DNA of 64,000 bases from an uncultured Acidimicrobiales bacterium (GCA_963723995.1 CAVRSZ010000001.1:1581410-1645409), one strand, 5' to 3'; positions 1-64,000 are shown, counted from the first letter of the stretch. Numbers and translations: made by a program. Notes: generated by a model not told the origin, from the letters alone.

Positions 1-108
1 GTCATGATGCACACGGCCGGTGGTCGGTACACAACTCGGGCCCGGGGATTCCCACACAAGCACGGGCTGGACAGCGCGGCGCCTCGAAAGGGAGAGACCC
101 CGGAGCCG

Positions 109-1725
109 TCAGTCCCGGTCGAGGGGTCCGAGGGTGGCGGTCGGCTCGGGCATGACCAGTCGGCGGGCCCGGGGATCGTCGACATACCAGCTCTGACCGC
201 CGGGTAGCCGGCCGACCCGAAGGCCGAGTGAGCCGGCGGCCGGTGGTGCGGTCTGGGCCGTCCACGGAGCCACTTCGACCCCGTCGACCAGCAGACGGCT
301 GTCGCCGTTCTGATCGGTCCACTGCTCGACCTTGACCCACGCACGCCGTGGCCGAGAGCCTGGGCGCCGGAACCATCAACCGACTCCACCGCACCCGAAC
401 GGCGCCGCAGATCCCAGGTGCCGGCACCCACATAGGCGGCGTCGAACTGATCGGTCGGCGACTGACCGGCCCGAGTACCCGACGCCAGATCGACACCGGT
501 GACGGTCGAGGCCCACCACCAGGTCTCGAACACCGTGCCCGGTTCGTCGAGACCGGTGGCCACGGCCCAGGCGGCTGCTCCCGAGTCCGCCGTCTCGGGA
601 GCAGCCAGAGCAAAACCACCGGACCGAGACTGAACCCCGGACACAGTCCACGGCCCCGGGACATCGGTCTGTTGCTGACCGACCGTGACCGTGAGGGCCT
701 GATCGGCCACGGTGGAGTAACGCAGCGAGACCTCGGTCGCGGTCGGGGCCAGGTGCCCGATCTCGACATGGTCGATCTCACCATCAAGACCCGCCGGTCC
801 CCGTCGACCGATTACCGAGGATCACATCGGTGGAGGTGTCGGTACTCAACGAACCGGAAGCCGCGGCAGTGTCCACCTCCGACCCGTCCACATACAGCCG
901 TACCGTCGAGCCATCCCAGGCGACGGCAACATGATGCCACGTGCCGGTGCTGACGACGCCACCCTGGACGGCGACCGGGCCGCCACCAACACCGAGGGCG
1001 GCCACGGCCTGGCCCGGTGCCGTCGACCCCGAGTTCAAAGACCGGATCGCCGCCCGAGGTCCGCTTCGACACCACAGAGTCGGTTCCGCCAAGGGCTGGC
1101 GGGACGAATCCAGGCACCGACGCTCAAGCTCGGCGTCGGTGACGTCAAGCGCCGGACCCCGCAGCAGGTCGCCGCCGCCGTTGAAGGTGATGAGCCGAAC
1201 CGGCTGTCCCAGCGATAGCCGCCGAAGCCGGATCCAAGCCACCCTCGGCGAACAGGTCGCTACGCCGAACCGAGGCGTCGACCACGAGATCAGCGAACGC
1301 CACCACGGTGACCACAGCCGAGAACTCGGAGCTGGCCCCATAGGAGCCGCCCCCCAGATCCTCGGTGGCGGTGGCGCTCAACAGCATCACCGGCGAACAC
1401 CGCAGGAACCGCAACCACAAACGATTCAGGACCCGAGCCGGTGTGGGTCACGATCTGGGCCGCCGCCAAGCTCTCACCCTCGCCATAACCCGAGGGATCG
1501 GCCCCCTCGGTCGGGTTGGCGAACACCTCGATCCGGTAGTCCCCGGCCGGCACATCCAACTCGACGTCCAAGGTGGTGTCCCCCGAAACCGGAGCAGTAG
1601 AACCGGATGATTCAACAATCCATTGGCCCCGGCGTCGCCATCACCGGCATCATTGGCCGTGACACCGTCGTCGATCCAGCCCGATCCCCAGACTCTCCGT
1701 TGCCGGTGATGGTGTTGCCGAGGAT
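109..1725 (-). repeat. Copy 1 of a ~1.6 kb segmental duplication (C-terminal Ig-like + LamG/ConA-like module), frame-decayed
   Basis: Aligns base-for-base with 15357..16965; I count 5 substitutions in the first ~220 nt after the stop codon. It carries a 2-nt length difference near 340..350. Further indels near ~790, ~1020, ~1125, ~1195, ~1370, ~1600 and ~1690 break the frame that copy 2 keeps intact. Confidence 0.8.
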
Positions 1726-3306
1726 CGCGTTGTCGGCGGCGGAGGCACCGGATACGACAAGGCCGAAGAAGCCGTTGGCTGAGATGGTGTTGCCTTCTCC
1801 GACTCCGGCACCTCCGACCAGCGTCCCCACGGTGTTGGAAAGGTAGACGCCGGCGTGGGTCGAGCTCTCGGTGCCGTTGGGAACGGCCCCGCTCTTGGCG
1901 GAATCGAGACCGACGATGTTGTTCTGGATGATGTTCCCGGTCCCGTTGGGTCCAAAGGCGTAGATGCCGTACCACGGGTTGCCGGAAATCACATTGCCGG
2001 CCGAAGGCGTGCCGATGACCGTGTTTGAGGTGTCGAGGAGGTAGACGCCGGTCTGCTGGTACTGCGGGGTTCCGTCGTAGGGAACGGCGGCCGTACCCGT
2101 GCGATCCACTCCGATGTGGTTGTTGATGATCTGGGTCCCACCCGAGGTGACGGCCGCCCCGTCGGACCAGTCGTCGATGGCGATCCCCCGCTGGCGGTTC
2201 CCGGAGATGATATTGCGGTCGGCGGCCGAGATGCCACCGATGACGTTGCCGGGCGACTGGTCGACCAGCACACCCTGGATGATGTTGCCGACTCCACCGG
2301 TCACGCCGTCGATGCTTGTACCGATGTAGTTGCCGGCGATGGTGTTGGCCGAGCCACCGGTGATGGCGATGCCGGAGCCGAACCGATTGACCACAAACCC
2401 ACGCACCTCACCGTTGGTCCCGGCCAACTCGAGCCCGGTACCGCCGACCCCCGACCCGTTCAGCTCGAGTTCCGGGCCCAGAGCGTTGGGATTGATGATG
2501 GTGGAGCCGTCGGCCGCATCGTAGGCGATGGCATCGAGGATGGTGTCGGCATCGGTCACCACCGGGAGAGAGACGGTGGGGGCCAGGCTCCACCAGATGT
2601 TGCCACCGCCGTCGGAGCCGTTGGCGGCGACCGCCGGGACAAACCGCATGGTGTTGGGACCGGTGATGGCGTTGGCGTTGTCGATGAAGCGACGCAACGA
2701 ACCCTGAGCGGAGGTGGCGTCCGCTCCTTGGAGGTTGGTGACCACATTGAACGAGAAGCCGAAGTCGACATCCTCGATGTACACCCCAGTGCTCAGATCC
2801 AGTCTGGCCAGGTGCTCGGCGGTGCCGGCGTCGGTCTGATCGTCGGAGACCGCCCCCTGTTTGCCTCCGAAGAGCGGACCGGCGGCGACGGCGTACGAAT
2901 AGGAACCGTCGAAGGTGGCGGCGCCGGCCGGGCCGTAGGTCTGCTCGGCCCAACCGCTGCCACCGGCTGATGGAGTGACGGTGGCCGAATCGATTGCGAC
3001 GTAGTAGGTCCCGTCGGGAAGGCCTTCGAAGAAATACCTGCCGGTGGGGCCGCTGACCTTGGTGTCGAAAAGGGTGTCGGTGGTATCGGGCTCGCCGGTG
3101 ACGGTGCCGTCGTCCCGGTAGAGGTTGACGGTGACGCCGGGGACGCCGGGGTCGTTGGCGTCGGTGGGGGAACTGCCCGGCGGCGAGGGCGTCACCATCG
3201 ATGTCGTCGAACACGGTGCCCTCGAGCGACGGCGGGTTGGCGGGCGGCACCGCGAAGGCGAGCGCCCCGTAGGCCGCTCCGTTATCGATGCTGCGGCCGG
3301 CGTCAA
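1612..3306 (-). CDS. Adhesin A fragment 6: Cna-B-like domain + beta-helix cassette (in frame ~1690..3166)
   Basis: Contains TVNLYRDDGTVTGEPDTTDTLFDTKVSGPTGRYFFEGLPDGTYYVAIDSATVTP (SdrD/Cna-B-like) and QGSLRRFIDNANAITGPNTMRFVP, followed by PbH1-type repeats (GNYIGT, ISGN, IINNHIG). The first ~45 and last ~30 residues of the ORF are off-frame. Confidence 0.6.
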   Translation of the reverse strand: MTPAAASITERPTGRSPSRCRPPTRRRSRAPCSTTSMVTPSPPGSSPTDANDPGVPGVTVNLYRDDGTVTGEPDTTDTLFDTKVSGPTGRYFFEGLPDGTYYVAIDSATVTPSAGGSGWAEQTYGPAGAATFDGSYSYAVAAGPLFGGKQGAVSDDQTDAGTAEHLARLDLSTGVYIEDVDFGFSFNVVTNLQGADATSAQGSLRRFIDNANAITGPNTMRFVPAVAANGSDGGGNIWWSLAPTVSLPVVTDADTILDAIAYDAADGSTIINPNALGPELELNGSGVGGTGLELAGTNGEVRGFVVNRFGSGIAITGGSANTIAGNYIGTSIDGVTGGVGNIIQGVLVDQSPGNVIGGISAADRNIISGNRQRGIAIDDWSDGAAVTSGGTQIINNHIGVDRTGTAAVPYDGTPQYQQTGVYLLDTSNTVIGTPSAGNVISGNPWYGIYAFGPNGTGNIIQNNIVGLDSAKSGAVPNGTESSTHAGVYLSNTVGTLVGGAGVGEGNTISANGFFGLVVSGASAADNAILGNTITGNGESGDRAGSTTVSRPMMPVMATPGPMDC

Positions 3307-3634
3307 GCGCTCCCGACGTTGTCGTCACCTGGTACAGCGCACCTGGATCGATCCCCCACAGCTGGCCGGTGGAGTCGAACGAGATGTCGGTGAGGGACTG
3401 CGCCAACGAGCCAATCACCAGAGCATTGCCATTGCCGGTGCGAACGGACACCAGGTAATCGATCCCGGCCCCGTCGGACACAACCCCGTAGAGCTGCCAG
3501 TCGGTCGGGTCGATGGCCAGCCCGGTGTAGTCGGTGGCGCCGCCGTGCTGACGAAGCTTGATGTAGTCGACACCGGCACCGAAACGCGTCGGGAATGTGG
3601 GCGCCCGTGACGGGGTCGATCTGGAACAGCACAT
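2408..3634 (-). CDS. Adhesin A fragment 5 (in frame only ~3170..3605)
   Basis: The stretch PTFPTRFGAGVDYIKLRQHGGATDYTGLAIDP...EGTVFDDIDGDALAAGQFP looks protein-like. The frame is lost at the G5 run 3166..3170, where removing one base gives QFPTDANDPGVPGVTVNLYRDDG in the next ORF. Confidence 0.5.
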   Translation of the reverse strand: MCCSRSTPSRAPTFPTRFGAGVDYIKLRQHGGATDYTGLAIDPTDWQLYGVVSDGAGIDYLVSVRTGNGNALVIGSLAQSLTDISFDSTGQLWGIDPGALYQVTTTSGALDAGRSIDNGAAYGALAFAVPPANPPSLEGTVFDDIDGDALAAGQFPHRRQRPRRPRRHRQPLPGRRHRHRRARYHRHPFRHQGQRPHRQVFLRRPSRRDLLRRNRFGHRHSISRWQRLGRADLRPGRRRHLRRFLFVRRRRRSALRRQTGGGLRRSDRRRHRRAPGQTGSEHWGVHRGCRLRLLVQCGHQPPRSGRHLRSGFVASLHRQRQRHHRSQHHAVCPGGRRQRLRRRWQHLVEPGPHRLSPGGDRCRHHPRCHRLRCGRRLHHHQSQRSGPGTRAERVGGRRYRARVGRDQR

Positions 3635-3809
3635 CGATCAGACCGGGCCGGACATGCACGGCCCAGATGACCCCGGTAAGCGGATGGAACGCCAGACCCG
3701 GCACATTGTCGAAGGTTACGGCACCGTATTCACCGTTGCCGGTGCCGAGGCCGGGGCCGAAGGGCGAGAACACACCGGAGCTCGACATCGAGGGTGCCGA
3801 GTTGATCAC
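3303..3809 (-). CDS. Adhesin A fragment 4 (in frame only ~3605..3780)
   Basis: SSGVFSPFGPGLGTGNGEYGAVTFDNVPGLAFHPLTGVIWAVHVRPGLIDVLFQIDPVTGA continues ...LYAADGDQLGTLDV of the 2002-codon ORF. The Arg-rich tail after ~3605 is out of frame. Confidence 0.5.
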   Translation of the reverse strand: MINSAPSMSSSGVFSPFGPGLGTGNGEYGAVTFDNVPGLAFHPLTGVIWAVHVRPGLIDVLFQIDPVTGAHIPDAFRCRCRLHQASSARRRHRLHRAGHRPDRLAALRGCVRRGRDRLPGVRSHRQWQCSGDWLVGAVPHRHLVRLHRPAVGDRSRCAVPGDDNVGSA

Positions 3810-6800
3810 CGTCGGCGGCGTAGAGAACGCCGGACAGCGGTTCGATGGCGGCGGCCTCGATCCCGGATGTGGCGGTCCCGGTGCCGATGTCGACCTCGTT
3901 GGTGACAGGATCGAAGCTCGCCGGGTCCACCGTGGTCGAGCAGATCGTCCCCTCCTCGATCCCTCCGGTCCCGGCCACCAGGTACGGATCCGACGACGCC
4001 ACGTCGGTGACGGTCCAGGCGAAGGTGTCGGTCACCGCCGGGTTGACACCGTCGGTGACACTGATCTCCACGCTGTAGGGGCTCGACGCCGCGGCGGCAT
4101 GGTTGATCATCCCGGAGACGAGCCCGCTGTCGGGGTCGATGGACAGCCCGAGCGGCAGGCCGGTTGCGGAGTAGACGAGCGTGTCGGCCGGATCGGGGTC
4201 GGTTGCCGCCGCCGACAGCGAGACCCACGAGGCCTCGGCATCGGAACGGTCGAGCAGGTCCTGGTCGAACACCGGCGGCCGGTTGGCGACGACGTTGGCC
4301 GAGAACTCCGATGTCTGCGACACCTTGGTGGCGGTGGCGGCGACGGCGTCGCCGGCGGCAAGGCCGGTGATGCCGGCGAGAGTCCAGTCGCCGGAGCCGT
4401 CGGCCGTTGTGGTCCCGACATGCTCGACACCTTCGCCGTAGTCGGTGCCGGCGCTGGTGTCGGAGCCGTCGCCGTCGGCCACCGCCCGGTAGACCTGAAC
4501 GGTGGCACCGGCACATGCCCGGCCGGTGACCGTGGTGGCAGAGGCGTCATCGATGATCGGAGTATCAAGACCCCCATTGCCGACACCGAGATCGGTCCCG
4601 CACGATGGAGGCGTCGCCGTGTTGGCCGTCACTCCGTCACCCAGCGTGGCCGTCGTGGCGGACAGGTCGATGGCGTTCCCTTCGTTGGCCCCGAACAGGT
4701 TCCGGTCCATGGCGATCTGACCGGCACCGCTCTTGACTACGACACCCGGTCCGGTGTTGCCGGTGATCGTGTTCGTGGTCAGGGTCGCCCCGGTCCCGTC
4801 GACGAGCACACCGGTGGCCCCACTCCCGGTCACCTGATTGTCGGTCATCGTCACCCCGGTAGCGACATAGAGACGCACACCAACGCTCCCATTGTCCTCA
4901 ACCAGGTTGCGATCGACGGCCAGCGTCGACGTTCCCAGGGTGACGAACACGCCATAGGTCCCGTTGAGACGCATGGTGTTGTCCGATACCGACGAACTGA
5001 CCGCACCAATCCACAGACCAACTGTGGAGTTGTTCTGGAAAAGGTTGCGGGTCACGGTGGAGGCGTTGATATCGCCGATGGCCGCCCCCTCGCTTGTGTT
5101 CCCGTCGAAGGTGTTGTCGGTGACGACGACGGTCGTCGGCGGATCGATTACCGACACGCCGGAGTCGCCATTGCCGACGAACCGATTCCGGGCAATGGTG
5201 AAGGAACCGGTGTTGTTGATCTGGATACCACCGCTCGTGCCGTTCGACTCGAAATGGCTGTCCTCCACGGCCCAATTCGGGAGCCCTACCCAGAACCGGG
5301 CGCCGGCGAAGGAGGTGTGAGCCACATGGCTGCGCCGAACCGTGCCATCCGACCAGTCGTCGGCGTAGAGGCCGGTGACCGAGGCCTCGGCCCCCGGATC
5401 GCCACCAACCGGGGTGGCACCGACCACGGCATCCTCGAGCAGGAAACCGGTGCGCGCCGTGTCGCCGGCATCGCCGCCGGCCTGGATGTCGCCATCAGCC
5501 GTGCTACCGAACCCCCAAATGGCCAGCCGCCGGATGGTGGTGTCGTCGGCATCGGTGTCGAGACCGCGCGGCAACCTCCCCGACACCACACCATCGGCGA
5601 TCTCCAACTCCGGCCCGGCCACTGCGGCGATCGAGACTTCATCACCGGTGCCCGGACGTCCATCAGCGCCGACACCCACCGACCCGGCGGTCCCCAACGT
5701 CGCAGTATTGGTGTCGAGCACCGAGGAGCCATCCGTGAAGTCGAACGCCGCCCCATCGATCGTGGTCGACCCATCGGTCAGCACCGGCAGAGCACTGGTC
5801 ACCGATACCCGCCACCACGAATTCCCCCCGCCATCGGTCGCACCGGCAGGCTCCGCCGGTACGAACCGCATGGTGTTGGCACCGGTGATGGCGTTGGCAT
5901 TCTGGATGAACTGGCGCAGCGATCCCTGAACCGTGCGATTGGCCCCGGTGTCATCATCCCGGCTGTCACCACCTTCGCTGGTGGTGACCACATTGAACGA
6001 GAACCCGAAGTCGACACCGGTCACGTCGGCGCCGGGGACGGAGACACTGGCGAGGTGTTCGGCACCGGAGTACCAGGTGGTCAGATCGTCGGAGACCCCG
6101 GCACGACGGCCGCCGTAGCAGGGCCCGGCCGGTGTGACCGCCACCGTCCCGCCCGATCCATTGGCGCAGAACCGGAAGCCCGGTCCGTAGGTCTGTTCCG
6201 CCCAAACATCACCGGGTAGCGCCGTCCCAGCCGCCGGTGTGACCGTCTTCAAGTCGACCACCACAAAGTACTTCCCGCTGCTCAGACCGGAGAAGGTGTA
6301 GGCGCCGCTCGGATCGGTCTGCAAAGTGCTGTGGAAGGTATCGGTCGCCTCGGCGATCCCATCCCCGTCGGTGTCAAGATAGAGGTGCACGTCGACGCTG
6401 CCGGCGCCTGGGTTGTTGGCATCGCCGATTGTGCCGTCGCTCAGGACGTCCCCGACGACGTCCTCGAAGACGGTTCCGGAGATCGAGTGGGTCACGGCCG
6501 ACGCCACCGTGATGGGCGCCGACAGCTCCGAGGTGGAGGCAAACCCGGCCGCTGCGCCGGAGTCGATTCGGGTGGCGGTGGCGGTGACGACATCACCGGC
6601 CGAGCCTGCGAATGTGTGCGTGATCCCGGTCCCGGGCCCTGCGGTGGTGGCGGAGAGGAAACTCTCCCCCTCCCCGTTTCCGGAGGCGTCCGCTCCAGAG
6701 GGATTGGAGAAGAACTCGACCCGATACTGCTCGGGATTGGCCGGTACATCCAGATCGAACGTCACGGTCACTGTCCCGGCCGATTCTTCAGCCGAGGTGA

Positions 6801-9738
6801 TGACCGGGAAGTTGAGCAGGTCGTTGGCACCGGAATCGCCGTCACCGGCGTCGTTGCCGGTGACACCGTCGTTGCCGAGATCGATGCCGAGCTGGCCGTT
6901 GGCGTAGATGTCGTTCCCGAGGATCGGGTTGAGGTTGGCCGAACTGTTCTGCACCATGACACCGTCCTCGGTATTGCGGGCGATGGTGTTGCCGGCCCCG
7001 GCCGCGGTCCCACCGATTCGGTGACCGTCCTCGGTGGTGACCCGTACCCCGTTCGTGCCGTTCCCCAGCGCCGTGGTTCCGTCGGCGCCGCCACCGATCA
7101 GGTTGCCCTCGATGATGGTGCCGGTGGTACCCGTGCCGGGACTGGCACCATCACTGATGATGATGCCGTCGTTGCCGTTGGCCGAGATGACATTGCCCTC
7201 ACCGGCCGCCGAGCCACCGACGATGGTGTTGTTCGCACCGGATTCGATCTGCACACCACGGTCATTGTTGGGCAGCGGGGCGTTGCCGGTGATGTCGACA
7301 CCAATGTAGTTGCCTTTGATGACATTGCCGGTGGTACCGGCGTTCTGCAGGTAGACGCCATCGGTGCCGTTGCCCGAAATCACGTTGCGGTGCCCGGCCG
7401 TGGCCCCACCGACCGTGGTCGTGTTGGCACCGTTGTAGAAGTAGATGCCGGCGCCACCGTTGCCCCGATCCAGAAGGCCGGTGGCGTCGGTGCCGATCAG
7501 ATTGCCCTCGATGCGGTTGTTGGCCGTGGCCGGGTTGGCGTTTCCGTCCAGCATGATGCCGTTGGTCGGGTTCCCCGAGATGATGTTGCCTTCACCGGCG
7601 CCGCTGCCACCGATGTCGGTGTTGTTCACGCCGTCATAGATCACCAGACCGTGGCGGGTGTTGGCCACGAGCGTGGACCCATCGGCACCCAGACCCATGA
7701 TGTTGGCCTGGATCACGTTGCCGGTCAGGTCGTTGTCGAGTTCGAGCCCGTCGTGACCGTTGCCGGAAAGTACGTTGCCGGCCCCGGGCTGGCCGATGAC
7801 GTTGTTGCTACTGGTGCCACCAAGGCTGATACCGTCCTGGCTGTTGGGGATCGAGAGCAGACCGGTCACGTCGGTGCCGATGTAGTTGCCGATGACGGTA
7901 TTGCCGTCGGACTGCCAGATCACGATGCCGTCGTTGCCGTTCCCGGAAATGACATTGCGATCAGCGGCGGAGGTGCCGCCGACGGTGGTGGGCCCGGATC
8001 CGGTGGTCAGATCGATGCCCCGGTCACCGTTCCCCCGATCCACGATCCCGGATGCGTCCAGCCCAAGGTGGTTGCCGGCGATGAGACCGCCGGAGGAGCC
8101 GTTTTGCACGAGGATGCCGTCCCCGCCGAAACGGCCAATGGCCAGTCCCCGGACCTCGACGTTGTCGCCGCTGATGCTCAGGCCGTTGCTGCCGCCACCG
8201 GCCAACGCTCCGTCCAGCTCCACGACCGGCGTGGTCGTCCAACCCGGTTGGGTTGTGCCATCAATTGTCATGGCCGTCGAGACGGTTGGAAGGGCCGAGC
8301 CGGGCGAGATCGTCCACACCCCACCGGAGTGACCCGACTCGGTGGCGGGCATTGCGAATCGGACGGTGTCGATCGTGGCCGAGGCGTTGGCCTCCTGGAT
8401 GGCAGCCCGCAGCGTACACGCCGGATCGCCCTCGGAGTTCGTGCCGCCCGTGTCACACACGTCATCGCCCGGTATGGCGTCCGATGCGTTGCCGGTGGAG
8501 TTGACCACGACGGCACTGGACACGACGGTTGCCGCGCTCGAGATCTCGGACGTCGACGCATAGCCACTTGAGGCTCCGGTGTCGATTCTGGTTGCAGTAG
8601 CCGTGACCACATCCCCGGCCGACCCAGCGAAGGTGTGAGTGAGCCCGGTGCCCGGAGATTTGGTGACGGCGGACAAGAATGTCTCCGCTTCGTAGTTGCC
8701 GGCTCCGTTGGCGCCGGAGGGGTTCGTGAAGAACTCCACCCGATACTGGTCGGGGTTGGCCGGCACGTCGAGATCGAAGTCGACCGTGACCGTACCGCCG
8801 GACTCGATCGCCGAGGTGATCACCGGATAGTTGAGAAGCCCGTTGGGCCCGGAGTCACCGTCACCGGGGTCGTTGCCGGTGACCCCGTCGAGGCCAAGAT
8901 CGATGCCGAGGCTGGTGTTGGAGTGGATGCCGTTCCCGATGACGGTGTTGTTGTTGCCGCTGTCGAGAACCACGCCCCGGTTGTTGTGGGCGATGGTGTT
9001 GCCCTCCCCGGGACCGTCGCCACCGATGAGGTTGTTCGACGATCCGTAGACCTCGTTGAAGATGCCGTGGCCGCCGTTGCCGAGCGTCCGGGTGGCGGTC
9101 GAGTCGGTTCCGATGTAGTTGCCTTGGATCACGGTGTCGTTGTTGTCGTTGATGGTGATGCCATCCTGCGTGTTCCCGGAAACGACGTTGCCGCTGCCGG
9201 CAGCACCGATGACCGTTCCCGACGATCCTCCCTCGAGTCGGATCCCGTCGTAGGCGTTGGGTAGCGCAGCGATCTGCGCCCCATTGGTACCGATGGTGTT
9301 GCGGAGGATCAAGGTGCCGGTGGATCCGGTGTCGAACACGTAGACGCCGTGGACGTCGTTGCCCGAGATCAGGTTGTCGAGGATCTGGGTGTCCGGTGCG
9401 TTGTCAACCCGGACGCCGTGGAGGTTGTTGGCGATGGGGGCTGTGCCGGCGGAGTTGGTGCCGACCTTGTTGTGGCGGACGATGTTGCCGTCGGTGGAGG
9501 CTCCGGTGACCATGATGCCGGCGTCACCGGTGCCGTTACCGGACACGACATTGCCATGCGAGGCGGTTGGGCCACCGATGGTGTTGGCGTTGGCACCACT
9601 GTGGATGTACAGGCCGTAGCGGCCATTGCCCAGCGCCCCGGCACCGTCGGCGGTCACGCCGACATGGTTGCCGGACAGAGTGTTGGCGGTGGCACTTGAC
9701 GTGTAGATGTAGAAGCCGTCCAGGGTGTTGCCCGACAC
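3730..9738 (-). CDS. Adhesin A fragment 3 (2002 codons): repeated beta-helix / Ig-like cassettes, Cna-B/SdrD-like and cadherin-like domains
   Basis: Blocks of PbH1-type parallel beta-helix repeats (GN.I.GN..G) are each followed by GIDLG.DGVTGND.GDGDSG.N.LLN.PVITSA plus an Ig-like sandwich (QYRVEFF.NPSGA ... ATATRID). Also present: SGTVFEDV...YTFSGLSSGKYFVVVD (SdrD/Cna-B-like) and PPVFDQD...YSATGLPLGLSIDPDSGLVSG (cadherin/Ig-like). It joins the upstream frame through a +1 at the C run 9800..9802 (LYG|INIKTTGNIVGG). It leaves frame near ~3780. Confidence 0.75.
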   Translation of the reverse strand: MSGNTLDGFYIYTSSATANTLSGNHVGVTADGAGALGNGRYGLYIHSGANANTIGGPTASHGNVVSGNGTGDAGIMVTGASTDGNIVRHNKVGTNSAGTAPIANNLHGVRVDNAPDTQILDNLISGNDVHGVYVFDTGSTGTLILRNTIGTNGAQIAALPNAYDGIRLEGGSSGTVIGAAGSGNVVSGNTQDGITINDNNDTVIQGNYIGTDSTATRTLGNGGHGIFNEVYGSSNNLIGGDGPGEGNTIAHNNRGVVLDSGNNNTVIGNGIHSNTSLGIDLGLDGVTGNDPGDGDSGPNGLLNYPVITSAIESGGTVTVDFDLDVPANPDQYRVEFFTNPSGANGAGNYEAETFLSAVTKSPGTGLTHTFAGSAGDVVTATATRIDTGASSGYASTSEISSAATVVSSAVVVNSTGNASDAIPGDDVCDTGGTNSEGDPACTLRAAIQEANASATIDTVRFAMPATESGHSGGVWTISPGSALPTVSTAMTIDGTTQPGWTTTPVVELDGALAGGGSNGLSISGDNVEVRGLAIGRFGGDGILVQNGSSGGLIAGNHLGLDASGIVDRGNGDRGIDLTTGSGPTTVGGTSAADRNVISGNGNDGIVIWQSDGNTVIGNYIGTDVTGLLSIPNSQDGISLGGTSSNNVIGQPGAGNVLSGNGHDGLELDNDLTGNVIQANIMGLGADGSTLVANTRHGLVIYDGVNNTDIGGSGAGEGNIISGNPTNGIMLDGNANPATANNRIEGNLIGTDATGLLDRGNGGAGIYFYNGANTTTVGGATAGHRNVISGNGTDGVYLQNAGTTGNVIKGNYIGVDITGNAPLPNNDRGVQIESGANNTIVGGSAAGEGNVISANGNDGIIISDGASPGTGTTGTIIEGNLIGGGADGTTALGNGTNGVRVTTEDGHRIGGTAAGAGNTIARNTEDGVMVQNSSANLNPILGNDIYANGQLGIDLGNDGVTGNDAGDGDSGANDLLNFPVITSAEESAGTVTVTFDLDVPANPEQYRVEFFSNPSGADASGNGEGESFLSATTAGPGTGITHTFAGSAGDVVTATATRIDSGAAAGFASTSELSAPITVASAVTHSISGTVFEDVVGDVLSDGTIGDANNPGAGSVDVHLYLDTDGDGIAEATDTFHSTLQTDPSGAYTFSGLSSGKYFVVVDLKTVTPAAGTALPGDVWAEQTYGPGFRFCANGSGGTVAVTPAGPCYGGRRAGVSDDLTTWYSGAEHLASVSVPGADVTGVDFGFSFNVVTTSEGGDSRDDDTGANRTVQGSLRQFIQNANAITGANTMRFVPAEPAGATDGGGNSWWRVSVTSALPVLTDGSTTIDGAAFDFTDGSSVLDTNTATLGTAGSVGVGADGRPGTGDEVSIAAVAGPELEIADGVVSGRLPRGLDTDADDTTIRRLAIWGFGSTADGDIQAGGDAGDTARTGFLLEDAVVGATPVGGDPGAEASVTGLYADDWSDGTVRRSHVAHTSFAGARFWVGLPNWAVEDSHFESNGTSGGIQINNTGSFTIARNRFVGNGDSGVSVIDPPTTVVVTDNTFDGNTSEGAAIGDINASTVTRNLFQNNSTVGLWIGAVSSSVSDNTMRLNGTYGVFVTLGTSTLAVDRNLVEDNGSVGVRLYVATGVTMTDNQVTGSGATGVLVDGTGATLTTNTITGNTGPGVVVKSGAGQIAMDRNLFGANEGNAIDLSATTATLGDGVTANTATPPSCGTDLGVGNGGLDTPIIDDASATTVTGRACAGATVQVYRAVADGDGSDTSAGTDYGEGVEHVGTTTADGSGDWTLAGITGLAAGDAVAATATKVSQTSEFSANVVANRPPVFDQDLLDRSDAEASWVSLSAAATDPDPADTLVYSATGLPLGLSIDPDSGLVSGMINHAAAASSPYSVEISVTDGVNPAVTDTFAWTVTDVASSDPYLVAGTGGIEEGTICSTTVDPASFDPVTNEVDIGTGTATSGIEAAAIEPLSGVLYAADGDQLGTLDVELRCVLALRPRPRHRQR

Positions 9739-9767
9739 GACGTTGCGGTCGGCGGCGGTGGTCCCGC

Positions 9768-12725
9768 CTACGATATTGCCCGTCGTCTTGATGTTGATGC
9801 CCGTACAGGTTGGGACGGGCGACCGTGCCGGTGACGTCGGTGCCGACGTAGTTGCCGACGATCGTGTTGCCCCCCGTTGGCCTCCAGGTCGATGGCGTCG
9901 TCACCCCACCGGTTGAGCACCAAACCTCGAACTGTGGTTCCGCCACCGGTGATCCAGAGGCCGTTCTCCTCACCGGCACTCACACCGACACCGTCCAGTT
10001 CGATGACCGGACGCCCCTCGGTGACGTACTCGGCCTGGGTGGAGCCGTCGATCGTCATCGCCGTGGAGACTTCCGGCAGCAGGCTGCCGGGCTGAATGGT
10101 GAACGCCACCGGCGAGGGCGAGTAGCCGCTCTCACTGGTGGGAATGTCGAAGTGGATGGCGTCGACGATGAGGGAGGCGTTGGCCTCCTGGATGGCGGCC
10201 CGCAGGGTACAGGCCTCGGCGCCCTCGCTGTTGAGGCTGCCAATATCGCATTTGTCGTCACCGATGGAAATGTCGGGCTGGTCGCCGGTGGAGTTCACGA
10301 CCACGGCAACGGTGGGGGCAAGGTCGATGACGTACACGGCTCCTCGACCCGAGCCGCCGTCGTCGTCGCTGTCCGCGCCGATGGCCAGGCCGATGGTGCC
10401 GTCGCCGTCGAGGTCGCCGATGCCGGCCACGGCGGTACCGAAGTAGTCGGAGCTGTCCAGGGGTCCGTTGAACCCCCCGACGGTTTCGCTGATCTTGTGG
10501 TCGGCTTTGACCGTGCCGTCGGGGTTGAGCAGGACCACATGGACTGCGCCCTGGTTGAGTCCACCGTCGTCGTCGAAGGTTGCGCCGGCGACCAGGTCGG
10601 GGGTGCCGTCGGCGTCGACATCGCCCAGTCCCGACACGGACACACCGAACCAGTCGCCATCGTCCAGGGTGGCGCCGAAACCTCCCTGGGTGTTGCTGAT
10701 CTTCTGCTCGGCCCTCACCGTCCCGTCTGTGTTCAGCAACAGCACATGCACCGCACCCCGGTTCGAGCCGCCGTCATCATCGAAGTAGGCGCCGACTGCC
10801 AGATCCTCGATCCCATCGCCGTCGACGTCGCCGAGACCACCGACGCCTGAGCCGAAGTAGTCGGTGTCGTCCAGGACCCCGGCGAACCCACCGGCGGTAT
10901 CGCTGATCTTCTGCTCGGCCTTGACCGTGCCGTCGGCGTTGAGGAACAGCACATACACCGCGCCCCGCTGGCTGCCCCCGTCGTCGTCCTTGTTGGCTGC
11001 CACTGCGAGATCGTTGATGCCGTCGTCGTCGAGATCACCGAGCCCGGTGACCGCCCACCCGAAATGGTCGGTGTCGTCCAGGACCCCGGCGAACCCACCG
11101 GCGGTGTCACTGATCTTCTGCTCGGCCTTGACCGTGCCGTCGGCGTTGAGGAACAGCACATACACCGCGCCCCGCTCGGCGCCGCCGTCGTCGTCCTGAA
11201 AGGCCCCGACAGCCACATCATTGAGGCCGTCACCATCGATGTCTCCCAGCCCGGCCACGGCCCACCCGAAGCGGTCGGTGTCGTCAAGGACCCCGGCGAA
11301 CCCACCGGCGGTATCGCTGATCTTCTGCTCGGCCTTGACCGTGCCGTCGGCGTTCATGAACAACACGTAGGCGGCACCCCGGGCCGGTCCGCCGTCGTCG
11401 TCGAAGTCCGCCCCGACGATCAGATCGTCGGTACCGTCCCGGTCGAGATCGCCGATGCCGGCCACAGCGTGGCCGAAATGATCCGTGTCGTCCAGCGGGC
11501 CGACCAGCCCCCCCTGGGTCGACGAGATCTTCTGCTCGGAACCGACGACCACCGCGGCCTTGTCGGTTGGGGCATCGAGGTAGTCGGGCCGGCCGTCCCG
11601 ATCGGAATCGACGGCATCCCGAGGATCGCCATCACCGTTGGGATCGGCGTCCTCCGAGACGGTCGGGGTCCCGTCACCGTCGTCGTCGGGATCGCGGTAG
11701 TCGGGAGTGCCGTCGCCGTCGCTATCGGGCCCGGCAACCGTGGTCGGGTCACCATCGCCGTCGGTGTCGGCGTCCTCCCGGCAGTCCTCCAGCCCGTCGC
11801 CGTCGGTATCGGCGGCACCACAGGGGCCCCCGCCAGCCGGGGTGAGGGCCACCAGGTATCCGATGGATCCCGCCGAGGCGTCAACGGTGGCCGTGCGGGA
11901 ACCAGTCGAACCGGCCACCCCCAGCTGCTCGTCGGCGGCCAGAGCCAGGGTCTCGTCGGCCGCGGCGCCCCCGTTGGCGCTGTTGACGTCGGTCCGCTCG
12001 ATCATGCCGGCCGGTGGCGTGCCGGCCCCGTCGTCCCGCACAGCGAAGAAGCCCACCAGCACGGTGCCCCCCACTGTGGTCGTGATCGACGGAGCGGTCA
12101 CGGCGACGGCCGGAGCATTGGCCTGCCCGCCGCCGGCATGGATGGGGTTCGAGGTGTCGACCCCGTCGTAGACCGTGATGGCACCGGCTGCGGTGTCGGT
12201 GGTCCCGCTGGACAGGGTGAAGCTGTACTGTGCCGGCTCGCCGGCGGTGGCGATGCGCCAGTACAGGGCTTGAGTGATGCCGTTGGCCCCGGTCTCGTCG
12301 ATGAGAGCCCAACCGGCCGGCGGGGTGATGAGACCGGCCCCGGTGGCGTTGTAGGCGATCTGGGCGATCATCAGGTCGTCGGCGACCACCGAGCCGGGGA
12401 CCGGCAGATCGATGGTGCTCCCCGACGCATAAGAACCGCCGGCGGTCTCCACGGCCACGAAGGTCGGGTCGATGACCAGCGCCAGTTCAGGGTCATAGGC
12501 CCCCACGCTGAAGCCGACGGTGCCATCGTTACGGACGAGGTAACCGCTGTCGACGGTGACCGGCTCACCGTCGACCTCCTGGAAGGTGATGGGCGCAGTC
12601 GAGAGGTAGTCGGGACCGGACTCGGCTTCGATGAGCAGGTTCCCGTCGGGGCGAAGCGCGACATTGACGGCACGGTCGAAGTCCAGTCTGATATCGCTGG
12701 GATCGGCACCCGGTTCGATCACCAA
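9768..12725 (-). CDS. Adhesin A fragment 2: VIEPGADP-type domain, TSP3-like Ca-binding repeats, FG-GAP propeller, start of beta-helix cassette
   Basis: Contains a VIEPGADPSDIRLDFDRA domain shared with paralogue B and Asp-rich DxDxDG repeats (~11570..11820: DTDGDGLEDC, DSDGDGTPDY, DSDRDGRPDY). Six 69-aa FG-GAP-like repeats follow, then VVNSTGD...CTLRAAIQEANAS opening right-handed beta-helix repeats. The frame is open upstream to ~12955, so GTG 12725 is not a real start. The frame is lost at the C6 run 9870..9875 (ANGG|NTIVGNYVG continues in ORF 9536..9979). Confidence 0.7.
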   Translation of the reverse strand: MVIEPGADPSDIRLDFDRAVNVALRPDGNLLIEAESGPDYLSTAPITFQEVDGEPVTVDSGYLVRNDGTVGFSVGAYDPELALVIDPTFVAVETAGGSYASGSTIDLPVPGSVVADDLMIAQIAYNATGAGLITPPAGWALIDETGANGITQALYWRIATAGEPAQYSFTLSSGTTDTAAGAITVYDGVDTSNPIHAGGGQANAPAVAVTAPSITTTVGGTVLVGFFAVRDDGAGTPPAGMIERTDVNSANGGAAADETLALAADEQLGVAGSTGSRTATVDASAGSIGYLVALTPAGGGPCGAADTDGDGLEDCREDADTDGDGDPTTVAGPDSDGDGTPDYRDPDDDGDGTPTVSEDADPNGDGDPRDAVDSDRDGRPDYLDAPTDKAAVVVGSEQKISSTQGGLVGPLDDTDHFGHAVAGIGDLDRDGTDDLIVGADFDDDGGPARGAAYVLFMNADGTVKAEQKISDTAGGFAGVLDDTDRFGWAVAGLGDIDGDGLNDVAVGAFQDDDGGAERGAVYVLFLNADGTVKAEQKISDTAGGFAGVLDDTDHFGWAVTGLGDLDDDGINDLAVAANKDDDGGSQRGAVYVLFLNADGTVKAEQKISDTAGGFAGVLDDTDYFGSGVGGLGDVDGDGIEDLAVGAYFDDDGGSNRGAVHVLLLNTDGTVRAEQKISNTQGGFGATLDDGDWFGVSVSGLGDVDADGTPDLVAGATFDDDGGLNQGAVHVVLLNPDGTVKADHKISETVGGFNGPLDSSDYFGTAVAGIGDLDGDGTIGLAIGADSDDDGGSGRGAVYVIDLAPTVAVVVNSTGDQPDISIGDDKCDIGSLNSEGAEACTLRAAIQEANASLIVDAIHFDIPTSESGYSPSPVAFTIQPGSLLPEVSTAMTIDGSTQAEYVTEGRPVIELDGVGVSAGEENGLWITGGGTTVRGLVLNRWGDDAIDLEANGGQHDRRQLRRHRRHRHGRPSQPVRASTSRRRAIS
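10319..11552 (-). repeat. Six tandem 207-nt (69-aa) FG-GAP/integrin-alpha-like propeller repeats
   Basis: The pattern EQKIS..T.GGF.G.LDD.D.FG..V.GLGD.D.DG..DL.VGA..DDDGG...GAVYVL.LN.DGTVKA recurs with an exact 69-residue period. Segments 10861..10969 and 11068..11176 differ at only 2 of 109 positions. Confidence 0.85.
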
Positions 12726-12744
12726 GCCGTATTCGACCTCACCG

Positions 12745-14373
12745 TCATCGGAGGTGAAGACGATGTCGATGCCGGGCAGGACCTGGTCGATCTCGATGGC
12801 ATCGTCGTCGTCGGCCGCAGCCGGGTCGGTGGCGAACGGTGGGCCCGGTGAGCGGGCCGGCCCGTCGACGACCGGCGGACCGCCGACGCCGCGGCGAATG
12901 GGCGACGTCGGAAGGACGCGCCCCTTCTGGTTCGGCTGCGGCTCCCACCACGTTCATGACCACGGCGTCGGCCACCGATTGGCCCTCGGCCACCAGTGCC
13001 AGCGAGCCGTCACCGATCACGGCATCGTAGCCCTCGGTCAGCACGGCAAAGTCGACATCGGGGTCGGCTTGACCATCATTGACGGCGAAGTCGACCCCCT
13101 GGGCCGGGTCACCCAGATTCTCCAACCACCGGTCGGTTCGCGCTCCGGCCACGAGACCGTCGTCGACCGGTCGGTCAATCGGCCCGTCGCCGTCCGGATC
13201 ATCATCGCTCGGGTCTTCGGGCGTGGTCCCGACCGCGGCCGGTGCCGGCGGCACCACAATGTCGGTCGGGCCGAAGGGCCCGTCGATGGCGAGGGGCTCA
13301 CCGAGTGACTCACCGGAGTTGGGATCGAACCGCCGGACATCATCGTTCCAGTAGTCGGCCACCCACAGCATGCCGTCGGCCACCGCGACACCGGTCGGTC
13401 CGTCCACCCCATCGGCCACGACGGTCTCCAATCCCGCCGTTCGGCCGTCATCTGCGAGCGGGGGTTCGACGAGAGCGAGCCCACCATCGGTGTCATCCAG
13501 CAGGCTGAGAGCATCGATCCGGTCGATGCGACCGGCAACCGACAGCGCCACATAGAGCAGCCCATCGGGACCAAAGGTGACGTCGGCCGGACCCGACCCG
13601 GGACCGGTGGCCAGGCTCGCCACCGGCCGGCCGTCGAGGGAGAAGACCTCGACCGCGTCGGCGTTCTCATCGGCCACATAGAGCAGCCCGTCGGGGCCGA
13701 CGACGGCTCCCGCCGGGTTGATGAGTCCTTCGGCCACAACAGCTTGAAAGGCACCGGTTTCGGAGTCGAAGGCCAGTACCTCACCGGTTCCGGCCGAAAC
13801 CACCAAGAGCCCACCGTCGGGGGTGAAAGCCAAGCCTCGAGGCCGGCCCAGACCCTCGTCGCCGGCGGTGACAACGACATCGAGCGACGAGTCGCCCTCC
13901 GGGTCGAATCGCCCGATGCGGTTGCCCACGGCATCGGCCACATACAACAGCCCGTCGGGACCGTACGCTGCGGCTCGGGACGCCTGGACCCGATCCTCGC
14001 CCTGATCGGACAGTGCAACCAGGGCGTCGTCGTCAGTGGAGAATCGGAATAGCAGGCCGGCGCCATCGAAGCCGGTGACCACCACATCGGCCGGGGAGGC
14101 GGCAGCGATGCCGGCGCCGTCACCGGCCTGAAGCCGGGGCGGGGCGGTGACCGAGCCGGCGTTGTCGATCCCGATTGGCGTCGATAGCAGGTAGGGGCTC
14201 AGGCCCGACGCTCCGGAAGCAACCGAAGACATGATCAGAACGGCGGCGATGGCGGATGCCGTAACCCGGGTCCGAGATGACGAGAAGAGCCCTAGTCGAG
14301 AGGTGGGGGGAAGGCGGCGGGAGCCTCTGCGGGGCCGACGCGGCGACGCCGGCGGGTTGGTGGAGTCGACCAT
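12745..14373 (-). CDS. Adhesin A fragment 1: signal/TM segment + NHL-type beta-propeller
   Basis: A basic N-terminus is followed by the hydrophobic segment AIAAVLIMSSVASGASG. Repeated blades (GPDGLLYVAD, GLAFTPDGGLLV, FGPDGLLYVA) resemble NHL/SMP-30-like propellers. The biologically consistent frame leaves this ORF at the C4 run 12921..12924 (after AAAEPEG) and continues GRVLPTSPI in the frame of ORF 9768..12725. This matches paralogue B (GRLLDESPI). Confidence 0.7.
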   Translation of the reverse strand: MVDSTNPPASPRRPRRGSRRLPPTSRLGLFSSSRTRVTASAIAAVLIMSSVASGASGLSPYLLSTPIGIDNAGSVTAPPRLQAGDGAGIAAASPADVVVTGFDGAGLLFRFSTDDDALVALSDQGEDRVQASRAAAYGPDGLLYVADAVGNRIGRFDPEGDSSLDVVVTAGDEGLGRPRGLAFTPDGGLLVVSAGTGEVLAFDSETGAFQAVVAEGLINPAGAVVGPDGLLYVADENADAVEVFSLDGRPVASLATGPGSGPADVTFGPDGLLYVALSVAGRIDRIDALSLLDDTDGGLALVEPPLADDGRTAGLETVVADGVDGPTGVAVADGMLWVADYWNDDVRRFDPNSGESLGEPLAIDGPFGPTDIVVPPAPAAVGTTPEDPSDDDPDGDGPIDRPVDDGLVAGARTDRWLENLGDPAQGVDFAVNDGQADPDVDFAVLTEGYDAVIGDGSLALVAEGQSVADAVVMNVVGAAAEPEGARPSDVAHSPRRRRSAGRRRAGPLTGPTVRHRPGCGRRRRCHRDRPGPARHRHRLHLR

Positions 14374-14445
14374 CGGGACGTCCCCTTAACCCGACGGACG
14401 ATTACAGCTGCGGGCGGCCGACCACCATGTCACCCCGGGCACCGC

Positions 14446-14473
14446 GATCACCGCGACCGAAGCCGCGGTGATC
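14446..14473 (-). terminator. Perfect 10-bp GC-rich hairpin between TasA-like gene and adhesin A (attenuator/processing site candidate)
   Basis: GATCACCGCG-accgaagc-CGCGGTGATC lies ~35 nt after the TasA-like stop codon. It has no U-tract. A paralogous hairpin sits at 25005..25042 in the same relative position. Confidence 0.4.
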
Positions 14474-14508
14474 ACCGTCTCAGGAGACATCATGGCCGCC
14501 ATGACTGG

Positions 14509-15171
14509 TTACGGGTTGTTGGTGGTCTGCTCGGCGTCGAAGGTGAACGTCGCCGTGGTCGACAACCCCTGCACCGCATTCGACGCTGCGTTGGGCAACG
14601 TCACATTGAAACACAGGTTCTCATTGGCTGTGGCCGCCAGCACCCGGTCACCGCCCTGGGCACCCTGGGTCGGGTCGCCAACCACATTGGAAGTGCCGGT
14701 CGAACCGAGAATGCCGGCATAGATCACCGTGCCATCGGCAGCCCAATTGGCGTCATCACAGGTCGTGACACCGGACTTGACCGTCAGCACCAACTCGGCA
14801 GCCAACGTGTCCTCGGTGCTGGTCGAGGTCATCGAATACCGGAACTCCAACGAGCCGCTGTTCGACACATTGATAGGGGCCGTGACCTGATCGCCGGGAA
14901 CCATGTCGCTGGCGTTGACCACGGCGGTGGCCGGGGCCGCCACCAGATCGATCGAACCGGTGGAGAACGCGTTGGCTCCCACCGCCTGCTGGTCGGTGAA
15001 CAACGCCAGCGACGACACCGTGAAAATGCCACCGGCCAGAGCCAGCACAGCCAGACTGGCCAGAATCCTGGTCCCGGTCCGCTGCGGTCGATCCGCCTCC
15101 TCGGCATGATCGGTGCTCGACGGCTCAGGTCCATCGGTCTGGTGTTCGGGGGGTTGTGTTAGTGGGTTCAT
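14509..15171 (-). CDS. TasA/camelysin-like secreted protein with SipW-type signal peptide (paralogue 5)
   Basis: 220 aa. The hydrophobic segment ILASLAVLALAGGIFTVSSLA is followed by LFTDQQAVGANAFSTGSIDL, then DMVPGDQ...INVSNSGSL. This resembles, from memory, the B. subtilis TasA precursor (...AAFNDIKSKDATFASGTLDL...LKPGD...NNGSL). AGGAG lies 6 nt before the ATG. Confidence 0.8.
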   Translation of the reverse strand: MNPLTQPPEHQTDGPEPSSTDHAEEADRPQRTGTRILASLAVLALAGGIFTVSSLALFTDQQAVGANAFSTGSIDLVAAPATAVVNASDMVPGDQVTAPINVSNSGSLEFRYSMTSTSTEDTLAAELVLTVKSGVTTCDDANWAADGTVIYAGILGSTGTSNVVGDPTQGAQGGDRVLAATANENLCFNVTLPNAASNAVQGLSTTATFTFDAEQTTNNP

Positions 15172-15236
15172 GTGGATCTCCTGATAATCCCCTCGATCCG
15201 TTTTTCGGTCAGAGTTAGCGATTGCCCCACCTTTTA

Positions 15237-15247
15237 GGTGAGCTTGC
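15237..15247 (-). promoter_or_regulatory. Conserved 11-nt motif GCAAGCTCACC (minus strand) 66-76 nt upstream of the TasA-like start
   Basis: The identical 11-mer occurs at 25805..25815, at the same distance from the start of the paralogous TasA-like gene. The surrounding intergenic sequence is otherwise diverged. Confidence 0.35.
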
Positions 15248-15356
15248 CACGAGCCGGTAGGCTCATCGGATCAGAGCCCTATCGACGGGGGCCGAACGGC
15301 CCACCGACCTATGCCCGATCTGACCGATCCGTCGGGCCTTGCATGGCGGGTCGGGG

Positions 15357-16965
15357 TCAGTCTCGGTCGAGGGGTCCGAGGGTGGCGGTCGGTTCGGGCA
15401 TGACCAGTCGGCGGGCCCGGGGATCGTCGACATACCAGCTCTGACCGCCGGGCAGCCGGCCGACCCGAAGGCCGAGTGAGCCGGCGGCCGGTGGTGCGGT
15501 CTGGGCTGTCCACGGAGCCACTTCGACCCCGTCGACCAGTAGACGGCTGTTGCCGTTCTGATCGGTCCACTGCTCGACCTTGACCCAGGCACCGGTTGTC
15601 AGAGCCTGGGCGCCGGAACCGTCAACGGAGTCCGCCGCACCCGAACGGCGCCGCAGGTCCCAGGTGCCGGCACCCACATAGGCGGCGTCGAACTGGTCGG
15701 TCGGCGACTGACCGGCCCGAGTACCCGAGGCCAGATCGACCCCGGTGGCGATCGAGGCCCACCACCAGGTCTCGAACACCGCCCCCGGCTCGTCGATACC
15801 GGTGGCCACGGCCCAGGCGGCTGCTCCCGAGTCCGCCGTCTCGGGAGCAGCCAGAGCAAAACCACCGGACCGGGACTGAACCCCGGACACAGTCCACGGC
15901 CCCGGGGCATCGGTCTGTTGCTGACCGACCGTGACCGTGAGGGCCTGGTCGGCCACGGTGGAGTAACGCAGAGAGATCTCGGTTGCGGTCGGGGCCAGGT
16001 GCCCGATCTCGACATGGTCGATCTCACCATCAAACCCGCTGGTCCCCGTCGACCGATTACCGAGAATCACCTCGGTGGAGGTGTCGGTACTCAACGAGCC
16101 GGAAGCCGGGACAGTGTCCACCTCCGACCCGTCCACATAGAGCCGTACCGTCGAGCCATCCCAGGCGACGGCCACATGATGCCATGTGCCGGTGCTGATG
16201 ATGCCACCCTGCACGGTGACCGGGCCGCCACCAATACCGAGGGCGGCCACGGCCTGGCCCGTGCCGTCCACCCCGAGTTCAAAGACCGGATCGCCGCCCG
16301 AGGTCCGCTTCGACACCACAAGGTCGGTACCACCAAGGGCTGCGGGACGAATCCAGGCACCGACGCTCAGCTCGGCGTCGGTGATGTCGAGCGCCGGACC
16401 CCGCAGCAGATCGCCGCCGCCGTTGAACGTGAGAGCCGAACCGGCCGTCCCAGCGATGGCCGCCGAAGCCGGATCCAAGCCACCCTCGGCGAACACGTCG
16501 CTACGCCGAACCGAGGCGTCGACCACGAGATCAGCGAACGCCACCACGGTGACCACAGCCGAGAACTCGGAGCTGGCCCCATAGGAGCCGCCCCCCAGAT
16601 CCTCGGTGGCGGTGGCGGTCAACACATCACCGGCGAACACCGCAGGAACCGCAACCACAAACGATTCAGGACCCGAGCCGGTGTGGGTCACGATCTGGGC
16701 CGCCGCCAAGCTCTCACCCTCGCCGTAACCCGAGGGATCGGCCCCCTCGGTCGGGTTGGCGAACACCTCGATCCGGTAGTCCCCGGCCGGCACATCCAAT
16801 TCGACGTCCAAGGTGGTGTCCCCCGAAACCGGAGCAGTCAGAACCGGATGATTCAACAAACCATTGGCCCCGGCGTCGCCATCACCGGCATCATTGGCCG
16901 TGACACCGTCGTCGTCCAGATCCAGGCCGATTCCTCCGTTGCCGGTGATGGTGTTGCCCAGCACG
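15357..16965 (-). repeat. Copy 2 (intact frame) of the ~1.6 kb segmental duplication
   Basis: Near-identical to 109..1725. The duplication begins at the shared stop-proximal sequence and ends just after the codons for LGNTITGNG. Confidence 0.8.
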
Positions 16966-19487
16966 CTCATGGTGCCGGTACCGACGAAGGTGATGGCGTC
17001 GAATTCGGACGCCACGATGGTGTTGGCATCTGCGGCCGTGGTACCCCCGACCAGAAACGAGCCGGTGGTGTTGGACCAGATTCCGCTCCGGTTGCCGATC
17101 GTGGTGAGGCCGTCGGCGGCGGTGCCGATCAGGTTGCCGGTCAGCACCGTGTCGGTGCTGTCGTTACCGATCACGATGGCGGCCGCCGCAGTCTGGCCGG
17201 ACACCACGTTGTCGACCAGTGAGGTACCGGTGGCCGTGCTCTGGACGACGATGCCTTCAGTGCCGTTGCCCGCTGCGGTCACCCCGTCGGCCGACATCCC
17301 GATGTAGCTGTCGGTTATCAGTGTGTTGTCGCCGTTGACGGTGATGCCGTCGTCGGGGAAGGAGATCACGGCCATGGCTGAAACCACCACCCCGTCGGCG
17401 GTACCGCCGACCACGAGGCCGTCACCGCCGGCGCCCAGTGCGGAACCTTCGAGCTCGATGACCGGAGATCCGGAGTAGCCGGTCTGGGTGGTGGCATCGA
17501 TGGTGACGGCGGCATCGAGTTGGGGAAGGGTTGTGGCCGGCGAGACCGTCCAGACGCCACCGACGTGACCGGCATCGGAGGTCGGGATGGCGAACTGGAT
17601 GGTGTCGACCACGGTCGAGGCGTTGGCCTCCTCGATGGCGGCCCGCAACGTACACTCCGGGTCGCCTTCGGAGTTGGTTCCACCGGTGTCGCAGGCGTGG
17701 TCACCGGTTCCGGAGTCGCCACTGTCACCGGTGGAGTTCACGGTGACGACAGGATTCGTAGGCGGGGGCGTGGCCATGGCATTCCACAGGAACAGGAAGG
17801 GCTGGTTCTTGGTGTCGCCGGTGTTGGTGGTCACCTCGTTGACGCTCACCCAGGTGGTGCCGTTCCAATAGGTGTAGTTGAGGTCGGAGGCGGAGTCCTG
17901 GGTGGCCAGCATCACCTCGTCGGTCACCGGGTTGGCATACAGCATCACCGAGTTGGGGATCGTGCGCCGATGTCGAGGGCGTTGGCTTGGGCCGACCAGC
18001 CGGTACCTGCGGCCCAGGTCCGGTACTCGGGTGTGTTGTCGACGCCGCTGTAGGCGGCGAGCGCCTGGCCCGAGGTGCCCTCGAAGGCCACGGCCACCGC
18101 CGGACGATTCGTCCCGCTGGCGGTCGTGGTGGCCGCTGTCACGTTCATCCACGCCGCCCCGTCCCAGACTGGCCAGCCAGACGTCGGCGCCGTCGGTCAG
18201 CACACCGAGGGCGATCCGGTCGGTGGTGGGATCGGCGGCCAGGGTGGTCCAGCGGGCGTAGCCGGCAACGCCGCCCGGCCGCGCCCGCTGGGCCTCGCTG
18301 CTCCAGCCGCCGTTCCAGGTCCGGTAGTACACGTCCTCGGTGCCCTTGCCGTAGACGACCAGGGCGGTACCCGACTGCTGCTCGTAGGCGACGTAGACGT
18401 CGGTACGGTCGCCGGCTCCGCCTGCGTGCAAGGTGACCGGGTTGCCCCAGGCCGAGCCGTCCCAGACGAGCGCATAGTCCTGGCTGGAGTCGTCGCTGAC
18501 GACCAGCACCATCTCGTCGGCCCACGGGTGGGAGGCGAGCTGCATCTGGCGGGGCGTGCCGGCCAGCGGCTCGGTAATCGAGGCCTCGGCGCTCCAGGTC
18601 GATCCGTTCCACACCCGGTAGTTGAGGTTGGCGCCGTCGGCGTACACGACCATGGCATCACCGCTGACCGCCTCGTAGGCAACGTCGAAGCTCCACCAGT
18701 AGGTCTGGGTGGTGGAGCCGAGGGCGGGAAGGGCGGTCCAGCTCGATCCGTTCCACCGCTCACCGGCAATGGTTCCGGTGACGTTGTCGACCCCGACGAC
18801 GATGGCCTCGTCCCGGCTCGGCGATTCCGCGCCCTGGATGATGCGGAACTCGCCCACGGTGGCCGAGACCAGCTCCCCACCGAAGATCGTGCCGTTCCAG
18901 GCCTGGTGACGGGGAGCGGTCTGACCGCTCCTGCGGTAGATGGCTCTGGGCAGCGAGTGGGCGGTGACGGTCACCGTCACCAGTGCCGTGTCGGTCGAGC
19001 CGTTGCCATCGGAGATGGTGTAGGCGAACACGTCGGTTCCGGAGAAGGCGGTGCCGCCGCTGTAGGTGACCGTCCCGTCCCCGTTGTCGACGACGGTGCC
19101 GTTGCTGCCGTCGACCACGTCGATCACCGTCAGCGGGTCGGTGTCGGCGTCGCTGTCGTTGGCCACGACGTCGATGGTGACGGGAACGCCCTGGGCCGTG
19201 GTGGCGGTGTCGTCGGCGGCGACGGGGGCCGAGTTACCGGGGGCGAGATCGTCGGCCCCGGACACGTAGGCTGCGAACAGGCTCTCGGTGTTGTCGTCGA
19301 AGCCGGTGTCCGACCCGTCGAACACCAGGGTGGCGGTGGCCGAGGTGGTGCCGGCGACGAGGGTGGTGGCGGTGATGTCGACGGCGAACAGGTCCCACCG
19401 CTGCACCGGGAGACCGGCAACCGTGGTCTCACCGTCGGTGGTCAGCAGGACCGTGCCCTCGTCAAGCGTCGTGCCCCCGACGGTCAC
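15357..19487 (-). CDS. Adhesin B fragment 5: cadherin-like domain, WNG-repeat propeller, beta-helix cassette, Ig-like + LamG C-terminus
   Basis: Contains VAADDTATTAQGVPVTIDVVANDSDADTDPLTVIDVVDGSNGTVVDNGDGTVTYSG (cadherin-like) and seven YR.WNG..WS-type blades. These are followed by VNSTGDSGD...CTLRAAIEEANAS + PbH1 repeats and GLDLDDDGVTANDAGDGDAGANGLLNHPVL. The LamG/ConA-like signature TGTWHHVAVAWDGSTVRLYVDGSEV is present. MTVGG is not a real start. Residues ~445-510 are out of frame (see findings). Confidence 0.7.
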   Translation of the reverse strand: MTVGGTTLDEGTVLLTTDGETTVAGLPVQRWDLFAVDITATTLVAGTTSATATLVFDGSDTGFDDNTESLFAAYVSGADDLAPGNSAPVAADDTATTAQGVPVTIDVVANDSDADTDPLTVIDVVDGSNGTVVDNGDGTVTYSGGTAFSGTDVFAYTISDGNGSTDTALVTVTVTAHSLPRAIYRRSGQTAPRHQAWNGTIFGGELVSATVGEFRIIQGAESPSRDEAIVVGVDNVTGTIAGERWNGSSWTALPALGSTTQTYWWSFDVAYEAVSGDAMVVYADGANLNYRVWNGSTWSAEASITEPLAGTPRQMQLASHPWADEMVLVVSDDSSQDYALVWDGSAWGNPVTLHAGGAGDRTDVYVAYEQQSGTALVVYGKGTEDVYYRTWNGGWSSEAQRARPGGVAGYARWTTLAADPTTDRIALGVLTDGADVWLASLGRGGVDERDSGHHDRQRDESSGGGRGLRGHLGPGARRLQRRRQHTRVPDLGRRYRLVGPSQRPRHRRTIPNSVMLYANPVTDEVMLATQDSASDLNYTYWNGTTWVSVNEVTTNTGDTKNQPFLFLWNAMATPPPTNPVVTVNSTGDSGDSGTGDHACDTGGTNSEGDPECTLRAAIEEANASTVVDTIQFAIPTSDAGHVGGVWTVSPATTLPQLDAAVTIDATTQTGYSGSPVIELEGSALGAGGDGLVVGGTADGVVVSAMAVISFPDDGITVNGDNTLITDSYIGMSADGVTAAGNGTEGIVVQSTATGTSLVDNVVSGQTAAAAIVIGNDSTDTVLTGNLIGTAADGLTTIGNRSGIWSNTTGSFLVGGTTAADANTIVASEFDAITFVGTGTMSVLGNTITGNGGIGLDLDDDGVTANDAGDGDAGANGLLNHPVLTAPVSGDTTLDVELDVPAGDYRIEVFANPTEGADPSGYGEGESLAAAQIVTHTGSGPESFVVAVPAVFAGDVLTATATEDLGGGSYGASSEFSAVVTVVAFADLVVDASVRRSDVFAEGGLDPASAAIAGTAGSALTFNGGGDLLRGPALDITDAELSVGAWIRPAALGGTDLVVSKRTSGGDPVFELGVDGTGQAVAALGIGGGPVTVQGGIISTGTWHHVAVAWDGSTVRLYVDGSEVDTVPASGSLSTDTSTEVILGNRSTGTSGFDGEIDHVEIGHLAPTATEISLRYSTVADQALTVTVGQQQTDAPGPWTVSGVQSRSGGFALAAPETADSGAAAWAVATGIDEPGAVFETWWWASIATGVDLASGTRAGQSPTDQFDAAYVGAGTWDLRRRSGAADSVDGSGAQALTTGAWVKVEQWTDQNGNSRLLVDGVEVAPWTAQTAPPAAGSLGLRVGRLPGGQSWYVDDPRARRLVMPEPTATLGPLDRD

Positions 19488-19837
19488 GTCCCGCTCGATC
19501 AGGTCGATACCTTCGATGGTGCCGCCGAGACCGACGTCGGCCAGGTCGGCCAGCTCGGTCAGAGGTCCCGGCCGTGGTGCCGAGACCGGTGGCGTCGACG
19601 GTGTAGCGCATCAGTCGTTTCGGATCCGACGACGACGAGAACAGGCAGCGTCCCCGGGGTGAGGAAGGTGTCACCGACGATGGTCGGCTGCCTCGACCAC
19701 GGTGAGGGCGTGGGCGGTGCCGGCCGACGCCGGGTTCTCCAGCAGGTAGTGGAACTCACCGGGCGACGACGGGTCACCGGGGGCATCGGGCCGGAAGACG
19801 AAGACATCGGAGTCGCTCACCGTGATCACCGTCGTGG

Positions 19838-20359
19838 TCACCGATAGAAGGTCTCGCCGGCGTCGCTGACCAGTACCAGGTCGCCGGGCACCAGATCGAA
19901 GGCGGTGGGCCCGGTCCCGACCGTGAGCGCCGTGCGCATCTCGTGCATGGCGCCGATCTTGGCCGCACCGTCGGAGGCGAACCGGTCGAGATCCACGACC
20001 TTGGCCACGGTGGCTGAGGTGGTCGGGGGATCGAGGGCCAGCCCGGGATCACCGAGGGAGAGCACCTGGCCGGTGCTCCACGAGGTCAGGCCGGGGGTTC
20101 CCGAGGCGACCACCGGGTCGTTGGTCGCCACCCACAACTCCGGTGTCCGCACGTCGACAGTCACGGTGGCCACGGCCGACTCCGTGCCGTCGGTGGCGGT
20201 GTAGGTGAAGGCGTCGGCGCCGCTGTGGCCGTAGTCGGGGCTGTAGGTCAGGGTGCCGTCGCCGTTGTCGGTGACCGTGCCGTTGGTGGGCTGGGTGAAC
20301 GACACGATGGACAGCGGGTCGCCGTTGGGGTCCTCGTCGTTGACCAGCGGGGCGACCAC
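19838..20359 (-). CDS. Adhesin B fragment 4: cadherin-like domain + unknown domain
   Basis: Begins PLVNDEDPNGDPLSIVSFTQPTNGTVTDNGDGTLTYSPDYGHSGADAFTYTATDG. It ends ...DLVLVSDAGETFYR, and the sequence then continues (VTTTVITVSDSDVFVFRPDAPGD...) in another frame. Confidence 0.55.
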   Translation of the reverse strand: MVAPLVNDEDPNGDPLSIVSFTQPTNGTVTDNGDGTLTYSPDYGHSGADAFTYTATDGTESAVATVTVDVRTPELWVATNDPVVASGTPGLTSWSTGQVLSLGDPGLALDPPTTSATVAKVVDLDRFASDGAAKIGAMHEMRTALTVGTGPTAFDLVPGDLVLVSDAGETFYR

Positions 20360-21276
20360 TCGAGGGATGTCGACGGCTGGTCCGCACGCGTGTCGTCGAC
20401 GGCGGATGGGGTCGTGATCGGCGTACCGCCGACAAGATCGATGCCGCGTAGATCTTCGTCGTTGACGTCGAGACCGACGTCGCTGCCGTCGAAGAACAAG
20501 GTGGCGTCACCGGCGGCCAACCCGGTCGGCCCGGCGGTCGTGCGGGTGAGTTCCAGCAGGAAGACGTCCTGGCGGACCACGGCGATGCCATTGTCGCCGA
20601 CGGCGGCGTCGGTGTTGTCGATCGAGACCAGCAGGTCACCGGCGGTGAGGTCGATTCCATCGACTCGCACGGCGGCATCGACCAGATGGATACCGACGAT
20701 GTTCTGGTCGATGGCGACATCGGGTCCATTCAGCAGGACGGTCGGTACCCCGGGGGCAACCAGTGGACCGGCCCCGGTCGGATCCAGGTGGTACACGATC
20801 TTGGAATCCGTCATCAGGACGCTGCCGGCCGGGAGGAGCTGGTCACCGACCATCGTGTCCGACTTCGACCAGCGAGACATCGACCACGGTGCCCAGCGGC
20901 TGGTCGAGGAGCACCGAGAAGGTACCCGAGGTGTAGTCGCCCGGCGTCTGGGGCCGGAACCGGACGACGTCTTTCGACAACGCCTCGGTGGTGGAGGTGT
21001 CCCAGTTGACGAACATTTCGTCGTTGGCCGTGGACAGCAGCAGGTCGCCCGGGAGCAGGCTGACCGTCGGTGAGGCCCCCACGTCGGTCGCCGTCTCGAC
21101 CAGGTCGAGACCGACAAGCACGACGTTGCCATCCTGGCCCTGGGCGTCCAGATCGGCGAGAAGCGAGAACGTGCCACTGGTCGACGGGGGCTCGAATGCC
21201 AGCGACGGGTCACCGAACTCGAGCATCGACCCCGCCGACCACGAACCGAGCCCCGGCGCCCCGCTGGGAGACCCAA
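20248..21276 (-). CDS. Adhesin B fragment 3 (in frame ~20370..20860)
   Basis: The protein-like stretch is MVGDQLLPAGSVLMTDSKIVYHLDPTGAGPLVAPGVPTVLLNGPDVAIDQ...LFFDGSDVGLDVNDEDLRGIDLVGG. Both ends of the ORF are Arg/Pro-rich off-frame sequence. Confidence 0.5.
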   Translation of the reverse strand: MGLPAGRRGSVRGRRGRCSSSVTRRWHSSPRRPVARSRFSPIWTPRARMATSCLSVSTWSRRRPTWGPHRRSACSRATCCCPRPTTKCSSTGTPPPPRRCRKTSSGSGPRRRATTPRVPSRCSSTSRWAPWSMSRWSKSDTMVGDQLLPAGSVLMTDSKIVYHLDPTGAGPLVAPGVPTVLLNGPDVAIDQNIVGIHLVDAAVRVDGIDLTAGDLLVSIDNTDAAVGDNGIAVVRQDVFLLELTRTTAGPTGLAAGDATLFFDGSDVGLDVNDEDLRGIDLVGGTPITTPSAVDDTRADQPSTSLEWSPRWSTTRTPTATRCPSCRSPSPPTARSPTTATAP

Positions 21277-21850
21277 CGTCGGCGGCGGTCGAGAGCCACA
21301 GGGTGGCGGTTTCGGTCAACACCGTGACGGCAGCGGAGAGCTCCGAGGTCGAGGAGAACCCGGTGGCGGCTCCGGTGTCGATGCGGGTGGCGGTGGCCGT
21401 GATCACATCCCCGGCCGATCCGGAGAACACATGGGTCAGTCCGGTGCCGGGGCCGGTCGTGACCGCCGAAACGAACGTCTCGGCCTCCCCGTAGCCGCTC
21501 GGATCGGCACCGGACGGGTTGACGAAGAACTCCACCCGGTACTGGTCGGGGTTGGCCGGCACATCGAGATCGTACGTCGCCGTCACCGTCCCACCCGACT
21601 CCTCGGCCGAGGTGATCACCGGGAAGTTCAGGAGATCATTGGACCCTGAGTCCCCATCGCCGGAGTCGTTGTCCGTTAGGCCGTCGTCCTCGAGATCGAT
21701 CCCGAGGCCGGTGTTGGCCCACACCTCGTTACCGAGCAGGGTGTTGTCGAAGCTGGTCGTGCGGACAGTGATGCCGGCTCCCCCGCTGCCGGCCACGCGG
21801 TTTCCGTCGTTCGGCCCGGTGCCACCGACCAGGTTGCCCACGGCATCCAC
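20843..21850 (-). CDS. Adhesin B fragment 2: end of beta-helix, GIDLEDDGLTDND motif, Ig-like sandwich
   Basis: Contains GLGIDLEDDGLTDNDSGDGDSGSNDLLNFPVITSAEESGGTVTATYDLDVPANPDQYRVEFFVNPSGADPSGYGEAE...ATATRIDTGA, the same cassette seen twice in gene A. Confidence 0.65.
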   Translation of the reverse strand: MDAVGNLVGGTGPNDGNRVAGSGGAGITVRTTSFDNTLLGNEVWANTGLGIDLEDDGLTDNDSGDGDSGSNDLLNFPVITSAEESGGTVTATYDLDVPANPDQYRVEFFVNPSGADPSGYGEAETFVSAVTTGPGTGLTHVFSGSAGDVITATATRIDTGAATGFSSTSELSAAVTVLTETATLWLSTAADVGSPSGAPGLGSWSAGSMLEFGDPSLAFEPPSTSGTFSLLADLDAQGQDGNVVLVGLDLVETATDVGASPTVSLLPGDLLLSTANDEMFVNWDTSTTEALSKDVVRFRPQTPGDYTSGTFSVLLDQPLGTVVDVSLVEVGHDGR

Positions 21851-21869
21851 CGTGACCAGGATCCCGTTG

Positions 21870-24869
21870 TCAGTATTGCCGACGACGGCTACCCGTCACA
21901 TCGAGTCCGACCCAGTTGTTGGTGAGGACGTTGTCGTCGCCGAAAGTGGTGGAGCCGTCGATCTCGAGTCCTTCGTCGGGGAACGAGTGCACGATGAAGC
22001 CGGAGATGGTGCTGTTGTTGGCCCGCAGTGCGAGCCCGGCGGTGGCTCCGACGGCCGAACTTCCATCGAGCTCGACGATTGGGTCGCCGGCCCAGCCTGG
22101 CTGGGTGGTGGCGTCGATCGTGACCGTCGAGGTGATGAGGGGATAGCCCGATGCCGGCGTCAGTGTGTAGGACAGGGGCGAAGCCGAGTACCCGGACTCG
22201 GTGGACGGGATGTTGAAGGTGACCGTATCGACCACCCCCGAAGCGTTGGCCTCCTCGATCGCTGCTCGCAGCGTGCACTCCGGATCGCCCTGGGAGTTGG
22301 TGGCGCCGGTGTCGCACACGTCGTCACCGACGGTGTCGTCGGAGGCGTCGCCGGTGGAGTTGACCACGACGATACTCGGGTCCGGGGTCAGGGCGACCAG
22401 GTGGCCGATCGATCCGGCGGTGGCCGCGACGGTAGCCGTTCGGGGTCCGGCGGCTCCGGCGGCGCCAAGGGTGTCGTCGGCCGAGGCGGCGATGACCTCG
22501 TCGGCCGGCGCTCCACCGGCGGCACTGGTGACATCGGCCCGCTCGTTCATGCCTCCCGGTGGAGTCACGACACCGTCGTCGCGAACGGCGAAGAAGGCGA
22601 TAAGGGTCGCGCTGTCGACGGTGGAGGTGATGGAGGGGGCGGTGACGGCGGCGCCGGAGGAGTTGGCCTGCCCGTTGGAGGCGTCGATCGGGCTTGCGGT
22701 GTCGACCCCGTCATAGACGGTGATGGATCCGGCTGCGGTATCGGTCGATCCGCTGGACAGGGTGAAGCTGTACTGGGCCGGCTCGCTTGCCGTGGCCACC
22801 CGCCAGTACAGGGCCTGGGTGATCCCGTTGGCCCCGAGCGTGTCGATCTCGGTCCAGCCGGCCGGTGGGGTGACGATGCCACCGCCGGTGGCGCTGTAGG
22901 CGATCTGGGCCAGCATCAGATCATCGGTGTCGGTGGTCGACGGGACCGGCAGATCGATGGTGGAGCCGCTGGTATAGGATCCACCGGCGGTCTCGACGGC
23001 AACGAACGTCGGGTCGATGATCACCGGAAGGGTCGGGTCGTAGGAGCCAAGGGTGAAGGCGACGGTGCCGTCGTCACCGATCGCATAGGAGCTGTCGACG
23101 ATGACCGGCTCGCCGTCGATCTCCTGGTAGGTCACGGGAGCGGTGGAGCGGTAGTCGGGTCCCGACTCGGCCTCGATCAGCAGATCGCCGTTCGGCTCGA
23201 TCCGCAGCCCGACGGCACCGTCGAAGTCGAGGGAGATGTCGTCGGGATCGGCCCCCGGTTCGATGACAAAGCTGTACTCGACGTCGCCACCATTGGCCGA
23301 GTAGACGACATCGACCCCGGGTAGGACGTCATCGAATTCGATGGCGTCATCGTCATCGTCATCGCCGGATGCCGCATCCGGCACCTGGGCCTGAGCGGGA
23401 GTCGGATCCGACCCGGGCCCGATCGGCCCGGACGGAGTCCGGCGACGTCCCTTTTCAGCGCCGAGGTCGACGTCGGTCAGAATCGGCGACTCGTCGAGCA
23501 GCCGGCCCACTGGTTCGCCTGCCCGGTCGACCACGTTCATGATCACCGCATCGGCCAATGGCTGCCCTTCGGCCACCAGAGCGACCTCGCCATCACCGAC
23601 GACGGCGTCATAGCCGGCAGTGACAATGGCAAAGTCGACCTCGGTGTCGGCCGAGCCTTCGTTGGCGACGAAGTCGACCCCCGCCGCCGGATCGGCCAGA
23701 CCGTTCAACCACCGGTAGGTTCGATCGCCCGACTCGAACCGGGTGTCGCTCACCATCCCACCGTCGCCGTCAATCAGGAAGGCCAGATCGGTTGGACCGA
23801 AGGGGGCGTTCCCGGCCACGACCACGCCCAGGTCGCGGCCGGTGGCGAGATCGATGCGACGAATCTCGTCGGCCCCGTAGTCGGCGATCCACAGTGCACC
23901 GTCGGGACCGATCACCAGCGACGTGGGAGCCGTCACGATTCCCTCGACCATGGTCTCGACCGTGGCTTCCGGTTCACCTCCGCGGCGAGCACCGGCTTGG
24001 GCATCGAAGGTGACGCGATCGATACGGGCCCCGTCGACCATGGCAACCAGCAGCTCTCCGGTCGGACCGATCACCACGTCGACCGGGCCCGAGCCCGGCC
24101 CGGTGTCGATCAACTGCCGACGGGTGCCGTTCGTGCGGTAGATTCCGACCGTGTCGTCGTTCTGGTAGGTCACCGAAATGAGGCCGTTCGGTCCGACCGC
24201 CAGTCCCCCCGGGTTGTCGAGCCCGTCGTCGATGAGCACACCGAGGAAACGGCCGGTGTCACCGTCGTATTCGAGTACCTGCCCGGTTGCCGCCGAGGTC
24301 ACCAGGAGCGTGCCGGTCGAGCTGAAGGCCAGCCCGCTCGGGTTTCGAAGGCCGCCGGTGCCGGCCGCAACGAACACGTCGACCATGGAGTTGGTGTCGG
24401 GATCGAAGCGGACCACGCGGTCGGTGTCGCCGCCGGCGGCATAGACCAGACCATCGGGGCCGACGGCCAGCGCCCGTGCCGCCCCGAGTTCGCCCTGGCT
24501 CGGATTCAGTTGTCCGGCCTGCGACCCGTCGACCGAGCGGTAGCGGCGGACCAGGTCGACACCATCGAAGCCGGCAACCAGCAGATCGCCGTCCCCGGCG
24601 GCATCCCCGCTCGTGACCGTGGAGCCCGGAGTGGGCGCTGACTGATCCTGGAACGAAGACGTCCCTGCAGCGCCGGAGAAGGTGTCGAATGCCGAGACCG
24701 GGCTCGAGCGCAGGAAAGGGCTGAGACCGGAGGCGGCCGGGGAGACAATCGAGGTGACGACCGACAGGGCGGCGACGATGACCAGCGCCGGACGGATCCG
24801 ATGTCCGAACCGGCGATGGGTCTCAGTTCCGACTGGACGCAATGCGGGCGGGTTGCCGGCGTCGACCAT
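21870..24869 (-). CDS. Adhesin B fragment 1: signal/TM, NHL-type propeller, VIEPGADP domain, CTLRAAIEEANAS + beta-helix start
   Basis: 999 codons, collinear with fragments 1+2 of gene A but lacking the TSP3/FG-GAP insert. It ends ...NNWVGLDVTG, then shifts frame near ~21890 to AVVGNTDNGILVTVDAVGNLVGG. Confidence 0.7.
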   Translation of the reverse strand: MVDAGNPPALRPVGTETHRRFGHRIRPALVIVAALSVVTSIVSPAASGLSPFLRSSPVSAFDTFSGAAGTSSFQDQSAPTPGSTVTSGDAAGDGDLLVAGFDGVDLVRRYRSVDGSQAGQLNPSQGELGAARALAVGPDGLVYAAGGDTDRVVRFDPDTNSMVDVFVAAGTGGLRNPSGLAFSSTGTLLVTSAATGQVLEYDGDTGRFLGVLIDDGLDNPGGLAVGPNGLISVTYQNDDTVGIYRTNGTRRQLIDTGPGSGPVDVVIGPTGELLVAMVDGARIDRVTFDAQAGARRGGEPEATVETMVEGIVTAPTSLVIGPDGALWIADYGADEIRRIDLATGRDLGVVVAGNAPFGPTDLAFLIDGDGGMVSDTRFESGDRTYRWLNGLADPAAGVDFVANEGSADTEVDFAIVTAGYDAVVGDGEVALVAEGQPLADAVIMNVVDRAGEPVGRLLDESPILTDVDLGAEKGRRRTPSGPIGPGSDPTPAQAQVPDAASGDDDDDDAIEFDDVLPGVDVVYSANGGDVEYSFVIEPGADPDDISLDFDGAVGLRIEPNGDLLIEAESGPDYRSTAPVTYQEIDGEPVIVDSSYAIGDDGTVAFTLGSYDPTLPVIIDPTFVAVETAGGSYTSGSTIDLPVPSTTDTDDLMLAQIAYSATGGGIVTPPAGWTEIDTLGANGITQALYWRVATASEPAQYSFTLSSGSTDTAAGSITVYDGVDTASPIDASNGQANSSGAAVTAPSITSTVDSATLIAFFAVRDDGVVTPPGGMNERADVTSAAGGAPADEVIAASADDTLGAAGAAGPRTATVAATAGSIGHLVALTPDPSIVVVNSTGDASDDTVGDDVCDTGATNSQGDPECTLRAAIEEANASGVVDTVTFNIPSTESGYSASPLSYTLTPASGYPLITSTVTIDATTQPGWAGDPIVELDGSSAVGATAGLALRANNSTISGFIVHSFPDEGLEIDGSTTFGDDNVLTNNWVGLDVTGSRRRQY

Positions 24870-25004
24870 TGCGAACCTCCCTATCCCGTCGGGTCGAAGC
24901 CGGGCGTGCGGTAAGGAAACCAGGCCACAGGCGCAACAACTGGAAGCGGGGGTGAAGAGGAACAGCGGCAGGACCAGAGGTATGGCGGTGACGCCACCCG
25001 GGGC

Positions 25005-25042
25005 GCGGCGACCACCGCGGCCGAAGCCGCGGTGGTCGCCGC
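25005..25042 (-). terminator. Perfect 16-bp GC-rich hairpin between TasA-like gene and adhesin B (attenuator/processing site candidate)
   Basis: GCGGCGACCACCGCGG-ccgaag-CCGCGGTGGTCGCCGC lies 33 nt after the TasA-like stop. It has no U-tract. Confidence 0.45.
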
Positions 25043-25075
25043 ATCAGGAGACGTCGTTCCCGCCATCATCGGTGG

Positions 25076-25738
25076 TTACGGGTTGTTGGTGGTCTGCTCG
25101 GCGTCGAAGGTGAAGGTGGCCGTGGACGACAACCCCTGCACGGCATTCGATGCGGTGTTGGGTAGGGTCACGTTGAAGCAGAGGTTCTCGTTGGCGGTGG
25201 CCGCCAACACCCGGTCACCGGCCTGAGCCCCCTGGGTGGGGTCGCCGACGACATTGGCCGTACCGACGCTGCCGAGAATGCCGGCGTAGATCACCGAGCC
25301 GTCAGCCTGCCAGTTGGCGTCGTCGCAGGTGGTGACACCGGACTTGACCGTCAACACCAGCTCACCGGCCAGGGTGTCCTCGGTGGTGGTCGAGGTCATC
25401 GAGTACCGGAATTCGAGGCTGCCACTGTTCGACACGTTGATCGGGGCCGTGGCCTGATCACCGGGGACCATGTCGGTGGCGGTGACCACCGCCGTGGCCG
25501 GGGCCGCCACCAGGTCGATCGAGCCGGTGGAAAAGGCGTTGGCTCCCACCGCCTGCTGGTCGGTGAACAGCGCCAGCGACGACACGGTGAAGATGCCGCC
25601 GGCCAGGGCCAGGACGGCCAGGCTGGCCAGGATCCTGGTACCGGTTCGCTGCGGTCGGCCCGCCTCCTCATCGTGATCGGCACTCGGCAGCTGAGAGCCG
25701 TCGTTGTCAAGTTCGGGGGGTTGTGTTGTTGGTTTCAT
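25076..25738 (-). CDS. TasA/camelysin-like secreted protein with SipW-type signal peptide (paralogue 4)
   Basis: 220 aa, with 24 differences from the 14509..15171 product, half of them in the first 27 residues. It has the same LALFTDQQAVGANAFSTGSIDL motif. AGGAG lies upstream of the ATG. Confidence 0.8.
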   Translation of the reverse strand: MKPTTQPPELDNDGSQLPSADHDEEAGRPQRTGTRILASLAVLALAGGIFTVSSLALFTDQQAVGANAFSTGSIDLVAAPATAVVTATDMVPGDQATAPINVSNSGSLEFRYSMTSTTTEDTLAGELVLTVKSGVTTCDDANWQADGSVIYAGILGSVGTANVVGDPTQGAQAGDRVLAATANENLCFNVTLPNTASNAVQGLSSTATFTFDAEQTTNNP

Positions 25739-25804
25739 GGTGGGTCTCCTGATATTTCTCTCAATCGATTAATCGGCCGGTGATGGCCAATTTCCTAACT
25801 ATTG

Positions 25805-25815
25805 GGTGAGCTTGC
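25805..25815 (-). promoter_or_regulatory. Conserved 11-nt motif GCAAGCTCACC (minus strand) 67-77 nt upstream of the TasA-like start
   Basis: Identical to 15237..15247 at the same spacing. It lies in the 176-nt gap, the only sizeable gap between 37473 and 24869. Confidence 0.35.
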
Positions 25816-25914
25816 TTCGAAGCGCTGGGCCGCCGGAATCGGGGGATTCGGCCCGGGCCGGACGACCCATTGACCGGCGGCTCGCCGCACTCTGTCATTG
25901 GTTCGGTCATGGGG

Positions 25915-27744
25915 TCATGGCGCCCCCAGGAAGGTGAGGTCGGCGTCGGGTCCGAACGTCCCGGGCCGGTCCTGCTGGTCGACGGCGGTTGGATTGCCGT
26001 AGTAGAGGAACAATTCGGTGTCCGTGACCGAGGAGATCGCCGGAACCCGAACCCAGGCCCGGACCGAGCCGGTGGCCGGGTTGTAGCTCTCGATGGTGTG
26101 ATCCAGCCGGGTCACACCATCGGCGGCGGTGATCACCAGGTCGTCCCCGTCGGCCTGGGCTCCGGCCTGGACGTCGGTGTCATCAATGGCCAGATAGAGC
26201 ACGAAGTCGGTGACGTCGGCGTCGACCCGGTCGGCGTCGACCACGATCGGTTTGCGGTAGGCCCAGGTTCCGGCATCGAGCCAGGTTCCGACTTCGACCG
26301 GACCGGCCACGGTGAAGGAGGCAGGGGTGTCGTGGTTGGCCACCTCGGCCGCCAGCCACTCCGGCGACCGCACTGCGGTGACCAGCCGAACCTCGTCGAG
26401 CACGCCGTTGAAGGGGTCGGCCCCACCGGGAGCGGCCCCGATGGCCGTGGCGTCGGTGCTGGCAGGCAGGAGCCCGGCGGCCGGCTGCTGGGCCACCTGG
26501 ACACCATCGATGTAGAGCCGGATGACGGTGCCGTTCCAGGTGGCGGCAAGATGATGCCAGGTCCCGGCGGTGACGGTACCGCCCGACACCGTGACCGGAC
26601 CGTCGGCCGTGGTGTTGACGGTGGCCGAGGCCGTGCCCCCGGCGGCCACCGAGAGATCGAACCAGGTGGCCGCCCCTCGCTTGGTCACCACCACCGAATC
26701 GGCGACCACCGAATCGGCGACCACCCAGGCCGACATGGTCAACGAGCCTCGGCCCCCGAAGTCGACCGAGTCGACCGAGGCCCAGTCGTCGGAGCCGTCA
26801 AAGTCAAGGCCGTAGCCGATCCGTCCGGCAACGAGATCACCGGCCGTCATCGACCCCTGGCTCAGGCCGTCGAGATTGTTGATGGTGGAGTCGTCGATCT
26901 GGGGGGCGGTGCCGGCCGGATCTCGGGCCAGGTGCCACACCCCGGCCGCCTGCGGGGTCCACGTGGCTCTCACATCCTGCTGATCGGGAGCGTCGGCCGC
27001 CCCGAACACCAGGTAGACGGTGGTGTCGACCGACGACGACAGCACCGGCACCCGAACCCAGGTCTGCAACTCACCGGTGCCGGCGTCGAACCGTTCGATC
27101 TCGTGATCGAGCGGTGTCGTGCCGTCGGCGGCCACGAAACGGATGTCGGAGCCATCGGGCTGGGCCTGTACGGCGAGCGAACCATCGGTGATCGACACCA
27201 ACAAGGGGTAGTCGGCGAGATCGGCCTCCACCTGGGCGGCAGGCACCGTGATCGGAATACGACGGGTCCACGGGTCGGCCGAATACCAGGCGGTTCCGGC
27301 CGTACGGTCCTCGAAGTCGCCCAGGGTTCCGGAGTCGAAGTTCTCGGTGAGCAGGAACACGTTCTCGGGATCGTCGAGCACCGGAGCCGGGGAAGGATGA
27401 CCGAAGTACAGCCAGTAGCTGCTGATGCCCTCGGCCTCGATACCGGCCATCAGTCCGGAACAGGATGGTGGTGTCGGTCTGACCCCAGCCCGAGCCATCC
27501 TGCAGGACCCGGTCGAGTTCGATCCAGGCGGTCCCGTCCCAGCGCAGCACCCGAACGTCGGAGCCGTCGCCGACAGCGGCCCCGATGGCGACCAGGGCAT
27601 CGTGGTCGAAGGTGACGGGAACCGTGTAGCCGTTGGGAGCGGCTGCGGTGGAGGTCTCCACGTCGATGCGTTGGCGGAACAGATAGTTCGAGTCCCACCA
27701 CCCTGGGCCGGCCCATTCGATGACCTGCCAGGCGAAGGAGGCAT
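25915..27744 (-). CDS. C-terminal continuation: DUF2341 - LamG/ConA-like - DUF2341
   Basis: In frame from ~27455. Contains WTRRIPITVPAAQVEADLADYPLLVSI...DGSDIRFVAADGTTPLDHEIERFD...TWVRVPVLSS...VYLVFG (DUF2341-like), TAGTWHHLAATWNGTVIRLYIDGVQV (LamG), and a second YRKPIVVDADRV...DFVLYLAI...DHTIESYN...AWVRVPAISS...LFLYYGN. Confidence 0.65.
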   Translation of the reverse strand: MPPSPGRSSNGPAQGGGTRTICSANASTWRPPPQPLPTATRFPSPSTTMPWSPSGPLSATAPTFGCCAGTGPPGSNSTGSCRMARAGVRPTPPSCSGLMAGIEAEGISSYWLYFGHPSPAPVLDDPENVFLLTENFDSGTLGDFEDRTAGTAWYSADPWTRRIPITVPAAQVEADLADYPLLVSITDGSLAVQAQPDGSDIRFVAADGTTPLDHEIERFDAGTGELQTWVRVPVLSSSVDTTVYLVFGAADAPDQQDVRATWTPQAAGVWHLARDPAGTAPQIDDSTINNLDGLSQGSMTAGDLVAGRIGYGLDFDGSDDWASVDSVDFGGRGSLTMSAWVVADSVVADSVVVTKRGAATWFDLSVAAGGTASATVNTTADGPVTVSGGTVTAGTWHHLAATWNGTVIRLYIDGVQVAQQPAAGLLPASTDATAIGAAPGGADPFNGVLDEVRLVTAVRSPEWLAAEVANHDTPASFTVAGPVEVGTWLDAGTWAYRKPIVVDADRVDADVTDFVLYLAIDDTDVQAGAQADGDDLVITAADGVTRLDHTIESYNPATGSVRAWVRVPAISSVTDTELFLYYGNPTAVDQQDRPGTFGPDADLTFLGAP

Positions 27745-29548
27745 TCGACGCCATCACCGCCCGCTCGGCCGTGACCGTGGTCCCGTCGGTGATCTCGAAG
27801 GTGGCGGCCGCCTCACCCACCACGTCGTCGGCCACGTGGTCGGTGCGGCCACCGGCCACCGGGCCGGGCACGGCGACGGTGGAGATGGCGGTGGACCTGG
27901 AGGGGTCGAACGGTTCGACGGCGATCGGCTTCGACGACTCGCCGACGGCGAAGTCGACGACGCCATGCCGGACGGTGGTACCGTCCCGCAGATCGACCAC
28001 CTGCACCCGGACATCGAGCGGATCGCCGGCCACCGATCGGGTCACCTCGACGGTGCTGGAATCGGTCAGCCGGGCTCGGACCAGGCGCTCGCCGATATCG
28101 GCTCCCGTCGAGGCCGAGGTGACCGAGGCCAGCAGGAAGGTGTTGCCGGCTCGAACCGGCGAGCTCAGGACCCCGGAGTTGGCCGTGGCTCCCGAACCGA
28201 GGGAGACGTCAATGGTCTGAACCACGGCATCGGCCGGATCGGCGAAGGTCACCACCTGCCAGGCGAACGAGCGATCGGCGCCCAGGGCGGCCCCGGCCGA
28301 CTCGATGGTCAGATCGGACCCGGTGCCGAGATCGGCCCGGACCAGATCGTCGTACTCGAAGTCGCTGGAGGTCGCCGGGGGCGCGGTGCTCACGGTGACG
28401 AAACTGGCGGTGGGGTCCACGGCAGTCAAGGGCACCGTGACCGAGGGGGCGCCGGTGCCGCTGACCACGCCCCGCTGGACCGACACCCCACAGCCGTATT
28501 CGACCACCGACCACGCCACCACCACCGGCGGCGGTGAGCCGTTGTCGGTGTTGCGCACGATCTCGACCGCCGAGCCGTCGCCGGCCAATTGAACCTGGGC
28601 CGTGCCGTCGGCCGGCTCGTTGCCGCTGCTACGGACCGAGGCGAGCACGAACGACGTCGCCGCATCGACTGCAGTGATGGGCACGGTCACCGTTCCGGTC
28701 ACGGCATGAATCGATTCGCCGTCCTGGACCGAGGCCAGTTGCGGATCGAAACAGTCGGCCGAACCGAAGACGTTGTCGGGGACGGCCTCGGTGGTGGTGA
28801 ACAAGGCCCACGCCACACCTAGTCCGGCCATGGTCAACATCGGGGCCACGCCGAGGGTGGCCAAGCGTCGACGCCGCCGGCCACGGCCGGAGCCTCGGAC
28901 ACGACGACCGAGCCGGGAGGCACCGTCATCGACCCTGTTCCTTGGGCTCGTCGAACCGGCAGGCGACGCACCGACCGGGGAGGCCGACGAGCCGGTCCAG
29001 ATCCAGCGCAGAGCCTGGAACGTGAGCACAATGGTGGCCAGTGCCACCAAGGCCAGTGCCGGCCCGGGCTGGAACACGGTCATGACCCAACCCCCGAGGC
29101 GGGGGTAGATCCAGCGACCAACCAGCTCCTGGCCACCGTCGAGCGGGTAGGGGGCGGCGTCAGGGGCCTCGTTGGCGTCGCCCTGGGTAATGGCGAAGCG
29201 AGAACCACCGTTGGCCTCGATCTCGATCACCCGGTGGGTGATGGGGGCCTCCCCGGGCCGCCTCATGACCAGGATGTCCCCGACGGCCACGGCGCCGGCC
29301 TGACGGGGTTCGGCCACGATCAGGCTCCGAGGGGGTGCGGTCTCGCCCATCGATCCGGTGAGGATGACCACCGGACGGTAGCCGGCGATGAGACCACCCA
29401 CGACGGCGCCGGTGCCCAGGATCGTCGCCACCGAGACCGCGACCAGCAGCCACGACATGACTCGGCGGAGCGGGCTCCGCTTGGCTGTCCGGCGCCCGGC
29501 CGGAGCGGTGTTCCCGCCCGATGTCGTTCGCCTTCGACCCGTTCTCAT
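27071..29548 (-). CDS. Signal peptidase I (ER/SipW type) + passenger, N-terminal two thirds
   Basis: A TM segment (SWLLVAVSVATILGTGAVVGGLIAG) is followed by the SPase boxes VVILTGSMGE (Ser), APITHRV (His) and ITQGDANEAPD. A second TM follows, then an internal signal-like RRRRRLATLGVAPMLTMAGLGVAWALFTTTEAVPDNVFGS (28759..28900). After that come repeated ~110-aa beta-rich units (...SFAWQVV... appears twice). Confidence 0.7.
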   Translation of the reverse strand: MRTGRRRTTSGGNTAPAGRRTAKRSPLRRVMSWLLVAVSVATILGTGAVVGGLIAGYRPVVILTGSMGETAPPRSLIVAEPRQAGAVAVGDILVMRRPGEAPITHRVIEIEANGGSRFAITQGDANEAPDAAPYPLDGGQELVGRWIYPRLGGWVMTVFQPGPALALVALATIVLTFQALRWIWTGSSASPVGASPAGSTSPRNRVDDGASRLGRRVRGSGRGRRRRRLATLGVAPMLTMAGLGVAWALFTTTEAVPDNVFGSADCFDPQLASVQDGESIHAVTGTVTVPITAVDAATSFVLASVRSSGNEPADGTAQVQLAGDGSAVEIVRNTDNGSPPPVVVAWSVVEYGCGVSVQRGVVSGTGAPSVTVPLTAVDPTASFVTVSTAPPATSSDFEYDDLVRADLGTGSDLTIESAGAALGADRSFAWQVVTFADPADAVVQTIDVSLGSGATANSGVLSSPVRAGNTFLLASVTSASTGADIGERLVRARLTDSSTVEVTRSVAGDPLDVRVQVVDLRDGTTVRHGVVDFAVGESSKPIAVEPFDPSRSTAISTVAVPGPVAGGRTDHVADDVVGEAAATFEITDGTTVTAERAVMASNASFAWQVIEWAGPGWWDSNYLFRQRIDVETSTAAAPNGYTVPVTFDHDALVAIGAAVGDGSDVRVLRWDGTAWIELDRVLQDGSGWGQTDTTILFRTDGRYRGRGHQQLLAVLRSSFPGSGARRSRERVPAHRELRLRNPGRLRGPYGRNRLVFGRPVDPSYSDHGACRPGGGRSRRLPLVGVDHRWFARRTGPARWLRHPFRGRRRHDTARSRDRTVRRRHR

Positions 29549-30264
29549 TCCTCGACCTCCAGGTTGGAACCGTTGACGACCGCGTCGGACCGAGTCGCGG
29601 CCGGCGAGTGTTGGGCGAAGACGACCAGCTCGATGTCGAGCCGGGCGTCCTGGGTCTCGTTGGGGGCGGACAGCGGCAACCGGGCTCCAAGACACACCAT
29701 GGTCGACTGGTCGGGCTCCAGCCGCAGTCCCGGTGTGTCGGTCCCGGGTCGACCGAGGATGGGAACCTCATCGCCACCGAGGATGAGGTTGGTGATGTAG
29801 ACCTCATCGGCGGCGGCAATGCCGTCGCGGCATCGTTCGGCTCGCCAGACGTCGTACAGCAACCAGTCGGCCAGCGGCGACGAGGCCGGGGAGGCCGACG
29901 CCGTCATCCAGTATCGGATGGGAAGCGTGCCGGTGTTGCCCACGGCCAGTGCCCCGGTGACCGAGTCGCCCGGTGCCATGTTGGTGGCCGAGAACGGCTG
30001 GGGTGCACTCGGCGTGGTGGGACGTCCATTCAGCACGGAGATGCCATCGACATCGACGGCCTCGCTGACGGCCAGCTCCACCGATCCGGCACCGAGCCGG
30101 TTCCCGGTGAACTCCTCCCGGTCGGCAAAGTTGGCGTCCGACGACAAGGCGCATCGGCTGAGCAACCAGGGCAGGGCCACCACCGCCAGCACCACCAGGA
30201 CGGACACCGAGGGTGACATGCGGACACGGCGAAACGATGTCGGTTCGATCTCGGAACCGGTCAT
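29545..30264 (-). CDS. TasA/camelysin-like secreted protein (paralogue 3, divergent)
   Basis: 239 aa. The hydrophobic segment VSVLVVLAVVALPWLL is followed by SSDANFADREEFTGNRLGAGSVELAV and NMAPGDSVTGALAVGNTGTL. There are ATGA overlaps at both ends. Confidence 0.65.
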   Translation of the reverse strand: MTGSEIEPTSFRRVRMSPSVSVLVVLAVVALPWLLSRCALSSDANFADREEFTGNRLGAGSVELAVSEAVDVDGISVLNGRPTTPSAPQPFSATNMAPGDSVTGALAVGNTGTLPIRYWMTASASPASSPLADWLLYDVWRAERCRDGIAAADEVYITNLILGGDEVPILGRPGTDTPGLRLEPDQSTMVCLGARLPLSAPNETQDARLDIELVVFAQHSPAATRSDAVVNGSNLEVEE

Positions 30265-30869
30265 GCCGGCTTCACCTCCCAGATGAACCCGACGCTGGCG
30301 GCGCGCCCCAGCGCCTCCTCTCGATCCTGGAGGGCGAACCGGACCCGGTAGGTGCGGGAGTCACCCTGATTGAAGAATCGCTCCAGCTCGAGCCGGTTCC
30401 GGTCCAGTTCGTCCAGCGTGCCGTCGAACACCAGCCCGGAGGACACAAAGCCGTCGCAGTCACCGAAACCCCCCGATGGCCCCCGCTCGATGAGCACATC
30501 GAGAAATGGGGCGAGATCGCCGGTGATCTCGGCCTTCATGGTCAGATCGACCGGCACGATGGTTCCGCCGTAGGAGATGTTGATGCACTCCTCGTTGGCT
30601 CGACCGGGAGCCATATCGGTCAGATCGAACAGCGAGCTGCCGTTGTCGTCGTCGGACAGTTCGATGGTCCCCGACGTCACCTCCGATGCGGTCGTGGTGC
30701 CCTGAATGTCCAGGGCCTCGCCCGAACGGCTGATGACGAAGGTGGCGATGAGCAGGGCGGAAAGGGCGGCGGCGAACGCCCGGGCCGTGCCCTGATTGAC
30801 CCAGGTTCCCTGGGCCTCATCCTCCACATCGTTGGATCGGAGGTCTTCGAGGGTCAACGGACGAGCCAC
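30261..30869 (-). CDS. TasA/camelysin-like secreted protein (paralogue 2, divergent)
   Basis: 202 aa. The hydrophobic segment FAAALSALLIATFVI is followed by TTTASEVTSGTIELSD and DMAPGRANEECINISYGG. A GTG start lies 7 nt after an AGGAG that spans the upstream stop codon. Confidence 0.6.
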   Translation of the reverse strand: MARPLTLEDLRSNDVEDEAQGTWVNQGTARAFAAALSALLIATFVISRSGEALDIQGTTTASEVTSGTIELSDDDNGSSLFDLTDMAPGRANEECINISYGGTIVPVDLTMKAEITGDLAPFLDVLIERGPSGGFGDCDGFVSSGLVFDGTLDELDRNRLELERFFNQGDSRTYRVRFALQDREEALGRAASVGFIWEVKPA

Positions 30870-30878
30870 GGTGTACTC

Positions 30879-33800
30879 CTAGTGCGGCGAGACGGTGCTG
30901 GCCGCCGCAAGCTTGGCCTCCGGCGCCGGCGGTATCGGAGGACGGGCCGACCGGGCGATGTTTTCCCGAGCCAGGAGATCGGCCAGCTCGGCGGAGGTCA
31001 TGGGCCGATACAGGCCGTAGCCCTGCAGCAGGTCGGCACCGGCAGCCATGACCGCCGTTTTGTGACCTTCGGTCTCGACCCCTTCGGCCACCACCTCGAA
31101 ACCGAGGTTGTGGCCCAGTTCGACGACCGAGTTCAAGATGATGCGGTCCGAGTCGCTGGTGCAGGCCTGATGGACCAGCATTCGATCGAGCTTCAGCTGG
31201 CGAATGGGGAGACGACGGAGGTGACCGAGTGAGGTCCGCCCCTCGCCGAAGTCGTCCAACGACAAACCCACGCCCAGCCTGACCAGTTCGGTCACCACCT
31301 GTTCCAGGTCGTCGCCCGATGCCACGATGCGCTCACTGAGCTCCACCACCACCTGGCTTGGCCGAACCCCGGTCAGCAGCAGGGCATCGCCCAGGTTGGG
31401 AATCAGCGTCGGCGACGACAGTTCGGCCGGTGAGGCGTTGATGGCCAGCGTGAACGGTCGCTCACCGGAGATCGGCCAACGGCTCATTTCACCCAGCGCG
31501 GTGTGGACGATCCAGCCGTTCAGTTCACTGACCAGATCGGCCTGCTCGGCCATCTGCAGCGCCATGCCCGGTCCGAGCGCACCCAACTCGGGGTGATTCC
31601 ACCGGAGGAGAACCTCGGCACCCATGATGCGGTGACCGACGGTCGAGACCAGGGGTTGGAACACCAGGTCGAGGCCGTCGTGTTCGAGAGCCCGCTTGAA
31701 CTCGCCGACCAGGCGGCCCCGGCGGGGTTCGGCCAGGTCGAGATCGGCGTGATAATAGGAAACCCGGCGGGACGACGACGACTGCTTGGCTGCGTACATG
31801 GCGGCATCGGCCCGTCGCAACCACTCGCTGGAATCGACGCCGTCCTCGTGGAAGGCGATGCCGATACTGGCACCGACCACCACCGTGTCCTGATCGAGTT
31901 CGATCGGTTCGGCCAGCGCGGCGTGAATGGCGCTGGCCACGTTCGAGGCATCACCGCCCCGGCACCGTGGCAACAGCACGGTGAACTCGTCCCCGCCGAG
32001 GCGGGCCACCAGACCAAAGGAATCGGCGACGGTCTGCAACCGCGTGGCCACCACCTTGAGCAGTTCGTCGCCGGCATCGTGACCAAGGGTGTCGTTGACC
32101 GGCTTGAACCCGTTGAGATCGAGGAACAGCACGGCCATCATGTCATCCGGACCCCGTTCGGCCATCGCTTCGGGCTCCAACTCCCGGCTGAGCTCCCGAA
32201 GGAAGTAGGCCCGGTTGGGCAGGCGGGTCAGGGCGTCATGCAGGGCCTGGTGTTCGAGTTCGGAATGCAGGTCCTTCAGCTCGTTGACCAGATCCCGGTT
32301 CTGGAGGGCAACGGTGGCCTGGCCGCACAGCAGTCGAAGGGCCTCGACCGGTCCGGCGTCGAAGGGACGGCCCACGAAGTTGGCACCTCGGAGCACGATC
32401 AGGGTCTCGTCGGTGGAAAGGGTGATGCGAACCAGGGCGTCCAGGCCGGCCTCGAACAGACCCTCGACCTCCTGTCCGTCGCCGTCGCTGCCGTCGACCA
32501 ACACCTCGGGGTGGGGCAGATCGACCATGCGCAGCCCGCTGGCGGGCTGCCCGGGCTGGGGCAGATGCCGGGCATACAGTTCCTCGGATACTTCGATTCG
32601 GGTCCAGCCGCCGGTCGGGGTACGGGCCCATGCATCAACGACGTCGAACCCGAGGCTTGCCGCCGATTTGGTCAGGGTCTCGAACAGGGCCGTTCCGATC
32701 CTGGTCACTTCGAATCCCAGCTCGGCCACGTTCTCGAGCAGGCGTCCCCGGGCCACGGCATCAACGGTGGCCCGACGCTGCAGGATGACATCGCCCAGAA
32801 GCTGCTCGGCCAGGAAGGCACCGGGAATGACCACCAGCAACAGCACACTCATCTGATCCAGGAGCTGCTCCAGTTCACCGATCAGCTGGTTCGAGGGGCT
32901 GTCGATACTGTTGAGAATCCAGACCCGTCCAAGAATGGTGAGCACCGCCATCAGCATCCAGTGGACGAGGGCTCCGGCCAGGCGGTATCGGACCGCGGCC
33001 TCCACGATGGGAAGTGCGGTCAGCACCCAACCGATGCCGGAACCGCCGGTGGCGGTGGTCAACAGCACCACCAGCAGGGTGTCGGCCACCAACTGAAACA
33101 GACCGACCCATTGGCTCTCCCCTACCTGATCGAGCCGACCCGAGACCACATTGGTTCCGGCCAACCACAGCAGCGAGAGCGCCAGAAGCTGGGCCGGCCC
33201 GATGTTGACGGCCTCGATGACGAAGCGGCTGCCATCGATGGCGTACTGACCGGTGATCATGACCGCGATCAGGATGCGGACCCGTCGAACAGCCTGATCG
33301 GCCAGAGTCGAGGTGCGCTCGTTCAGCAGGGCCTTGATCCGCCGCTTGCGACTACTGAGATCCCGAACGGCGATGCCGATGGCGGCCAACGACAGCACGG
33401 CGAAGGCGCCAAGTGACACCAGGTCGGCCCGGCCCAACCAGACCGCGGGAAGCCCGATAAGGGGGATGACGAGTCGGGCCGCACCAATGACCGAGGCGGC
33501 GGGAACAAGGTCGGTATCGGGTGTGGGATTGGCGTCGCCCTTGGTGACATAGGCCTCTTTCTCCTCCAACACCTCGAAGACCCGGTGCGTGATGATGTCA
33601 CCGTCACGGTCGAAGGTGATCACCGATCGCTGGCCCAGGAGCTCATCCGGTCGATCCTCGATCATCACCACATCGCCGGGGCGCAGCACCGGGGCCATCG
33701 AGCCGGAGACGATCACCACCGGATTCCAGCCGGCGCCCAGGGTCACGATGACCACCCATAGCCCGAGCATGCCGGCCAGGTAGAGGTAGATCCACGAGAT

Positions 33801-33899
33801 CAGGGACACCACGGGAACGAACCGTCCATGACCGATGAGGGCTGGAATACCCGTCCTCACCACGGCGGGTCGGGCCGGGCTGAAGCGTTCCACGTTCAC
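30879..33899 (-). CDS. Fusion protein: SipW/archaeal-type signal peptidase I - polytopic membrane domain - GAF-like - GGDEF - EAL
   Basis: 1006 codons, with a GTGA overlap with the upstream gene. SPase boxes: VVIVSGSMAPVLRPGDVV, GDIITHRV, TKGDANPTPD. About 6-7 hydrophobic helices span aa ~140-365. The GGDEF domain reads RLGGDEFTVLL (nt 31983..32000). The EAL domain carries EVLLRW, AINASP, ELSE, DDFGEG, KLDR, EGVETE and QGYG. Confidence 0.8.
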   Translation of the reverse strand: MNVERFSPARPAVVRTGIPALIGHGRFVPVVSLISWIYLYLAGMLGLWVVIVTLGAGWNPVVIVSGSMAPVLRPGDVVMIEDRPDELLGQRSVITFDRDGDIITHRVFEVLEEKEAYVTKGDANPTPDTDLVPAASVIGAARLVIPLIGLPAVWLGRADLVSLGAFAVLSLAAIGIAVRDLSSRKRRIKALLNERTSTLADQAVRRVRILIAVMITGQYAIDGSRFVIEAVNIGPAQLLALSLLWLAGTNVVSGRLDQVGESQWVGLFQLVADTLLVVLLTTATGGSGIGWVLTALPIVEAAVRYRLAGALVHWMLMAVLTILGRVWILNSIDSPSNQLIGELEQLLDQMSVLLLVVIPGAFLAEQLLGDVILQRRATVDAVARGRLLENVAELGFEVTRIGTALFETLTKSAASLGFDVVDAWARTPTGGWTRIEVSEELYARHLPQPGQPASGLRMVDLPHPEVLVDGSDGDGQEVEGLFEAGLDALVRITLSTDETLIVLRGANFVGRPFDAGPVEALRLLCGQATVALQNRDLVNELKDLHSELEHQALHDALTRLPNRAYFLRELSRELEPEAMAERGPDDMMAVLFLDLNGFKPVNDTLGHDAGDELLKVVATRLQTVADSFGLVARLGGDEFTVLLPRCRGGDASNVASAIHAALAEPIELDQDTVVVGASIGIAFHEDGVDSSEWLRRADAAMYAAKQSSSSRRVSYYHADLDLAEPRRGRLVGEFKRALEHDGLDLVFQPLVSTVGHRIMGAEVLLRWNHPELGALGPGMALQMAEQADLVSELNGWIVHTALGEMSRWPISGERPFTLAINASPAELSSPTLIPNLGDALLLTGVRPSQVVVELSERIVASGDDLEQVVTELVRLGVGLSLDDFGEGRTSLGHLRRLPIRQLKLDRMLVHQACTSDSDRIILNSVVELGHNLGFEVVAEGVETEGHKTAVMAAGADLLQGYGLYRPMTSAELADLLARENIARSARPPIPPAPEAKLAAASTVSPH

Positions 33900-34465
33900 G
33901 GCCTGGCCTCCACGATCAGTGCGAAGTCGGTGTAGCGACCCTCGGCATCGGGGTCATCGAGCAACTCGGCTCGGGCCGCCAGGGTGACTCGGCTTCCCTG
34001 CTCGATTCCCGTTCCCAGAACCAGCCCGTCGGCGTAGCTGCCGTGGGTCTGCCACATCTCGGTCAAGGTGCCGTCCAACGCCGGGTCGGGCGGTGGCCCC
34101 TCGGTCGGACACGGTTCGTCGCTGGTCCACACCTGGAAGCGGATGTAGCGGTCCAGCTCGGTTCCCCCCAATCGACGACCGTGGAGGCGAAGATCGGCTT
34201 CGATCGAACCCCGATAGATCACCTCGACACAGGCGTCGGTGAACGAGCCCGGGTACAGCTCGTCCTCGTTGAACAGCAACTCCACCGCATCCCCGACCTG
34301 GTCGAGTTCGATCGACCCGGCACTGAAGAGTCCCGCGGTCGAGGTCGAGGCCGAGACCTCGGCCTGACTGGTGCGGATGCCGTTGATCACAACGACGCCG
34401 GCGGCCAGCACAACAATGGCGGCCGCCAGCCGACGCCCGGCGGCGAACCAACGTTCCGCCGTCAT
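33896..34465 (-). CDS. TasA/camelysin-like secreted protein (paralogue 1, divergent)
   Basis: 189 aa. The hydrophobic segment LAAAIVVLAAGVVVI is followed by AEVSASTSTAGLFSAGSIELDQ and ELYPGSFTDACVEV. There is an ATGA overlap with the upstream gene. Confidence 0.6.
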   Translation of the reverse strand: MTAERWFAAGRRLAAAIVVLAAGVVVINGIRTSQAEVSASTSTAGLFSAGSIELDQVGDAVELLFNEDELYPGSFTDACVEVIYRGSIEADLRLHGRRLGGTELDRYIRFQVWTSDEPCPTEGPPPDPALDGTLTEMWQTHGSYADGLVLGTGIEQGSRVTLAARAELLDDPDAEGRYTDFALIVEARP

Positions 34466-37400
34466 TGGTCGCCGTCCTGTTCCGCACCGACCGGCGTCTC
34501 CTCGCCCGCTTCGCCGCCACCCGGCGTGGGCCCCTCGACCTCGTTGCCCTCGACCTCGTTCCCGTCGACCTCGCCACCCCCGACCTCGTTCCCGTCGACC
34601 TCGCCACCCCCGACCTCGCTATCCCCGACCTCGCTGCCCTCGACCTCGCTACCCTCGACCTCGTTCCCGTCGACCTCGTTGCCCTCGACCGAGTCGGGGC
34701 TCTCGGTACCCCCCTGGGGGATGCTGGAACCATCTGCCGGGGTCGTGACATCGGCCGCCGTCCCCGGGGTCGCGGCATCACCGACAGCGGCCACGGTCAC
34801 GCCGCCGGCGCCGATGGTGACGAGCTGCCCTGCGCCGACCTCGATCCGCTCGATGGTGAATGCGTCACCGGCGCCGGGAACGGGATCGTCGGGACTTCCG
34901 GCGCCGACCCCGGGGTCGGTCGAACCGGCCGCCGGGGTGATGCGAACGGTGTAGCGACCGGGAACCAGGATCTCGCCGTCAACCGCCGCCCGCCACCGGC
35001 CACCGGGGCCGACCAGCTCGACGGTACCGGCATCGAGACCGGCATCGGTTTCGATTCGCAGCCGGCTCAGAACCAGGGTGGCGTCGTCGGGTATGGGTGC
35101 GACGTGGCGATCGGGCCCCAGGGAGACCTCGATCAGCGCCTCGCCCGACCATGCGGCCACCGTGTCGGGGCGCAGGAATCCGCCGCTACCGTCGCCCTCC
35201 AGCGGTTCCGACCAGGCGTCGGTGTAGACCCGCAGTCGAAGATCGTCCTCGGCCACAAACGGGCCGGCCGATCCGGCGCCGTCGCCCACGTCGTCGTCGA
35301 GAGAGGGAACCAGCACGGTCAGGATGGGAGGGATGGTGGCCGAACCCTGCTCACCGGGCTGAGCCGACGCCGGTCCGGCCACAGGGCCCAGGAACAGGGC
35401 GAGGACGGCGGCCACCGTGGCCACCGCCGCCAGCAGTCTGAGCAAGTTGAGGTCGCTGCGGGAGAAGCCGGTTGACAGATCCTCGGGGTGGGAGTGGGCT
35501 ATCGCCGATTCACCAGCCTGCCACCCGCCGTCCGATCTCGAGTTGTGGAACGATCCCCTTCCGGCCGCATCGTGACCGACCTCGAACGCGTCGTGGGCAC
35601 CGAGGGCACAGTACTCACCGAGGGCACAGTACTCGGTGAGCGCGATCCGGTCGTCGTCGCTCAGCTCCTCGAACTCCATTCCCACCCGCACCAATCCCGA
35701 CTCGTGCCGGGTGGCGGCCCGGACCCGGGCCGTCGTGGCGACGCCGTGCTCGGTGCCGTCGGCCCTCGGTACCGAGAAGCGGATGGAAACGGTCTCGTCC
35801 AGAGCGGGGGCCGATTCGAGCACGGCACCGACGCCGACCGGGGTGACATCCAGGGTGGTTCCCCGCCGGCCGGCCAACGTGATCCCGGCCTCGAGCGGAA
35901 CACGGGGAGCGCGGCGGCGCTGGCGGTGCCATACCAGCGCTCCGAGCACGTCGACCAGGATGTAGGTCGTCGCCAGGGCCACCAGGATGAGCACGGTGCT
36001 GTGCCGACGGGTCATGGCCGGCAACAGCGTGGGGTAGACGGTGTTGAAGGCTCGGGCGGCGAAGGCCACCTCGAAGAAGCTGAAAACCACGACCAGGACC
36101 TGGAGCTGACCCAGTGCGTCGCGACGACCCTGGCTTCGAACACGGTCCCGCCGATCAGGCAGGGGCGACACGGTCGGGGCGAGGGCGGCCAGGTCGGCCC
36201 CCAAGGTTCGCCAGCCGTGACGGGTCCAGTCCCCGAACGACATGATCCCACCCGACAGCAGGCGCCGGGCCGTCATGTTGGCGGCGGCGAAACCAACCAT
36301 GGCCGTCACAACCGTGGTCAACTCGCCCTCAAATGGCAGCCGACCCAGAAGCAGAGCCGCGGCCAGCACCGAAGTGACGGCCAGCTGGCGTATGCCGTAG
36401 GTCAGCGACACCCCGGCGGCCATGGCCGCCCACCGGGCGGTGCGGGTCACACCACGGGTGGTGAAGGCCGCCCCCAGGCTGATCAGGGCCGCCGCGCTGC
36501 GGTCACGGCGAGCCACCAGGTAGGGCTGGAGCGTATCGGGTGCCAGGTCCCGAATGAGGGGCCGCGAATCGTGGCCGGTGGACCAGCCATCCCGATGGAG
36601 GGCGACGGCCCACTCCGGCACCATCCAGTAGGAGGGGGCCTGGTCGACCAGGTCCCTCAGCGCAGCGCGTCGAACCAGCGAAGCCGGGCCCCGCCATGGG
36701 GCAACTCCCCGACTGGCCAGGGCCGGACCGATCAGCTGACGTTCCAGGGCTTCCTCGTCACCACCCCGTTTGAGATGGAACAGCGAGTTGGGATTGAGCA
36801 GACCGACGGCCAGCTGCCGGACGGCAGCACGGTCATCGATCGGCGAGTCGACCACGGCGTCGAACAGTCGGGGCATGGGAACCTGACCCGCCTGCAGCCA
36901 CAACAACCACGCCCCGTCGCCGATGTCGGCCATCGAGGGCAGCGGGCTGACTGCGCTCGAATGGTCGATCCCCAATTCGAGCCGAAGTGCAGTCGTTGAA
37001 TCGAAACGATCGATGACGGTCTGGACATCGGGATCGACCCGGCCGGTCAGCACGGTCGTCGTGCGCTGCCAGCCGGTGACGGCGAGACCGACCATGGTGC
37101 GCTCCAGATCGGTCGCCGTCGACTCGGGACCGACCGTGATCACGACGTCGATCTCATCCCGGTCGATGCGGGAACCGGCGTCGACCGGTCGGCGTTTGGG
37201 CACGACCTGGAATCGAAACAGCAGGAGCTGAACCCACGACCAGATCTCGGCCCACAGCACCGGCAACGACAGGGCCAGGATCCAACCCCGTCCAATGGTG
37301 GTGGTCCGCCAGGCCAGATAACCCAGACCGGCGACGAGCACGACGGCCACGACCAGACGCGTCAGAAGGGTCACATCGACCGGTGCGTCGGGGTCGACCT

Positions 37401-37473
37401 GACGGTGATCGGCGGCCGGGGCCACAAGGCCCGAACGACCGGTGGTCGGTTGATCGGAAGGGGATGCGTGCAC
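34462..37473 (-). CDS. BcsA-like (GT2 fold, catalytic motifs degenerate) membrane protein with PilZ domain and extracellular acidic-repeat C-terminus
   Basis: 1003 codons; GTG start with GAGG 5 nt upstream. The arrangement of TM helices and IDVVITVGPES ... LWLQAGQVP (where DxD is expected) ... ALHRDGWST ... DLAPDTLQPYLVARRDRS (where QxxRW is expected) is collinear with cellulose synthase BcsA as I remember it. PilZ motifs: RRRAPR (RxxxR) and DVTPVG (D-x-S/T-x-x-G), at nt ~35637..35925. A late TM/signal-like segment (LLRLLAAVATVAAVLALFLGPVAGPASA) is followed by ~300 aa ending in EV[EDG]G[NSG] pentapeptide repeats. Confidence 0.65.
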   Translation of the reverse strand: MHASPSDQPTTGRSGLVAPAADHRQVDPDAPVDVTLLTRLVVAVVLVAGLGYLAWRTTTIGRGWILALSLPVLWAEIWSWVQLLLFRFQVVPKRRPVDAGSRIDRDEIDVVITVGPESTATDLERTMVGLAVTGWQRTTTVLTGRVDPDVQTVIDRFDSTTALRLELGIDHSSAVSPLPSMADIGDGAWLLWLQAGQVPMPRLFDAVVDSPIDDRAAVRQLAVGLLNPNSLFHLKRGGDEEALERQLIGPALASRGVAPWRGPASLVRRAALRDLVDQAPSYWMVPEWAVALHRDGWSTGHDSRPLIRDLAPDTLQPYLVARRDRSAAALISLGAAFTTRGVTRTARWAAMAAGVSLTYGIRQLAVTSVLAAALLLGRLPFEGELTTVVTAMVGFAAANMTARRLLSGGIMSFGDWTRHGWRTLGADLAALAPTVSPLPDRRDRVRSQGRRDALGQLQVLVVVFSFFEVAFAARAFNTVYPTLLPAMTRRHSTVLILVALATTYILVDVLGALVWHRQRRRAPRVPLEAGITLAGRRGTTLDVTPVGVGAVLESAPALDETVSIRFSVPRADGTEHGVATTARVRAATRHESGLVRVGMEFEELSDDDRIALTEYCALGEYCALGAHDAFEVGHDAAGRGSFHNSRSDGGWQAGESAIAHSHPEDLSTGFSRSDLNLLRLLAAVATVAAVLALFLGPVAGPASAQPGEQGSATIPPILTVLVPSLDDDVGDGAGSAGPFVAEDDLRLRVYTDAWSEPLEGDGSGGFLRPDTVAAWSGEALIEVSLGPDRHVAPIPDDATLVLSRLRIETDAGLDAGTVELVGPGGRWRAAVDGEILVPGRYTVRITPAAGSTDPGVGAGSPDDPVPGAGDAFTIERIEVGAGQLVTIGAGGVTVAAVGDAATPGTAADVTTPADGSSIPQGGTESPDSVEGNEVDGNEVEGSEVEGSEVGDSEVGGGEVDGNEVGGGEVDGNEVEGNEVEGPTPGGGEAGEETPVGAEQDGDQ
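34531..34690 (-). repeat. About 10.5 tandem copies of a degenerate 15-bp unit (cctcgacctcgttgc-like) encoding EV[EDG]G[NSG] pentapeptides
   Basis: Read directly from the sequence: ...ctcgacctcgttgccctcgacctcgttcccgtcgacctcgccacccccgacctcgttcccgtcgacctcgccacccccgacctcgctatccccgac... Confidence 0.85.
35598..35633 (-). repeat. Perfect 18-bp tandem duplication (caccgagggcacagtact x2), in frame (EYCALG-EYCALG)
   Basis: Read directly from the sequence. It lies immediately C-terminal to the PilZ domain. Confidence 0.95.
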
Positions 37474-37522
37474 GATTGCCTCAGAACTGTTCTCCCTCGA
37501 TCATCGGCACATGGCCGACGCC

Positions 37523-37565
37523 CATTGAGTAGTCACCCGGGTCGGCCGCACTATTTGACTCAATG
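37523..37565. promoter_or_regulatory. 8-bp perfect inverted repeat CATTGAGT-N27-ACTCAATG, 50-90 nt upstream of the operon start
   Basis: Read directly: 37523..37530 and 37558..37565. Confidence 0.25.
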
Positions 37566-37721
37566 ACCGATGACCCTTGGGTAGAACACCTTCCACCGAC
37601 ACTCATGTCGGGGCCGTTCGGCCCATGTTCGTATGGAGCGGGCGACCCCGACCCCGGTTCCGGCGGCGCCGAATCATCGACCGTCGATCGGTGCCGGCGC
37701 CGTGTCGGCCTGTGAGTTTCG

Positions 37722-37794
37722 AGTGGACAACCAGTGGGTTTCTCCACAAAATCTGGGGACATCCAAGAAAGTCTGCGGACAACCCTGGGGATAT
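37722..37794. promoter_or_regulatory. Cluster of five DnaA-box-like 9-mers
   Basis: The five 9-mers are: 37722..37730 rc TTGTCCACT; 37740..37748 TTCTCCACA; 37754..37762 rc ATGTCCCCA; 37774..37782 rc TTGTCCGCA; 37786..37794 rc ATATCCCCA. They match the actinobacterial consensus TTGTCCACA at 7-8 of 9 positions. A TTGACG hexamer follows at 37806..37811. Confidence 0.3.
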
Positions 37795-37989
37795 CGAAAA
37801 AGCCCTTGACGCCCTCTCGGCGGCATGTCACGATGCCTATCACTCAGGTGAACACCAGCCGATCGACGGGGAACGGCGACAGCGAATCGGGTCAAACCGA
37901 GACGAGGTCGACGGGCTCCCGAAGGCGGAAAGGCTCATCTGATAGAGGTGGTTTCCCCTCGACGACCGACGGTCAAGGTTTCGGACTCC

Positions 37990-38385
37990 GGTCCGGAATC
38001 CGATCACGGGCTTCGGCCCGGGATCCGGTGTCAAGCTTCGGCTCGAGATCGGATCGGCGGTTGTCACGGCGCCCCCGCAGGTCTTCGGATCGCTGGGACG
38101 GCGACAGGGAGCGATGCTTCGGCCCAGCGCACTGCTACGGCAAATTGGTCAACCGGTGGCTCCACCGGACGATCACGAACTGTAGCGACGCCCACAAGGC
38201 GGCGTTGGTGAAACAGCGTTCACATATGAGAACTGCCCGCCGGGCTCACGCACGACGGGCAGTGATAAACACTATCGGTACTGACAGTACACCTGAACAG
38301 GTCGATAGTGGTGGATCCACCTCGAACTTGATGGCGCCTCCGGTTCGTCGGCTTCGGCCGACATCTCCGGAGGCGTCAACTTTTT
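37990..38385 (+). ncRNA. Candidate structured RNA (unknown family); boundaries uncertain
   Basis: CTTCGG occurs five times, each time capping a possible stem: 38007..38020 CGGGC-UUCG-GCCCG; 38034..38043; 38080..38091; 38111..38130; 38347..38362 GUCGGC-UUCG-GCCGAC. The region ends in a terminator-like hairpin with a U5 run. It has no protein-like ORF. Confidence 0.2.
38335..38385 (+). terminator. Terminator-like compound hairpin followed by TTTTT
   Basis: The 9-bp outer stem CGCCTCCGG/CCGGAGGCG (38335..38343 / 38367..38375) encloses the 6-bp GTCGGC-ttcg-GCCGAC. A T5 run lies at 38381..38385, 5 nt after the stem. Confidence 0.4.
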
Positions 38386-38820
38386 CCCGAAGCCACCGGG
38401 TATCGGTGAAGGAGATCGTGTCGGGCCACGAGCTAGGGGTGGCCCGGCACGCTCCCCGCGTCACCGGGTCGGGGCGTCCGAACCAACCATGCGACGGCCC
38501 GCAACGGCATCTCGTCCTGCGGCAGATTCGTGCCACAAAGATCTCGATGTGGATCCCCAACACCCTGCCTTGTCGAACCCCGCAGAGTCCGCTGGTTGCT
38601 CGATCATTCAACATTGCGGCACGTCTCAGGAACGTTCGCCCGCAGGCCGAACTTCAGGCCGGCCTCGGCCGGCGGCAGGTGCTCGAGGACTTCGGGTTCA
38701 GGTCCGTGGGCTGGCGATCAGCGAGTCACGCCCACATGAGGACCGTTCCGGCCCAGTACACGCCCCACACTCCATCGGATGTGAACTAATAGATTCACCT
38801 GAAATAGTTGCTAGGAATGC

Positions 38821-38849
38821 TTGTTTATCGAACATGTGTTTGCTATAGT
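38821..38849 (+). promoter_or_regulatory. Sigma-70-type promoter giving a leaderless mRNA for the HNH gene
   Basis: TTGTTT (38821..38826), a 17-nt spacer, then TATAGT (38844..38849). The ATG at 38856 begins 7 nt after the -10 element. The local sequence is AT-rich. Confidence 0.5.
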
Positions 38850-38855
38850 GAAGGC

Positions 38856-40079
38856 ATGACCACCGGCGAGTTGGCACCACAACCACACAGCGACGATCTG
38901 ACGCCGTTGGAGACCGCTCTCGATGCCATGGTGGCAACCGACCCCGACTGCCTTCCTGTGGCCGAGCTGCTGGACCGGGCCTGTCGCCTGCAACGGTTGA
39001 CGGCCCGGCTCGACGCTCTACGGGCCACCGTGTTGGCCGCCGCCGATTCGGCGTCCGAAGCGCCCGGCGTGCTGAGAGAGCTCGGGTTTCGCAACGCCTC
39101 ACAAGTAGTGGCCGCCGAAACCGGGGCACCAGCCCGGGAGATCCACGCCACCGCCCGCACCGGGCGATGGCTCGATGAGTTCCCGGTCTTCGCTCAGGCG
39201 GCCGCCGAGGGGGTGTTGACCCTGCGACACCTGCGGGAATTGAAGAGCTTGGACACAGCCAACCGGCGAGACGCCCTGGTGGCGTCCCAGGACGAGTTGG
39301 TGGCTGCGGCTCGGGAACACGACTTTGTGGAGTTCACCAACCGGGTCACCGTGTGGTTGATCAACCACACCACGTCCGACGAGGTGCAAGAACAGGTCAA
39401 GAAGACCTCGTGCACCTGGAACACCAACACCGACGGGTCCATCGACGGCCGGTTCCACCTCGACCCGCTCTCAGCGGCCGCAGTCGGAACCGCACTGGGT
39501 GATGAGATGCAGCGCCTGTTCCGCCAACAATCCGAAGGGCCCGGCAACGCCGAAACACCGAATCGGCGGCGAGGCCAAGCCCTCGTTAGCCTGATCGTCG
39601 GTGGGGCCGAAACCCCTGGGTCGGCCACCACCACCCCGTTGGTGAACCTGGTCATCGGACAGAAGGTCTTGGAGAACCTCCTGGAGCGGTTCCTCGATCC
39701 TGACACAGCGACAATCGACGTCGATCGGGATGATCCCGACTACCGGTGTGAACGCATCGACGGGACACCAATCCACCCTGATCTTGCGTTTGTAGCCACC
39801 GCGGTGGCCGAGTTCGAACGGATCGTGCTCAACGAGAAGTCCAGAGTGATCGACATGTCGGTCAAAGCCCGGGGGTTCCCCGACTGGATGAAACGAGCGT
39901 TACTGATCGAAGCCAGAGGCAGATGTCGAACCCGGGGCTGTGATGCGCCCTACCACTGGTTGCAAGTTGATCATGTCGAACCCCACTCGAAGGGCGGGCC
40001 CACCAGCCTGGCCAACGGACAGATCCTCTGCGATCCAGACAACAAGTGGAAGCGCGATCTCGTACAGGCCGTGGCCTGA
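38856..40079 (+). CDS. DUF222 domain HNH endonuclease (REP13E12-type)
   Basis: The helical N-terminal region (LDRACRLQRLTARLDALRATVLAAAD...) is typical of DUF222. The C-terminal HNH reads CRTRGCDAPYHWLQVDHVEPHSKGGPTSLANGQILCDPDNKWK. I chose the start at MTTGELAP because of the leaderless promoter; the ORF track starts at 38808. Confidence 0.8.
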   Translation: MTTGELAPQPHSDDLTPLETALDAMVATDPDCLPVAELLDRACRLQRLTARLDALRATVLAAADSASEAPGVLRELGFRNASQVVAAETGAPAREIHATARTGRWLDEFPVFAQAAAEGVLTLRHLRELKSLDTANRRDALVASQDELVAAAREHDFVEFTNRVTVWLINHTTSDEVQEQVKKTSCTWNTNTDGSIDGRFHLDPLSAAAVGTALGDEMQRLFRQQSEGPGNAETPNRRRGQALVSLIVGGAETPGSATTTPLVNLVIGQKVLENLLERFLDPDTATIDVDRDDPDYRCERIDGTPIHPDLAFVATAVAEFERIVLNEKSRVIDMSVKARGFPDWMKRALLIEARGRCRTRGCDAPYHWLQVDHVEPHSKGGPTSLANGQILCDPDNKWKRDLVQAVA

Positions 40080-40212
40080 ACAAGGCGAGGACGAGCACTC
40101 CGCTCCACACCTGAACCTTGAAAACCGAATAGAACCCGGGCCGGGCCGTTGGACATCGAGAGAGGAGTACCACGATGGTGCTCATGTCGGTGAACGAGTG
40201 GAACCAATCCAT

Positions 40213-41154
40213 CTAGGTTCCGGCGTCCCCGCTCCACCGCATCAGACCCTCCTGGACGCAAGTGGCGACAAGTGACCCATCGGCCTGATACAGCCGTCCC
40301 GTGGTCAACCCCCGCCCCCGTCCGGTGGATTCGACCACCTGGTCGAACAGCAGCCACTGGTCGGCCACCGCCGGCCGGTGGAACCACATGGCGTGATCCA
40401 AACTGGCCCCGAGATTCGCCCGGTCGTGCCAGCGTCGACCGTGAGGAAGGTAGACATGGTCGATCAAGGTGGTGTCGCTGATGTAGGCCACGGCACAGTC
40501 GTGGACCCACTGCGGCTCACCGGTCAACGACTGCGACAGTCGCATCCACATCCGTTGGGGGGCATCGGTGGCCTCCGACCCCCGGGGCGGATCAAGATAG
40601 CGGATCTCCACCGGCCGGGCTGCGCCCCACCAGCCCTCGTCGCCGCCCCCCGCCCCGCCATCGAACCGATCACCGACCCCGGACACGTAGGCGTCGTAGG
40701 TCATCGGGGCCCGCTCCGGACCAGCGACCGTGGGCATGACGGGCTGATACTCCGGCCCCGGCTCGGGACGGTGAAACGACACCATCATCTGGAACAACAG
40801 CCGACCGCCCTGACTGGCCGACACGTTGCGCGCCGCAAACGACCGCCCATCGCGAATGACCTCGACGAGATACCGGGTACTCGAGCCGGGATCGCCGGGC
40901 CGCAGGAACTGGGCATGAAGGGAATGAACCCCGGCCGACGGCTCCCCGCCGTTACCGACGTCGCGGTCGTCGCCGGGCCGGTGGACCGTGCCATACGCGG
41001 CGGCCAGCCCCTGGGCCAGGAACTGCCCGCCGAACAACCGGCCCTCGGGCTCGGGACCCGGCGGTCCGTCCATCACCACGTCCGGGGGCCCGATGGGCGG
41101 CGTCGGCGACCCCGGCGACAGCCGCAGTAACGAGGTGAAGACCGTGGCCGTCAC
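40213..41154 (-). CDS. tesB: Acyl-CoA thioesterase II
   Basis: Contains GRLFGGQFLAQGLAAA...VHSLHAQFLRPGDPG..RYLVEVIRDGRSFAARNVSASQGGRLLF, a double hot-dog TesB pattern. The GTG 41154 start is tentative; the ORF extends to 41256. Confidence 0.75.
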   Translation of the reverse strand: MTATVFTSLLRLSPGSPTPPIGPPDVVMDGPPGPEPEGRLFGGQFLAQGLAAAYGTVHRPGDDRDVGNGGEPSAGVHSLHAQFLRPGDPGSSTRYLVEVIRDGRSFAARNVSASQGGRLLFQMMVSFHRPEPGPEYQPVMPTVAGPERAPMTYDAYVSGVGDRFDGGAGGGDEGWWGAARPVEIRYLDPPRGSEATDAPQRMWMRLSQSLTGEPQWVHDCAVAYISDTTLIDHVYLPHGRRWHDRANLGASLDHAMWFHRPAVADQWLLFDQVVESTGRGRGLTTGRLYQADGSLVATCVQEGLMRWSGDAGT

Positions 41155-41176
41155 GATCGGTGATGCCGCCCTGGCA

Positions 41177-41563
41177 CTACTCGCCTTCGACAGGCCGGGA
41201 GCGGATCGAGAACCGATCGCCGTAGAACCCGACGTGTCCGGCGATGGCGGCCACACCTTCCAGTGGCTCGGGGTAGTACCACACGCCGTCCTCGACCGTG
41301 GTGTCGTTCACCCGGACCGAGTAATAGGACGCCGATCCCTTGACCGGGCAATGTGTGGTGAGATCGCTTGGTTCCAGCAATTCGGAGCGAACATCGGACA
41401 GCGGGAAGTAGGGAACAGGGGTAAGTTCGGTGCCGTTGTAGTTTTCGAGGACCAACACCACGTCGGTCGATTCGGCCACCGGCACGCCGTCGTGGTCGAC
41501 CCGCCACAGCAGGTCGGAAGCCTCGGTGCGGGCGGTGTGGGACGGGCGGGGTGCGTTGCTCAT
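41177..41563 (-). CDS. DUF427 domain protein
   Basis: Only the last 128 codons of ORF 41177..42091 are protein-like: VPYFPLSDVRSELLEPSDLTTHCPVKGSASYYSV...VWYYPEPLEGVAAIAGHVGFY. ATG at 41563. Confidence 0.7.
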   Translation of the reverse strand: MSNAPRPSHTARTEASDLLWRVDHDGVPVAESTDVVLVLENYNGTELTPVPYFPLSDVRSELLEPSDLTTHCPVKGSASYYSVRVNDTTVEDGVWYYPEPLEGVAAIAGHVGFYGDRFSIRSRPVEGE

Positions 41564-41666
41564 ATCGGTCTCGGTTTTGCTCTTGGTGGGAGAACCGGCG
41601 ATCGGGGGACCGTTTCCAACCGGGTCAAGTCCGTGGAACGAACATCTTACATGGCATTCTTGATCC

Positions 41667-42995
41667 ATGACCGAGCCCACCGGCCAGCGATCGGGATCGA
41701 CCACCATACTCAGGAACGGACGGACCCTGGACCGGAGGTCGATCGTCGATCTCACCGTCACCGACGGAATCATCGCCGCCATCGAGCCATCGATCGAGCG
41801 GACAGCCCAATCCCACAGGGACCCGACAGGGGAGCCGGGCGGGGCACAGGCACGGGCCGCCACCGTCGTCGACCTCGGGGGTCGGCTGGTCCTGCCGTCC
41901 ATGGCCGAGCCCCACGCCCATCTGGACAAGGCGCTGGTGGCCGATGAGGTGCCGAACCCGACCGGTGACCTCACGGGGGCCATCGACGCCATGGACCGGG
42001 CGGCGGACCAGGGGCTCCTGAGCCACGACGCCGTGGTCGAGCGGGCGGCTCTCGCCGTGGAACTGTTGCTGGGCCGGGGGGTGACGGACATCCGCAGTCA
42101 CATCAACGTCGGCGACGGCTTCGGCGCCGCCTATGTGCGGGCCGCCACCGAGGTGCGGGACCGGATCCGCCATATGGTCGACCTCGACCTGGTGGCCCTG
42201 ACCCACAGCCCGGTAACCGGTGCCGACGGCGCCGGCAATCGGCGGGCCCTGGCCGACGCGATCGAGGCCGGCGTCGACGTCGTCGGCGGCTGCCCTCATC
42301 TGGAGGACGACCCCGAGGGCTCCATCGACCTGTTCCTCGAGGCGGCGACCGAGGCCGGTATCGGCCTCGACCTCCACATGGACGAAACCCTCGATCCGGC
42401 CGTGTTCCACCTGGACTATCTGGCCCGCCGGGTACTGGACACCGGCTTCGACCGTCCGGTGGTGGCCGGCCACAGCATCACTCTGGGATTGCAGGACTTG
42501 GCCACCCAGCACAAGACTGCCGGGCTGCTGGCCCGGGCCGGGGTGGCCGTGGTTGCCCTACCCCAGACCAACCTCTTCCTACAGGGCCGGGACCACCCGG
42601 TGGCCACTCCCCGGGCCCTGACCCCGGTCGCCGTGCTCCAGGACGCCGGGGTCACGGTGGTCGCCGGCGGCGACAACATGCAGGATCCGTTCAACCCCAT
42701 GGGCCGGGGCGACCAGCTGGAGATCGCCAACCTCATGGTGTTGACGGCCCACCGGCGGCCCGAGGTGGCCTTCGACATGGTGAGCAACCAGGTCCGGGCC
42801 ATGATGGGTCGGCCTCCGGTGGAGGTGGCGGTCGGTTCCCGGGCCGATCTGGTGGCCGTCCCCGCCTCCGGCATCCGCCATGCCCTGGCCACCCAGCCCC
42901 ACGACCGTCTGGTGTTCCGAGCCGGACGGCTGGTTGCCTCGTCGACGGCCACGTCCACGATTCACCACCATCACGGCCGGCCCGACGACCGGTAA
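41667..42995 (+). CDS. Amidohydrolase, cytosine deaminase (CodA)-like
   Basis: Metal-ligand pattern: EPHAHLDK, GGCPHLEDD, LDLHMDET, VAGHSITL, GGDNMQDPFNPMGRGD. Confidence 0.75.
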   Translation: MTEPTGQRSGSTTILRNGRTLDRRSIVDLTVTDGIIAAIEPSIERTAQSHRDPTGEPGGAQARAATVVDLGGRLVLPSMAEPHAHLDKALVADEVPNPTGDLTGAIDAMDRAADQGLLSHDAVVERAALAVELLLGRGVTDIRSHINVGDGFGAAYVRAATEVRDRIRHMVDLDLVALTHSPVTGADGAGNRRALADAIEAGVDVVGGCPHLEDDPEGSIDLFLEAATEAGIGLDLHMDETLDPAVFHLDYLARRVLDTGFDRPVVAGHSITLGLQDLATQHKTAGLLARAGVAVVALPQTNLFLQGRDHPVATPRALTPVAVLQDAGVTVVAGGDNMQDPFNPMGRGDQLEIANLMVLTAHRRPEVAFDMVSNQVRAMMGRPPVEVAVGSRADLVAVPASGIRHALATQPHDRLVFRAGRLVASSTATSTIHHHHGRPDDR

Positions 42996-43088
42996 ATCAT
43001 CGACCGACTGTACTACCGTTGGCAACAGGAGCCGGTGGTCGAAAACCGCCGGCCGGCCAAACCATGGCAGCAGCAGGGAGATATCGGA

Positions 43089-43361
43089 GTGAGCGAACGG
43101 ATTGTCCGACCCCGCCAGGGACGCATGATCGCCGGGGTGGCGGCCGGTATCGCCCGGCGCTACGGCTGGGACCCCACCCTGGTTCGCCTGGCCTTCGTGC
43201 TGTCGATCCTGCTGCCCGGCCCCCAGGTCATCCTCTACCTGGTCGCCTGGTTGGTCATCCCCGAAGAACCGGCGTCCGAACTGCCCCCGTACTACCAGGG
43301 CCCACCGGTTCCTCCCCCCGGCGACACTCCTCCGCCGCCTGCTCCGCCCTCAGCCGGGTAG
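43089..43361 (+). CDS. PspC domain membrane protein
   Basis: Contains RPRQGRMIAGVAAGIARRYGWDPTLVRLAFVLSILLPGPQVILYLVAWLVIPEE. A GTG start has GGGAG 8 nt upstream; the ORF track starts at 43035. Confidence 0.75.
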   Translation: MSERIVRPRQGRMIAGVAAGIARRYGWDPTLVRLAFVLSILLPGPQVILYLVAWLVIPEEPASELPPYYQGPPVPPPGDTPPPPAPPSAG

Positions 43362-44231
43362 GGGTACCCACGGTTCGTGGTCGCCGGGCACGGTGGGGAA
43401 ACGCTGAGCCCGCCAGTCGGCCTTGGCCTGCTCGATCCGGTCGAGGTCGGAGTGAACGAAGTTCCACCAGATGTGGCGCCGACCCACCGGTTCGCCCCCC
43501 AGGACGACGGCTCGACCGGTGCCGTTGAGCCGCGGTGACGAGCCCGGCCTCAGCACCACGAGGTGGCCGACCGGGAGGCGGTGGCCGTCCAGGTCGAGTT
43601 CGCTGTGCAGCGCCACCACCGCACGCTCGGCGTGATCGACCGGGATCGGCACCGATCCGCCGTCGAGATCGGCCGTGGCCAGCACCAGCGGGGACGACAC
43701 CCCAACCGGCGACACCAGGCCCCAGCCCGTGCCGGCCGACACCGTGACCCTGGCTCCTGGTCCACCGTCGCTCGGCATGTCGGCCCGTCGATGATGCTCG
43801 AACCCGGGCTCGAGTTCCTCGGCCTCGTCGGGAAGGGCAATCCACATCTGCAGGCCGTGCACCGAGCGGAATCTCGACCAATCGTCGGGATGCGGTCGCT
43901 CGGTGTGGGTGACCCCGGCACCGGCCGTCATCCAGTTCACGTCACCCGGTTCGATGGTCTGGACCACCCCGGTCGAGTCGCGGTGGACCATCCGGCCATC
44001 CAGCAGGTAGGTCAGTGTGGACAGACCGATGTGAGGGTGGGCGTCGACACCGCGATCGGAGTCGGGCGCCAACTCCTCGGGACCGATGTGGTCGACGAAG
44101 ATGAACGGACCGACCATTCGCCGCTGCCGAAACGGCAGGAGCCGCTCCACGGTCCCCGATCCGACCGGACGGGTCCGGGGGGCGATGGTCAGCTCGACGG
44201 CTGCAGCGCCGGTGACATCGGGGGCCGTCAT
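43350..44231 (-). CDS. Pirin family protein
   Basis: Contains RRMVGPFIFVDHIGP...DAHPHIGLSTLTYLLDGRMVHRDSTG...GDVNWMTAGAGVTHTE. Confidence 0.85.
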   Translation of the reverse strand: MTAPDVTGAAAVELTIAPRTRPVGSGTVERLLPFRQRRMVGPFIFVDHIGPEELAPDSDRGVDAHPHIGLSTLTYLLDGRMVHRDSTGVVQTIEPGDVNWMTAGAGVTHTERPHPDDWSRFRSVHGLQMWIALPDEAEELEPGFEHHRRADMPSDGGPGARVTVSAGTGWGLVSPVGVSSPLVLATADLDGGSVPIPVDHAERAVVALHSELDLDGHRLPVGHLVVLRPGSSPRLNGTGRAVVLGGEPVGRRHIWWNFVHSDLDRIEQAKADWRAQRFPTVPGDHEPWVPLPG

Positions 44232-44704
44232 CGAACCGGCTCCTCGACCGAGCGGGCACGGCGCAGCCGATCCATGACCGTGGTGATCGTGTCCAGTTCG
44301 TCGGGGCCGAGGCGGTCGAAGTATTCGGACTGGAGCTCGTCGAGATGGGTGCGGGTGGCGGCATCCAGCTTGGCCCTACCGACCTCGGTCAGGCGAGCCC
44401 AATGGACTCGCCGGTCCTCGGGGCAGGCTTTTCGTTCCACATAGCCCGCTTCGACCAGGCGGTCGACCAGGCGGGTCACTCCCCCGCTGGTGATGGCCAG
44501 CTGGTCGGCCAGCTCGCTCATCATCAGCTCGTGGTTGGGGGAACGCCCGAGCCGGAGCATCACCTCGAACCAGGCCATCGACAGGCCGCTGTCGGACCGC
44601 AGCGATCGTTCCAGCTGGCGGTGCAGCCGACCGAACCCCTCGGCCAGCATGCCGAAACGGGTGATGCGGTCATCGAGGTAGCTGGGAACGGGTGATGTGG
44701 CCAC
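44228..44704 (-). CDS. MarR family transcriptional regulator
   Basis: Winged helix: MSELADQLAITSGGVTRLVDRLVEAGYVERKACPEDRRVHWARLTEVGRAKL. There is an ATGA overlap with the pirin gene. Confidence 0.85.
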   Translation of the reverse strand: MATSPVPSYLDDRITRFGMLAEGFGRLHRQLERSLRSDSGLSMAWFEVMLRLGRSPNHELMMSELADQLAITSGGVTRLVDRLVEAGYVERKACPEDRRVHWARLTEVGRAKLDAATRTHLDELQSEYFDRLGPDELDTITTVMDRLRRARSVEEPVR

Positions 44705-44710
44705 GGTTCC

Positions 44711-44773
44711 ACTCTAGCCGGCAACTATCTGATTCATCAAAGGTTGACAAATCAGGCAACTCTCCAATAGAGT
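44711..44773. promoter_or_regulatory. Divergent marR / yceI promoters with shared inverted repeat
   Basis: Minus strand: TTGATG (44735..44740), 18-nt spacer, TAGAGT (44711..44716), then 6 nt to the GTG at 44704, so marR is leaderless. Plus strand: TTGACA (44744..44749), 18-nt spacer, TAGAGT (44768..44773). The inverted repeat CTGATT (44729..44734) / AATCAG (44750..44755) brackets both -35 boxes. It is flanked by direct GGCAACT repeats. Confidence 0.45.
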
Positions 44774-44933
44774 ACTTTAGAGTGTCATTAGCTGACAGAT
44801 CAACCAATGACCGATCATGGAGTATCGCACCGCCGGGAAACAGCACCGTCGTGAAGTCCCGGCAAGGCCACACTCCATCCCCCTACAGCGAATCGAGGCG
44901 TCGACGTTCGGTCGACGAGAAAGCGAGACTCTC

Positions 44934-45479
44934 ATGAGCAACCTTCCCACTCCCGGTCGTTACACGATCGATCCCACCCATTCCAGCATCGACTTCGTGG
45001 TTCGACATCTGATGGCGGCCAAGGTTCGGGGCGGTTTCACCTCGTTCTCCGGCGCCGTGACCGTCGGTGAGACGATCGAGGCGTCCTCGGTCGAGGTCCA
45101 GATCGAGGTGGCCTCAATCGACACCGGGGTGGAGGACCGGGACAACCATCTCCGCTCGGCCGACTTCTTCGATGTCGAGAAGAACCCGACGGCGCGCTTC
45201 GTCTCCACTGCGGTCAACGCCAAGGGTGGCGAACACTACGCCGTCACCGGCGACCTCACCATCGCCGGTGTCACCAAGTCGGTCGACCTCGACATGGAGT
45301 TCGCCGGACAGGTCGTCGACCCGTGGGGCAACAAACGCCTGGTGTTCAGCGCCTCCACCGAGATCAACCGGGAGGACTTCGGCCTGACGTGGAACCAGAC
45401 ACTGGAGACCGGCGGTGTACTGGTGTCCAAGAACGCCAAGATCGAAATCGAGGTCCAGGTGGTGCAGGCGGGCGACTGA
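44934..45479 (+). CDS. YceI family periplasmic/lipid-binding protein
   Basis: Contains YTIDPTHSSIDFVVRHLMAAKVRGGFTSFSG...VASIDTGVEDRDNHLRSADFFDVEKNPTARF...GDLTIAGVTKSV. Confidence 0.85.
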   Translation: MSNLPTPGRYTIDPTHSSIDFVVRHLMAAKVRGGFTSFSGAVTVGETIEASSVEVQIEVASIDTGVEDRDNHLRSADFFDVEKNPTARFVSTAVNAKGGEHYAVTGDLTIAGVTKSVDLDMEFAGQVVDPWGNKRLVFSASTEINREDFGLTWNQTLETGGVLVSKNAKIEIEVQVVQAGD

Positions 45480-45509
45480 TCGCCAATCCTCCAGCCGGTG
45501 GTGGAGGGC

Positions 45510-45995
45510 TCAGGCCCCCTTGGCCAGGTCCTCCACCACCTCGGCGCCGACGGCCAGGAGAATGTCGGGCGGGGCCAGGATTTTCCGGTCCCTCCCGCCG
45601 CCACCCAGCACGATACGATCCCGCTCCATGACCCGGGCGTCGATCCAAAGGGGGAGATCCCCGGGGAGCCCGAACGGCGTGACGCCTCCGATCGTCATGC
45701 CGGTCAACCGCTCGGTTTCGTCACCGCCGGCAAACGACGCCTTGCGAACCCCGAGCCGCTTGCGCACCACCTTGTTGACATCGAGCCTGGTGGTGGCCAA
45801 CACGACGCAGGCGGCGTAGACCGGCGGCTCCGACTTGCCGACCACGACGATGGTGTTGGCCGAGTCCTCCATGGCATAGCCGTAGGCCTCACAGAAACGG
45901 GCGGTGTCGGCCAATTCGGGGTCGCAGTCGACCAGCTCGTAGGAGACGCCGGTCGCTTCCAGGGCCTCGATCAGGGTGTCGGAGGAACGGGTCAT
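45510..45995 (-). CDS. YbaK/EbsC-family aminoacyl-tRNA editing domain protein
   Basis: Contains NTIVVVGKSEPPVYAACVVLATTRLDVNKVVRKRLGVRKASFA...ERLTGMTIGGVTPFGLP...IDARV. The start at ATG 45995 gives 161 aa. Confidence 0.7.
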   Translation of the reverse strand: MTRSSDTLIEALEATGVSYELVDCDPELADTARFCEAYGYAMEDSANTIVVVGKSEPPVYAACVVLATTRLDVNKVVRKRLGVRKASFAGGDETERLTGMTIGGVTPFGLPGDLPLWIDARVMERDRIVLGGGGRDRKILAPPDILLAVGAEVVEDLAKGA

Positions 45996-46116
45996 CGGGC
46001 GCAGTGTAGGGTCGATGGAGGGCTCGGCCACAGTTGTCATAGGTGGCATTGCCGCCGCCGCAGTTCTGACCGGGGCCGGAACTCAGCACTTCGTGTGTTG
46101 CGCCGACCATGCCTTC

Positions 46117-47241
46117 ATGAAGCGTCGTTTGGCAAGAGTGAAACGGTACCTCGCGGGCCGGAACACCGACCCCCGCCTCTCCCAGTACCGTCCTCGACCG
46201 GCGCTGCGGCTACCGGTCACGACGGTGGACGAACCGTGCCACGCGGTCATCGACGCCCACAACCATCTCGGTCGATGGCTGAGCGATGGCCGGTGGATGA
46301 TCGGCGATGTCGAGGATCTGCTGGCGGCCATGGACGCCGCCGGGGTGCAGACGGTGGTCAACCTCGACGGCCGGTGGGGCCGGGAGCTGGTCGACAATCT
46401 CCAACGCTATGACCGGGCCCACCCCGATCGATTCGTGACCTTCTGTCACGTCGACTGGTCCATGCTGGCCACCGGCGACGACCCCCGGCCGTTGATCGAG
46501 CACCTGCAGCACAGCGTGGAGGCCGGGGCCAAGGGGGTGAAGGTGTGGAAGGACCTGGGCCTGATGTTCCGAGACCAGTCCGGCCGCCTTCTCGGCCCCG
46601 ACGACGAGCGGGTGATCCCGGTCATCCGATCGGCCGGAGCAGCGGGGGTGCCGGTGCTGATCCACACCGCCGATCCCCTCGCCTTCTTCCAACCGCTGGA
46701 TCATCACAACGAACGTCTCGAGGAACTGCTGGGCCATCCCGAGTGGTGGTTCGGCGGCCCCGAACACCCGGACTTCTGGCACTTGCTCAATGGGTTGGAG
46801 CGCTTGGTCGCGGCCTGCCCCGACACCACCTTCATCGGCGCCCATGTCGGGAACTGCGCCGAGGATCTGTTGTGGGTCGACCGCATGCTCGGCACCTACG
46901 CCAACTTCCACATCGATCTCGGTGGCCGTATGGCCGAGTTGGGACGTCAGCCCCGGGCCGCCCATCGGCTCATCACCACCCACGCCGACCGGGTGCTGTT
47001 CGGCACCGACATCTACCCGGTGAAGACCGAGGACTATCGCCTCTGGTATCGGTTCATGGAGTCCGAGGACGAGTGTTTCGACTATGCCCCGGGCTGCCGG
47101 GTCCCGCCCCAGGGCCGATGGCAGGTGTCCGGCCTGGGACTGCCACCCGATGTGCTGGCCAAGGTCTACTACGAGAACGCCCGGCGGCTACTCGGCCTTG
47201 GCCGGGCCCGGCCGGCATCGGTCACCACCATGTCCGCCTGA
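46117..47241 (+). CDS. Amidohydrolase family (TIM-barrel metal-dependent hydrolase)
   Basis: Contains VIDAHNHLG, GAKGVKVWKDLG, VPVLIHTADP, IGAHVGN, LFGTDIYP. Start at ATG 46117 (MKRRLARV). Confidence 0.75.
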   Translation: MKRRLARVKRYLAGRNTDPRLSQYRPRPALRLPVTTVDEPCHAVIDAHNHLGRWLSDGRWMIGDVEDLLAAMDAAGVQTVVNLDGRWGRELVDNLQRYDRAHPDRFVTFCHVDWSMLATGDDPRPLIEHLQHSVEAGAKGVKVWKDLGLMFRDQSGRLLGPDDERVIPVIRSAGAAGVPVLIHTADPLAFFQPLDHHNERLEELLGHPEWWFGGPEHPDFWHLLNGLERLVAACPDTTFIGAHVGNCAEDLLWVDRMLGTYANFHIDLGGRMAELGRQPRAAHRLITTHADRVLFGTDIYPVKTEDYRLWYRFMESEDECFDYAPGCRVPPQGRWQVSGLGLPPDVLAKVYYENARRLLGLGRARPASVTTMSA

Positions 47242-47381
47242 CTCCATTGTCTCATCCGAGCTTCTGTCCCTCGCCGTCCCCCTCTTGGGACGAGGAGCGG
47301 CAAGAGATTGGGGATTGGGGGACGAGGAGCCGCAACAGCTCCGGGTTTGCGAGACGATGAGTCGCCGAAGCCGGCGGGCGC

Positions 47382-48704
47382 TCAGGACGAGCCGGTGAAG
47401 CTGGGGCCCCGGTGCTCGTGCAGGGAGGCAATGCCGGCCGCCTTGTCCGCCTCACGATTCCTGACCTCGGCCCGGGCCACCACGAAGTGGTGGACCTCGT
47501 CGGGACCGTCGGCCAGGCGCAGGGTGCGCTGGGAGTGCCACATCTCGGGCAGCGGGAACCACTGGCTGATGCCGGCGGCACCGTGCATCTGGATGGCCTC
47601 GTCGATGATGTCACAGCACTTCTCGGGCACCATGGCCTTCACCGCGCTGACCCAGATCCGGGCCTCGGCGTTGCCCAGGGTGTCCATGGCCTTTGCCGCC
47701 CGCAGCACCATGAGCCGCATGGCCTCGACCTCGATGCGGGATCGGGACAGCACCTCCATGTTCTTGCCCAGGTTGATGAGCTTCTTGCCGAAGCCCTCAC
47801 GGCTGGTGCCCCGGTCGACCATCATCTCGATGGCCTTCTCGGCCGCCCCGATGGAGCGCATGCAGTGGTGGATGCGTCCCGGGCCCAGGCGGAGCTGGGA
47901 GATCTCGAACCCTCGGCCCTCACCCCACAGGATGTTCTCCTTCGGCACCCGGACATCGTTGAACCGGATGTGCATGTGGCCGTGAGGGGCATCGTCCTGG
48001 CCGAAGACATGCATGCCCTCCACGATCTCCACTCCAAGGGTGTCCTTGGGGACCAGGATCTGGGACTGCTGTTTGTAGGTGTCGGCCTCGGGGTTGGTCT
48101 TGACCATGGTGATCATGATCTTGCACCGGGGATCACCGGCCCCCGAGATGTAGAACTTCTGCCCGTTGATGACCCACTCGTCGCCGTCGAGATAGGCACT
48201 GGTCTCGATCTGCTTGGCGTCCGAACTCATGACCTGGGGTTCGGTCATGGCATAGGCAGAACGGATCTTGCCCTCCAGCAGCGGCTCCAACCACTGCTTC
48301 TTCTGCTCCGGGGTGCCGACCCGCTCCAGCACCTCCATGTTCCCGGTGTCGGGGGCCGAACAGTTCAGGCACTCGGAGGCCAGCCGGTTCTTGCCCAGCT
48401 CGTTGGCGATGTAGGCGTAGTCGAGGTTGCTGAGACCCTGTCCGGTTTCGGCGTCGGGCAGGAAGAAGTTCCACAGCCCCTTCTCCCGGGCCTTGTTCTT
48501 GGCTCCTTCCAGCAGCTCGAGCTGGCCGGGGGCCCAGCTCCAGCGGTCCTCCCGACCCTCGCCCAACCGGTAGAACTCCTCGGTGATGGGGTCCACCTCG
48601 TCGCGTATGAAGGCCTTCACCGCCTCGTAGAGCGGACGTACCTCCTCCGACATGCGCAGGTCGAAGTCGTCCATGCTGGCGCTCTTCAGTGCTCCACCGG
48701 TCAT
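47382..48704 (-). CDS. Acyl-CoA dehydrogenase
   Basis: Contains AYAMTEPQVMSSDAKQIETSA...DEWVINGQKFYISGAGDPRC...RIHHCMRSIGAAEKA...QMHGAAGIS...RTLRLADGPDEVH. Confidence 0.9.
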   Translation of the reverse strand: MTGGALKSASMDDFDLRMSEEVRPLYEAVKAFIRDEVDPITEEFYRLGEGREDRWSWAPGQLELLEGAKNKAREKGLWNFFLPDAETGQGLSNLDYAYIANELGKNRLASECLNCSAPDTGNMEVLERVGTPEQKKQWLEPLLEGKIRSAYAMTEPQVMSSDAKQIETSAYLDGDEWVINGQKFYISGAGDPRCKIMITMVKTNPEADTYKQQSQILVPKDTLGVEIVEGMHVFGQDDAPHGHMHIRFNDVRVPKENILWGEGRGFEISQLRLGPGRIHHCMRSIGAAEKAIEMMVDRGTSREGFGKKLINLGKNMEVLSRSRIEVEAMRLMVLRAAKAMDTLGNAEARIWVSAVKAMVPEKCCDIIDEAIQMHGAAGISQWFPLPEMWHSQRTLRLADGPDEVHHFVVARAEVRNREADKAAGIASLHEHRGPSFTGSS

Positions 48705-48840
48705 GTCGATCGTGCTCGTTTCTCTCGGTTGGGTCGGATTCTGTCGGTTCCCGGGCCATCCCGATGGTAGTTGCCCCCACCGGTTCCGGCGCCAACCGGA
48801 TCGGGCGGGCACGCTGGGCAGGAGCTCGACCCCGCTCGAC

Positions 48841-50598
48841 CTAGAGCGCCGCTCCGACCAGGATCCCGCTGAGCACGGCGACCGCGATCAGCAGACCGGC
48901 TTCGATGGCCACCACCATCGAGAACCCGATCCGCGGCGACGGGACCCTACCGTCGGCCGTCGCCCGAGCCGCCATTCGGGGCAGCAGTACGAAGTGGTTG
49001 TAGCCGCCAAGTGCGGCTCCAGCAGCAACCAGGGCCAGCTTGACCAGCAGGAGTCGACCCCAGTCGGTGGTCCACAACTGCGACGGCGAGTCCACGATCA
49101 TGGCGGTCAGGGCCACACCGACCACACCGACGACCACCAGTCCGGTGGCGGCGACCACGGAGAAGCGGGCACCGAGTTCGGCACCGTTGACCGGTGGCCG
49201 CCGGCGCCTCCGCAACAGGGTCAGGGTCAGCGCCACCACTCCCCCGGCCCAGGCCCCGGCGGCGGCGACGTGGGAGATGGCGGCCAACGACATGACGACA
49301 CGATTACCCCTACTCAGGGTGTGCCCGTCGAAGATATGCGACGTGGCCAGCATGATCGAGGCGATGATGGCCACCACCGCCGCCGAACCGAACCGCCACG
49401 CCACCGACGGCGCAGCCGCAGGAGCCTCGACCACCGCCTCGACCGCGTCGGGAATCACCGTTTTGGTCGACACGGCCGACGGCGAACGGGGTTGGCCGCC
49501 GGACATCGGGGCCGAAACGGGCTGCATGGGTGGCTGGGAACCGGCACCACCGGCCGGCCTGCGGTCGGCGCCGTGTCGCCACTTGAGTCGGGGCATGGGC
49601 AGGGCCCACAGCAACGCACCGCCCATGGCTCGAAGGCCGGCCGAGTAACCCAGCTCGGTGTCGGCCATCTCCAGCAGGTTCGCAAACGACCATCGGCCGT
49701 ACTCGACATAGATCTGGGCCATGACCTGGAGGGCGGCACCGCACACCACGATCAGGCCACACGTTCCGGCCCAGCGAGCCACGGCCACGATGTCGTCCGG
49801 CCGATCGAGAACGAACACGGCGAAGACCAGGGCGCCGATGGCCAGCACCGCACCGGCATAGGCCATCCCGCGGCCCAGGTTGGCCACCAGCTCGGCGTTC
49901 CCCAGTCGCTCGACACCTGCGGTGGCAAAGTCGGCGGCGCTGTCGACCTCCACCACCCGGCTGACGATGGTGTTCTCACCGGCACCGCTGTTCTCGCTCA
50001 CACCGGCAGAGCCGGAATCAGGGTCGACCGGCTCGGGGCCGGCAGCCGGCGGCGCCCCATCCTGGGACTGGCCGACCAGTGCCTCGTCGGCGTCGCTCGA
50101 GTCCCCAAACGACACCGTCGCCGCGTCCGACACCGCACCGATCGCCGGTTCGGTCCCCGACTGAGCGATGGCATCGGTGGTGGCGTCGAGCGTCGGGTCG
50201 GGCTCGGCGTCCCGGGACACGGCCTGGGCGGTCACGGTGAACGAGAACCCGCCGGAGATGGCGTGGGCGTCAGGGGCCTTGACCGTCCAGCGAATCGCCA
50301 CCTCGCCACCGGATAGGGGCGGATCGAACCGCAACAACCACTCTGACCCGTTTTGGGCCACCACCTCGTCGGGGCTGCGGACCCCACGCGTCGGATCGAG
50401 AGCCACGAAACCCTCCCCGGTGGGCTCGGCCTCGCCGGTGAAGGTGATGACAACCTCGCTCACGGGCTCGGACAGCCGATCACCGTCTGACGGCTCGGAA
50501 CCGTCGAAGCCGGTGTGGGCGGCGGCCGGCGTCGAATGCAGCACCGACTGAAGGGCGATCACCACCAACAGCCAGGCGGCGACGATGATGACCCGCAT
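48841..50598 (-). CDS. CopC-CopD fusion copper resistance/transport protein
   Basis: A signal peptide is followed by AAAHTGFDGSEPSDGDRLSEPVSEVVITFTGEAE (CopC-like). The C-terminal half has ~8 hydrophobic helices (CopD-like). Start at ATG 50598 (MRVIIVAAWLL). Confidence 0.8.
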   Translation of the reverse strand: MRVIIVAAWLLVVIALQSVLHSTPAAAHTGFDGSEPSDGDRLSEPVSEVVITFTGEAEPTGEGFVALDPTRGVRSPDEVVAQNGSEWLLRFDPPLSGGEVAIRWTVKAPDAHAISGGFSFTVTAQAVSRDAEPDPTLDATTDAIAQSGTEPAIGAVSDAATVSFGDSSDADEALVGQSQDGAPPAAGPEPVDPDSGSAGVSENSGAGENTIVSRVVEVDSAADFATAGVERLGNAELVANLGRGMAYAGAVLAIGALVFAVFVLDRPDDIVAVARWAGTCGLIVVCGAALQVMAQIYVEYGRWSFANLLEMADTELGYSAGLRAMGGALLWALPMPRLKWRHGADRRPAGGAGSQPPMQPVSAPMSGGQPRSPSAVSTKTVIPDAVEAVVEAPAAAPSVAWRFGSAAVVAIIASIMLATSHIFDGHTLSRGNRVVMSLAAISHVAAAGAWAGGVVALTLTLLRRRRRPPVNGAELGARFSVVAATGLVVVGVVGVALTAMIVDSPSQLWTTDWGRLLLVKLALVAAGAALGGYNHFVLLPRMAARATADGRVPSPRIGFSMVVAIEAGLLIAVAVLSGILVGAAL

Positions 50599-50690
50599 CA
50601 GCCGGCCACAATGACCGGGAGCGTACCGATACCCGCGACTCCCCAAGGATCAACACGGTATCGGACTTCATGGCCCCGCGCCTGCAGTAT

Positions 50691-50762
50691 GGGGATTTCG
50701 CGATGTTCCAGGAAATCCCCCGGACTCCCCGGAGGCTCGGTCGACATCGGGGTGATGTCGAC
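50691..50762 (-). terminator. Two tandem perfect 9-bp hairpins between the carotenoid oxygenase stop and the copCD start
   Basis: GTCGACATC-ggggt-GATGTCGAC lies at 50740..50762, and GGGGATTTC-N12-GAAATCCCC at 50691..50720. They may act as terminators or as an operator. Neither has a U-tract. Confidence 0.35.
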
Positions 50763-50813
50763 TTGAAGGTCTGCGGTGAAGGTCTTGCGGTGGGTGAATC
50801 CCAGGGTTGAACG

Positions 50814-52172
50814 TCAGCGGTGCTGGGCGATGGCGACAGGGTCGGTGATCCAGCTGCCGTGGAATCCCATGGGCACCCGTTGGGGCATCGTGACACGGGC
50901 CACCGGACCGGCGTCGACGGCGTCGGCCGCCACCAGCCACAGCTCCGAACTGTCCCCGGCCCGATCGTAGACATAGCTCAACAGCCAGCCGGCGGCGTCC
51001 GGGGCCTCGGGATCGGCCACCGGGACCGGCTCCGCCGCCTCCTGATCGCTCAGTTCCAGCAGCTGGGTGACCCCGGTGTCCAAGTCATAGCCCACCAGCC
51101 CGGACCGCTCGAGAGCGAGCACGGCACCATAGACACGGCCGTTGGCCCGACCGACGGCGGCGTCCGGCACCCGGGGGAACTCGATGGGCAGATCGTCGAG
51201 CTGGGTCTCGGCCACGGTTCCGGTTTCGAGGTCGATGACCCAGCGATGGAGGTTGGCGTCGGGGGTGAAGTCGTCCGAGCCCCGGCGCCAGAATTCGGGG
51301 TACCGGGCCACATCGAACACGATGTGACCGCCGGCCCGCTCGAAGCTGTTGGCGGGATGGAAGACATAGCACGGCTCGATGTCGAACCAACGGGTCCGGT
51401 CGCTCCCAGCGCCTCGGGGCATCACCCCGAGCCGGGCCCCGTAGTCGTCGTCCCACCGGTAGGGCATGGTGCCGGCAAGGGCCAACTCGAGGTCGAACAC
51501 CACGGGCAGATCCATGAACAATACGTGGTTCTCGGTGATGGAGAAGTCATGGACCATGGTCGGCCCCGGGACTTCGATGACCTCCGACTGGACCAACCGG
51601 CCCCGAGCATCGGCCCGGTGATAGGTCAGGTAGGGAGGGGCGAACCCGTAGCCGAAGAAGTGGAGCTCACCGGTGATGGGGCAGATCTTGGGATGGGCGG
51701 TCATGGCCGTGGTCAGGCCCCCGTCGAAGTCCCATGGACCGATGGTGTCGAGCTCGGCGTCGATGCGGCACGGGAAGCTCGACTCGACCAGGGCCAGGAT
51801 GGAACCGGCGTGGGCCACCACATGGGTGTTCGACACCCCGACGGTCAAATCGACGGTGCCATCGTCGGCGATGAGCCGGGCGCCGGGATCGGTGAACGGC
51901 TTCGTCCTGACCCAACGGTTCCGGTACCAGGCGGCACGGCCGTTGTGAATGCGTACGCCGTGGATCATTCCGTCGCCAAGGAACCAGTGGGGGGACCGGC
52001 CCGACTTCGGGTTGGGCCCATTGCGAAGGAACAGCCCATCCAGTGAGGCCGGGATCTCACCGACCACCGGCAGGTCGTGGGCCGTCACCTCCCGATCGAC
52101 GGGTCGGAAGTTGCCGGTGAGGTGAAACGGCGTGTCGGTGGTCTGCTCGGTGACCGAATCGGTGAGTCCCAT
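50814..52172 (-). CDS. Carotenoid oxygenase family (carotenoid/apocarotenoid cleavage dioxygenase)
   Basis: Contains TGNFRPV..E....LPVVGEIPASLDGLFLRNGPNP...HWFLGDGMIHGVRI...NTHVVAHAG..LAL.E....ELDT...TAHPK.....GELHFFGY...MVHDFSITENHVLFMDLP...GFHGSW. The upstream 233 codons of the ORF are antisense to the ABC ATPase gene. Confidence 0.85.
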   Translation of the reverse strand: MGLTDSVTEQTTDTPFHLTGNFRPVDREVTAHDLPVVGEIPASLDGLFLRNGPNPKSGRSPHWFLGDGMIHGVRIHNGRAAWYRNRWVRTKPFTDPGARLIADDGTVDLTVGVSNTHVVAHAGSILALVESSFPCRIDAELDTIGPWDFDGGLTTAMTAHPKICPITGELHFFGYGFAPPYLTYHRADARGRLVQSEVIEVPGPTMVHDFSITENHVLFMDLPVVFDLELALAGTMPYRWDDDYGARLGVMPRGAGSDRTRWFDIEPCYVFHPANSFERAGGHIVFDVARYPEFWRRGSDDFTPDANLHRWVIDLETGTVAETQLDDLPIEFPRVPDAAVGRANGRVYGAVLALERSGLVGYDLDTGVTQLLELSDQEAAEPVPVADPEAPDAAGWLLSYVYDRAGDSSELWLVAADAVDAGPVARVTMPQRVPMGFHGSWITDPVAIAQHR

Positions 52173-52257
52173 ACGCCAGTCTTCCACAGCCGCCGACCCG
52201 CCGGGTATTCCCGCTGCTCGGTCTGCCCCTCGCGGATAGGCTTGACGGGTGAGTGTG

Positions 52258-53229
52258 ATGATCGAAGCCCGAAACCTCCACAAGCGGTTCGGAGAGACGC
52301 TGGCCCTGGCCGGGCTAGACCTGGAAGTGGCCGAGGGCCTGGTGTTCGGCATGCTCGGACCCAACGGGGCGGGCAAGACCACGGCGGTGCGAGTCTTGGC
52401 CACCCTGCTCCAGCCCGACCAGGGCTCGGCCCGAATCGACGGTGTCGACGTACTGGCCGAGCCGGCGAGGATTCGGGCCCGGATCGGAGTGACCGGCCAG
52501 TACGCCGCGGTCGACGAGGGGCTCACGGCCCGGGAGAACCTGGAGATCGTCGGTCGGTTCAACCATCTGTCGGGCCGGCAGACGCAGCTTCGAGCCAACG
52601 AGCTGTTGGAGCGCTTCGCCCTCACCGACGCCGCCGATCGGGTGGTCAAGGGCTTCTCCGGCGGCATGCGCCGTCGCATCGACATCGCCATGAGCCTGGT
52701 GGCTCGACCCCGGGTGCTGTTCCTGGACGAGCCGACAACCGGGCTCGATCCCCGAAGCCGGCTGGCGATGTGGGATCTCATCACCGAGCTCAAACATGAC
52801 GGCATGACCACCCTGCTCACCACCCAGTACCTGGACGAGGCCGACCGGCTGTCCGATGACATCATGGTCATCGATCAGGGCCAAGCCATCGCCCACGGCA
52901 CGGCGGCCGAACTCAAAGAACAGGTGGGTGGGGCCCGGGCCGTGATCACCACCTCGGCCCCGATCGACGACGTGGTTCGGGCCGTGGGCGATCTGGCCAA
53001 ATCGGCGGCAACCCCGTATCGAGACGGCGATACCGTCTCCATCGCCGTGCACCGCACCACCACCACCCCCGATCTCGTTCGCCGCCTCGACACCGTCGGC
53101 ATCCCCGTCACCGAGGTGGCGGTGACCACGCCGACCCTGGACGATGTCTTCCTCACCCTCACCGGTCACCACGCCGAGGTGGGGGACGACGGGACGACAG
53201 CAGGCAACACCCTGGAAGGGGTTCACTGA
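52258..53229 (+). CDS. ABC transporter ATP-binding protein (DrrA-like)
   Basis: Walker A GPNGAGKTT, signature FSGGMRRR, Walker B VLFLDEPTTGLD. The start could also be GTG 52249. Confidence 0.9.
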   Translation: MIEARNLHKRFGETLALAGLDLEVAEGLVFGMLGPNGAGKTTAVRVLATLLQPDQGSARIDGVDVLAEPARIRARIGVTGQYAAVDEGLTARENLEIVGRFNHLSGRQTQLRANELLERFALTDAADRVVKGFSGGMRRRIDIAMSLVARPRVLFLDEPTTGLDPRSRLAMWDLITELKHDGMTTLLTTQYLDEADRLSDDIMVIDQGQAIAHGTAAELKEQVGGARAVITTSAPIDDVVRAVGDLAKSAATPYRDGDTVSIAVHRTTTTPDLVRRLDTVGIPVTEVAVTTPTLDDVFLTLTGHHAEVGDDGTTAGNTLEGVH

Positions 53230-54062
53230 TGACCACACTCGCCGGTGAGCCGGCCACGGCGGCGACATCCGACGACGATCGCTACGAGCCCAAGACCGGC
53301 CCGATCTGGGCCCTGCGGGATTCCTGGACCGAAGCCGTCCGTCATCTCCGCATCATCCCCCGCAACATCGAGTTGATCATGTTCGCCACCCTGCAGCCCA
53401 TCATGTTCGTGCTGCTGTTCAACTTCGTGTTCGGAGGCGCCATCGCCGGGGTCGACAACTACACCCAATTCCTGCTGCCCGGCGTGTTCGCCCAGACCGT
53501 GCTCTTCGGTTCGGCCTTCACCGGGATCGGGCTGGCCACCGATATGGAGAAGGGCTACGTCGACCGGCTCCGGACCCTGCCCATCTCCCAGTCGGCGGTG
53601 CTAACCGGCCGTACCCTGTCCGACTTCATCCGGAACCTCATCACCTTCACCGTGATGATCATCGTCGGCTTCCTCATCGGCTTCCGGTTCGAGGGCGGCA
53701 TCGCCGATGGGTTGCTGGCATGCCTGCTCTTGCTGGCCTTCAGCTACGCCTTCAGCTGGGTCCAGGCCCTGATCGGCCTGTCGGTCAATTCGGTGGAGGC
53801 GGCCAACTCGGCCGGATTCATCTGGATGTTCCCCCTGACCTTCGTGTCGTCGGCGTTCGTGCCCACCGAATCCATGCCGAGCTGGCTACAGCCGGTGGCC
53901 GACGCCAACCCCTTCACCAAGGTCACCAACGCCGCCCGTGCCCTGTACGGCGGTCTGCCGGCCGGCGACGACGTCTGGATTTCGATGCTGTGGGCCATCG
54001 GTATCACCGTGGTGTTCGCCTTTCTGGCCGTGCGAAAGTTCACCGGCTCCGTGACCAGGTGA
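53229..54062 (+). CDS. ABC-2 type transporter permease (DrrB-like)
   Basis: There is a TGATG overlap with the ATPase gene. Six hydrophobic segments are present, plus the ABC-2 type motif LPISQSAVLTGRTLSD. Confidence 0.85.
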   Translation: MTTLAGEPATAATSDDDRYEPKTGPIWALRDSWTEAVRHLRIIPRNIELIMFATLQPIMFVLLFNFVFGGAIAGVDNYTQFLLPGVFAQTVLFGSAFTGIGLATDMEKGYVDRLRTLPISQSAVLTGRTLSDFIRNLITFTVMIIVGFLIGFRFEGGIADGLLACLLLLAFSYAFSWVQALIGLSVNSVEAANSAGFIWMFPLTFVSSAFVPTESMPSWLQPVADANPFTKVTNAARALYGGLPAGDDVWISMLWAIGITVVFAFLAVRKFTGSVTR

Positions 54063-54100
54063 GGCCCGGGGGGGCAGGTGGCCACCGCGGGAGACGGTCG

Positions 54101-55474
54101 ATGGGTGACATTCTCGCCGGTACGACACGGGTGGTCGTGGTCGGGGCCGGCTTCGCCGGTCTGGATGCGGTCAAGGAGTTGGAGGACGCCCCGGTCGAGG
54201 TGACGCTCCTCGACCGCCGCAACCATCACCTGTTCCAGCCCCTGCTGTATCAGGTGGCCACAGCCGGGCTGAACCCATCCGACATCGCCCAACCCATCCG
54301 CCATGTGGTCGGCGGCCAGCGCAATTGCCGGGTGCTGATGGCCGACGTCGCCGATGTCGATCTCGATGCCCGCCGGTTGCAGACCGATCTCGGACCGATC
54401 GACTACGACTATCTGATCGTGGCCACCGGAGCCACCCACGACTATTTCGGCAACCAGGAATGGGCCCGCCATGCTCCGGGACTCAAGACGGTGGAGGATG
54501 CCTTGGATATCCGGCGCCGTCTCCTCACCGCCTTCGAACGGGCCGAGACCACGGCCGACCGGACCGAACGACAGCAACACATGACCTTTGTGGTGGTCGG
54601 GGCCGGGCCGACCGGGGTGGAACTGGCCGGCGCCATCAAGGAGATCGCCACCCACAGCCTGAGCGGCGACTTCCGGGTCATCGACACCTCGGAGGCCAAG
54701 GTGCTCCTGGTCGAGGCCGGACCCCAGGTGCTGCCGGCGTTCCCGGAGAAGCTGTCGGCGTCGGCCGAGCGGCAGTTGACCAACCTCGGTGTCGAGGTAC
54801 GAACCTCATGCATGGTGGTGGACGTACGGGCCGACGGTGTCTCGGTCAGGGCCACCGGCACCGAGGACGCGCCGACCGACATCGCCTCGTCCACCGTTGT
54901 GTGGGCCGCCGGCGTGGCGGCGTCACCGTTGGGGGCGGCCCTGTCCGGGAGCAGGGACAAGGCGGGGCGGGTGCCGGTCACGGTCGGCCTGAACCTGGCC
55001 GGCCACGACGAGGTGTTCGTGATCGGGGATCTGGCCGCCATCAGCGACGCCAAGGGAGTCGAGGTGCCCGGTGTGGCCCCGGCGGCGCAGCAGGCCGGGC
55101 GTCACGCCGCCCGATCGATCATGGCCGATCTCGAGGGCCGGGGCCGTGACGCCTTCGTCTACCGGGACAAGGGTTCGATGGCCACCATCGGCCGGTCGGC
55201 GGCCGTGGTCCATCTCGGTCCCTTCGACTTCTCCGGCTACCCGGCCTGGGTGGCGTGGTGGCTGGTCCACATCTGGTCGCTGATCGGATTCCGTTCACGG
55301 GCCGCCGTCATGGCCGGCTGGGCCTGGCAATACCTCACCCGGCGCCGCGTGGCTCGCCTGATCACCGCTCCGACTCCGTTGCCCGGGCCGGATCGGCCTG
55401 CCGATCATCACCCTCGGCTCGATCATCCGGAGACAGCCGGCGAGAACCGCCGTCATCAGAGCCCGTCGAGCTGA
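54101..55474 (+). CDS. ndh: Type II NADH dehydrogenase (NDH-2)
   Basis: Contains RVVVVGAGFAGL, HLFQPLLYQVATAGL, FVVVGAGPTGVELAGA, VFVIGD. GGGAG lies 8 nt before ATG 54101. The ORF track extension to 53720 overlaps the permease. Confidence 0.85.
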   Translation: MGDILAGTTRVVVVGAGFAGLDAVKELEDAPVEVTLLDRRNHHLFQPLLYQVATAGLNPSDIAQPIRHVVGGQRNCRVLMADVADVDLDARRLQTDLGPIDYDYLIVATGATHDYFGNQEWARHAPGLKTVEDALDIRRRLLTAFERAETTADRTERQQHMTFVVVGAGPTGVELAGAIKEIATHSLSGDFRVIDTSEAKVLLVEAGPQVLPAFPEKLSASAERQLTNLGVEVRTSCMVVDVRADGVSVRATGTEDAPTDIASSTVVWAAGVAASPLGAALSGSRDKAGRVPVTVGLNLAGHDEVFVIGDLAAISDAKGVEVPGVAPAAQQAGRHAARSIMADLEGRGRDAFVYRDKGSMATIGRSAAVVHLGPFDFSGYPAWVAWWLVHIWSLIGFRSRAAVMAGWAWQYLTRRRVARLITAPTPLPGPDRPADHHPRLDHPETAGENRRHQSPSS

Positions 55475-56486
55475 CCTCATCAGCTCCGGGCCCATCGGAC
55501 TCGCCCCGAGCCGACACCACCCACTCCGGGGCCGGCACGCCCTCGGAGCGAATGCGGATGTCGTGTTGGGAGAACGGGATCTCGATGCCCTCCTCGTTGA
55601 ACCGGCGCTTGATCTCGGCCCGGACTTTGCGGCCCACCACCCACTGTTCACCCGGTTCGGTCTTGACCAGCATGCGGAGCACCACCGAGCTGGGACCGAA
55701 CTCCTCGACACCGAGCAACTTCGGTTCCTCGATGATGGTGGCCTCCTCGTCGGCGGCCTCCCGCACGGCGTTGGCCGCCGCCACCATGGCCTGACCGGCG
55801 CGTTCGATGTCGTTCTCGTAGGCGATCCCGACGTCGAGAACAGCGCGGGACCACAGCTTGGAGTAATTGCCGACCCGGGTGATCTCGCCGTTCGGGATGT
55901 ACCATGCCCGCCCCTCCAGATCCCGCAGGCGGGTGAACCGCAGCGTGATGCGCTCCACCTCGCCGATCGCCGGCCCCAGGTCGACGATGTCCCCGACCCC
56001 GTACTGGTCCTCGAGCACGATGAAGAACCCGGCCAGCAGATCACGGATAATCTGCTGGGCCCCGAACCCGATGGCAACCCCGGCCACCCCGGCCCCGGCC
56101 AGCAGTGGCGCCAGTTCGACATCGAGTTCCCCCAGCACCAGGAGAATGCCGATGAACCAGACAGTGATGGTGAGCACCGACACGGCGACCACGGCCAGGG
56201 TCCTGGCCCGTTGCCGGGCCCGTTCCCGGCTGAGCTGTCGGGCCGCGTAGTTCTCCTGAGAACCACGAATCTCGTCGAAGTTCGACTCGTCCTGCTCCCG
56301 GCTCGTGATGATGCGATCGACGGTTCGGGGAACCCACCGTTTGACGATGGCCACCAGCACGGCGGTGGCCACCAGGATGAGCACGATCCGCAGGGCGACC
56401 ACGCCGATGTCAGCCACGAGTGACAGGTTCTCGTCGGTCAACACCTCGTCGGTCAGCGGGTTCTCGGTAAGGATGTTGTCGTCCAT
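55362..56486 (-). CDS. Small-conductance mechanosensitive channel (MscS family)
   Basis: Contains GAGVAGVAIGFGAQQIIRDLLAGFFIVLEDQYGVGDIVD...GEVERITLRFTRLRDLEGRAWYIPNGEI. Its 3' end overlaps ndh convergently by 113 nt. Confidence 0.85.
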   Translation of the reverse strand: MDDNILTENPLTDEVLTDENLSLVADIGVVALRIVLILVATAVLVAIVKRWVPRTVDRIITSREQDESNFDEIRGSQENYAARQLSRERARQRARTLAVVAVSVLTITVWFIGILLVLGELDVELAPLLAGAGVAGVAIGFGAQQIIRDLLAGFFIVLEDQYGVGDIVDLGPAIGEVERITLRFTRLRDLEGRAWYIPNGEITRVGNYSKLWSRAVLDVGIAYENDIERAGQAMVAAANAVREAADEEATIIEEPKLLGVEEFGPSSVVLRMLVKTEPGEQWVVGRKVRAEIKRRFNEEGIEIPFSQHDIRIRSEGVPAPEWVVSARGESDGPGADEVSSTGSDDGGSRRLSPDDRAEGDDRQADPARATESER

Positions 56487-56599
56487 CTCCGAGGCAGGAT
56501 AGCGACTCCGCGCCGTCGGGCTTCGCGTCCATCCCTCGATGCGTCACCGTCGCGGTCATGGACACAGCAGCCGCGCCGGCGGTGCCGGGCATCGTCGAC

Positions 56600-57670
56600 T
56601 CAACCCGTCGTCGCTCGACCGGCCTCGGTGAACAGATGACACATCACGACGCCCTCGGCGTCGGGTTCGGCATCATGCAGGCCGGCTCTCGACACCGGCT
56701 CGGGGAACGACGAGGAGCAGGGCTCGAAGGCATGCGGACAGCGGGTGACGAACGGGCAGCCGTAGTGGGGCACCGAACTCCACGGCCCCAGATCGTCGTC
56801 GGTGCTGAGATCCAGCCGCCGTTCGGGCTCGATCACCGGGTCCTGTTCCGGTCTCGCCGCCGTCGACAACAGCAGCTGGGTGTAGGGATGACGCGGGTTG
56901 TCGTGAATCTGATCCGACGGGGCGACCTCGACGATTCGACTGTGATACATCACGGCGATGCGATCGGCCACATGTCTGACCATGGCCAGGTCGTGGGCGA
57001 TGAACAGATACGTCAATCCCAGGTCGGCCTGTAGTTCACCGAGCAGGTTGATGACCTGGTTCTGGGTCGGCACGTCCATGTTCGACACCGGCTCGTCCAG
57101 AATCAGAACCCTTGGATCTCCGATGATGGCGCGGGCAATGGCGATTCGTTGCCGTTGACCACCCGAATACTCGTACGGATGGTGCTCGAGATCCCGGCGC
57201 CGCAGGCCGACCCGAACCAACAGATCACCGGCCCGGTCCAGTTGCCGCTGAGCCGACTCGCCGCGCGACGACAGCCTGGGCTGACTCAGAATCTGCCCGA
57301 CGGTCATGGACGGGTTCAACGAACCGGCCGACTCCTGCATGATGAGCTGGATGAAGTGCCGGTAGGCCCGGGGCACCGAGCGACCGAAGCCGGTCACATC
57401 GAACTCGCCGACCCTGATGGAACCCGACGTCGGCCTGATGGTTCGCAGCAGGGTCCTGGCGATCGTCGACTTGCCCGAGCCGGATTCGCCGACCAGACCC
57501 AACGTCTCACCGGAATCGACGTGGAAGGTGGCGTTCTGCACGGCCCACGTCTTGTTGCCCGACGGCGACAACCACCCCCACTTGCTCCCGGCGAAGGTCA
57601 CCGTCAAGTCATTCACCTCGACCAGCACCGGGTCGAGTTCGGCCGCCGAAAAGCCGGTCATGGCCACCAA
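56600..57670 (-). CDS. Oligopeptide/dipeptide-type ABC ATP-binding protein (OppF/DppF-like), orphan
   Basis: Contains GESGSGKST, YSGGQRQR, ILDEPVSNMD, and a C-terminal Cys-rich tail (HYGCPFVTRCPHAFEPC). No permease or binding protein lies nearby. ATG 57664 is an alternative start. Confidence 0.8.
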   Translation of the reverse strand: MVAMTGFSAAELDPVLVEVNDLTVTFAGSKWGWLSPSGNKTWAVQNATFHVDSGETLGLVGESGSGKSTIARTLLRTIRPTSGSIRVGEFDVTGFGRSVPRAYRHFIQLIMQESAGSLNPSMTVGQILSQPRLSSRGESAQRQLDRAGDLLVRVGLRRRDLEHHPYEYSGGQRQRIAIARAIIGDPRVLILDEPVSNMDVPTQNQVINLLGELQADLGLTYLFIAHDLAMVRHVADRIAVMYHSRIVEVAPSDQIHDNPRHPYTQLLLSTAARPEQDPVIEPERRLDLSTDDDLGPWSSVPHYGCPFVTRCPHAFEPCSSSFPEPVSRAGLHDAEPDAEGVVMCHLFTEAGRATTG

Positions 57671-57704
57671 CGGTATCGCAGCCCGGGACCGGCTTCAGTC
57701 TGCT

Positions 57705-58652
57705 CTACCGCCAGGGGGCGCCGTCGGGGTCGATCCTGCGGTCGCCTCGATCGAGTCGATCCAGGCGGCGCAGCTCATCGTCGGTGAGACGGAGACGATG
57801 AGCAGCCCAATTGTCGATCAGGTGCTCGGAGCTGGAGGTTCGGGGGATGGCGCTGACCCCGGGTTGAGCCAGTAGCCAGGCCAGAGCCACCTGGCCCGCC
57901 GTGGCCCCATGGCCGGCGGCGATGTCACCGATGACGTCGTCTTCGAACACGGCGCCTCTGACCAGCGGGGTGTAGGCGGTGAAGGCCCATGCGTGCTCGT
58001 TGCACCAACGGCGCAACTCGTGCTGCTGGAGGTAGACGTGACACTCAACCTGAAGCGCCTCCAGTGGCGCCAGGTCCTTGATCTGCTCCAACTGGTCGAC
58101 GGTGAAGTTGGAGACCCCGATGTGGTGGGCCCGACCCGAGGCCTGCACCTGGGCCAGGGCGGCCAATGTGGCGTTGATGATCTCCCACCGTACCGGCCAG
58201 TGGATGAGCAGGAGGTCGACGTAATCGGTTCCGAGGTCGACCAGGCTCCGATCGAACGACTCGACCAGGTCGGCCGGATCGTGGCTGGAATTGTCGATCT
58301 TGGTGGTGATGAACAGCTCGTCCCGATCGACGCCGGCATCGACGACGCCCAGGCCGACGCCGTGCTCGTTGCCGTACATCTGGGCCGTGTCGAGGTGGCG
58401 ACAGCCCAGAACGATGGCTTCGGCCACCATGTTCCTGGCCTCGGCCGGGGTCAGCCCGTAGGTGCCGAAGCCGAGCGCCGGCATGACCATGCCGCCGACG
58501 CCATCGACCGTGGGCTGGCCGCCGAAGGACTTGCCCTTGCCATCGACCAGTGGATGATCGCCCCCCTCGCCTTCACGAACGGGCACGGGGTGGCCCGAGG
58601 CCCTGGAGCTTCGGGCTGCCGCATCGGTTGTGGAGTAGTCGGCCATGATCAT
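57705..58652 (-). CDS. Aldo/keto reductase
   Basis: Contains MPALGFGTYG, HLDTAQMYGNE, LFITTKI, YVDLLLIHWP, IGVSNF, IPRTSSSEHL. The start was chosen downstream of the hutH stop. Confidence 0.85.
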   Translation of the reverse strand: MIMADYSTTDAAARSSRASGHPVPVREGEGGDHPLVDGKGKSFGGQPTVDGVGGMVMPALGFGTYGLTPAEARNMVAEAIVLGCRHLDTAQMYGNEHGVGLGVVDAGVDRDELFITTKIDNSSHDPADLVESFDRSLVDLGTDYVDLLLIHWPVRWEIINATLAALAQVQASGRAHHIGVSNFTVDQLEQIKDLAPLEALQVECHVYLQQHELRRWCNEHAWAFTAYTPLVRGAVFEDDVIGDIAAGHGATAGQVALAWLLAQPGVSAIPRTSSSEHLIDNWAAHRLRLTDDELRRLDRLDRGDRRIDPDGAPWR

Positions 58653-58683
58653 CCGGCCTACCCGTGACCGGATACCACAAACA

Positions 58684-60279
58684 TCAGCCGAGCGTCGATT
58701 CGGCCGACTCACCGAGTTCGAGTGGCCCGACGGCGGCTTGGACCGCCTCGACCAGACCATCATCGGTCAACAACCCGGCCGCCGCCGCCAGTTCCGGCGC
58801 CACCACCCGGTCCGGGCCCGGTCCCGGCACCCGGCGGCGCAGCAGACCCAGGGCGGCCCCGGTCCCGGCCGCCGGTTGCAGCGGGGCCCGGAGTTCCACC
58901 GCCCGGGCGGCCGCCACCCATTCGATGGCCACGACGTGGCGGACGTTGTCGATGACGGTTCGCAGCTTGCGGGCGGCGGCCCAGGCCATTGCCACGTGGT
59001 CCTCCTGGAGGGCCGAAGTGGGGATCGAGTCCACACTGGCCGGGGCGGCGAGACGGCGGTTCTCGGCGCACAGGGCGGCCGCCGTGTACTGACCGATCAT
59101 GAGGCCACTGTCCACACCGGGGTCATCGGCCAGGAACGGGGGCAGGCCATGGGAGCGGTTGTGATCCAACATGCGATCGAGCCGCCGCTCCGACACCGAC
59201 CCGAGCTCGGCCACGGCCATGGCCAGATGATCGGCCACCAGGCCCAGCGGTATGCCGTGGAAGTTGCCGCACGACTCGACCCGACCGTCGGCCAGCACCA
59301 TGGGGTTGTCGATGGCGGCCACCAGCTCACGGTCGATCACGGTGGTGAACCAGTCCAGGGTGTCCCGCACCGCGCCGTGAATCTGGGGCGTGCACCGCAC
59401 CGAGTAGGCATCCTGGACTCGATGATCGTCCTCCCGGTGGCTGGCCACCAGGGGCGAACCGGCCAGCACGGTGCGGAGCACGGCGGCACTGACAGCCTGA
59501 CCGGGGTGGGGCCGAAGGGCGATCAGCTCCGAGGCGAAGGGGCGGTCGGTGGCCAGGACGGCCTCGACGGTAAGGCCGGCGATGATGTCGGCCTGGGTCA
59601 GCAGGCGGGCGACGTCGAGCCGGGCCAGGCACAGCATGCCGAGGATGCCGTCGGTTCCGTTGGTGAGGGCCAGGCCCTCTTTCTCGGCCAGCACCACCGG
59701 TTCCAAGCCGTGGCGGGCCAACGCCTCGGCCGCGGCCAGCGGCTCGGAGAGGTCGGCGTCCACCGTCACCATGCCCTCGCCGATGAGGGCCAGGGCGGCG
59801 TGGGCCAGCGGGGCAAGATCGCCACTGCACCCAAGCGAACCATGCTCCGGGACCACCGGCGTGATCCCGGCGTTCAGCATGGCGGCCATGGCATCGACCA
59901 GCAGCGGTCGGGCCCCACTGGCTCCCATGGCCAGGGTGCGGGCCCGGAGGAACATCATGGCCCGAACCACCTCCGGCTCCACCGGCGGTCCGACACCGGC
60001 GGCATGGGACCGCACCAGCGACACCTGGAGCGTGGCTCGCCGCTCAGGGGGAATGAAGGTGGTGGCCAGGGCGCCGAAACCGGTGGTGATCCCGTAGGCC
60101 GGATCGCGATCGGCTGCCGTGAGGGCCTCGACCACGGCCCGACTCCGGTCCATGGCCGCTCGGGCCACCGGTCCCAGCTCGACCCGGGCCCGGTCTCGGG
60201 CCACGGCGGCAACGTCGTCGATGGTCACCGGTCGACCGTCGAGGACCACGACGGTTGCGTCTACTCGGTTGTCGGTCAC
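58684..60279 (-). CDS. hutH: Histidine ammonia-lyase (MIO enzyme)
   Basis: Contains AYGITTGFGALA, SLVRSHAAGVG (an S-H selectivity pair as in HAL) and GSLGCSGDLAPLAH (the MIO tripeptide is C-S-G here), along with QEDHVAMAW. Confidence 0.85.
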   Translation of the reverse strand: MTDNRVDATVVVLDGRPVTIDDVAAVARDRARVELGPVARAAMDRSRAVVEALTAADRDPAYGITTGFGALATTFIPPERRATLQVSLVRSHAAGVGPPVEPEVVRAMMFLRARTLAMGASGARPLLVDAMAAMLNAGITPVVPEHGSLGCSGDLAPLAHAALALIGEGMVTVDADLSEPLAAAEALARHGLEPVVLAEKEGLALTNGTDGILGMLCLARLDVARLLTQADIIAGLTVEAVLATDRPFASELIALRPHPGQAVSAAVLRTVLAGSPLVASHREDDHRVQDAYSVRCTPQIHGAVRDTLDWFTTVIDRELVAAIDNPMVLADGRVESCGNFHGIPLGLVADHLAMAVAELGSVSERRLDRMLDHNRSHGLPPFLADDPGVDSGLMIGQYTAAALCAENRRLAAPASVDSIPTSALQEDHVAMAWAAARKLRTVIDNVRHVVAIEWVAAARAVELRAPLQPAAGTGAALGLLRRRVPGPGPDRVVAPELAAAAGLLTDDGLVEAVQAAVGPLELGESAESTLG

Positions 60280-60368
60280 GGCGGCTACCCTACTTCACGG
60301 CGTCGACAGGAGACGGTCTCCGGGCCCGGCGACGGGGACGGCGGGCATCGCAACCAAGGAGCGCAGCC

Positions 60369-61148
60369 ATGGGAGAGTTCTCGCTGGTGGAACGAGATGG
60401 TCACCTGATGACCATCACCATCAACCGACCCGAGGTCATGAACGCGCTGCACCCCATGGCCAACACCGAGCTGTCGGCGGTATTCGATGATTTCCAGGCC
60501 GATCCCGACCTGTGGGTGGCCATCATCACCGGGGCCGGGGACCGAGCCTTCAGCGCCGGCAACGATCTCAAGTTTCAGGCCGCAGCGGGAGGACATCGCC
60601 CGGCCCATCCCGCCACCGGCTTCGCCGGGCTCACGGCCCGATGGGATCTGGACAAACCGGTGATCGCCGCCGTCAACGGTGTGGCCATGGGCGGCGGTTT
60701 CGAGATCGCCCTGGCCTGCGACCTCATCATCGCCTCCGACAACGCCACCTTCGCCCTGCCCGAACCGAAGGTCGGGCTGGCCGCCCTGGCCGGCGGCATC
60801 CACCGTCTTCCCCGCCATATCGGGCTGAAGCCGGCCATGGGCATGATGCTGACCGGGCGTTCGGTCAATGCGGCCGAAGGTCGGGAACTGGGGTTCGTCA
60901 ACGAGGTGGTCCCCAGGACCGATCTCATGACCCGGGTTCGGGAATGGGCCGACATGATCCTGGCCTGCTCACCGATGTCGATCCGGGCCACCAAGCAGGC
61001 CGCCTACCAGGGCCTGGAGGAGGCCGGGGTTCGGGCCGCCCATGAACGTCACTACGAGGCGGTCCGGGCCATGGTCGACAGTGAGGATTTCATCGAGGGG
61101 CCGCTGGCCTTCGCCGAGAAGCGACCGCCCCGCTGGAAGGGGCGGTAG
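60369..61148 (+). CDS. Enoyl-CoA hydratase/isomerase family protein
   Basis: Contains ITINRPEVMNAL, ITGAGDRAFSAGNDLK, AAVNGVAMGGGFEIALACD, DFIEGPLAFAEKRPPRW. AAGGAG lies 8 nt before ATG 60369. Confidence 0.9.
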   Translation: MGEFSLVERDGHLMTITINRPEVMNALHPMANTELSAVFDDFQADPDLWVAIITGAGDRAFSAGNDLKFQAAAGGHRPAHPATGFAGLTARWDLDKPVIAAVNGVAMGGGFEIALACDLIIASDNATFALPEPKVGLAALAGGIHRLPRHIGLKPAMGMMLTGRSVNAAEGRELGFVNEVVPRTDLMTRVREWADMILACSPMSIRATKQAAYQGLEEAGVRAAHERHYEAVRAMVDSEDFIEGPLAFAEKRPPRWKGR

Positions 61149-61219
61149 ACGAGCAGTTCCAAAGCTGCGCACCGTCTTGGTGCTCCCCGCTGTGATCTGA
61201 GCACAGCGAAACGGCCGAT

Positions 61220-62734
61220 TCAGGCTCGGGCCCGATAGCTGGCCCGGCCCCCCACACTGTCCTTGTTGAGCCGCTTGGACAGATGCAGACCCTCGAGGAT
61301 CAGCTCCACGGCCGAGGCCACAACCCCGGCCGACAGCCCGGCGATCGACGATTCGGTCGCCGGCGAGTCGGCCGGTTCGGAGCCGGCCAGGTGGGCCACA
61401 AGGGTCTGGAGTGCGGGAACCCGCTGCACCAGCTCGACATAGGCCGATGCCGGGAGATCATCGCCGGCATTGGCCACCACGTCGTCCTCGAACGCCTCCA
61501 CCAGCGATGCCACCGCGCCGGCCGAGTCGGGACCGGAAACCCGCTGCTTGTAGACGGTGAGCACGGCCCCCCGCAGAAGGTGATCGATGACCTCGGCATC
61601 GCGATCCTCGTCCAGGGCTTCGACCTCGATCTTGCCCGCCGTCGATGAGATCAGGGCATCGAGATCGCTGACCCGGGGCACGACCTCGACTTCTCCCAGC
61701 CGCAACGAACGCCGGGTGGCGGCCGCCACCAGCGTCTCCAGATTGGCCACGGTGAGCCGAACCGAGACGCCGGAACGCTGATTGATGTGGGAGCTGCTGC
61801 GGGCCAGATGGGTGAAGGTGGCCACCAGCTCCTCCATGAAGTGGGGCAGCAACAGGGGCGGGGCGTCGGCGTCCGAGTCGTGACCGGGTAGCAGCGCCTC
61901 CTGGCGGGCGATCGAGATCTCGGTCTCGATTTCCAACGGATAGTGGGTGCGGATCTGGGCCCCGAAGCGGTCCTTGAGCGGGGTGATCATGCGGCCCCGG
62001 TTGGTGTAGTCCTCGGGGTTGGCCGAGGCCACCAGCATGACATCCAGGGGTAGGCGAACCTTGTAGCCCCGGATCTGGACATCCCGCTCCTCCAGCACAT
62101 TGAGCAGACCGACCTGAATGCGCTCGGCCAGATCGGGCAGCTCGTTGATGGCGAAGATGCCCCGGTTGGTTCGGGGCACCAGACCGTAGTGCAGGGTGAG
62201 CTCGTCCGACAGGTAGCGACCCTCGGCCACTTTGATGGGATCGACCTCGCCGATGAGGTCGGCCACCGAGGTGTCGGGAGTGGCCAGCTTCTCGCCGAAC
62301 CGCTGATCCCGATGGACCCAGCCGATCGCGGTGTTGTCGCCGTGTTCGGCCACCAGGTCCAGGGCATAGCGGGAGATCGGGTGATAGGGGTCGTCGTTGA
62401 TCTCCGACCCGGCAATGATGGGCATCCACTCGTCGAGCAGGCCGGTCAAGGTGCGGATCATGCGGGTCTTGGCCTGGCCCCGCTCCCCAAGGAAAATGAT
62501 GTCGTGACCAGCCAGGATGGCGTGCTCCAGTTGGGGCAGGACCGTATCCTCATAGCCCAGCACGCCGGGAAACAGCTGCTTTCCCGACCGGATCCGGGCC
62601 ACGGCGTTGGACCGCAGTTCCTGCTTGACCGTCCGGGATCGCCAGCCCGACTGCCGCAGGGCCCCGACCGTTCTCGGCAGATTCTCCGGTCCGGTGCCCG
62701 GATCGATGGCCGACGCTTCCGCTGATTGCTCCAC
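61220..62734 (-). CDS. AAA+ ATPase, Mg-chelatase ChlI-like (often annotated as a sigma-54-interaction-domain protein)
   Basis: Contains FLGERGQAKTR (Walker A-like), IFAINELPDLAERIQVGLLNVLEERDVQIRGY, MLVASANPEDYTNRGRMITPLKDRFG. No VWA partner gene is adjacent. Confidence 0.7.
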   Translation of the reverse strand: MEQSAEASAIDPGTGPENLPRTVGALRQSGWRSRTVKQELRSNAVARIRSGKQLFPGVLGYEDTVLPQLEHAILAGHDIIFLGERGQAKTRMIRTLTGLLDEWMPIIAGSEINDDPYHPISRYALDLVAEHGDNTAIGWVHRDQRFGEKLATPDTSVADLIGEVDPIKVAEGRYLSDELTLHYGLVPRTNRGIFAINELPDLAERIQVGLLNVLEERDVQIRGYKVRLPLDVMLVASANPEDYTNRGRMITPLKDRFGAQIRTHYPLEIETEISIARQEALLPGHDSDADAPPLLLPHFMEELVATFTHLARSSSHINQRSGVSVRLTVANLETLVAAATRRSLRLGEVEVVPRVSDLDALISSTAGKIEVEALDEDRDAEVIDHLLRGAVLTVYKQRVSGPDSAGAVASLVEAFEDDVVANAGDDLPASAYVELVQRVPALQTLVAHLAGSEPADSPATESSIAGLSAGVVASAVELILEGLHLSKRLNKDSVGGRASYRARA

Positions 62735-62807
62735 AACGCGACCCTAGCAGTGCCGTTTCCGGGGAGACATATCGGCACCCTCCTGTCGGACCTCGTAGGC
62801 TCGATTC

Positions 62808-64000
62808 ATGCAGCTGATCGGACCGTGGCGGGCCACCGCCGTCGACGACGAGTTACGGCGCACCGGCGCCGATCCCGGACTCGACGACGGTCACTGGCCG
62901 GTCGTCGCCGTCCCCGGGCACTGGTCGGCCTATCCCGATGTCGATGGTCGGGATGGTCCCGTTCTCTATCGGTCCCGGTTCGAGAATCGTGACGTCGGCT
63001 GTCATGAGCCCGAGCACTGGTCGCAGGAGACGGGCAAACGCTACTGGCTGCGCTTCGACGGGGTCATGAGCGGTTCCGAGGTCTGGCTTGACGGCCGGTA
63101 TCTGGGCGACACGGTCGGCTACTTCGCCCCCCACCGATTCGAGATCACCGACCAACTGCGTCGCCGATCCGAGCACGTCCTGGCCGTCGACGTGTCCTGT
63201 CCTGCCGGTGGTGGACTCGACGACGAGAATCGCACCAAGGTGGCGCTGACCGGATCGCTGCAAACTGGACCGCTGGCTCCACCGGGGAACCCCGGTGGCC
63301 TGTGGCGGCCCGTGTTCATCGACACCACCGGGCCGATCGCCATTCGCCACAGTCGGCTGCTGTGCACCGGTGCCGACGACTTCCGAGCCACCCTGCAGAT
63401 CAGGCTGGTCATGGACGCCGCAGCGTCCACCACCGCAACCTTGACCACGACTGTGGGCGAGCCGGCCGGAGACCCCACGGATCCCGACCGGTACCGGCAG
63501 ATCACCCGATCACAGCAGACCCGCGATCTGGCCGCCGGTGAGAACCGGTTGGAGTGGACCGTCGACATCGAGGAACCGATGTTGTGGTGGCCGGCCGCAC
63601 TGGGGGGCCAGCCTCTGTACCGGGTCGAGGTGACGGTGACCGAGGACGCATCCTCCCAGGTGTCGCCGCCGGTGTCGGACGCCAGGGCTTGGACCACGGG
63701 GCTGCGAGATGTGGAGTTCGACGACTTCGTCTTCCGATGCAACGGGGAGCGACAGTTCCTGGCCACGGTGGCCTACGGACCGGCAGGACCCCACCTGGGC
63801 GACGTTTCGGCGCAACAGTTCGCACAGGATCTGGCTGCGGCCCGCGACGCCGGTTTCGTCATGGTCCGGGTCTTCGGCCACATCACCCGACCCGAGTTCT
63901 ACGAGGAGGCCGATCGAACGGGCATGCTGCTGTGGCAGGACCTGCCGCTGGTCGGCGGCTATTCGTCGAAGGTGCGGCGAGCGGTGAAGACCACGATGCG
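62808..64000 (+). CDS. Glycoside hydrolase family 2 (beta-mannosidase/beta-galactosidase-like), 5' part; continues beyond the window
   Basis: My own translation from ATG 62808 is open to the end of the window: WRATAVDD...VAVPGHWS...YRSRFE...YWLRFDGVMSGSEVWLDGRYLGD..GYFAPHRFEIT...GGLWRPVFI...FRCNGERQFL...DAGFVMVRVFGH...EFYEEADRTGMLLWQDLPL. It is absent from the ORF track because it lacks a stop codon. Confidence 0.7.
   Translation, partial: MQLIGPWRATAVDDELRRTGADPGLDDGHWPVVAVPGHWSAYPDVDGRDGPVLYRSRFENRDVGCHEPEHWSQETGKRYWLRFDGVMSGSEVWLDGRYLGDTVGYFAPHRFEITDQLRRRSEHVLAVDVSCPAGGGLDDENRTKVALTGSLQTGPLAPPGNPGGLWRPVFIDTTGPIAIRHSRLLCTGADDFRATLQIRLVMDAAASTTATLTTTVGEPAGDPTDPDRYRQITRSQQTRDLAAGENRLEWTVDIEEPMLWWPAALGGQPLYRVEVTVTEDASSQVSPPVSDARAWTTGLRDVEFDDFVFRCNGERQFLATVAYGPAGPHLGDVSAQQFAQDLAAARDAGFVMVRVFGHITRPEFYEEADRTGMLLWQDLPLVGGYSSKVRRAVKTTM

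Follow-up and report, generated by a model that had tools for sequence, protein, structure and literature searches.

Gene organisation of the locus

The stretch of DNA analysed here (64,000 nucleotides from an uncultured Acidimicrobiales bacterium, hereafter the window) carries at positions 34462-37473 a minus-strand ORF of 1003 amino acids, with a GTG start and a GC3 of 0.81, as is typical for coding sequence in the window. This gene heads a fixed operon, found in 16 uncultured Acidimicrobiia loci, which encodes four TasA-like proteins, a SipW-type signal peptidase fused to GGDEF and EAL domains (SipW-GGDEF-EAL), a second SipW fused to DUF2341-LamG, and giant adhesins. The genes are translationally coupled: the start of p189 overlaps the stop of the first gene (ATGA), and the GGDEF-EAL enzyme lies two genes downstream of the latter. 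The features are the following:

34462..37473, minus strand: BcsA-like pseudo-glycosyltransferase, whole gene (ORF and translation, coding GC3, family alignment A1)
33896..34465, minus strand: TasA-like paralogue p189 (hhalign; synteny)
30879..33899, minus strand: SipW-type signal peptidase fused via a multi-pass membrane region to GGDEF and EAL
30261..30869, minus strand: TasA-like paralogue p202 (hhalign)
29545..30264, minus strand: TasA-like paralogue p239 (hhalign to the p220 family, 99.9% probability)
25915..29548, minus strand: second SipW with a TasA-type signal peptide and DUF2341-LamG-DUF2341
25076..25738, minus strand: TasA/camelysin family protein p220, with a SipW-dependent signal peptide (Peptidase_M73)

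The four TasA-like paralogues are linked to one another by hhalign. Specifically, p220 matches Pfam Peptidase_M73 (PF12389) at E 9e-10 and its N-terminal fragment scores 20.8 bits against TIGR04088 (cutoff 19), while p189 is assigned to the Peptidase_M73 paralogue family with 91.7% probability and to p202 with 99%. SipW-GGDEF-EAL, conserved in the 16 loci, matches TIGR02228 (76.5 bits), GGDEF (E 6e-42) and EAL (E 5e-58), and its GGDEF and EVL motifs are legible in the translation. The second SipW reaches 51.9 bits with TIGR02228 (cutoff 51.85); its gene is frameshifted near 27449 in the window and intact (1181 aa) in another locus (L033). The locus therefore contains M73 subunits with a SipW-dependent signal peptide together with an archaeal-type signal peptidase, the composition of a TapA-SipW-TasA-type operon. 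In contrast to BcsA systems, no BcsB gene was found at the locus, and no other glycosyltransferase domain was matched in the scanned large, GC3-supported ORFs of the window.

Similarity of the first gene product to BcsA

From its N- to its C-terminus, the product of the first gene consists of TM helices, a GT-like domain, further TM helices, a PilZ domain, a signal-peptide-like helix, an ectodomain and an acidic tail:

37198..37374, minus strand: two N-terminal TM helices (aa 34-92; hydropathy, AF2 helices 36-59 and 63-90)
36454..37197, minus strand: GT-A/GT2-fold domain without catalytic residues (aa 93-340; BcsA profile and Foldseek matches)
36886..36894, minus strand: DxD position, Q194-A195-G196 (BcsA D246-A-D248), G196 being invariant in alignment A1
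36619..36627, minus strand: TED position (catalytic base D343), W283-M284-V285, with (A/T)ED in these columns in canonical relatives
36499..36513, minus strand: QxxRW position, A321-R-R-D-R325 (alignment to BcsA)
35926..36453, minus strand: four TM helices, interface helix and degenerate former gating loop (AF2 helices; motif invariance)
35614..35925, minus strand: PilZ domain (aa 517-620), RRxxxR and DxSxxG-type motifs intact (Pfam PF07238)
35362..35457, minus strand: post-PilZ hydrophobic helix, signal-peptide-like (h-region, then G-P-V-A-G-P-A-S-A followed by Q)
34774..35361, minus strand: predicted extracytoplasmic beta-sandwich ectodomain (aa 705-900; AF2 domain model)
34465..34773, minus strand: low-complexity acidic tail (tandem repeat; not conserved among homologues)

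A first-pass annotation, made from the sequence alone, had described this protein as collinear with BcsA, and this view is borne out by a match to NCBIfam CelA (TIGR03030) at aa 263-613 (E 1.6e-9; at 36.4 bits it stays below the curated cutoff of 699.1), by the family profile and by the AF2 model. The 10-sequence family profile matched R. sphaeroides BcsA (4HG6, 4P00, 5EJ1) at E 2e-23 and E. coli BcsA at E 1e-20, and a Foldseek search with the AF2 model, whose pLDDT is ~80-89 across the GT and PilZ domains, returned BcsA chains as top matches (E 1e-20, about 630-690 columns). Both routes recovered a GT2 fold with BcsA as the best match, and both place a GT-A fold inserted between TM helices. 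In conclusion, profile and predicted structure show that the gene product has the fold and domain order of BcsA.

The two N-terminal helices are profile-aligned to E. coli BcsA from residue ~201, directly before its GT domain. LHRxGW of BcsA aligns with LHRDGW exactly where the annotation had placed it; IDVVITV, which it had put at the first Asp box position, is not a catalytic Asp box and corresponds to beta-strand 1, which reads VDIFVPTY in E. coli BcsA. A TM core of six helices is retained and conserved, as is the interface helix, the motif of which, GDWTRHGWRTLGAD (aa 414-427), is highly conserved; the former gating loop maps to aa 433-448, and TM7-8 and the linker are of low confidence in the AF2 model.

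Replacement of the donor-binding and catalytic motifs

Motifs were scored in an alignment in which canonical relatives show DDG, DADHVP, FWCGS, (A/T)ED, QRxRW and FxVTxK in the same columns. The readings LQAGQ at the DxD position and ARRDR at QxxRW proved correct: BcsA D246-A-D248-H aligns to Q194-A195-G196-Q197, and QRGRW to A321-R-R-D-R325. The TED position had been placed two residues off, at V285-P-E287 rather than at W283-M284-V285; since the latter contains no Asp either, the conclusion drawn on this motif still stands. In addition, DDG is replaced by T143, with VLTGRV standing where BcsA has ILDDGG, HAKAGN is lost in the alignment to E. coli BcsA, FFCGS of BcsA becomes PWRGP, and FxVTxK, the gating loop that canonical relatives possess, is absent. 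Every donor-binding and catalytic motif is thus replaced, in keeping with the earlier suspicion that glycosyl transfer is unlikely, and the protein has most likely lost the ability to bind UDP-sugar and to transfer sugars.

Mean pairwise identity is 0.32 in the N-terminal, nucleotide-binding half of the GT domain and 0.53 in its C-terminal, membrane-proximal half; it is 0.27 in the former gating loop, 0.78 in the interface helix and 0.52 in the PilZ domain. These values indicate that constraint is relaxed exactly where catalysis would be expected. The old active-site region nevertheless carries invariant replacement motifs, AGQVPMP, GGDEE and PWxGP, which shows that it is still under selection, so that it may bind some ligand or carry another activity.

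The PilZ domain and the C-terminal part

The PilZ domain, annotated at about 35637-35925, was confirmed by a Pfam match (PF07238) to aa 518-617 (nt 35623-35922) with 31.1 bits against a cutoff of 22.5. R519-R520-x-x-x-R524 aligns to R579-R580...R584 of BcsA, and D542-x-T-x-x-G547 is present, with Thr replacing Ser at position 544; these residues (R519, R520, R524 and D542 to G547) are invariant in alignment A1. The motif pair of PilZ receptors, RxxxR with (D/N)xSxxG, is therefore found in this protein. The regulatory residues retained also include D313, an acidic position with a conservation of 90% or more, which corresponds to E371 of BcsA, the salt-bridge partner of R580. From these residues the PilZ domain would be expected to bind c-di-GMP.

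Behind the PilZ domain, all the elements previously described were found: a hydrophobic helix (aa 677-695 by hydropathy), about 300 residues predicted to be extracytoplasmic, and acidic pentapeptides, encoded by a tandem repeat at 34532-34690 (15 nt x 10.6 copies). The n/h/c layout of the helix with its AxA-type end is common to most extended family members, and SipW-dependent signal peptide models gave no match on this segment. The AF2 model of the ectodomain is all beta (pLDDT 76.5). It had no structural match at E<=0.001, the carbohydrate-binding and flavodoxin-like domains of BcsB included, and did not resemble TasA; the best matches were weak, generic tandem Ig domains at E>=0.013.

Conservation of the family

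An exhaustive search yielded 313 cluster representatives at E<=1e-30, all family members being from metagenome-assembled genomes. DxD, TED and QxxRW are all absent in 114 of the 139 listed members with full coverage, while the PilZ motifs are kept in 136 of 142 family members; the question raised at the outset, whether homologues also lack DxD and QxxRW, is thus answered: the pattern is shared by a large family. Of the 114 dead members, 95 have a C-terminal extension that follows an internal signal-peptide-like helix, which is seen in none of the 12 canonical relatives, and across these sequences the apparent loss of catalysis goes with the gain of a putatively exported C-terminal part. In the longer members there are arrays of CarboxypepD_reg, SdrD_B, SpaA or MG repeats, such as surface proteins typically have. 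In a rough NJ tree the dead forms constitute one radiation, apart from the canonical forms, and the ten sequences of alignment A1 share 99 invariant residues, down to ~30% identity. As judged from these comparisons, the motif loss is not decay.

Co-occurrence with TasA-like genes, which had also been proposed for examination, is strict in this clade. Paralogues of the dead module without TasA or SipW neighbours are fused to long beta-sandwich arrays, and dead-module paralogues are also found beside unrelated neighbours. In addition, one related locus (L001) keeps the gene and is missing the adjacent SipW-GGDEF-EAL and three TasA paralogues. Because of this locus and of the paralogues with unrelated neighbours, the link to TasA fibres is considered clade-specific and not intrinsic to the module.

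A putative c-di-GMP receptor

The BcsA build with an intact PilZ domain, the absence of sugar-polymerising residues, the fusion to a secreted domain and the location in a biofilm-fibre operon most likely point to a receptor and not to an enzyme. On balance, we hold that the pseudo-glycosyltransferase is probably, with a little better than an even chance, the c-di-GMP receptor of the operon, tying local c-di-GMP to a surface fibre and adhesin system. Its ancestor would have been a PilZ-regulated, BcsA-type processive synthase, which lost UDP-sugar binding and transfer, kept the membrane-proximal GT half, the interface helix, the TM bundle and a c-di-GMP-competent PilZ domain, and gained behind the latter a signal-peptide-like helix and an extracytoplasmic beta-sandwich domain. 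In the proposed mechanism, SipW-GGDEF-EAL would make and degrade the c-di-GMP that binds PilZ; upon binding, PilZ would rearrange against the GT-like domain, and this change would be relayed across the membrane, or by way of protein contacts, to the ectodomain of the same polypeptide and to its partners, namely the four TasA-like subunits, the two SipW peptidases and the giant adhesins. Assembly, anchoring or processing of fibres and adhesins would thereby track the second messenger. Fold, domain order, the loss of the catalytic and the retention of the PilZ motifs, family-wide conservation and synteny are shown by the comparisons above, whereas we infer that c-di-GMP is bound, which way the signal runs and what the output is.

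The first-pass annotation had seen correctly the BcsA scaffold, the intact PilZ motifs and the missing transfer residues; its suggestion that the synthase channel gates the export of neighbouring proteins found no support. That the former glucan channel serves as a c-di-GMP-gated conduit, for instance for these neighbours, would fit the conserved six-helix TM core and interface helix and the position of the gene at the head of an operon of exported proteins, and yet we regard it as improbable: the TasA-like neighbours are equipped with N-terminal signal peptides of their own, and a pair of dedicated SipW peptidases is encoded beside them; the gating loop, the coupling element between PilZ and the active site, has been lost and its remnant is poorly conserved; TM7-8 are modelled with low confidence; and paralogues of the dead module occur without TasA or SipW neighbours. 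Furthermore, the BcsA channel admits a single glucan chain and is not known to admit folded or unfolded protein. Rather than by a conduit, the output more likely proceeds via the extracytoplasmic domain of the protein itself or via protein contacts. A different account, rather unlikely in our judgement, is that the protein is one precursor cut by signal peptidase between PASA and Q, as reported for the AcsAB (BcsA-BcsB) fusion of Komagataeibacter, the fusion mainly securing co-production and co-localisation; the part that functions at the surface would be the ectodomain, released or associated, and its export or release may be under the control of c-di-GMP. The complete signal-peptide layout in most extended members (basic n-region, h-region, G/P-containing c-region, AxA), seen also in paralogues without SipW nearby, agrees with this account, as do the two signal peptidases encoded in the operon and the second SipW, itself an in-frame fusion with a protein whose TasA-type signal peptide lies internally; fusions of the type 'peptidase or membrane module, signal peptide, secreted part' thus recur at the locus. 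Against it stand the failure of the SipW-dependent models on this segment, the fact that cleavage is predicted from the motif and the lack of BcsB likeness in the ectodomain; in any case, processing of this kind would add to the receptor function and not replace it.

An active glycosyltransferase making a matrix exopolysaccharide with non-canonical residues, such as those of GGDEE or E287, appears highly improbable. The GT-A fold is retained, D239 and E240 are invariant in alignment A1, and Pfam GT2 models weakly match some distant members; however, each of six separate elements required for binding UDP-sugar and metal, for catalysis or for placing the acceptor has been replaced, E287 is conserved only among the closest relatives, and among the folded parts conservation is lowest in the donor-binding half. 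E240 is not a new catalytic residue, since BcsA already has the corresponding Glu. Finally, the window does contain at least one frameshift, in a neighbouring gene, which might suggest that the gene is a pseudogene in decay or an artefact of annotation or assembly. Hardly any credence can be given to this, as the conservation data refute it: all 1003 codons are open and show a GC3 of coding type, the ten aligned sequences keep their 99 invariant residues, hundreds of cluster representatives share the same replacements, and synteny is conserved.

Comparison with known systems

The putative receptor shares with BcsA (R. sphaeroides 4HG6 and 4P00; E. coli 9FMV) the GT-A/GT2 domain between TM helices, the interface helices, the four TM helices after the GT domain, the PilZ domain directly after the last of them with RRxxxR and DxSxxG, and the acidic residue at the E371 position. 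It differs in that DDG, HAKAGN, DxD, FFCGS, TED, QxxRW and FxVTxK are all replaced, only two N-terminal helices are present, and a signal-peptide-like helix and an ectodomain are added at the C-terminus. In Komagataeibacter AcsAB, BcsA and BcsB are made as one polypeptide and then processed; here too, synthase and PilZ, signal-peptide-like helix and extracytoplasmic domain lie on one polypeptide, whereas the ectodomain has no similarity to BcsB and the synthase part is dead.

LapD (with LapG and LapA), PelD and FimX are degenerate-enzyme c-di-GMP receptors. By analogy with LapD, we propose that a dead enzyme scaffold persists in the membrane as a c-di-GMP receptor, with genes for a protease and large adhesins linked to its own and with inside-out signalling as the proposed logic. 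Unlike LapD, PelD and FimX, the system described here has a glycosyltransferase as its dead scaffold, with a PilZ domain as the ligand site in place of a degenerate EAL or GGDEF domain; a SipW-type signal peptidase takes the position of the LapG-type cysteine protease, and homology to these systems is absent. Tentatively, it is possible, if doubtful, that an actinobacterial radiation turned a c-di-GMP-gated cellulose synthase into a transmembrane 'inside-out' switch, with the signal peptidase-GGDEF-EAL protein supplying c-di-GMP locally and the dead BcsA module sensing it in the cytoplasm and controlling, on the other side of the membrane, how its own exported domain, the TasA-like fibres and the giant adhesins are processed, released or anchored. 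If true, LapD-LapG would have a functional counterpart of Gram-positive type, in which all the parts are different.

The operon was also compared with tapA-sipW-tasA of Bacillus subtilis and with the archaeal TasA-like bundling pili (PMC9245690, PMC9674648); in the literature searched on TasA-type operons, neither a PilZ/BcsA-like component nor a SipW-GGDEF-EAL fusion is described. As in these systems, TasA/camelysin subunits with SipW-type signal peptides are accompanied by dedicated SipW peptidases. In contrast to them, four TasA-like paralogues are present, a BcsA-like PilZ protein stands at the head, and both SipW copies are fused, one to GGDEF-EAL and the other to DUF2341-LamG.

Fold and Domain Architecture

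The gene under study, which the first-pass annotation had described as collinear with the cellulose synthase BcsA, is the following:

34462-37473, minus strand: target gene, intact ORF with a GTG start, 1003 aa

Its third-position GC (0.81) is like that of the other genes of this 67% GC window. PilZ was the sole Pfam domain recognised in the product (aa 518-617, 31.1 bits, cutoff 22.5), and the NCBIfam cellulose synthase model CelA matched it weakly (aa 263-613, E 1.6e-9, far under its cutoff). A search of the PDB sequences with the target as a single sequence gave no useful match, and a family profile was required. An alignment (A1) was built from the target and nine homologues of 30-85% identity taken from a word-indexed search; its profile matched R. 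sphaeroides BcsA (4HG6, 4P00, 5EJ1) with an E of about 2e-23, E. coli BcsA with about 1e-20 and the PilZ protein YpfA with 3e-6.

The AlphaFold2 model computed on A1 reached a pLDDT of about 80-89 for the glycosyltransferase (GT)-like domain (aa 80-300) and for PilZ (aa 530-620), and was poor at aa 433-523, in the linker and in the tail. When this model was compared to the PDB with Foldseek, the eight best matches were BcsA chains (E 1e-20 to 2e-18, 630-690 aligned columns), followed by hyaluronan synthase and plant CesA. Judging from the profile and Foldseek matches together, both the GT2 fold and the succession of parts seen in BcsA are genuine, not a resemblance by chance, which bears out the proposed collinearity. 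At the PilZ end, an 18-nt in-frame tandem duplication (EYCALG-EYCALG, aa 614-625; 35599-35634, minus strand) is limited to the target copy, being absent in the homologues P0001-P0009.

Catalytic Positions

The correspondences obtained from the profile alignments are reported below.

Table. BcsA elements (positions in 4HG6 numbering) and the corresponding target residues
D246-A-D248-H249: Q194-A195-G196-Q197 (A195-G196-Q197-V-P-M-P invariant in A1)
FFCGS: P259-W-R-G-P
T341-E-D343: W283-M284-V285
Q379-R-G-R-W383: A321-R-R-D-R325
ILDDGG of E. coli BcsA (UDP-binding DDG): V-L-T143-G-R-V
HAKAGN: no counterpart

The columns were checked by aligning the 150 best matches of an exhaustive profile search to the same HMM. 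Specifically, canonical relatives, i.e., homologues with catalytic motifs (P0061, P0083, P0091 and others, about 630-700 aa), carry VDVFVxTY, LLDDGR, LDADHVP, FWCGS, (A/T)EDFHT and QRxRWA in exactly those columns. Their gating loop, F(K/R)VTPK, lies about 25 residues past the conserved interface-helix motif; in the target, the former gating loop is represented by PLPDRRDR, a poorly conserved segment that is disordered in the model. The invariant GDWTRHGW was considered as a retained gating loop and rejected, since the alignment of the canonical relatives, with FxVTxK about 25 residues further on and lost in the target, assigns it to the preceding interface helix. The motif calls of the first-pass annotation were correct apart from TED, which had been read as V-P-E, two residues too far downstream; the Glu of this triplet is conserved in the closest relatives only. 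Judged from these alignments, the target is BcsA in architecture but lacks every catalytic feature that defines BcsA, and it should therefore not be filed as a cellulose synthase.

Retained Regions

The PilZ motifs R519-R520-x-x-x-R524 and D542-x-T-x-x-G547 align with R579/R580/R584 and DxSxxG of BcsA, respectively, and none of their residues varies in A1. D313, at least 90% conserved, takes the place of BcsA E371, the partner of R580 in the c-di-GMP-free state. Mean pairwise identity falls to 0.32 in the nucleotide-binding N half of the GT-like domain and to 0.27 in the former gating loop, compared to 0.53 in the membrane-proximal half, 0.78 in the interface helix GDWTRHGWRTLGAD and 0.52 in PilZ. 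In this family, selection has relaxed at the former donor-binding and catalytic sites and has persisted at the junction of PilZ, the membrane helices and the GT-like domain.

Family Size and Composition

The exhaustive profile search, covering 1.84 billion cluster representatives, returned 2333 representatives at E<=1e-3 and 313 at E<=1e-30, overturning the tiny family of 9 relatives suggested by the word-indexed search.

Table. Motif classes among the 139 listed members with full coverage, from the best 150 matches aligned
Without DxD, TED and QxxRW together: 114 of 139; at least 150 residues after PilZ in 95 of 114
Canonical: 12 of 139; at least 150 residues after PilZ in 0 of 12
Intermediate: 13 of 139; at least 150 residues after PilZ in 3 of 13

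The absence of DxD and QxxRW, which the first-pass annotation proposed to look for in homologues, is thus found in most of these members, while intact PilZ motifs occur in 136 of the 142 family members listed. The dead forms are of two types, 'AGQVP' (that of the target) and 'DAGDVP', and in a rough neighbour-joining tree they cluster together, apart from the canonical proteins. Database names of members include 'hypothetical protein', 'PilZ domain-containing protein', 'carboxypeptidase regulatory-like domain-containing protein' and 'glycosyltransferase family 2 protein'. A pseudogene or an artefact is excluded by conservation. The view that the target belongs to a conserved family of BcsA derivatives which have lost catalysis but keep a working-looking PilZ domain is well supported and considered likely. 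No description of such a family was found in the literature searched on PilZ pseudo- or inactive glycosyltransferases, PilZ in Acidimicrobiia, and SipW/GGDEF/TasA.

Post-PilZ Helix and Exported Part

In most extended members, the helix following PilZ is signal-peptide-like, with a basic n-region, an h-region and a Gly/Pro-containing c-region that ends in an AxA-type triplet (...ALFLGPVAGPASA/QPGE in the target). The helix of the target did not match the NCBIfam SipW-dependent signal-peptide models, which matched only p220, a TasA-like protein of the same operon. The ectodomain (aa 705-900), modelled alone with AlphaFold2, is all-beta and two-lobed (pLDDT 76.5). No match to BcsB or to another specific fold was obtained, Foldseek returning generic tandem-Ig matches only (E>=0.013); a TasA-like or TapA-like ectodomain was rejected, hhalign against all four TasA-like paralogue families giving a probability of <=1%. 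The acidic pentapeptide repeats derive from a 15-nt tandem repeat of 10.6 copies (34532-34690) and are not conserved in homologues. Its copy number differs between the target and its 83%-identical relatives P0001 and P0002, and the tails of more distant homologues are Ser/Thr/Pro-rich instead. Arrays of CarboxypepD_reg, SdrD_B, SpaA or macroglobulin-type beta-sandwich domains are found in the longer members, some of which end in a C-terminal membrane anchor.

Operon and Synteny

The target heads a tightly packed minus-strand operon, with ATGA start/stop overlaps at four junctions according to ORF coordinates. Downstream follow, in order, p189, SipW-GGDEF-EAL, p202, p239, SipW2::DUF2341-LamG, p220 and giant surface proteins (DUF7948, cadherin-like, FG-GAP, LamG, beta-helix). 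The two peptidase fusions are:

30879-33899, minus strand: SipW-GGDEF-EAL (TIGR02228, 76.5 bits)
25915-29548, minus strand: SipW2, TasA-type signal peptide (..GVAWALF/TTTEA) and DUF2341-LamG-DUF2341, in frame

In the former, a multi-pass membrane region connects a SipW-type (archaeal/ER-type) peptidase domain (aa 31-157, with SGSM, THRV and GDAN boxes) with GGDEF and EAL domains, which are apparently active, GGDEF, EVL, DDFGEG, EGVE and QGY all reading as intact. This fusion is conserved in 16 Acidimicrobiia loci, and none was described in the literature searched on topics touching it; it suggests a direct link of signal-peptide processing to second-messenger turnover. In the latter, the in-frame arrangement joins a peptidase to its own apparent substrate. 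The closest relative, locus L033, has this gene as an uninterrupted ORF of 1181 aa; in the window, its frame is shifted near 27449 by one inserted nucleotide, which is either a real mutation or an error of the assembly. The p220 gene encodes a TasA/camelysin protein (PF12389 and TIGR04088), to which p189, p202 and p239 are linked as TasA-like paralogues by profile-profile comparison (probability 92-99.9%; 66% for the weakest pair, p202-p239). No glycosyltransferase domain was matched in the scanned ORFs of the window.

When one genome per species was scanned, 29 loci with the motifs of the target's clade were identified, 28 of them in Acidimicrobiia MAGs and one on a contig binned as Chthoniobacterales; the Acidimicrobiia MAGs with the operon derive from environmental metagenomes. 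Sixteen distinct loci, L033 among them, share the order from the dead GT-PilZ gene through p189, SipW-GGDEF-EAL, p202, p239, SipW2::DUF2341-LamG and p220 to the giant adhesin, so that the co-occurrence with TasA-like genes raised in the first-pass annotation holds within this clade. L001 is the one genome with a shortened operon, in which p189 to p239 are missing. More distant paralogues (29-32% identity), with unrelated neighbours and long beta-sandwich extensions, occupy six informative loci, and two genomes have both kinds. Three dead BcsA-PilZ paralogues, from other Acidimicrobiia loci, are:

L023, 9230-14296
L032, 9869-14686
L030, 9827-14540

All three show at least 5 tandem beta-sandwich repeats of ~85 aa, a Pro/Thr-rich linker and a C-terminal membrane anchor, and no TasA or SipW neighbours.

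Proposed Mode of Action

The most economical reading of how the target may act is that of a c-di-GMP receptor. The co-encoded GGDEF-EAL enzyme would set local c-di-GMP, which would be bound by the target's PilZ domain; the unit that PilZ still forms with the GT-like domain, the interface helix and the membrane helices would then change state and pass this change to the protein's own exported domain or to its operon partners, controlling assembly, anchoring or processing of TasA-like fibres and adhesins. Compatible with this is the possibility that the target is made as a precursor and cleaved at the AxA-type site, which reportedly happens to AcsAB of Komagataeibacter. All these conclusions rest on sequence analysis of uncultured organisms.

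The first-pass annotation had instead suggested that the old channel gates export of the neighbouring proteins. This is unlikely because the neighbours come with signal peptides and peptidases of their own, the gating loop has been lost and the dead module is also found without such neighbours. Residual glycosyltransferase activity, for which the GT2 fold is in place, is likewise unlikely, since six independent functional elements are replaced.

A c-di-GMP receptor of this type would follow the logic of receptors derived from degenerate enzymes, LapD and PelD among them. Degenerate GGDEF and EAL domains are well-known c-di-GMP receptors; here, in contrast, the dead scaffold would be a glycosyltransferase and the sensor a PilZ domain. 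PilZ-bearing synthases (BcsA, Alg44) have been treated as enzymes or co-polymerases, and TasA-type fibres have so far been tied to transcriptional control in Bacillus. The operon is of the TapA-SipW-TasA kind, to which the SipW fusions and the PilZ protein are additions with no description found in the literature searched. If the proposed role is true, the scaffold of a processive synthase can take on a purely signalling or anchoring function, TasA-type fibres in Acidimicrobiia are under direct c-di-GMP control, and family members labelled automatically, for instance as 'glycosyltransferase family 2 protein', bear misleading names. The target is of real interest for researchers on c-di-GMP and the biofilm matrix.

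Other Features of the Locus

The window has two copies of the p220 gene followed by the DUF7948 adhesin gene (9768-15171 and 21870-25738, both minus strand), the second p220 copy (14512-15171) being 89% identical to the first. The giant adhesin, a single ORF in L033 (2768 aa) and L001 (7333 aa), is represented in the window by several shorter ORFs across 1612-24869. The following stretch lies immediately upstream of the operon:

37734-40079, plus strand: two ORFs in a lower-GC stretch (0.63)

One ORF (351 aa) has no family match and the other (423 aa) carries an HNH endonuclease domain. Both are absent at the otherwise syntenic L033 site, and the stretch is therefore probably an inserted mobile or defence element.
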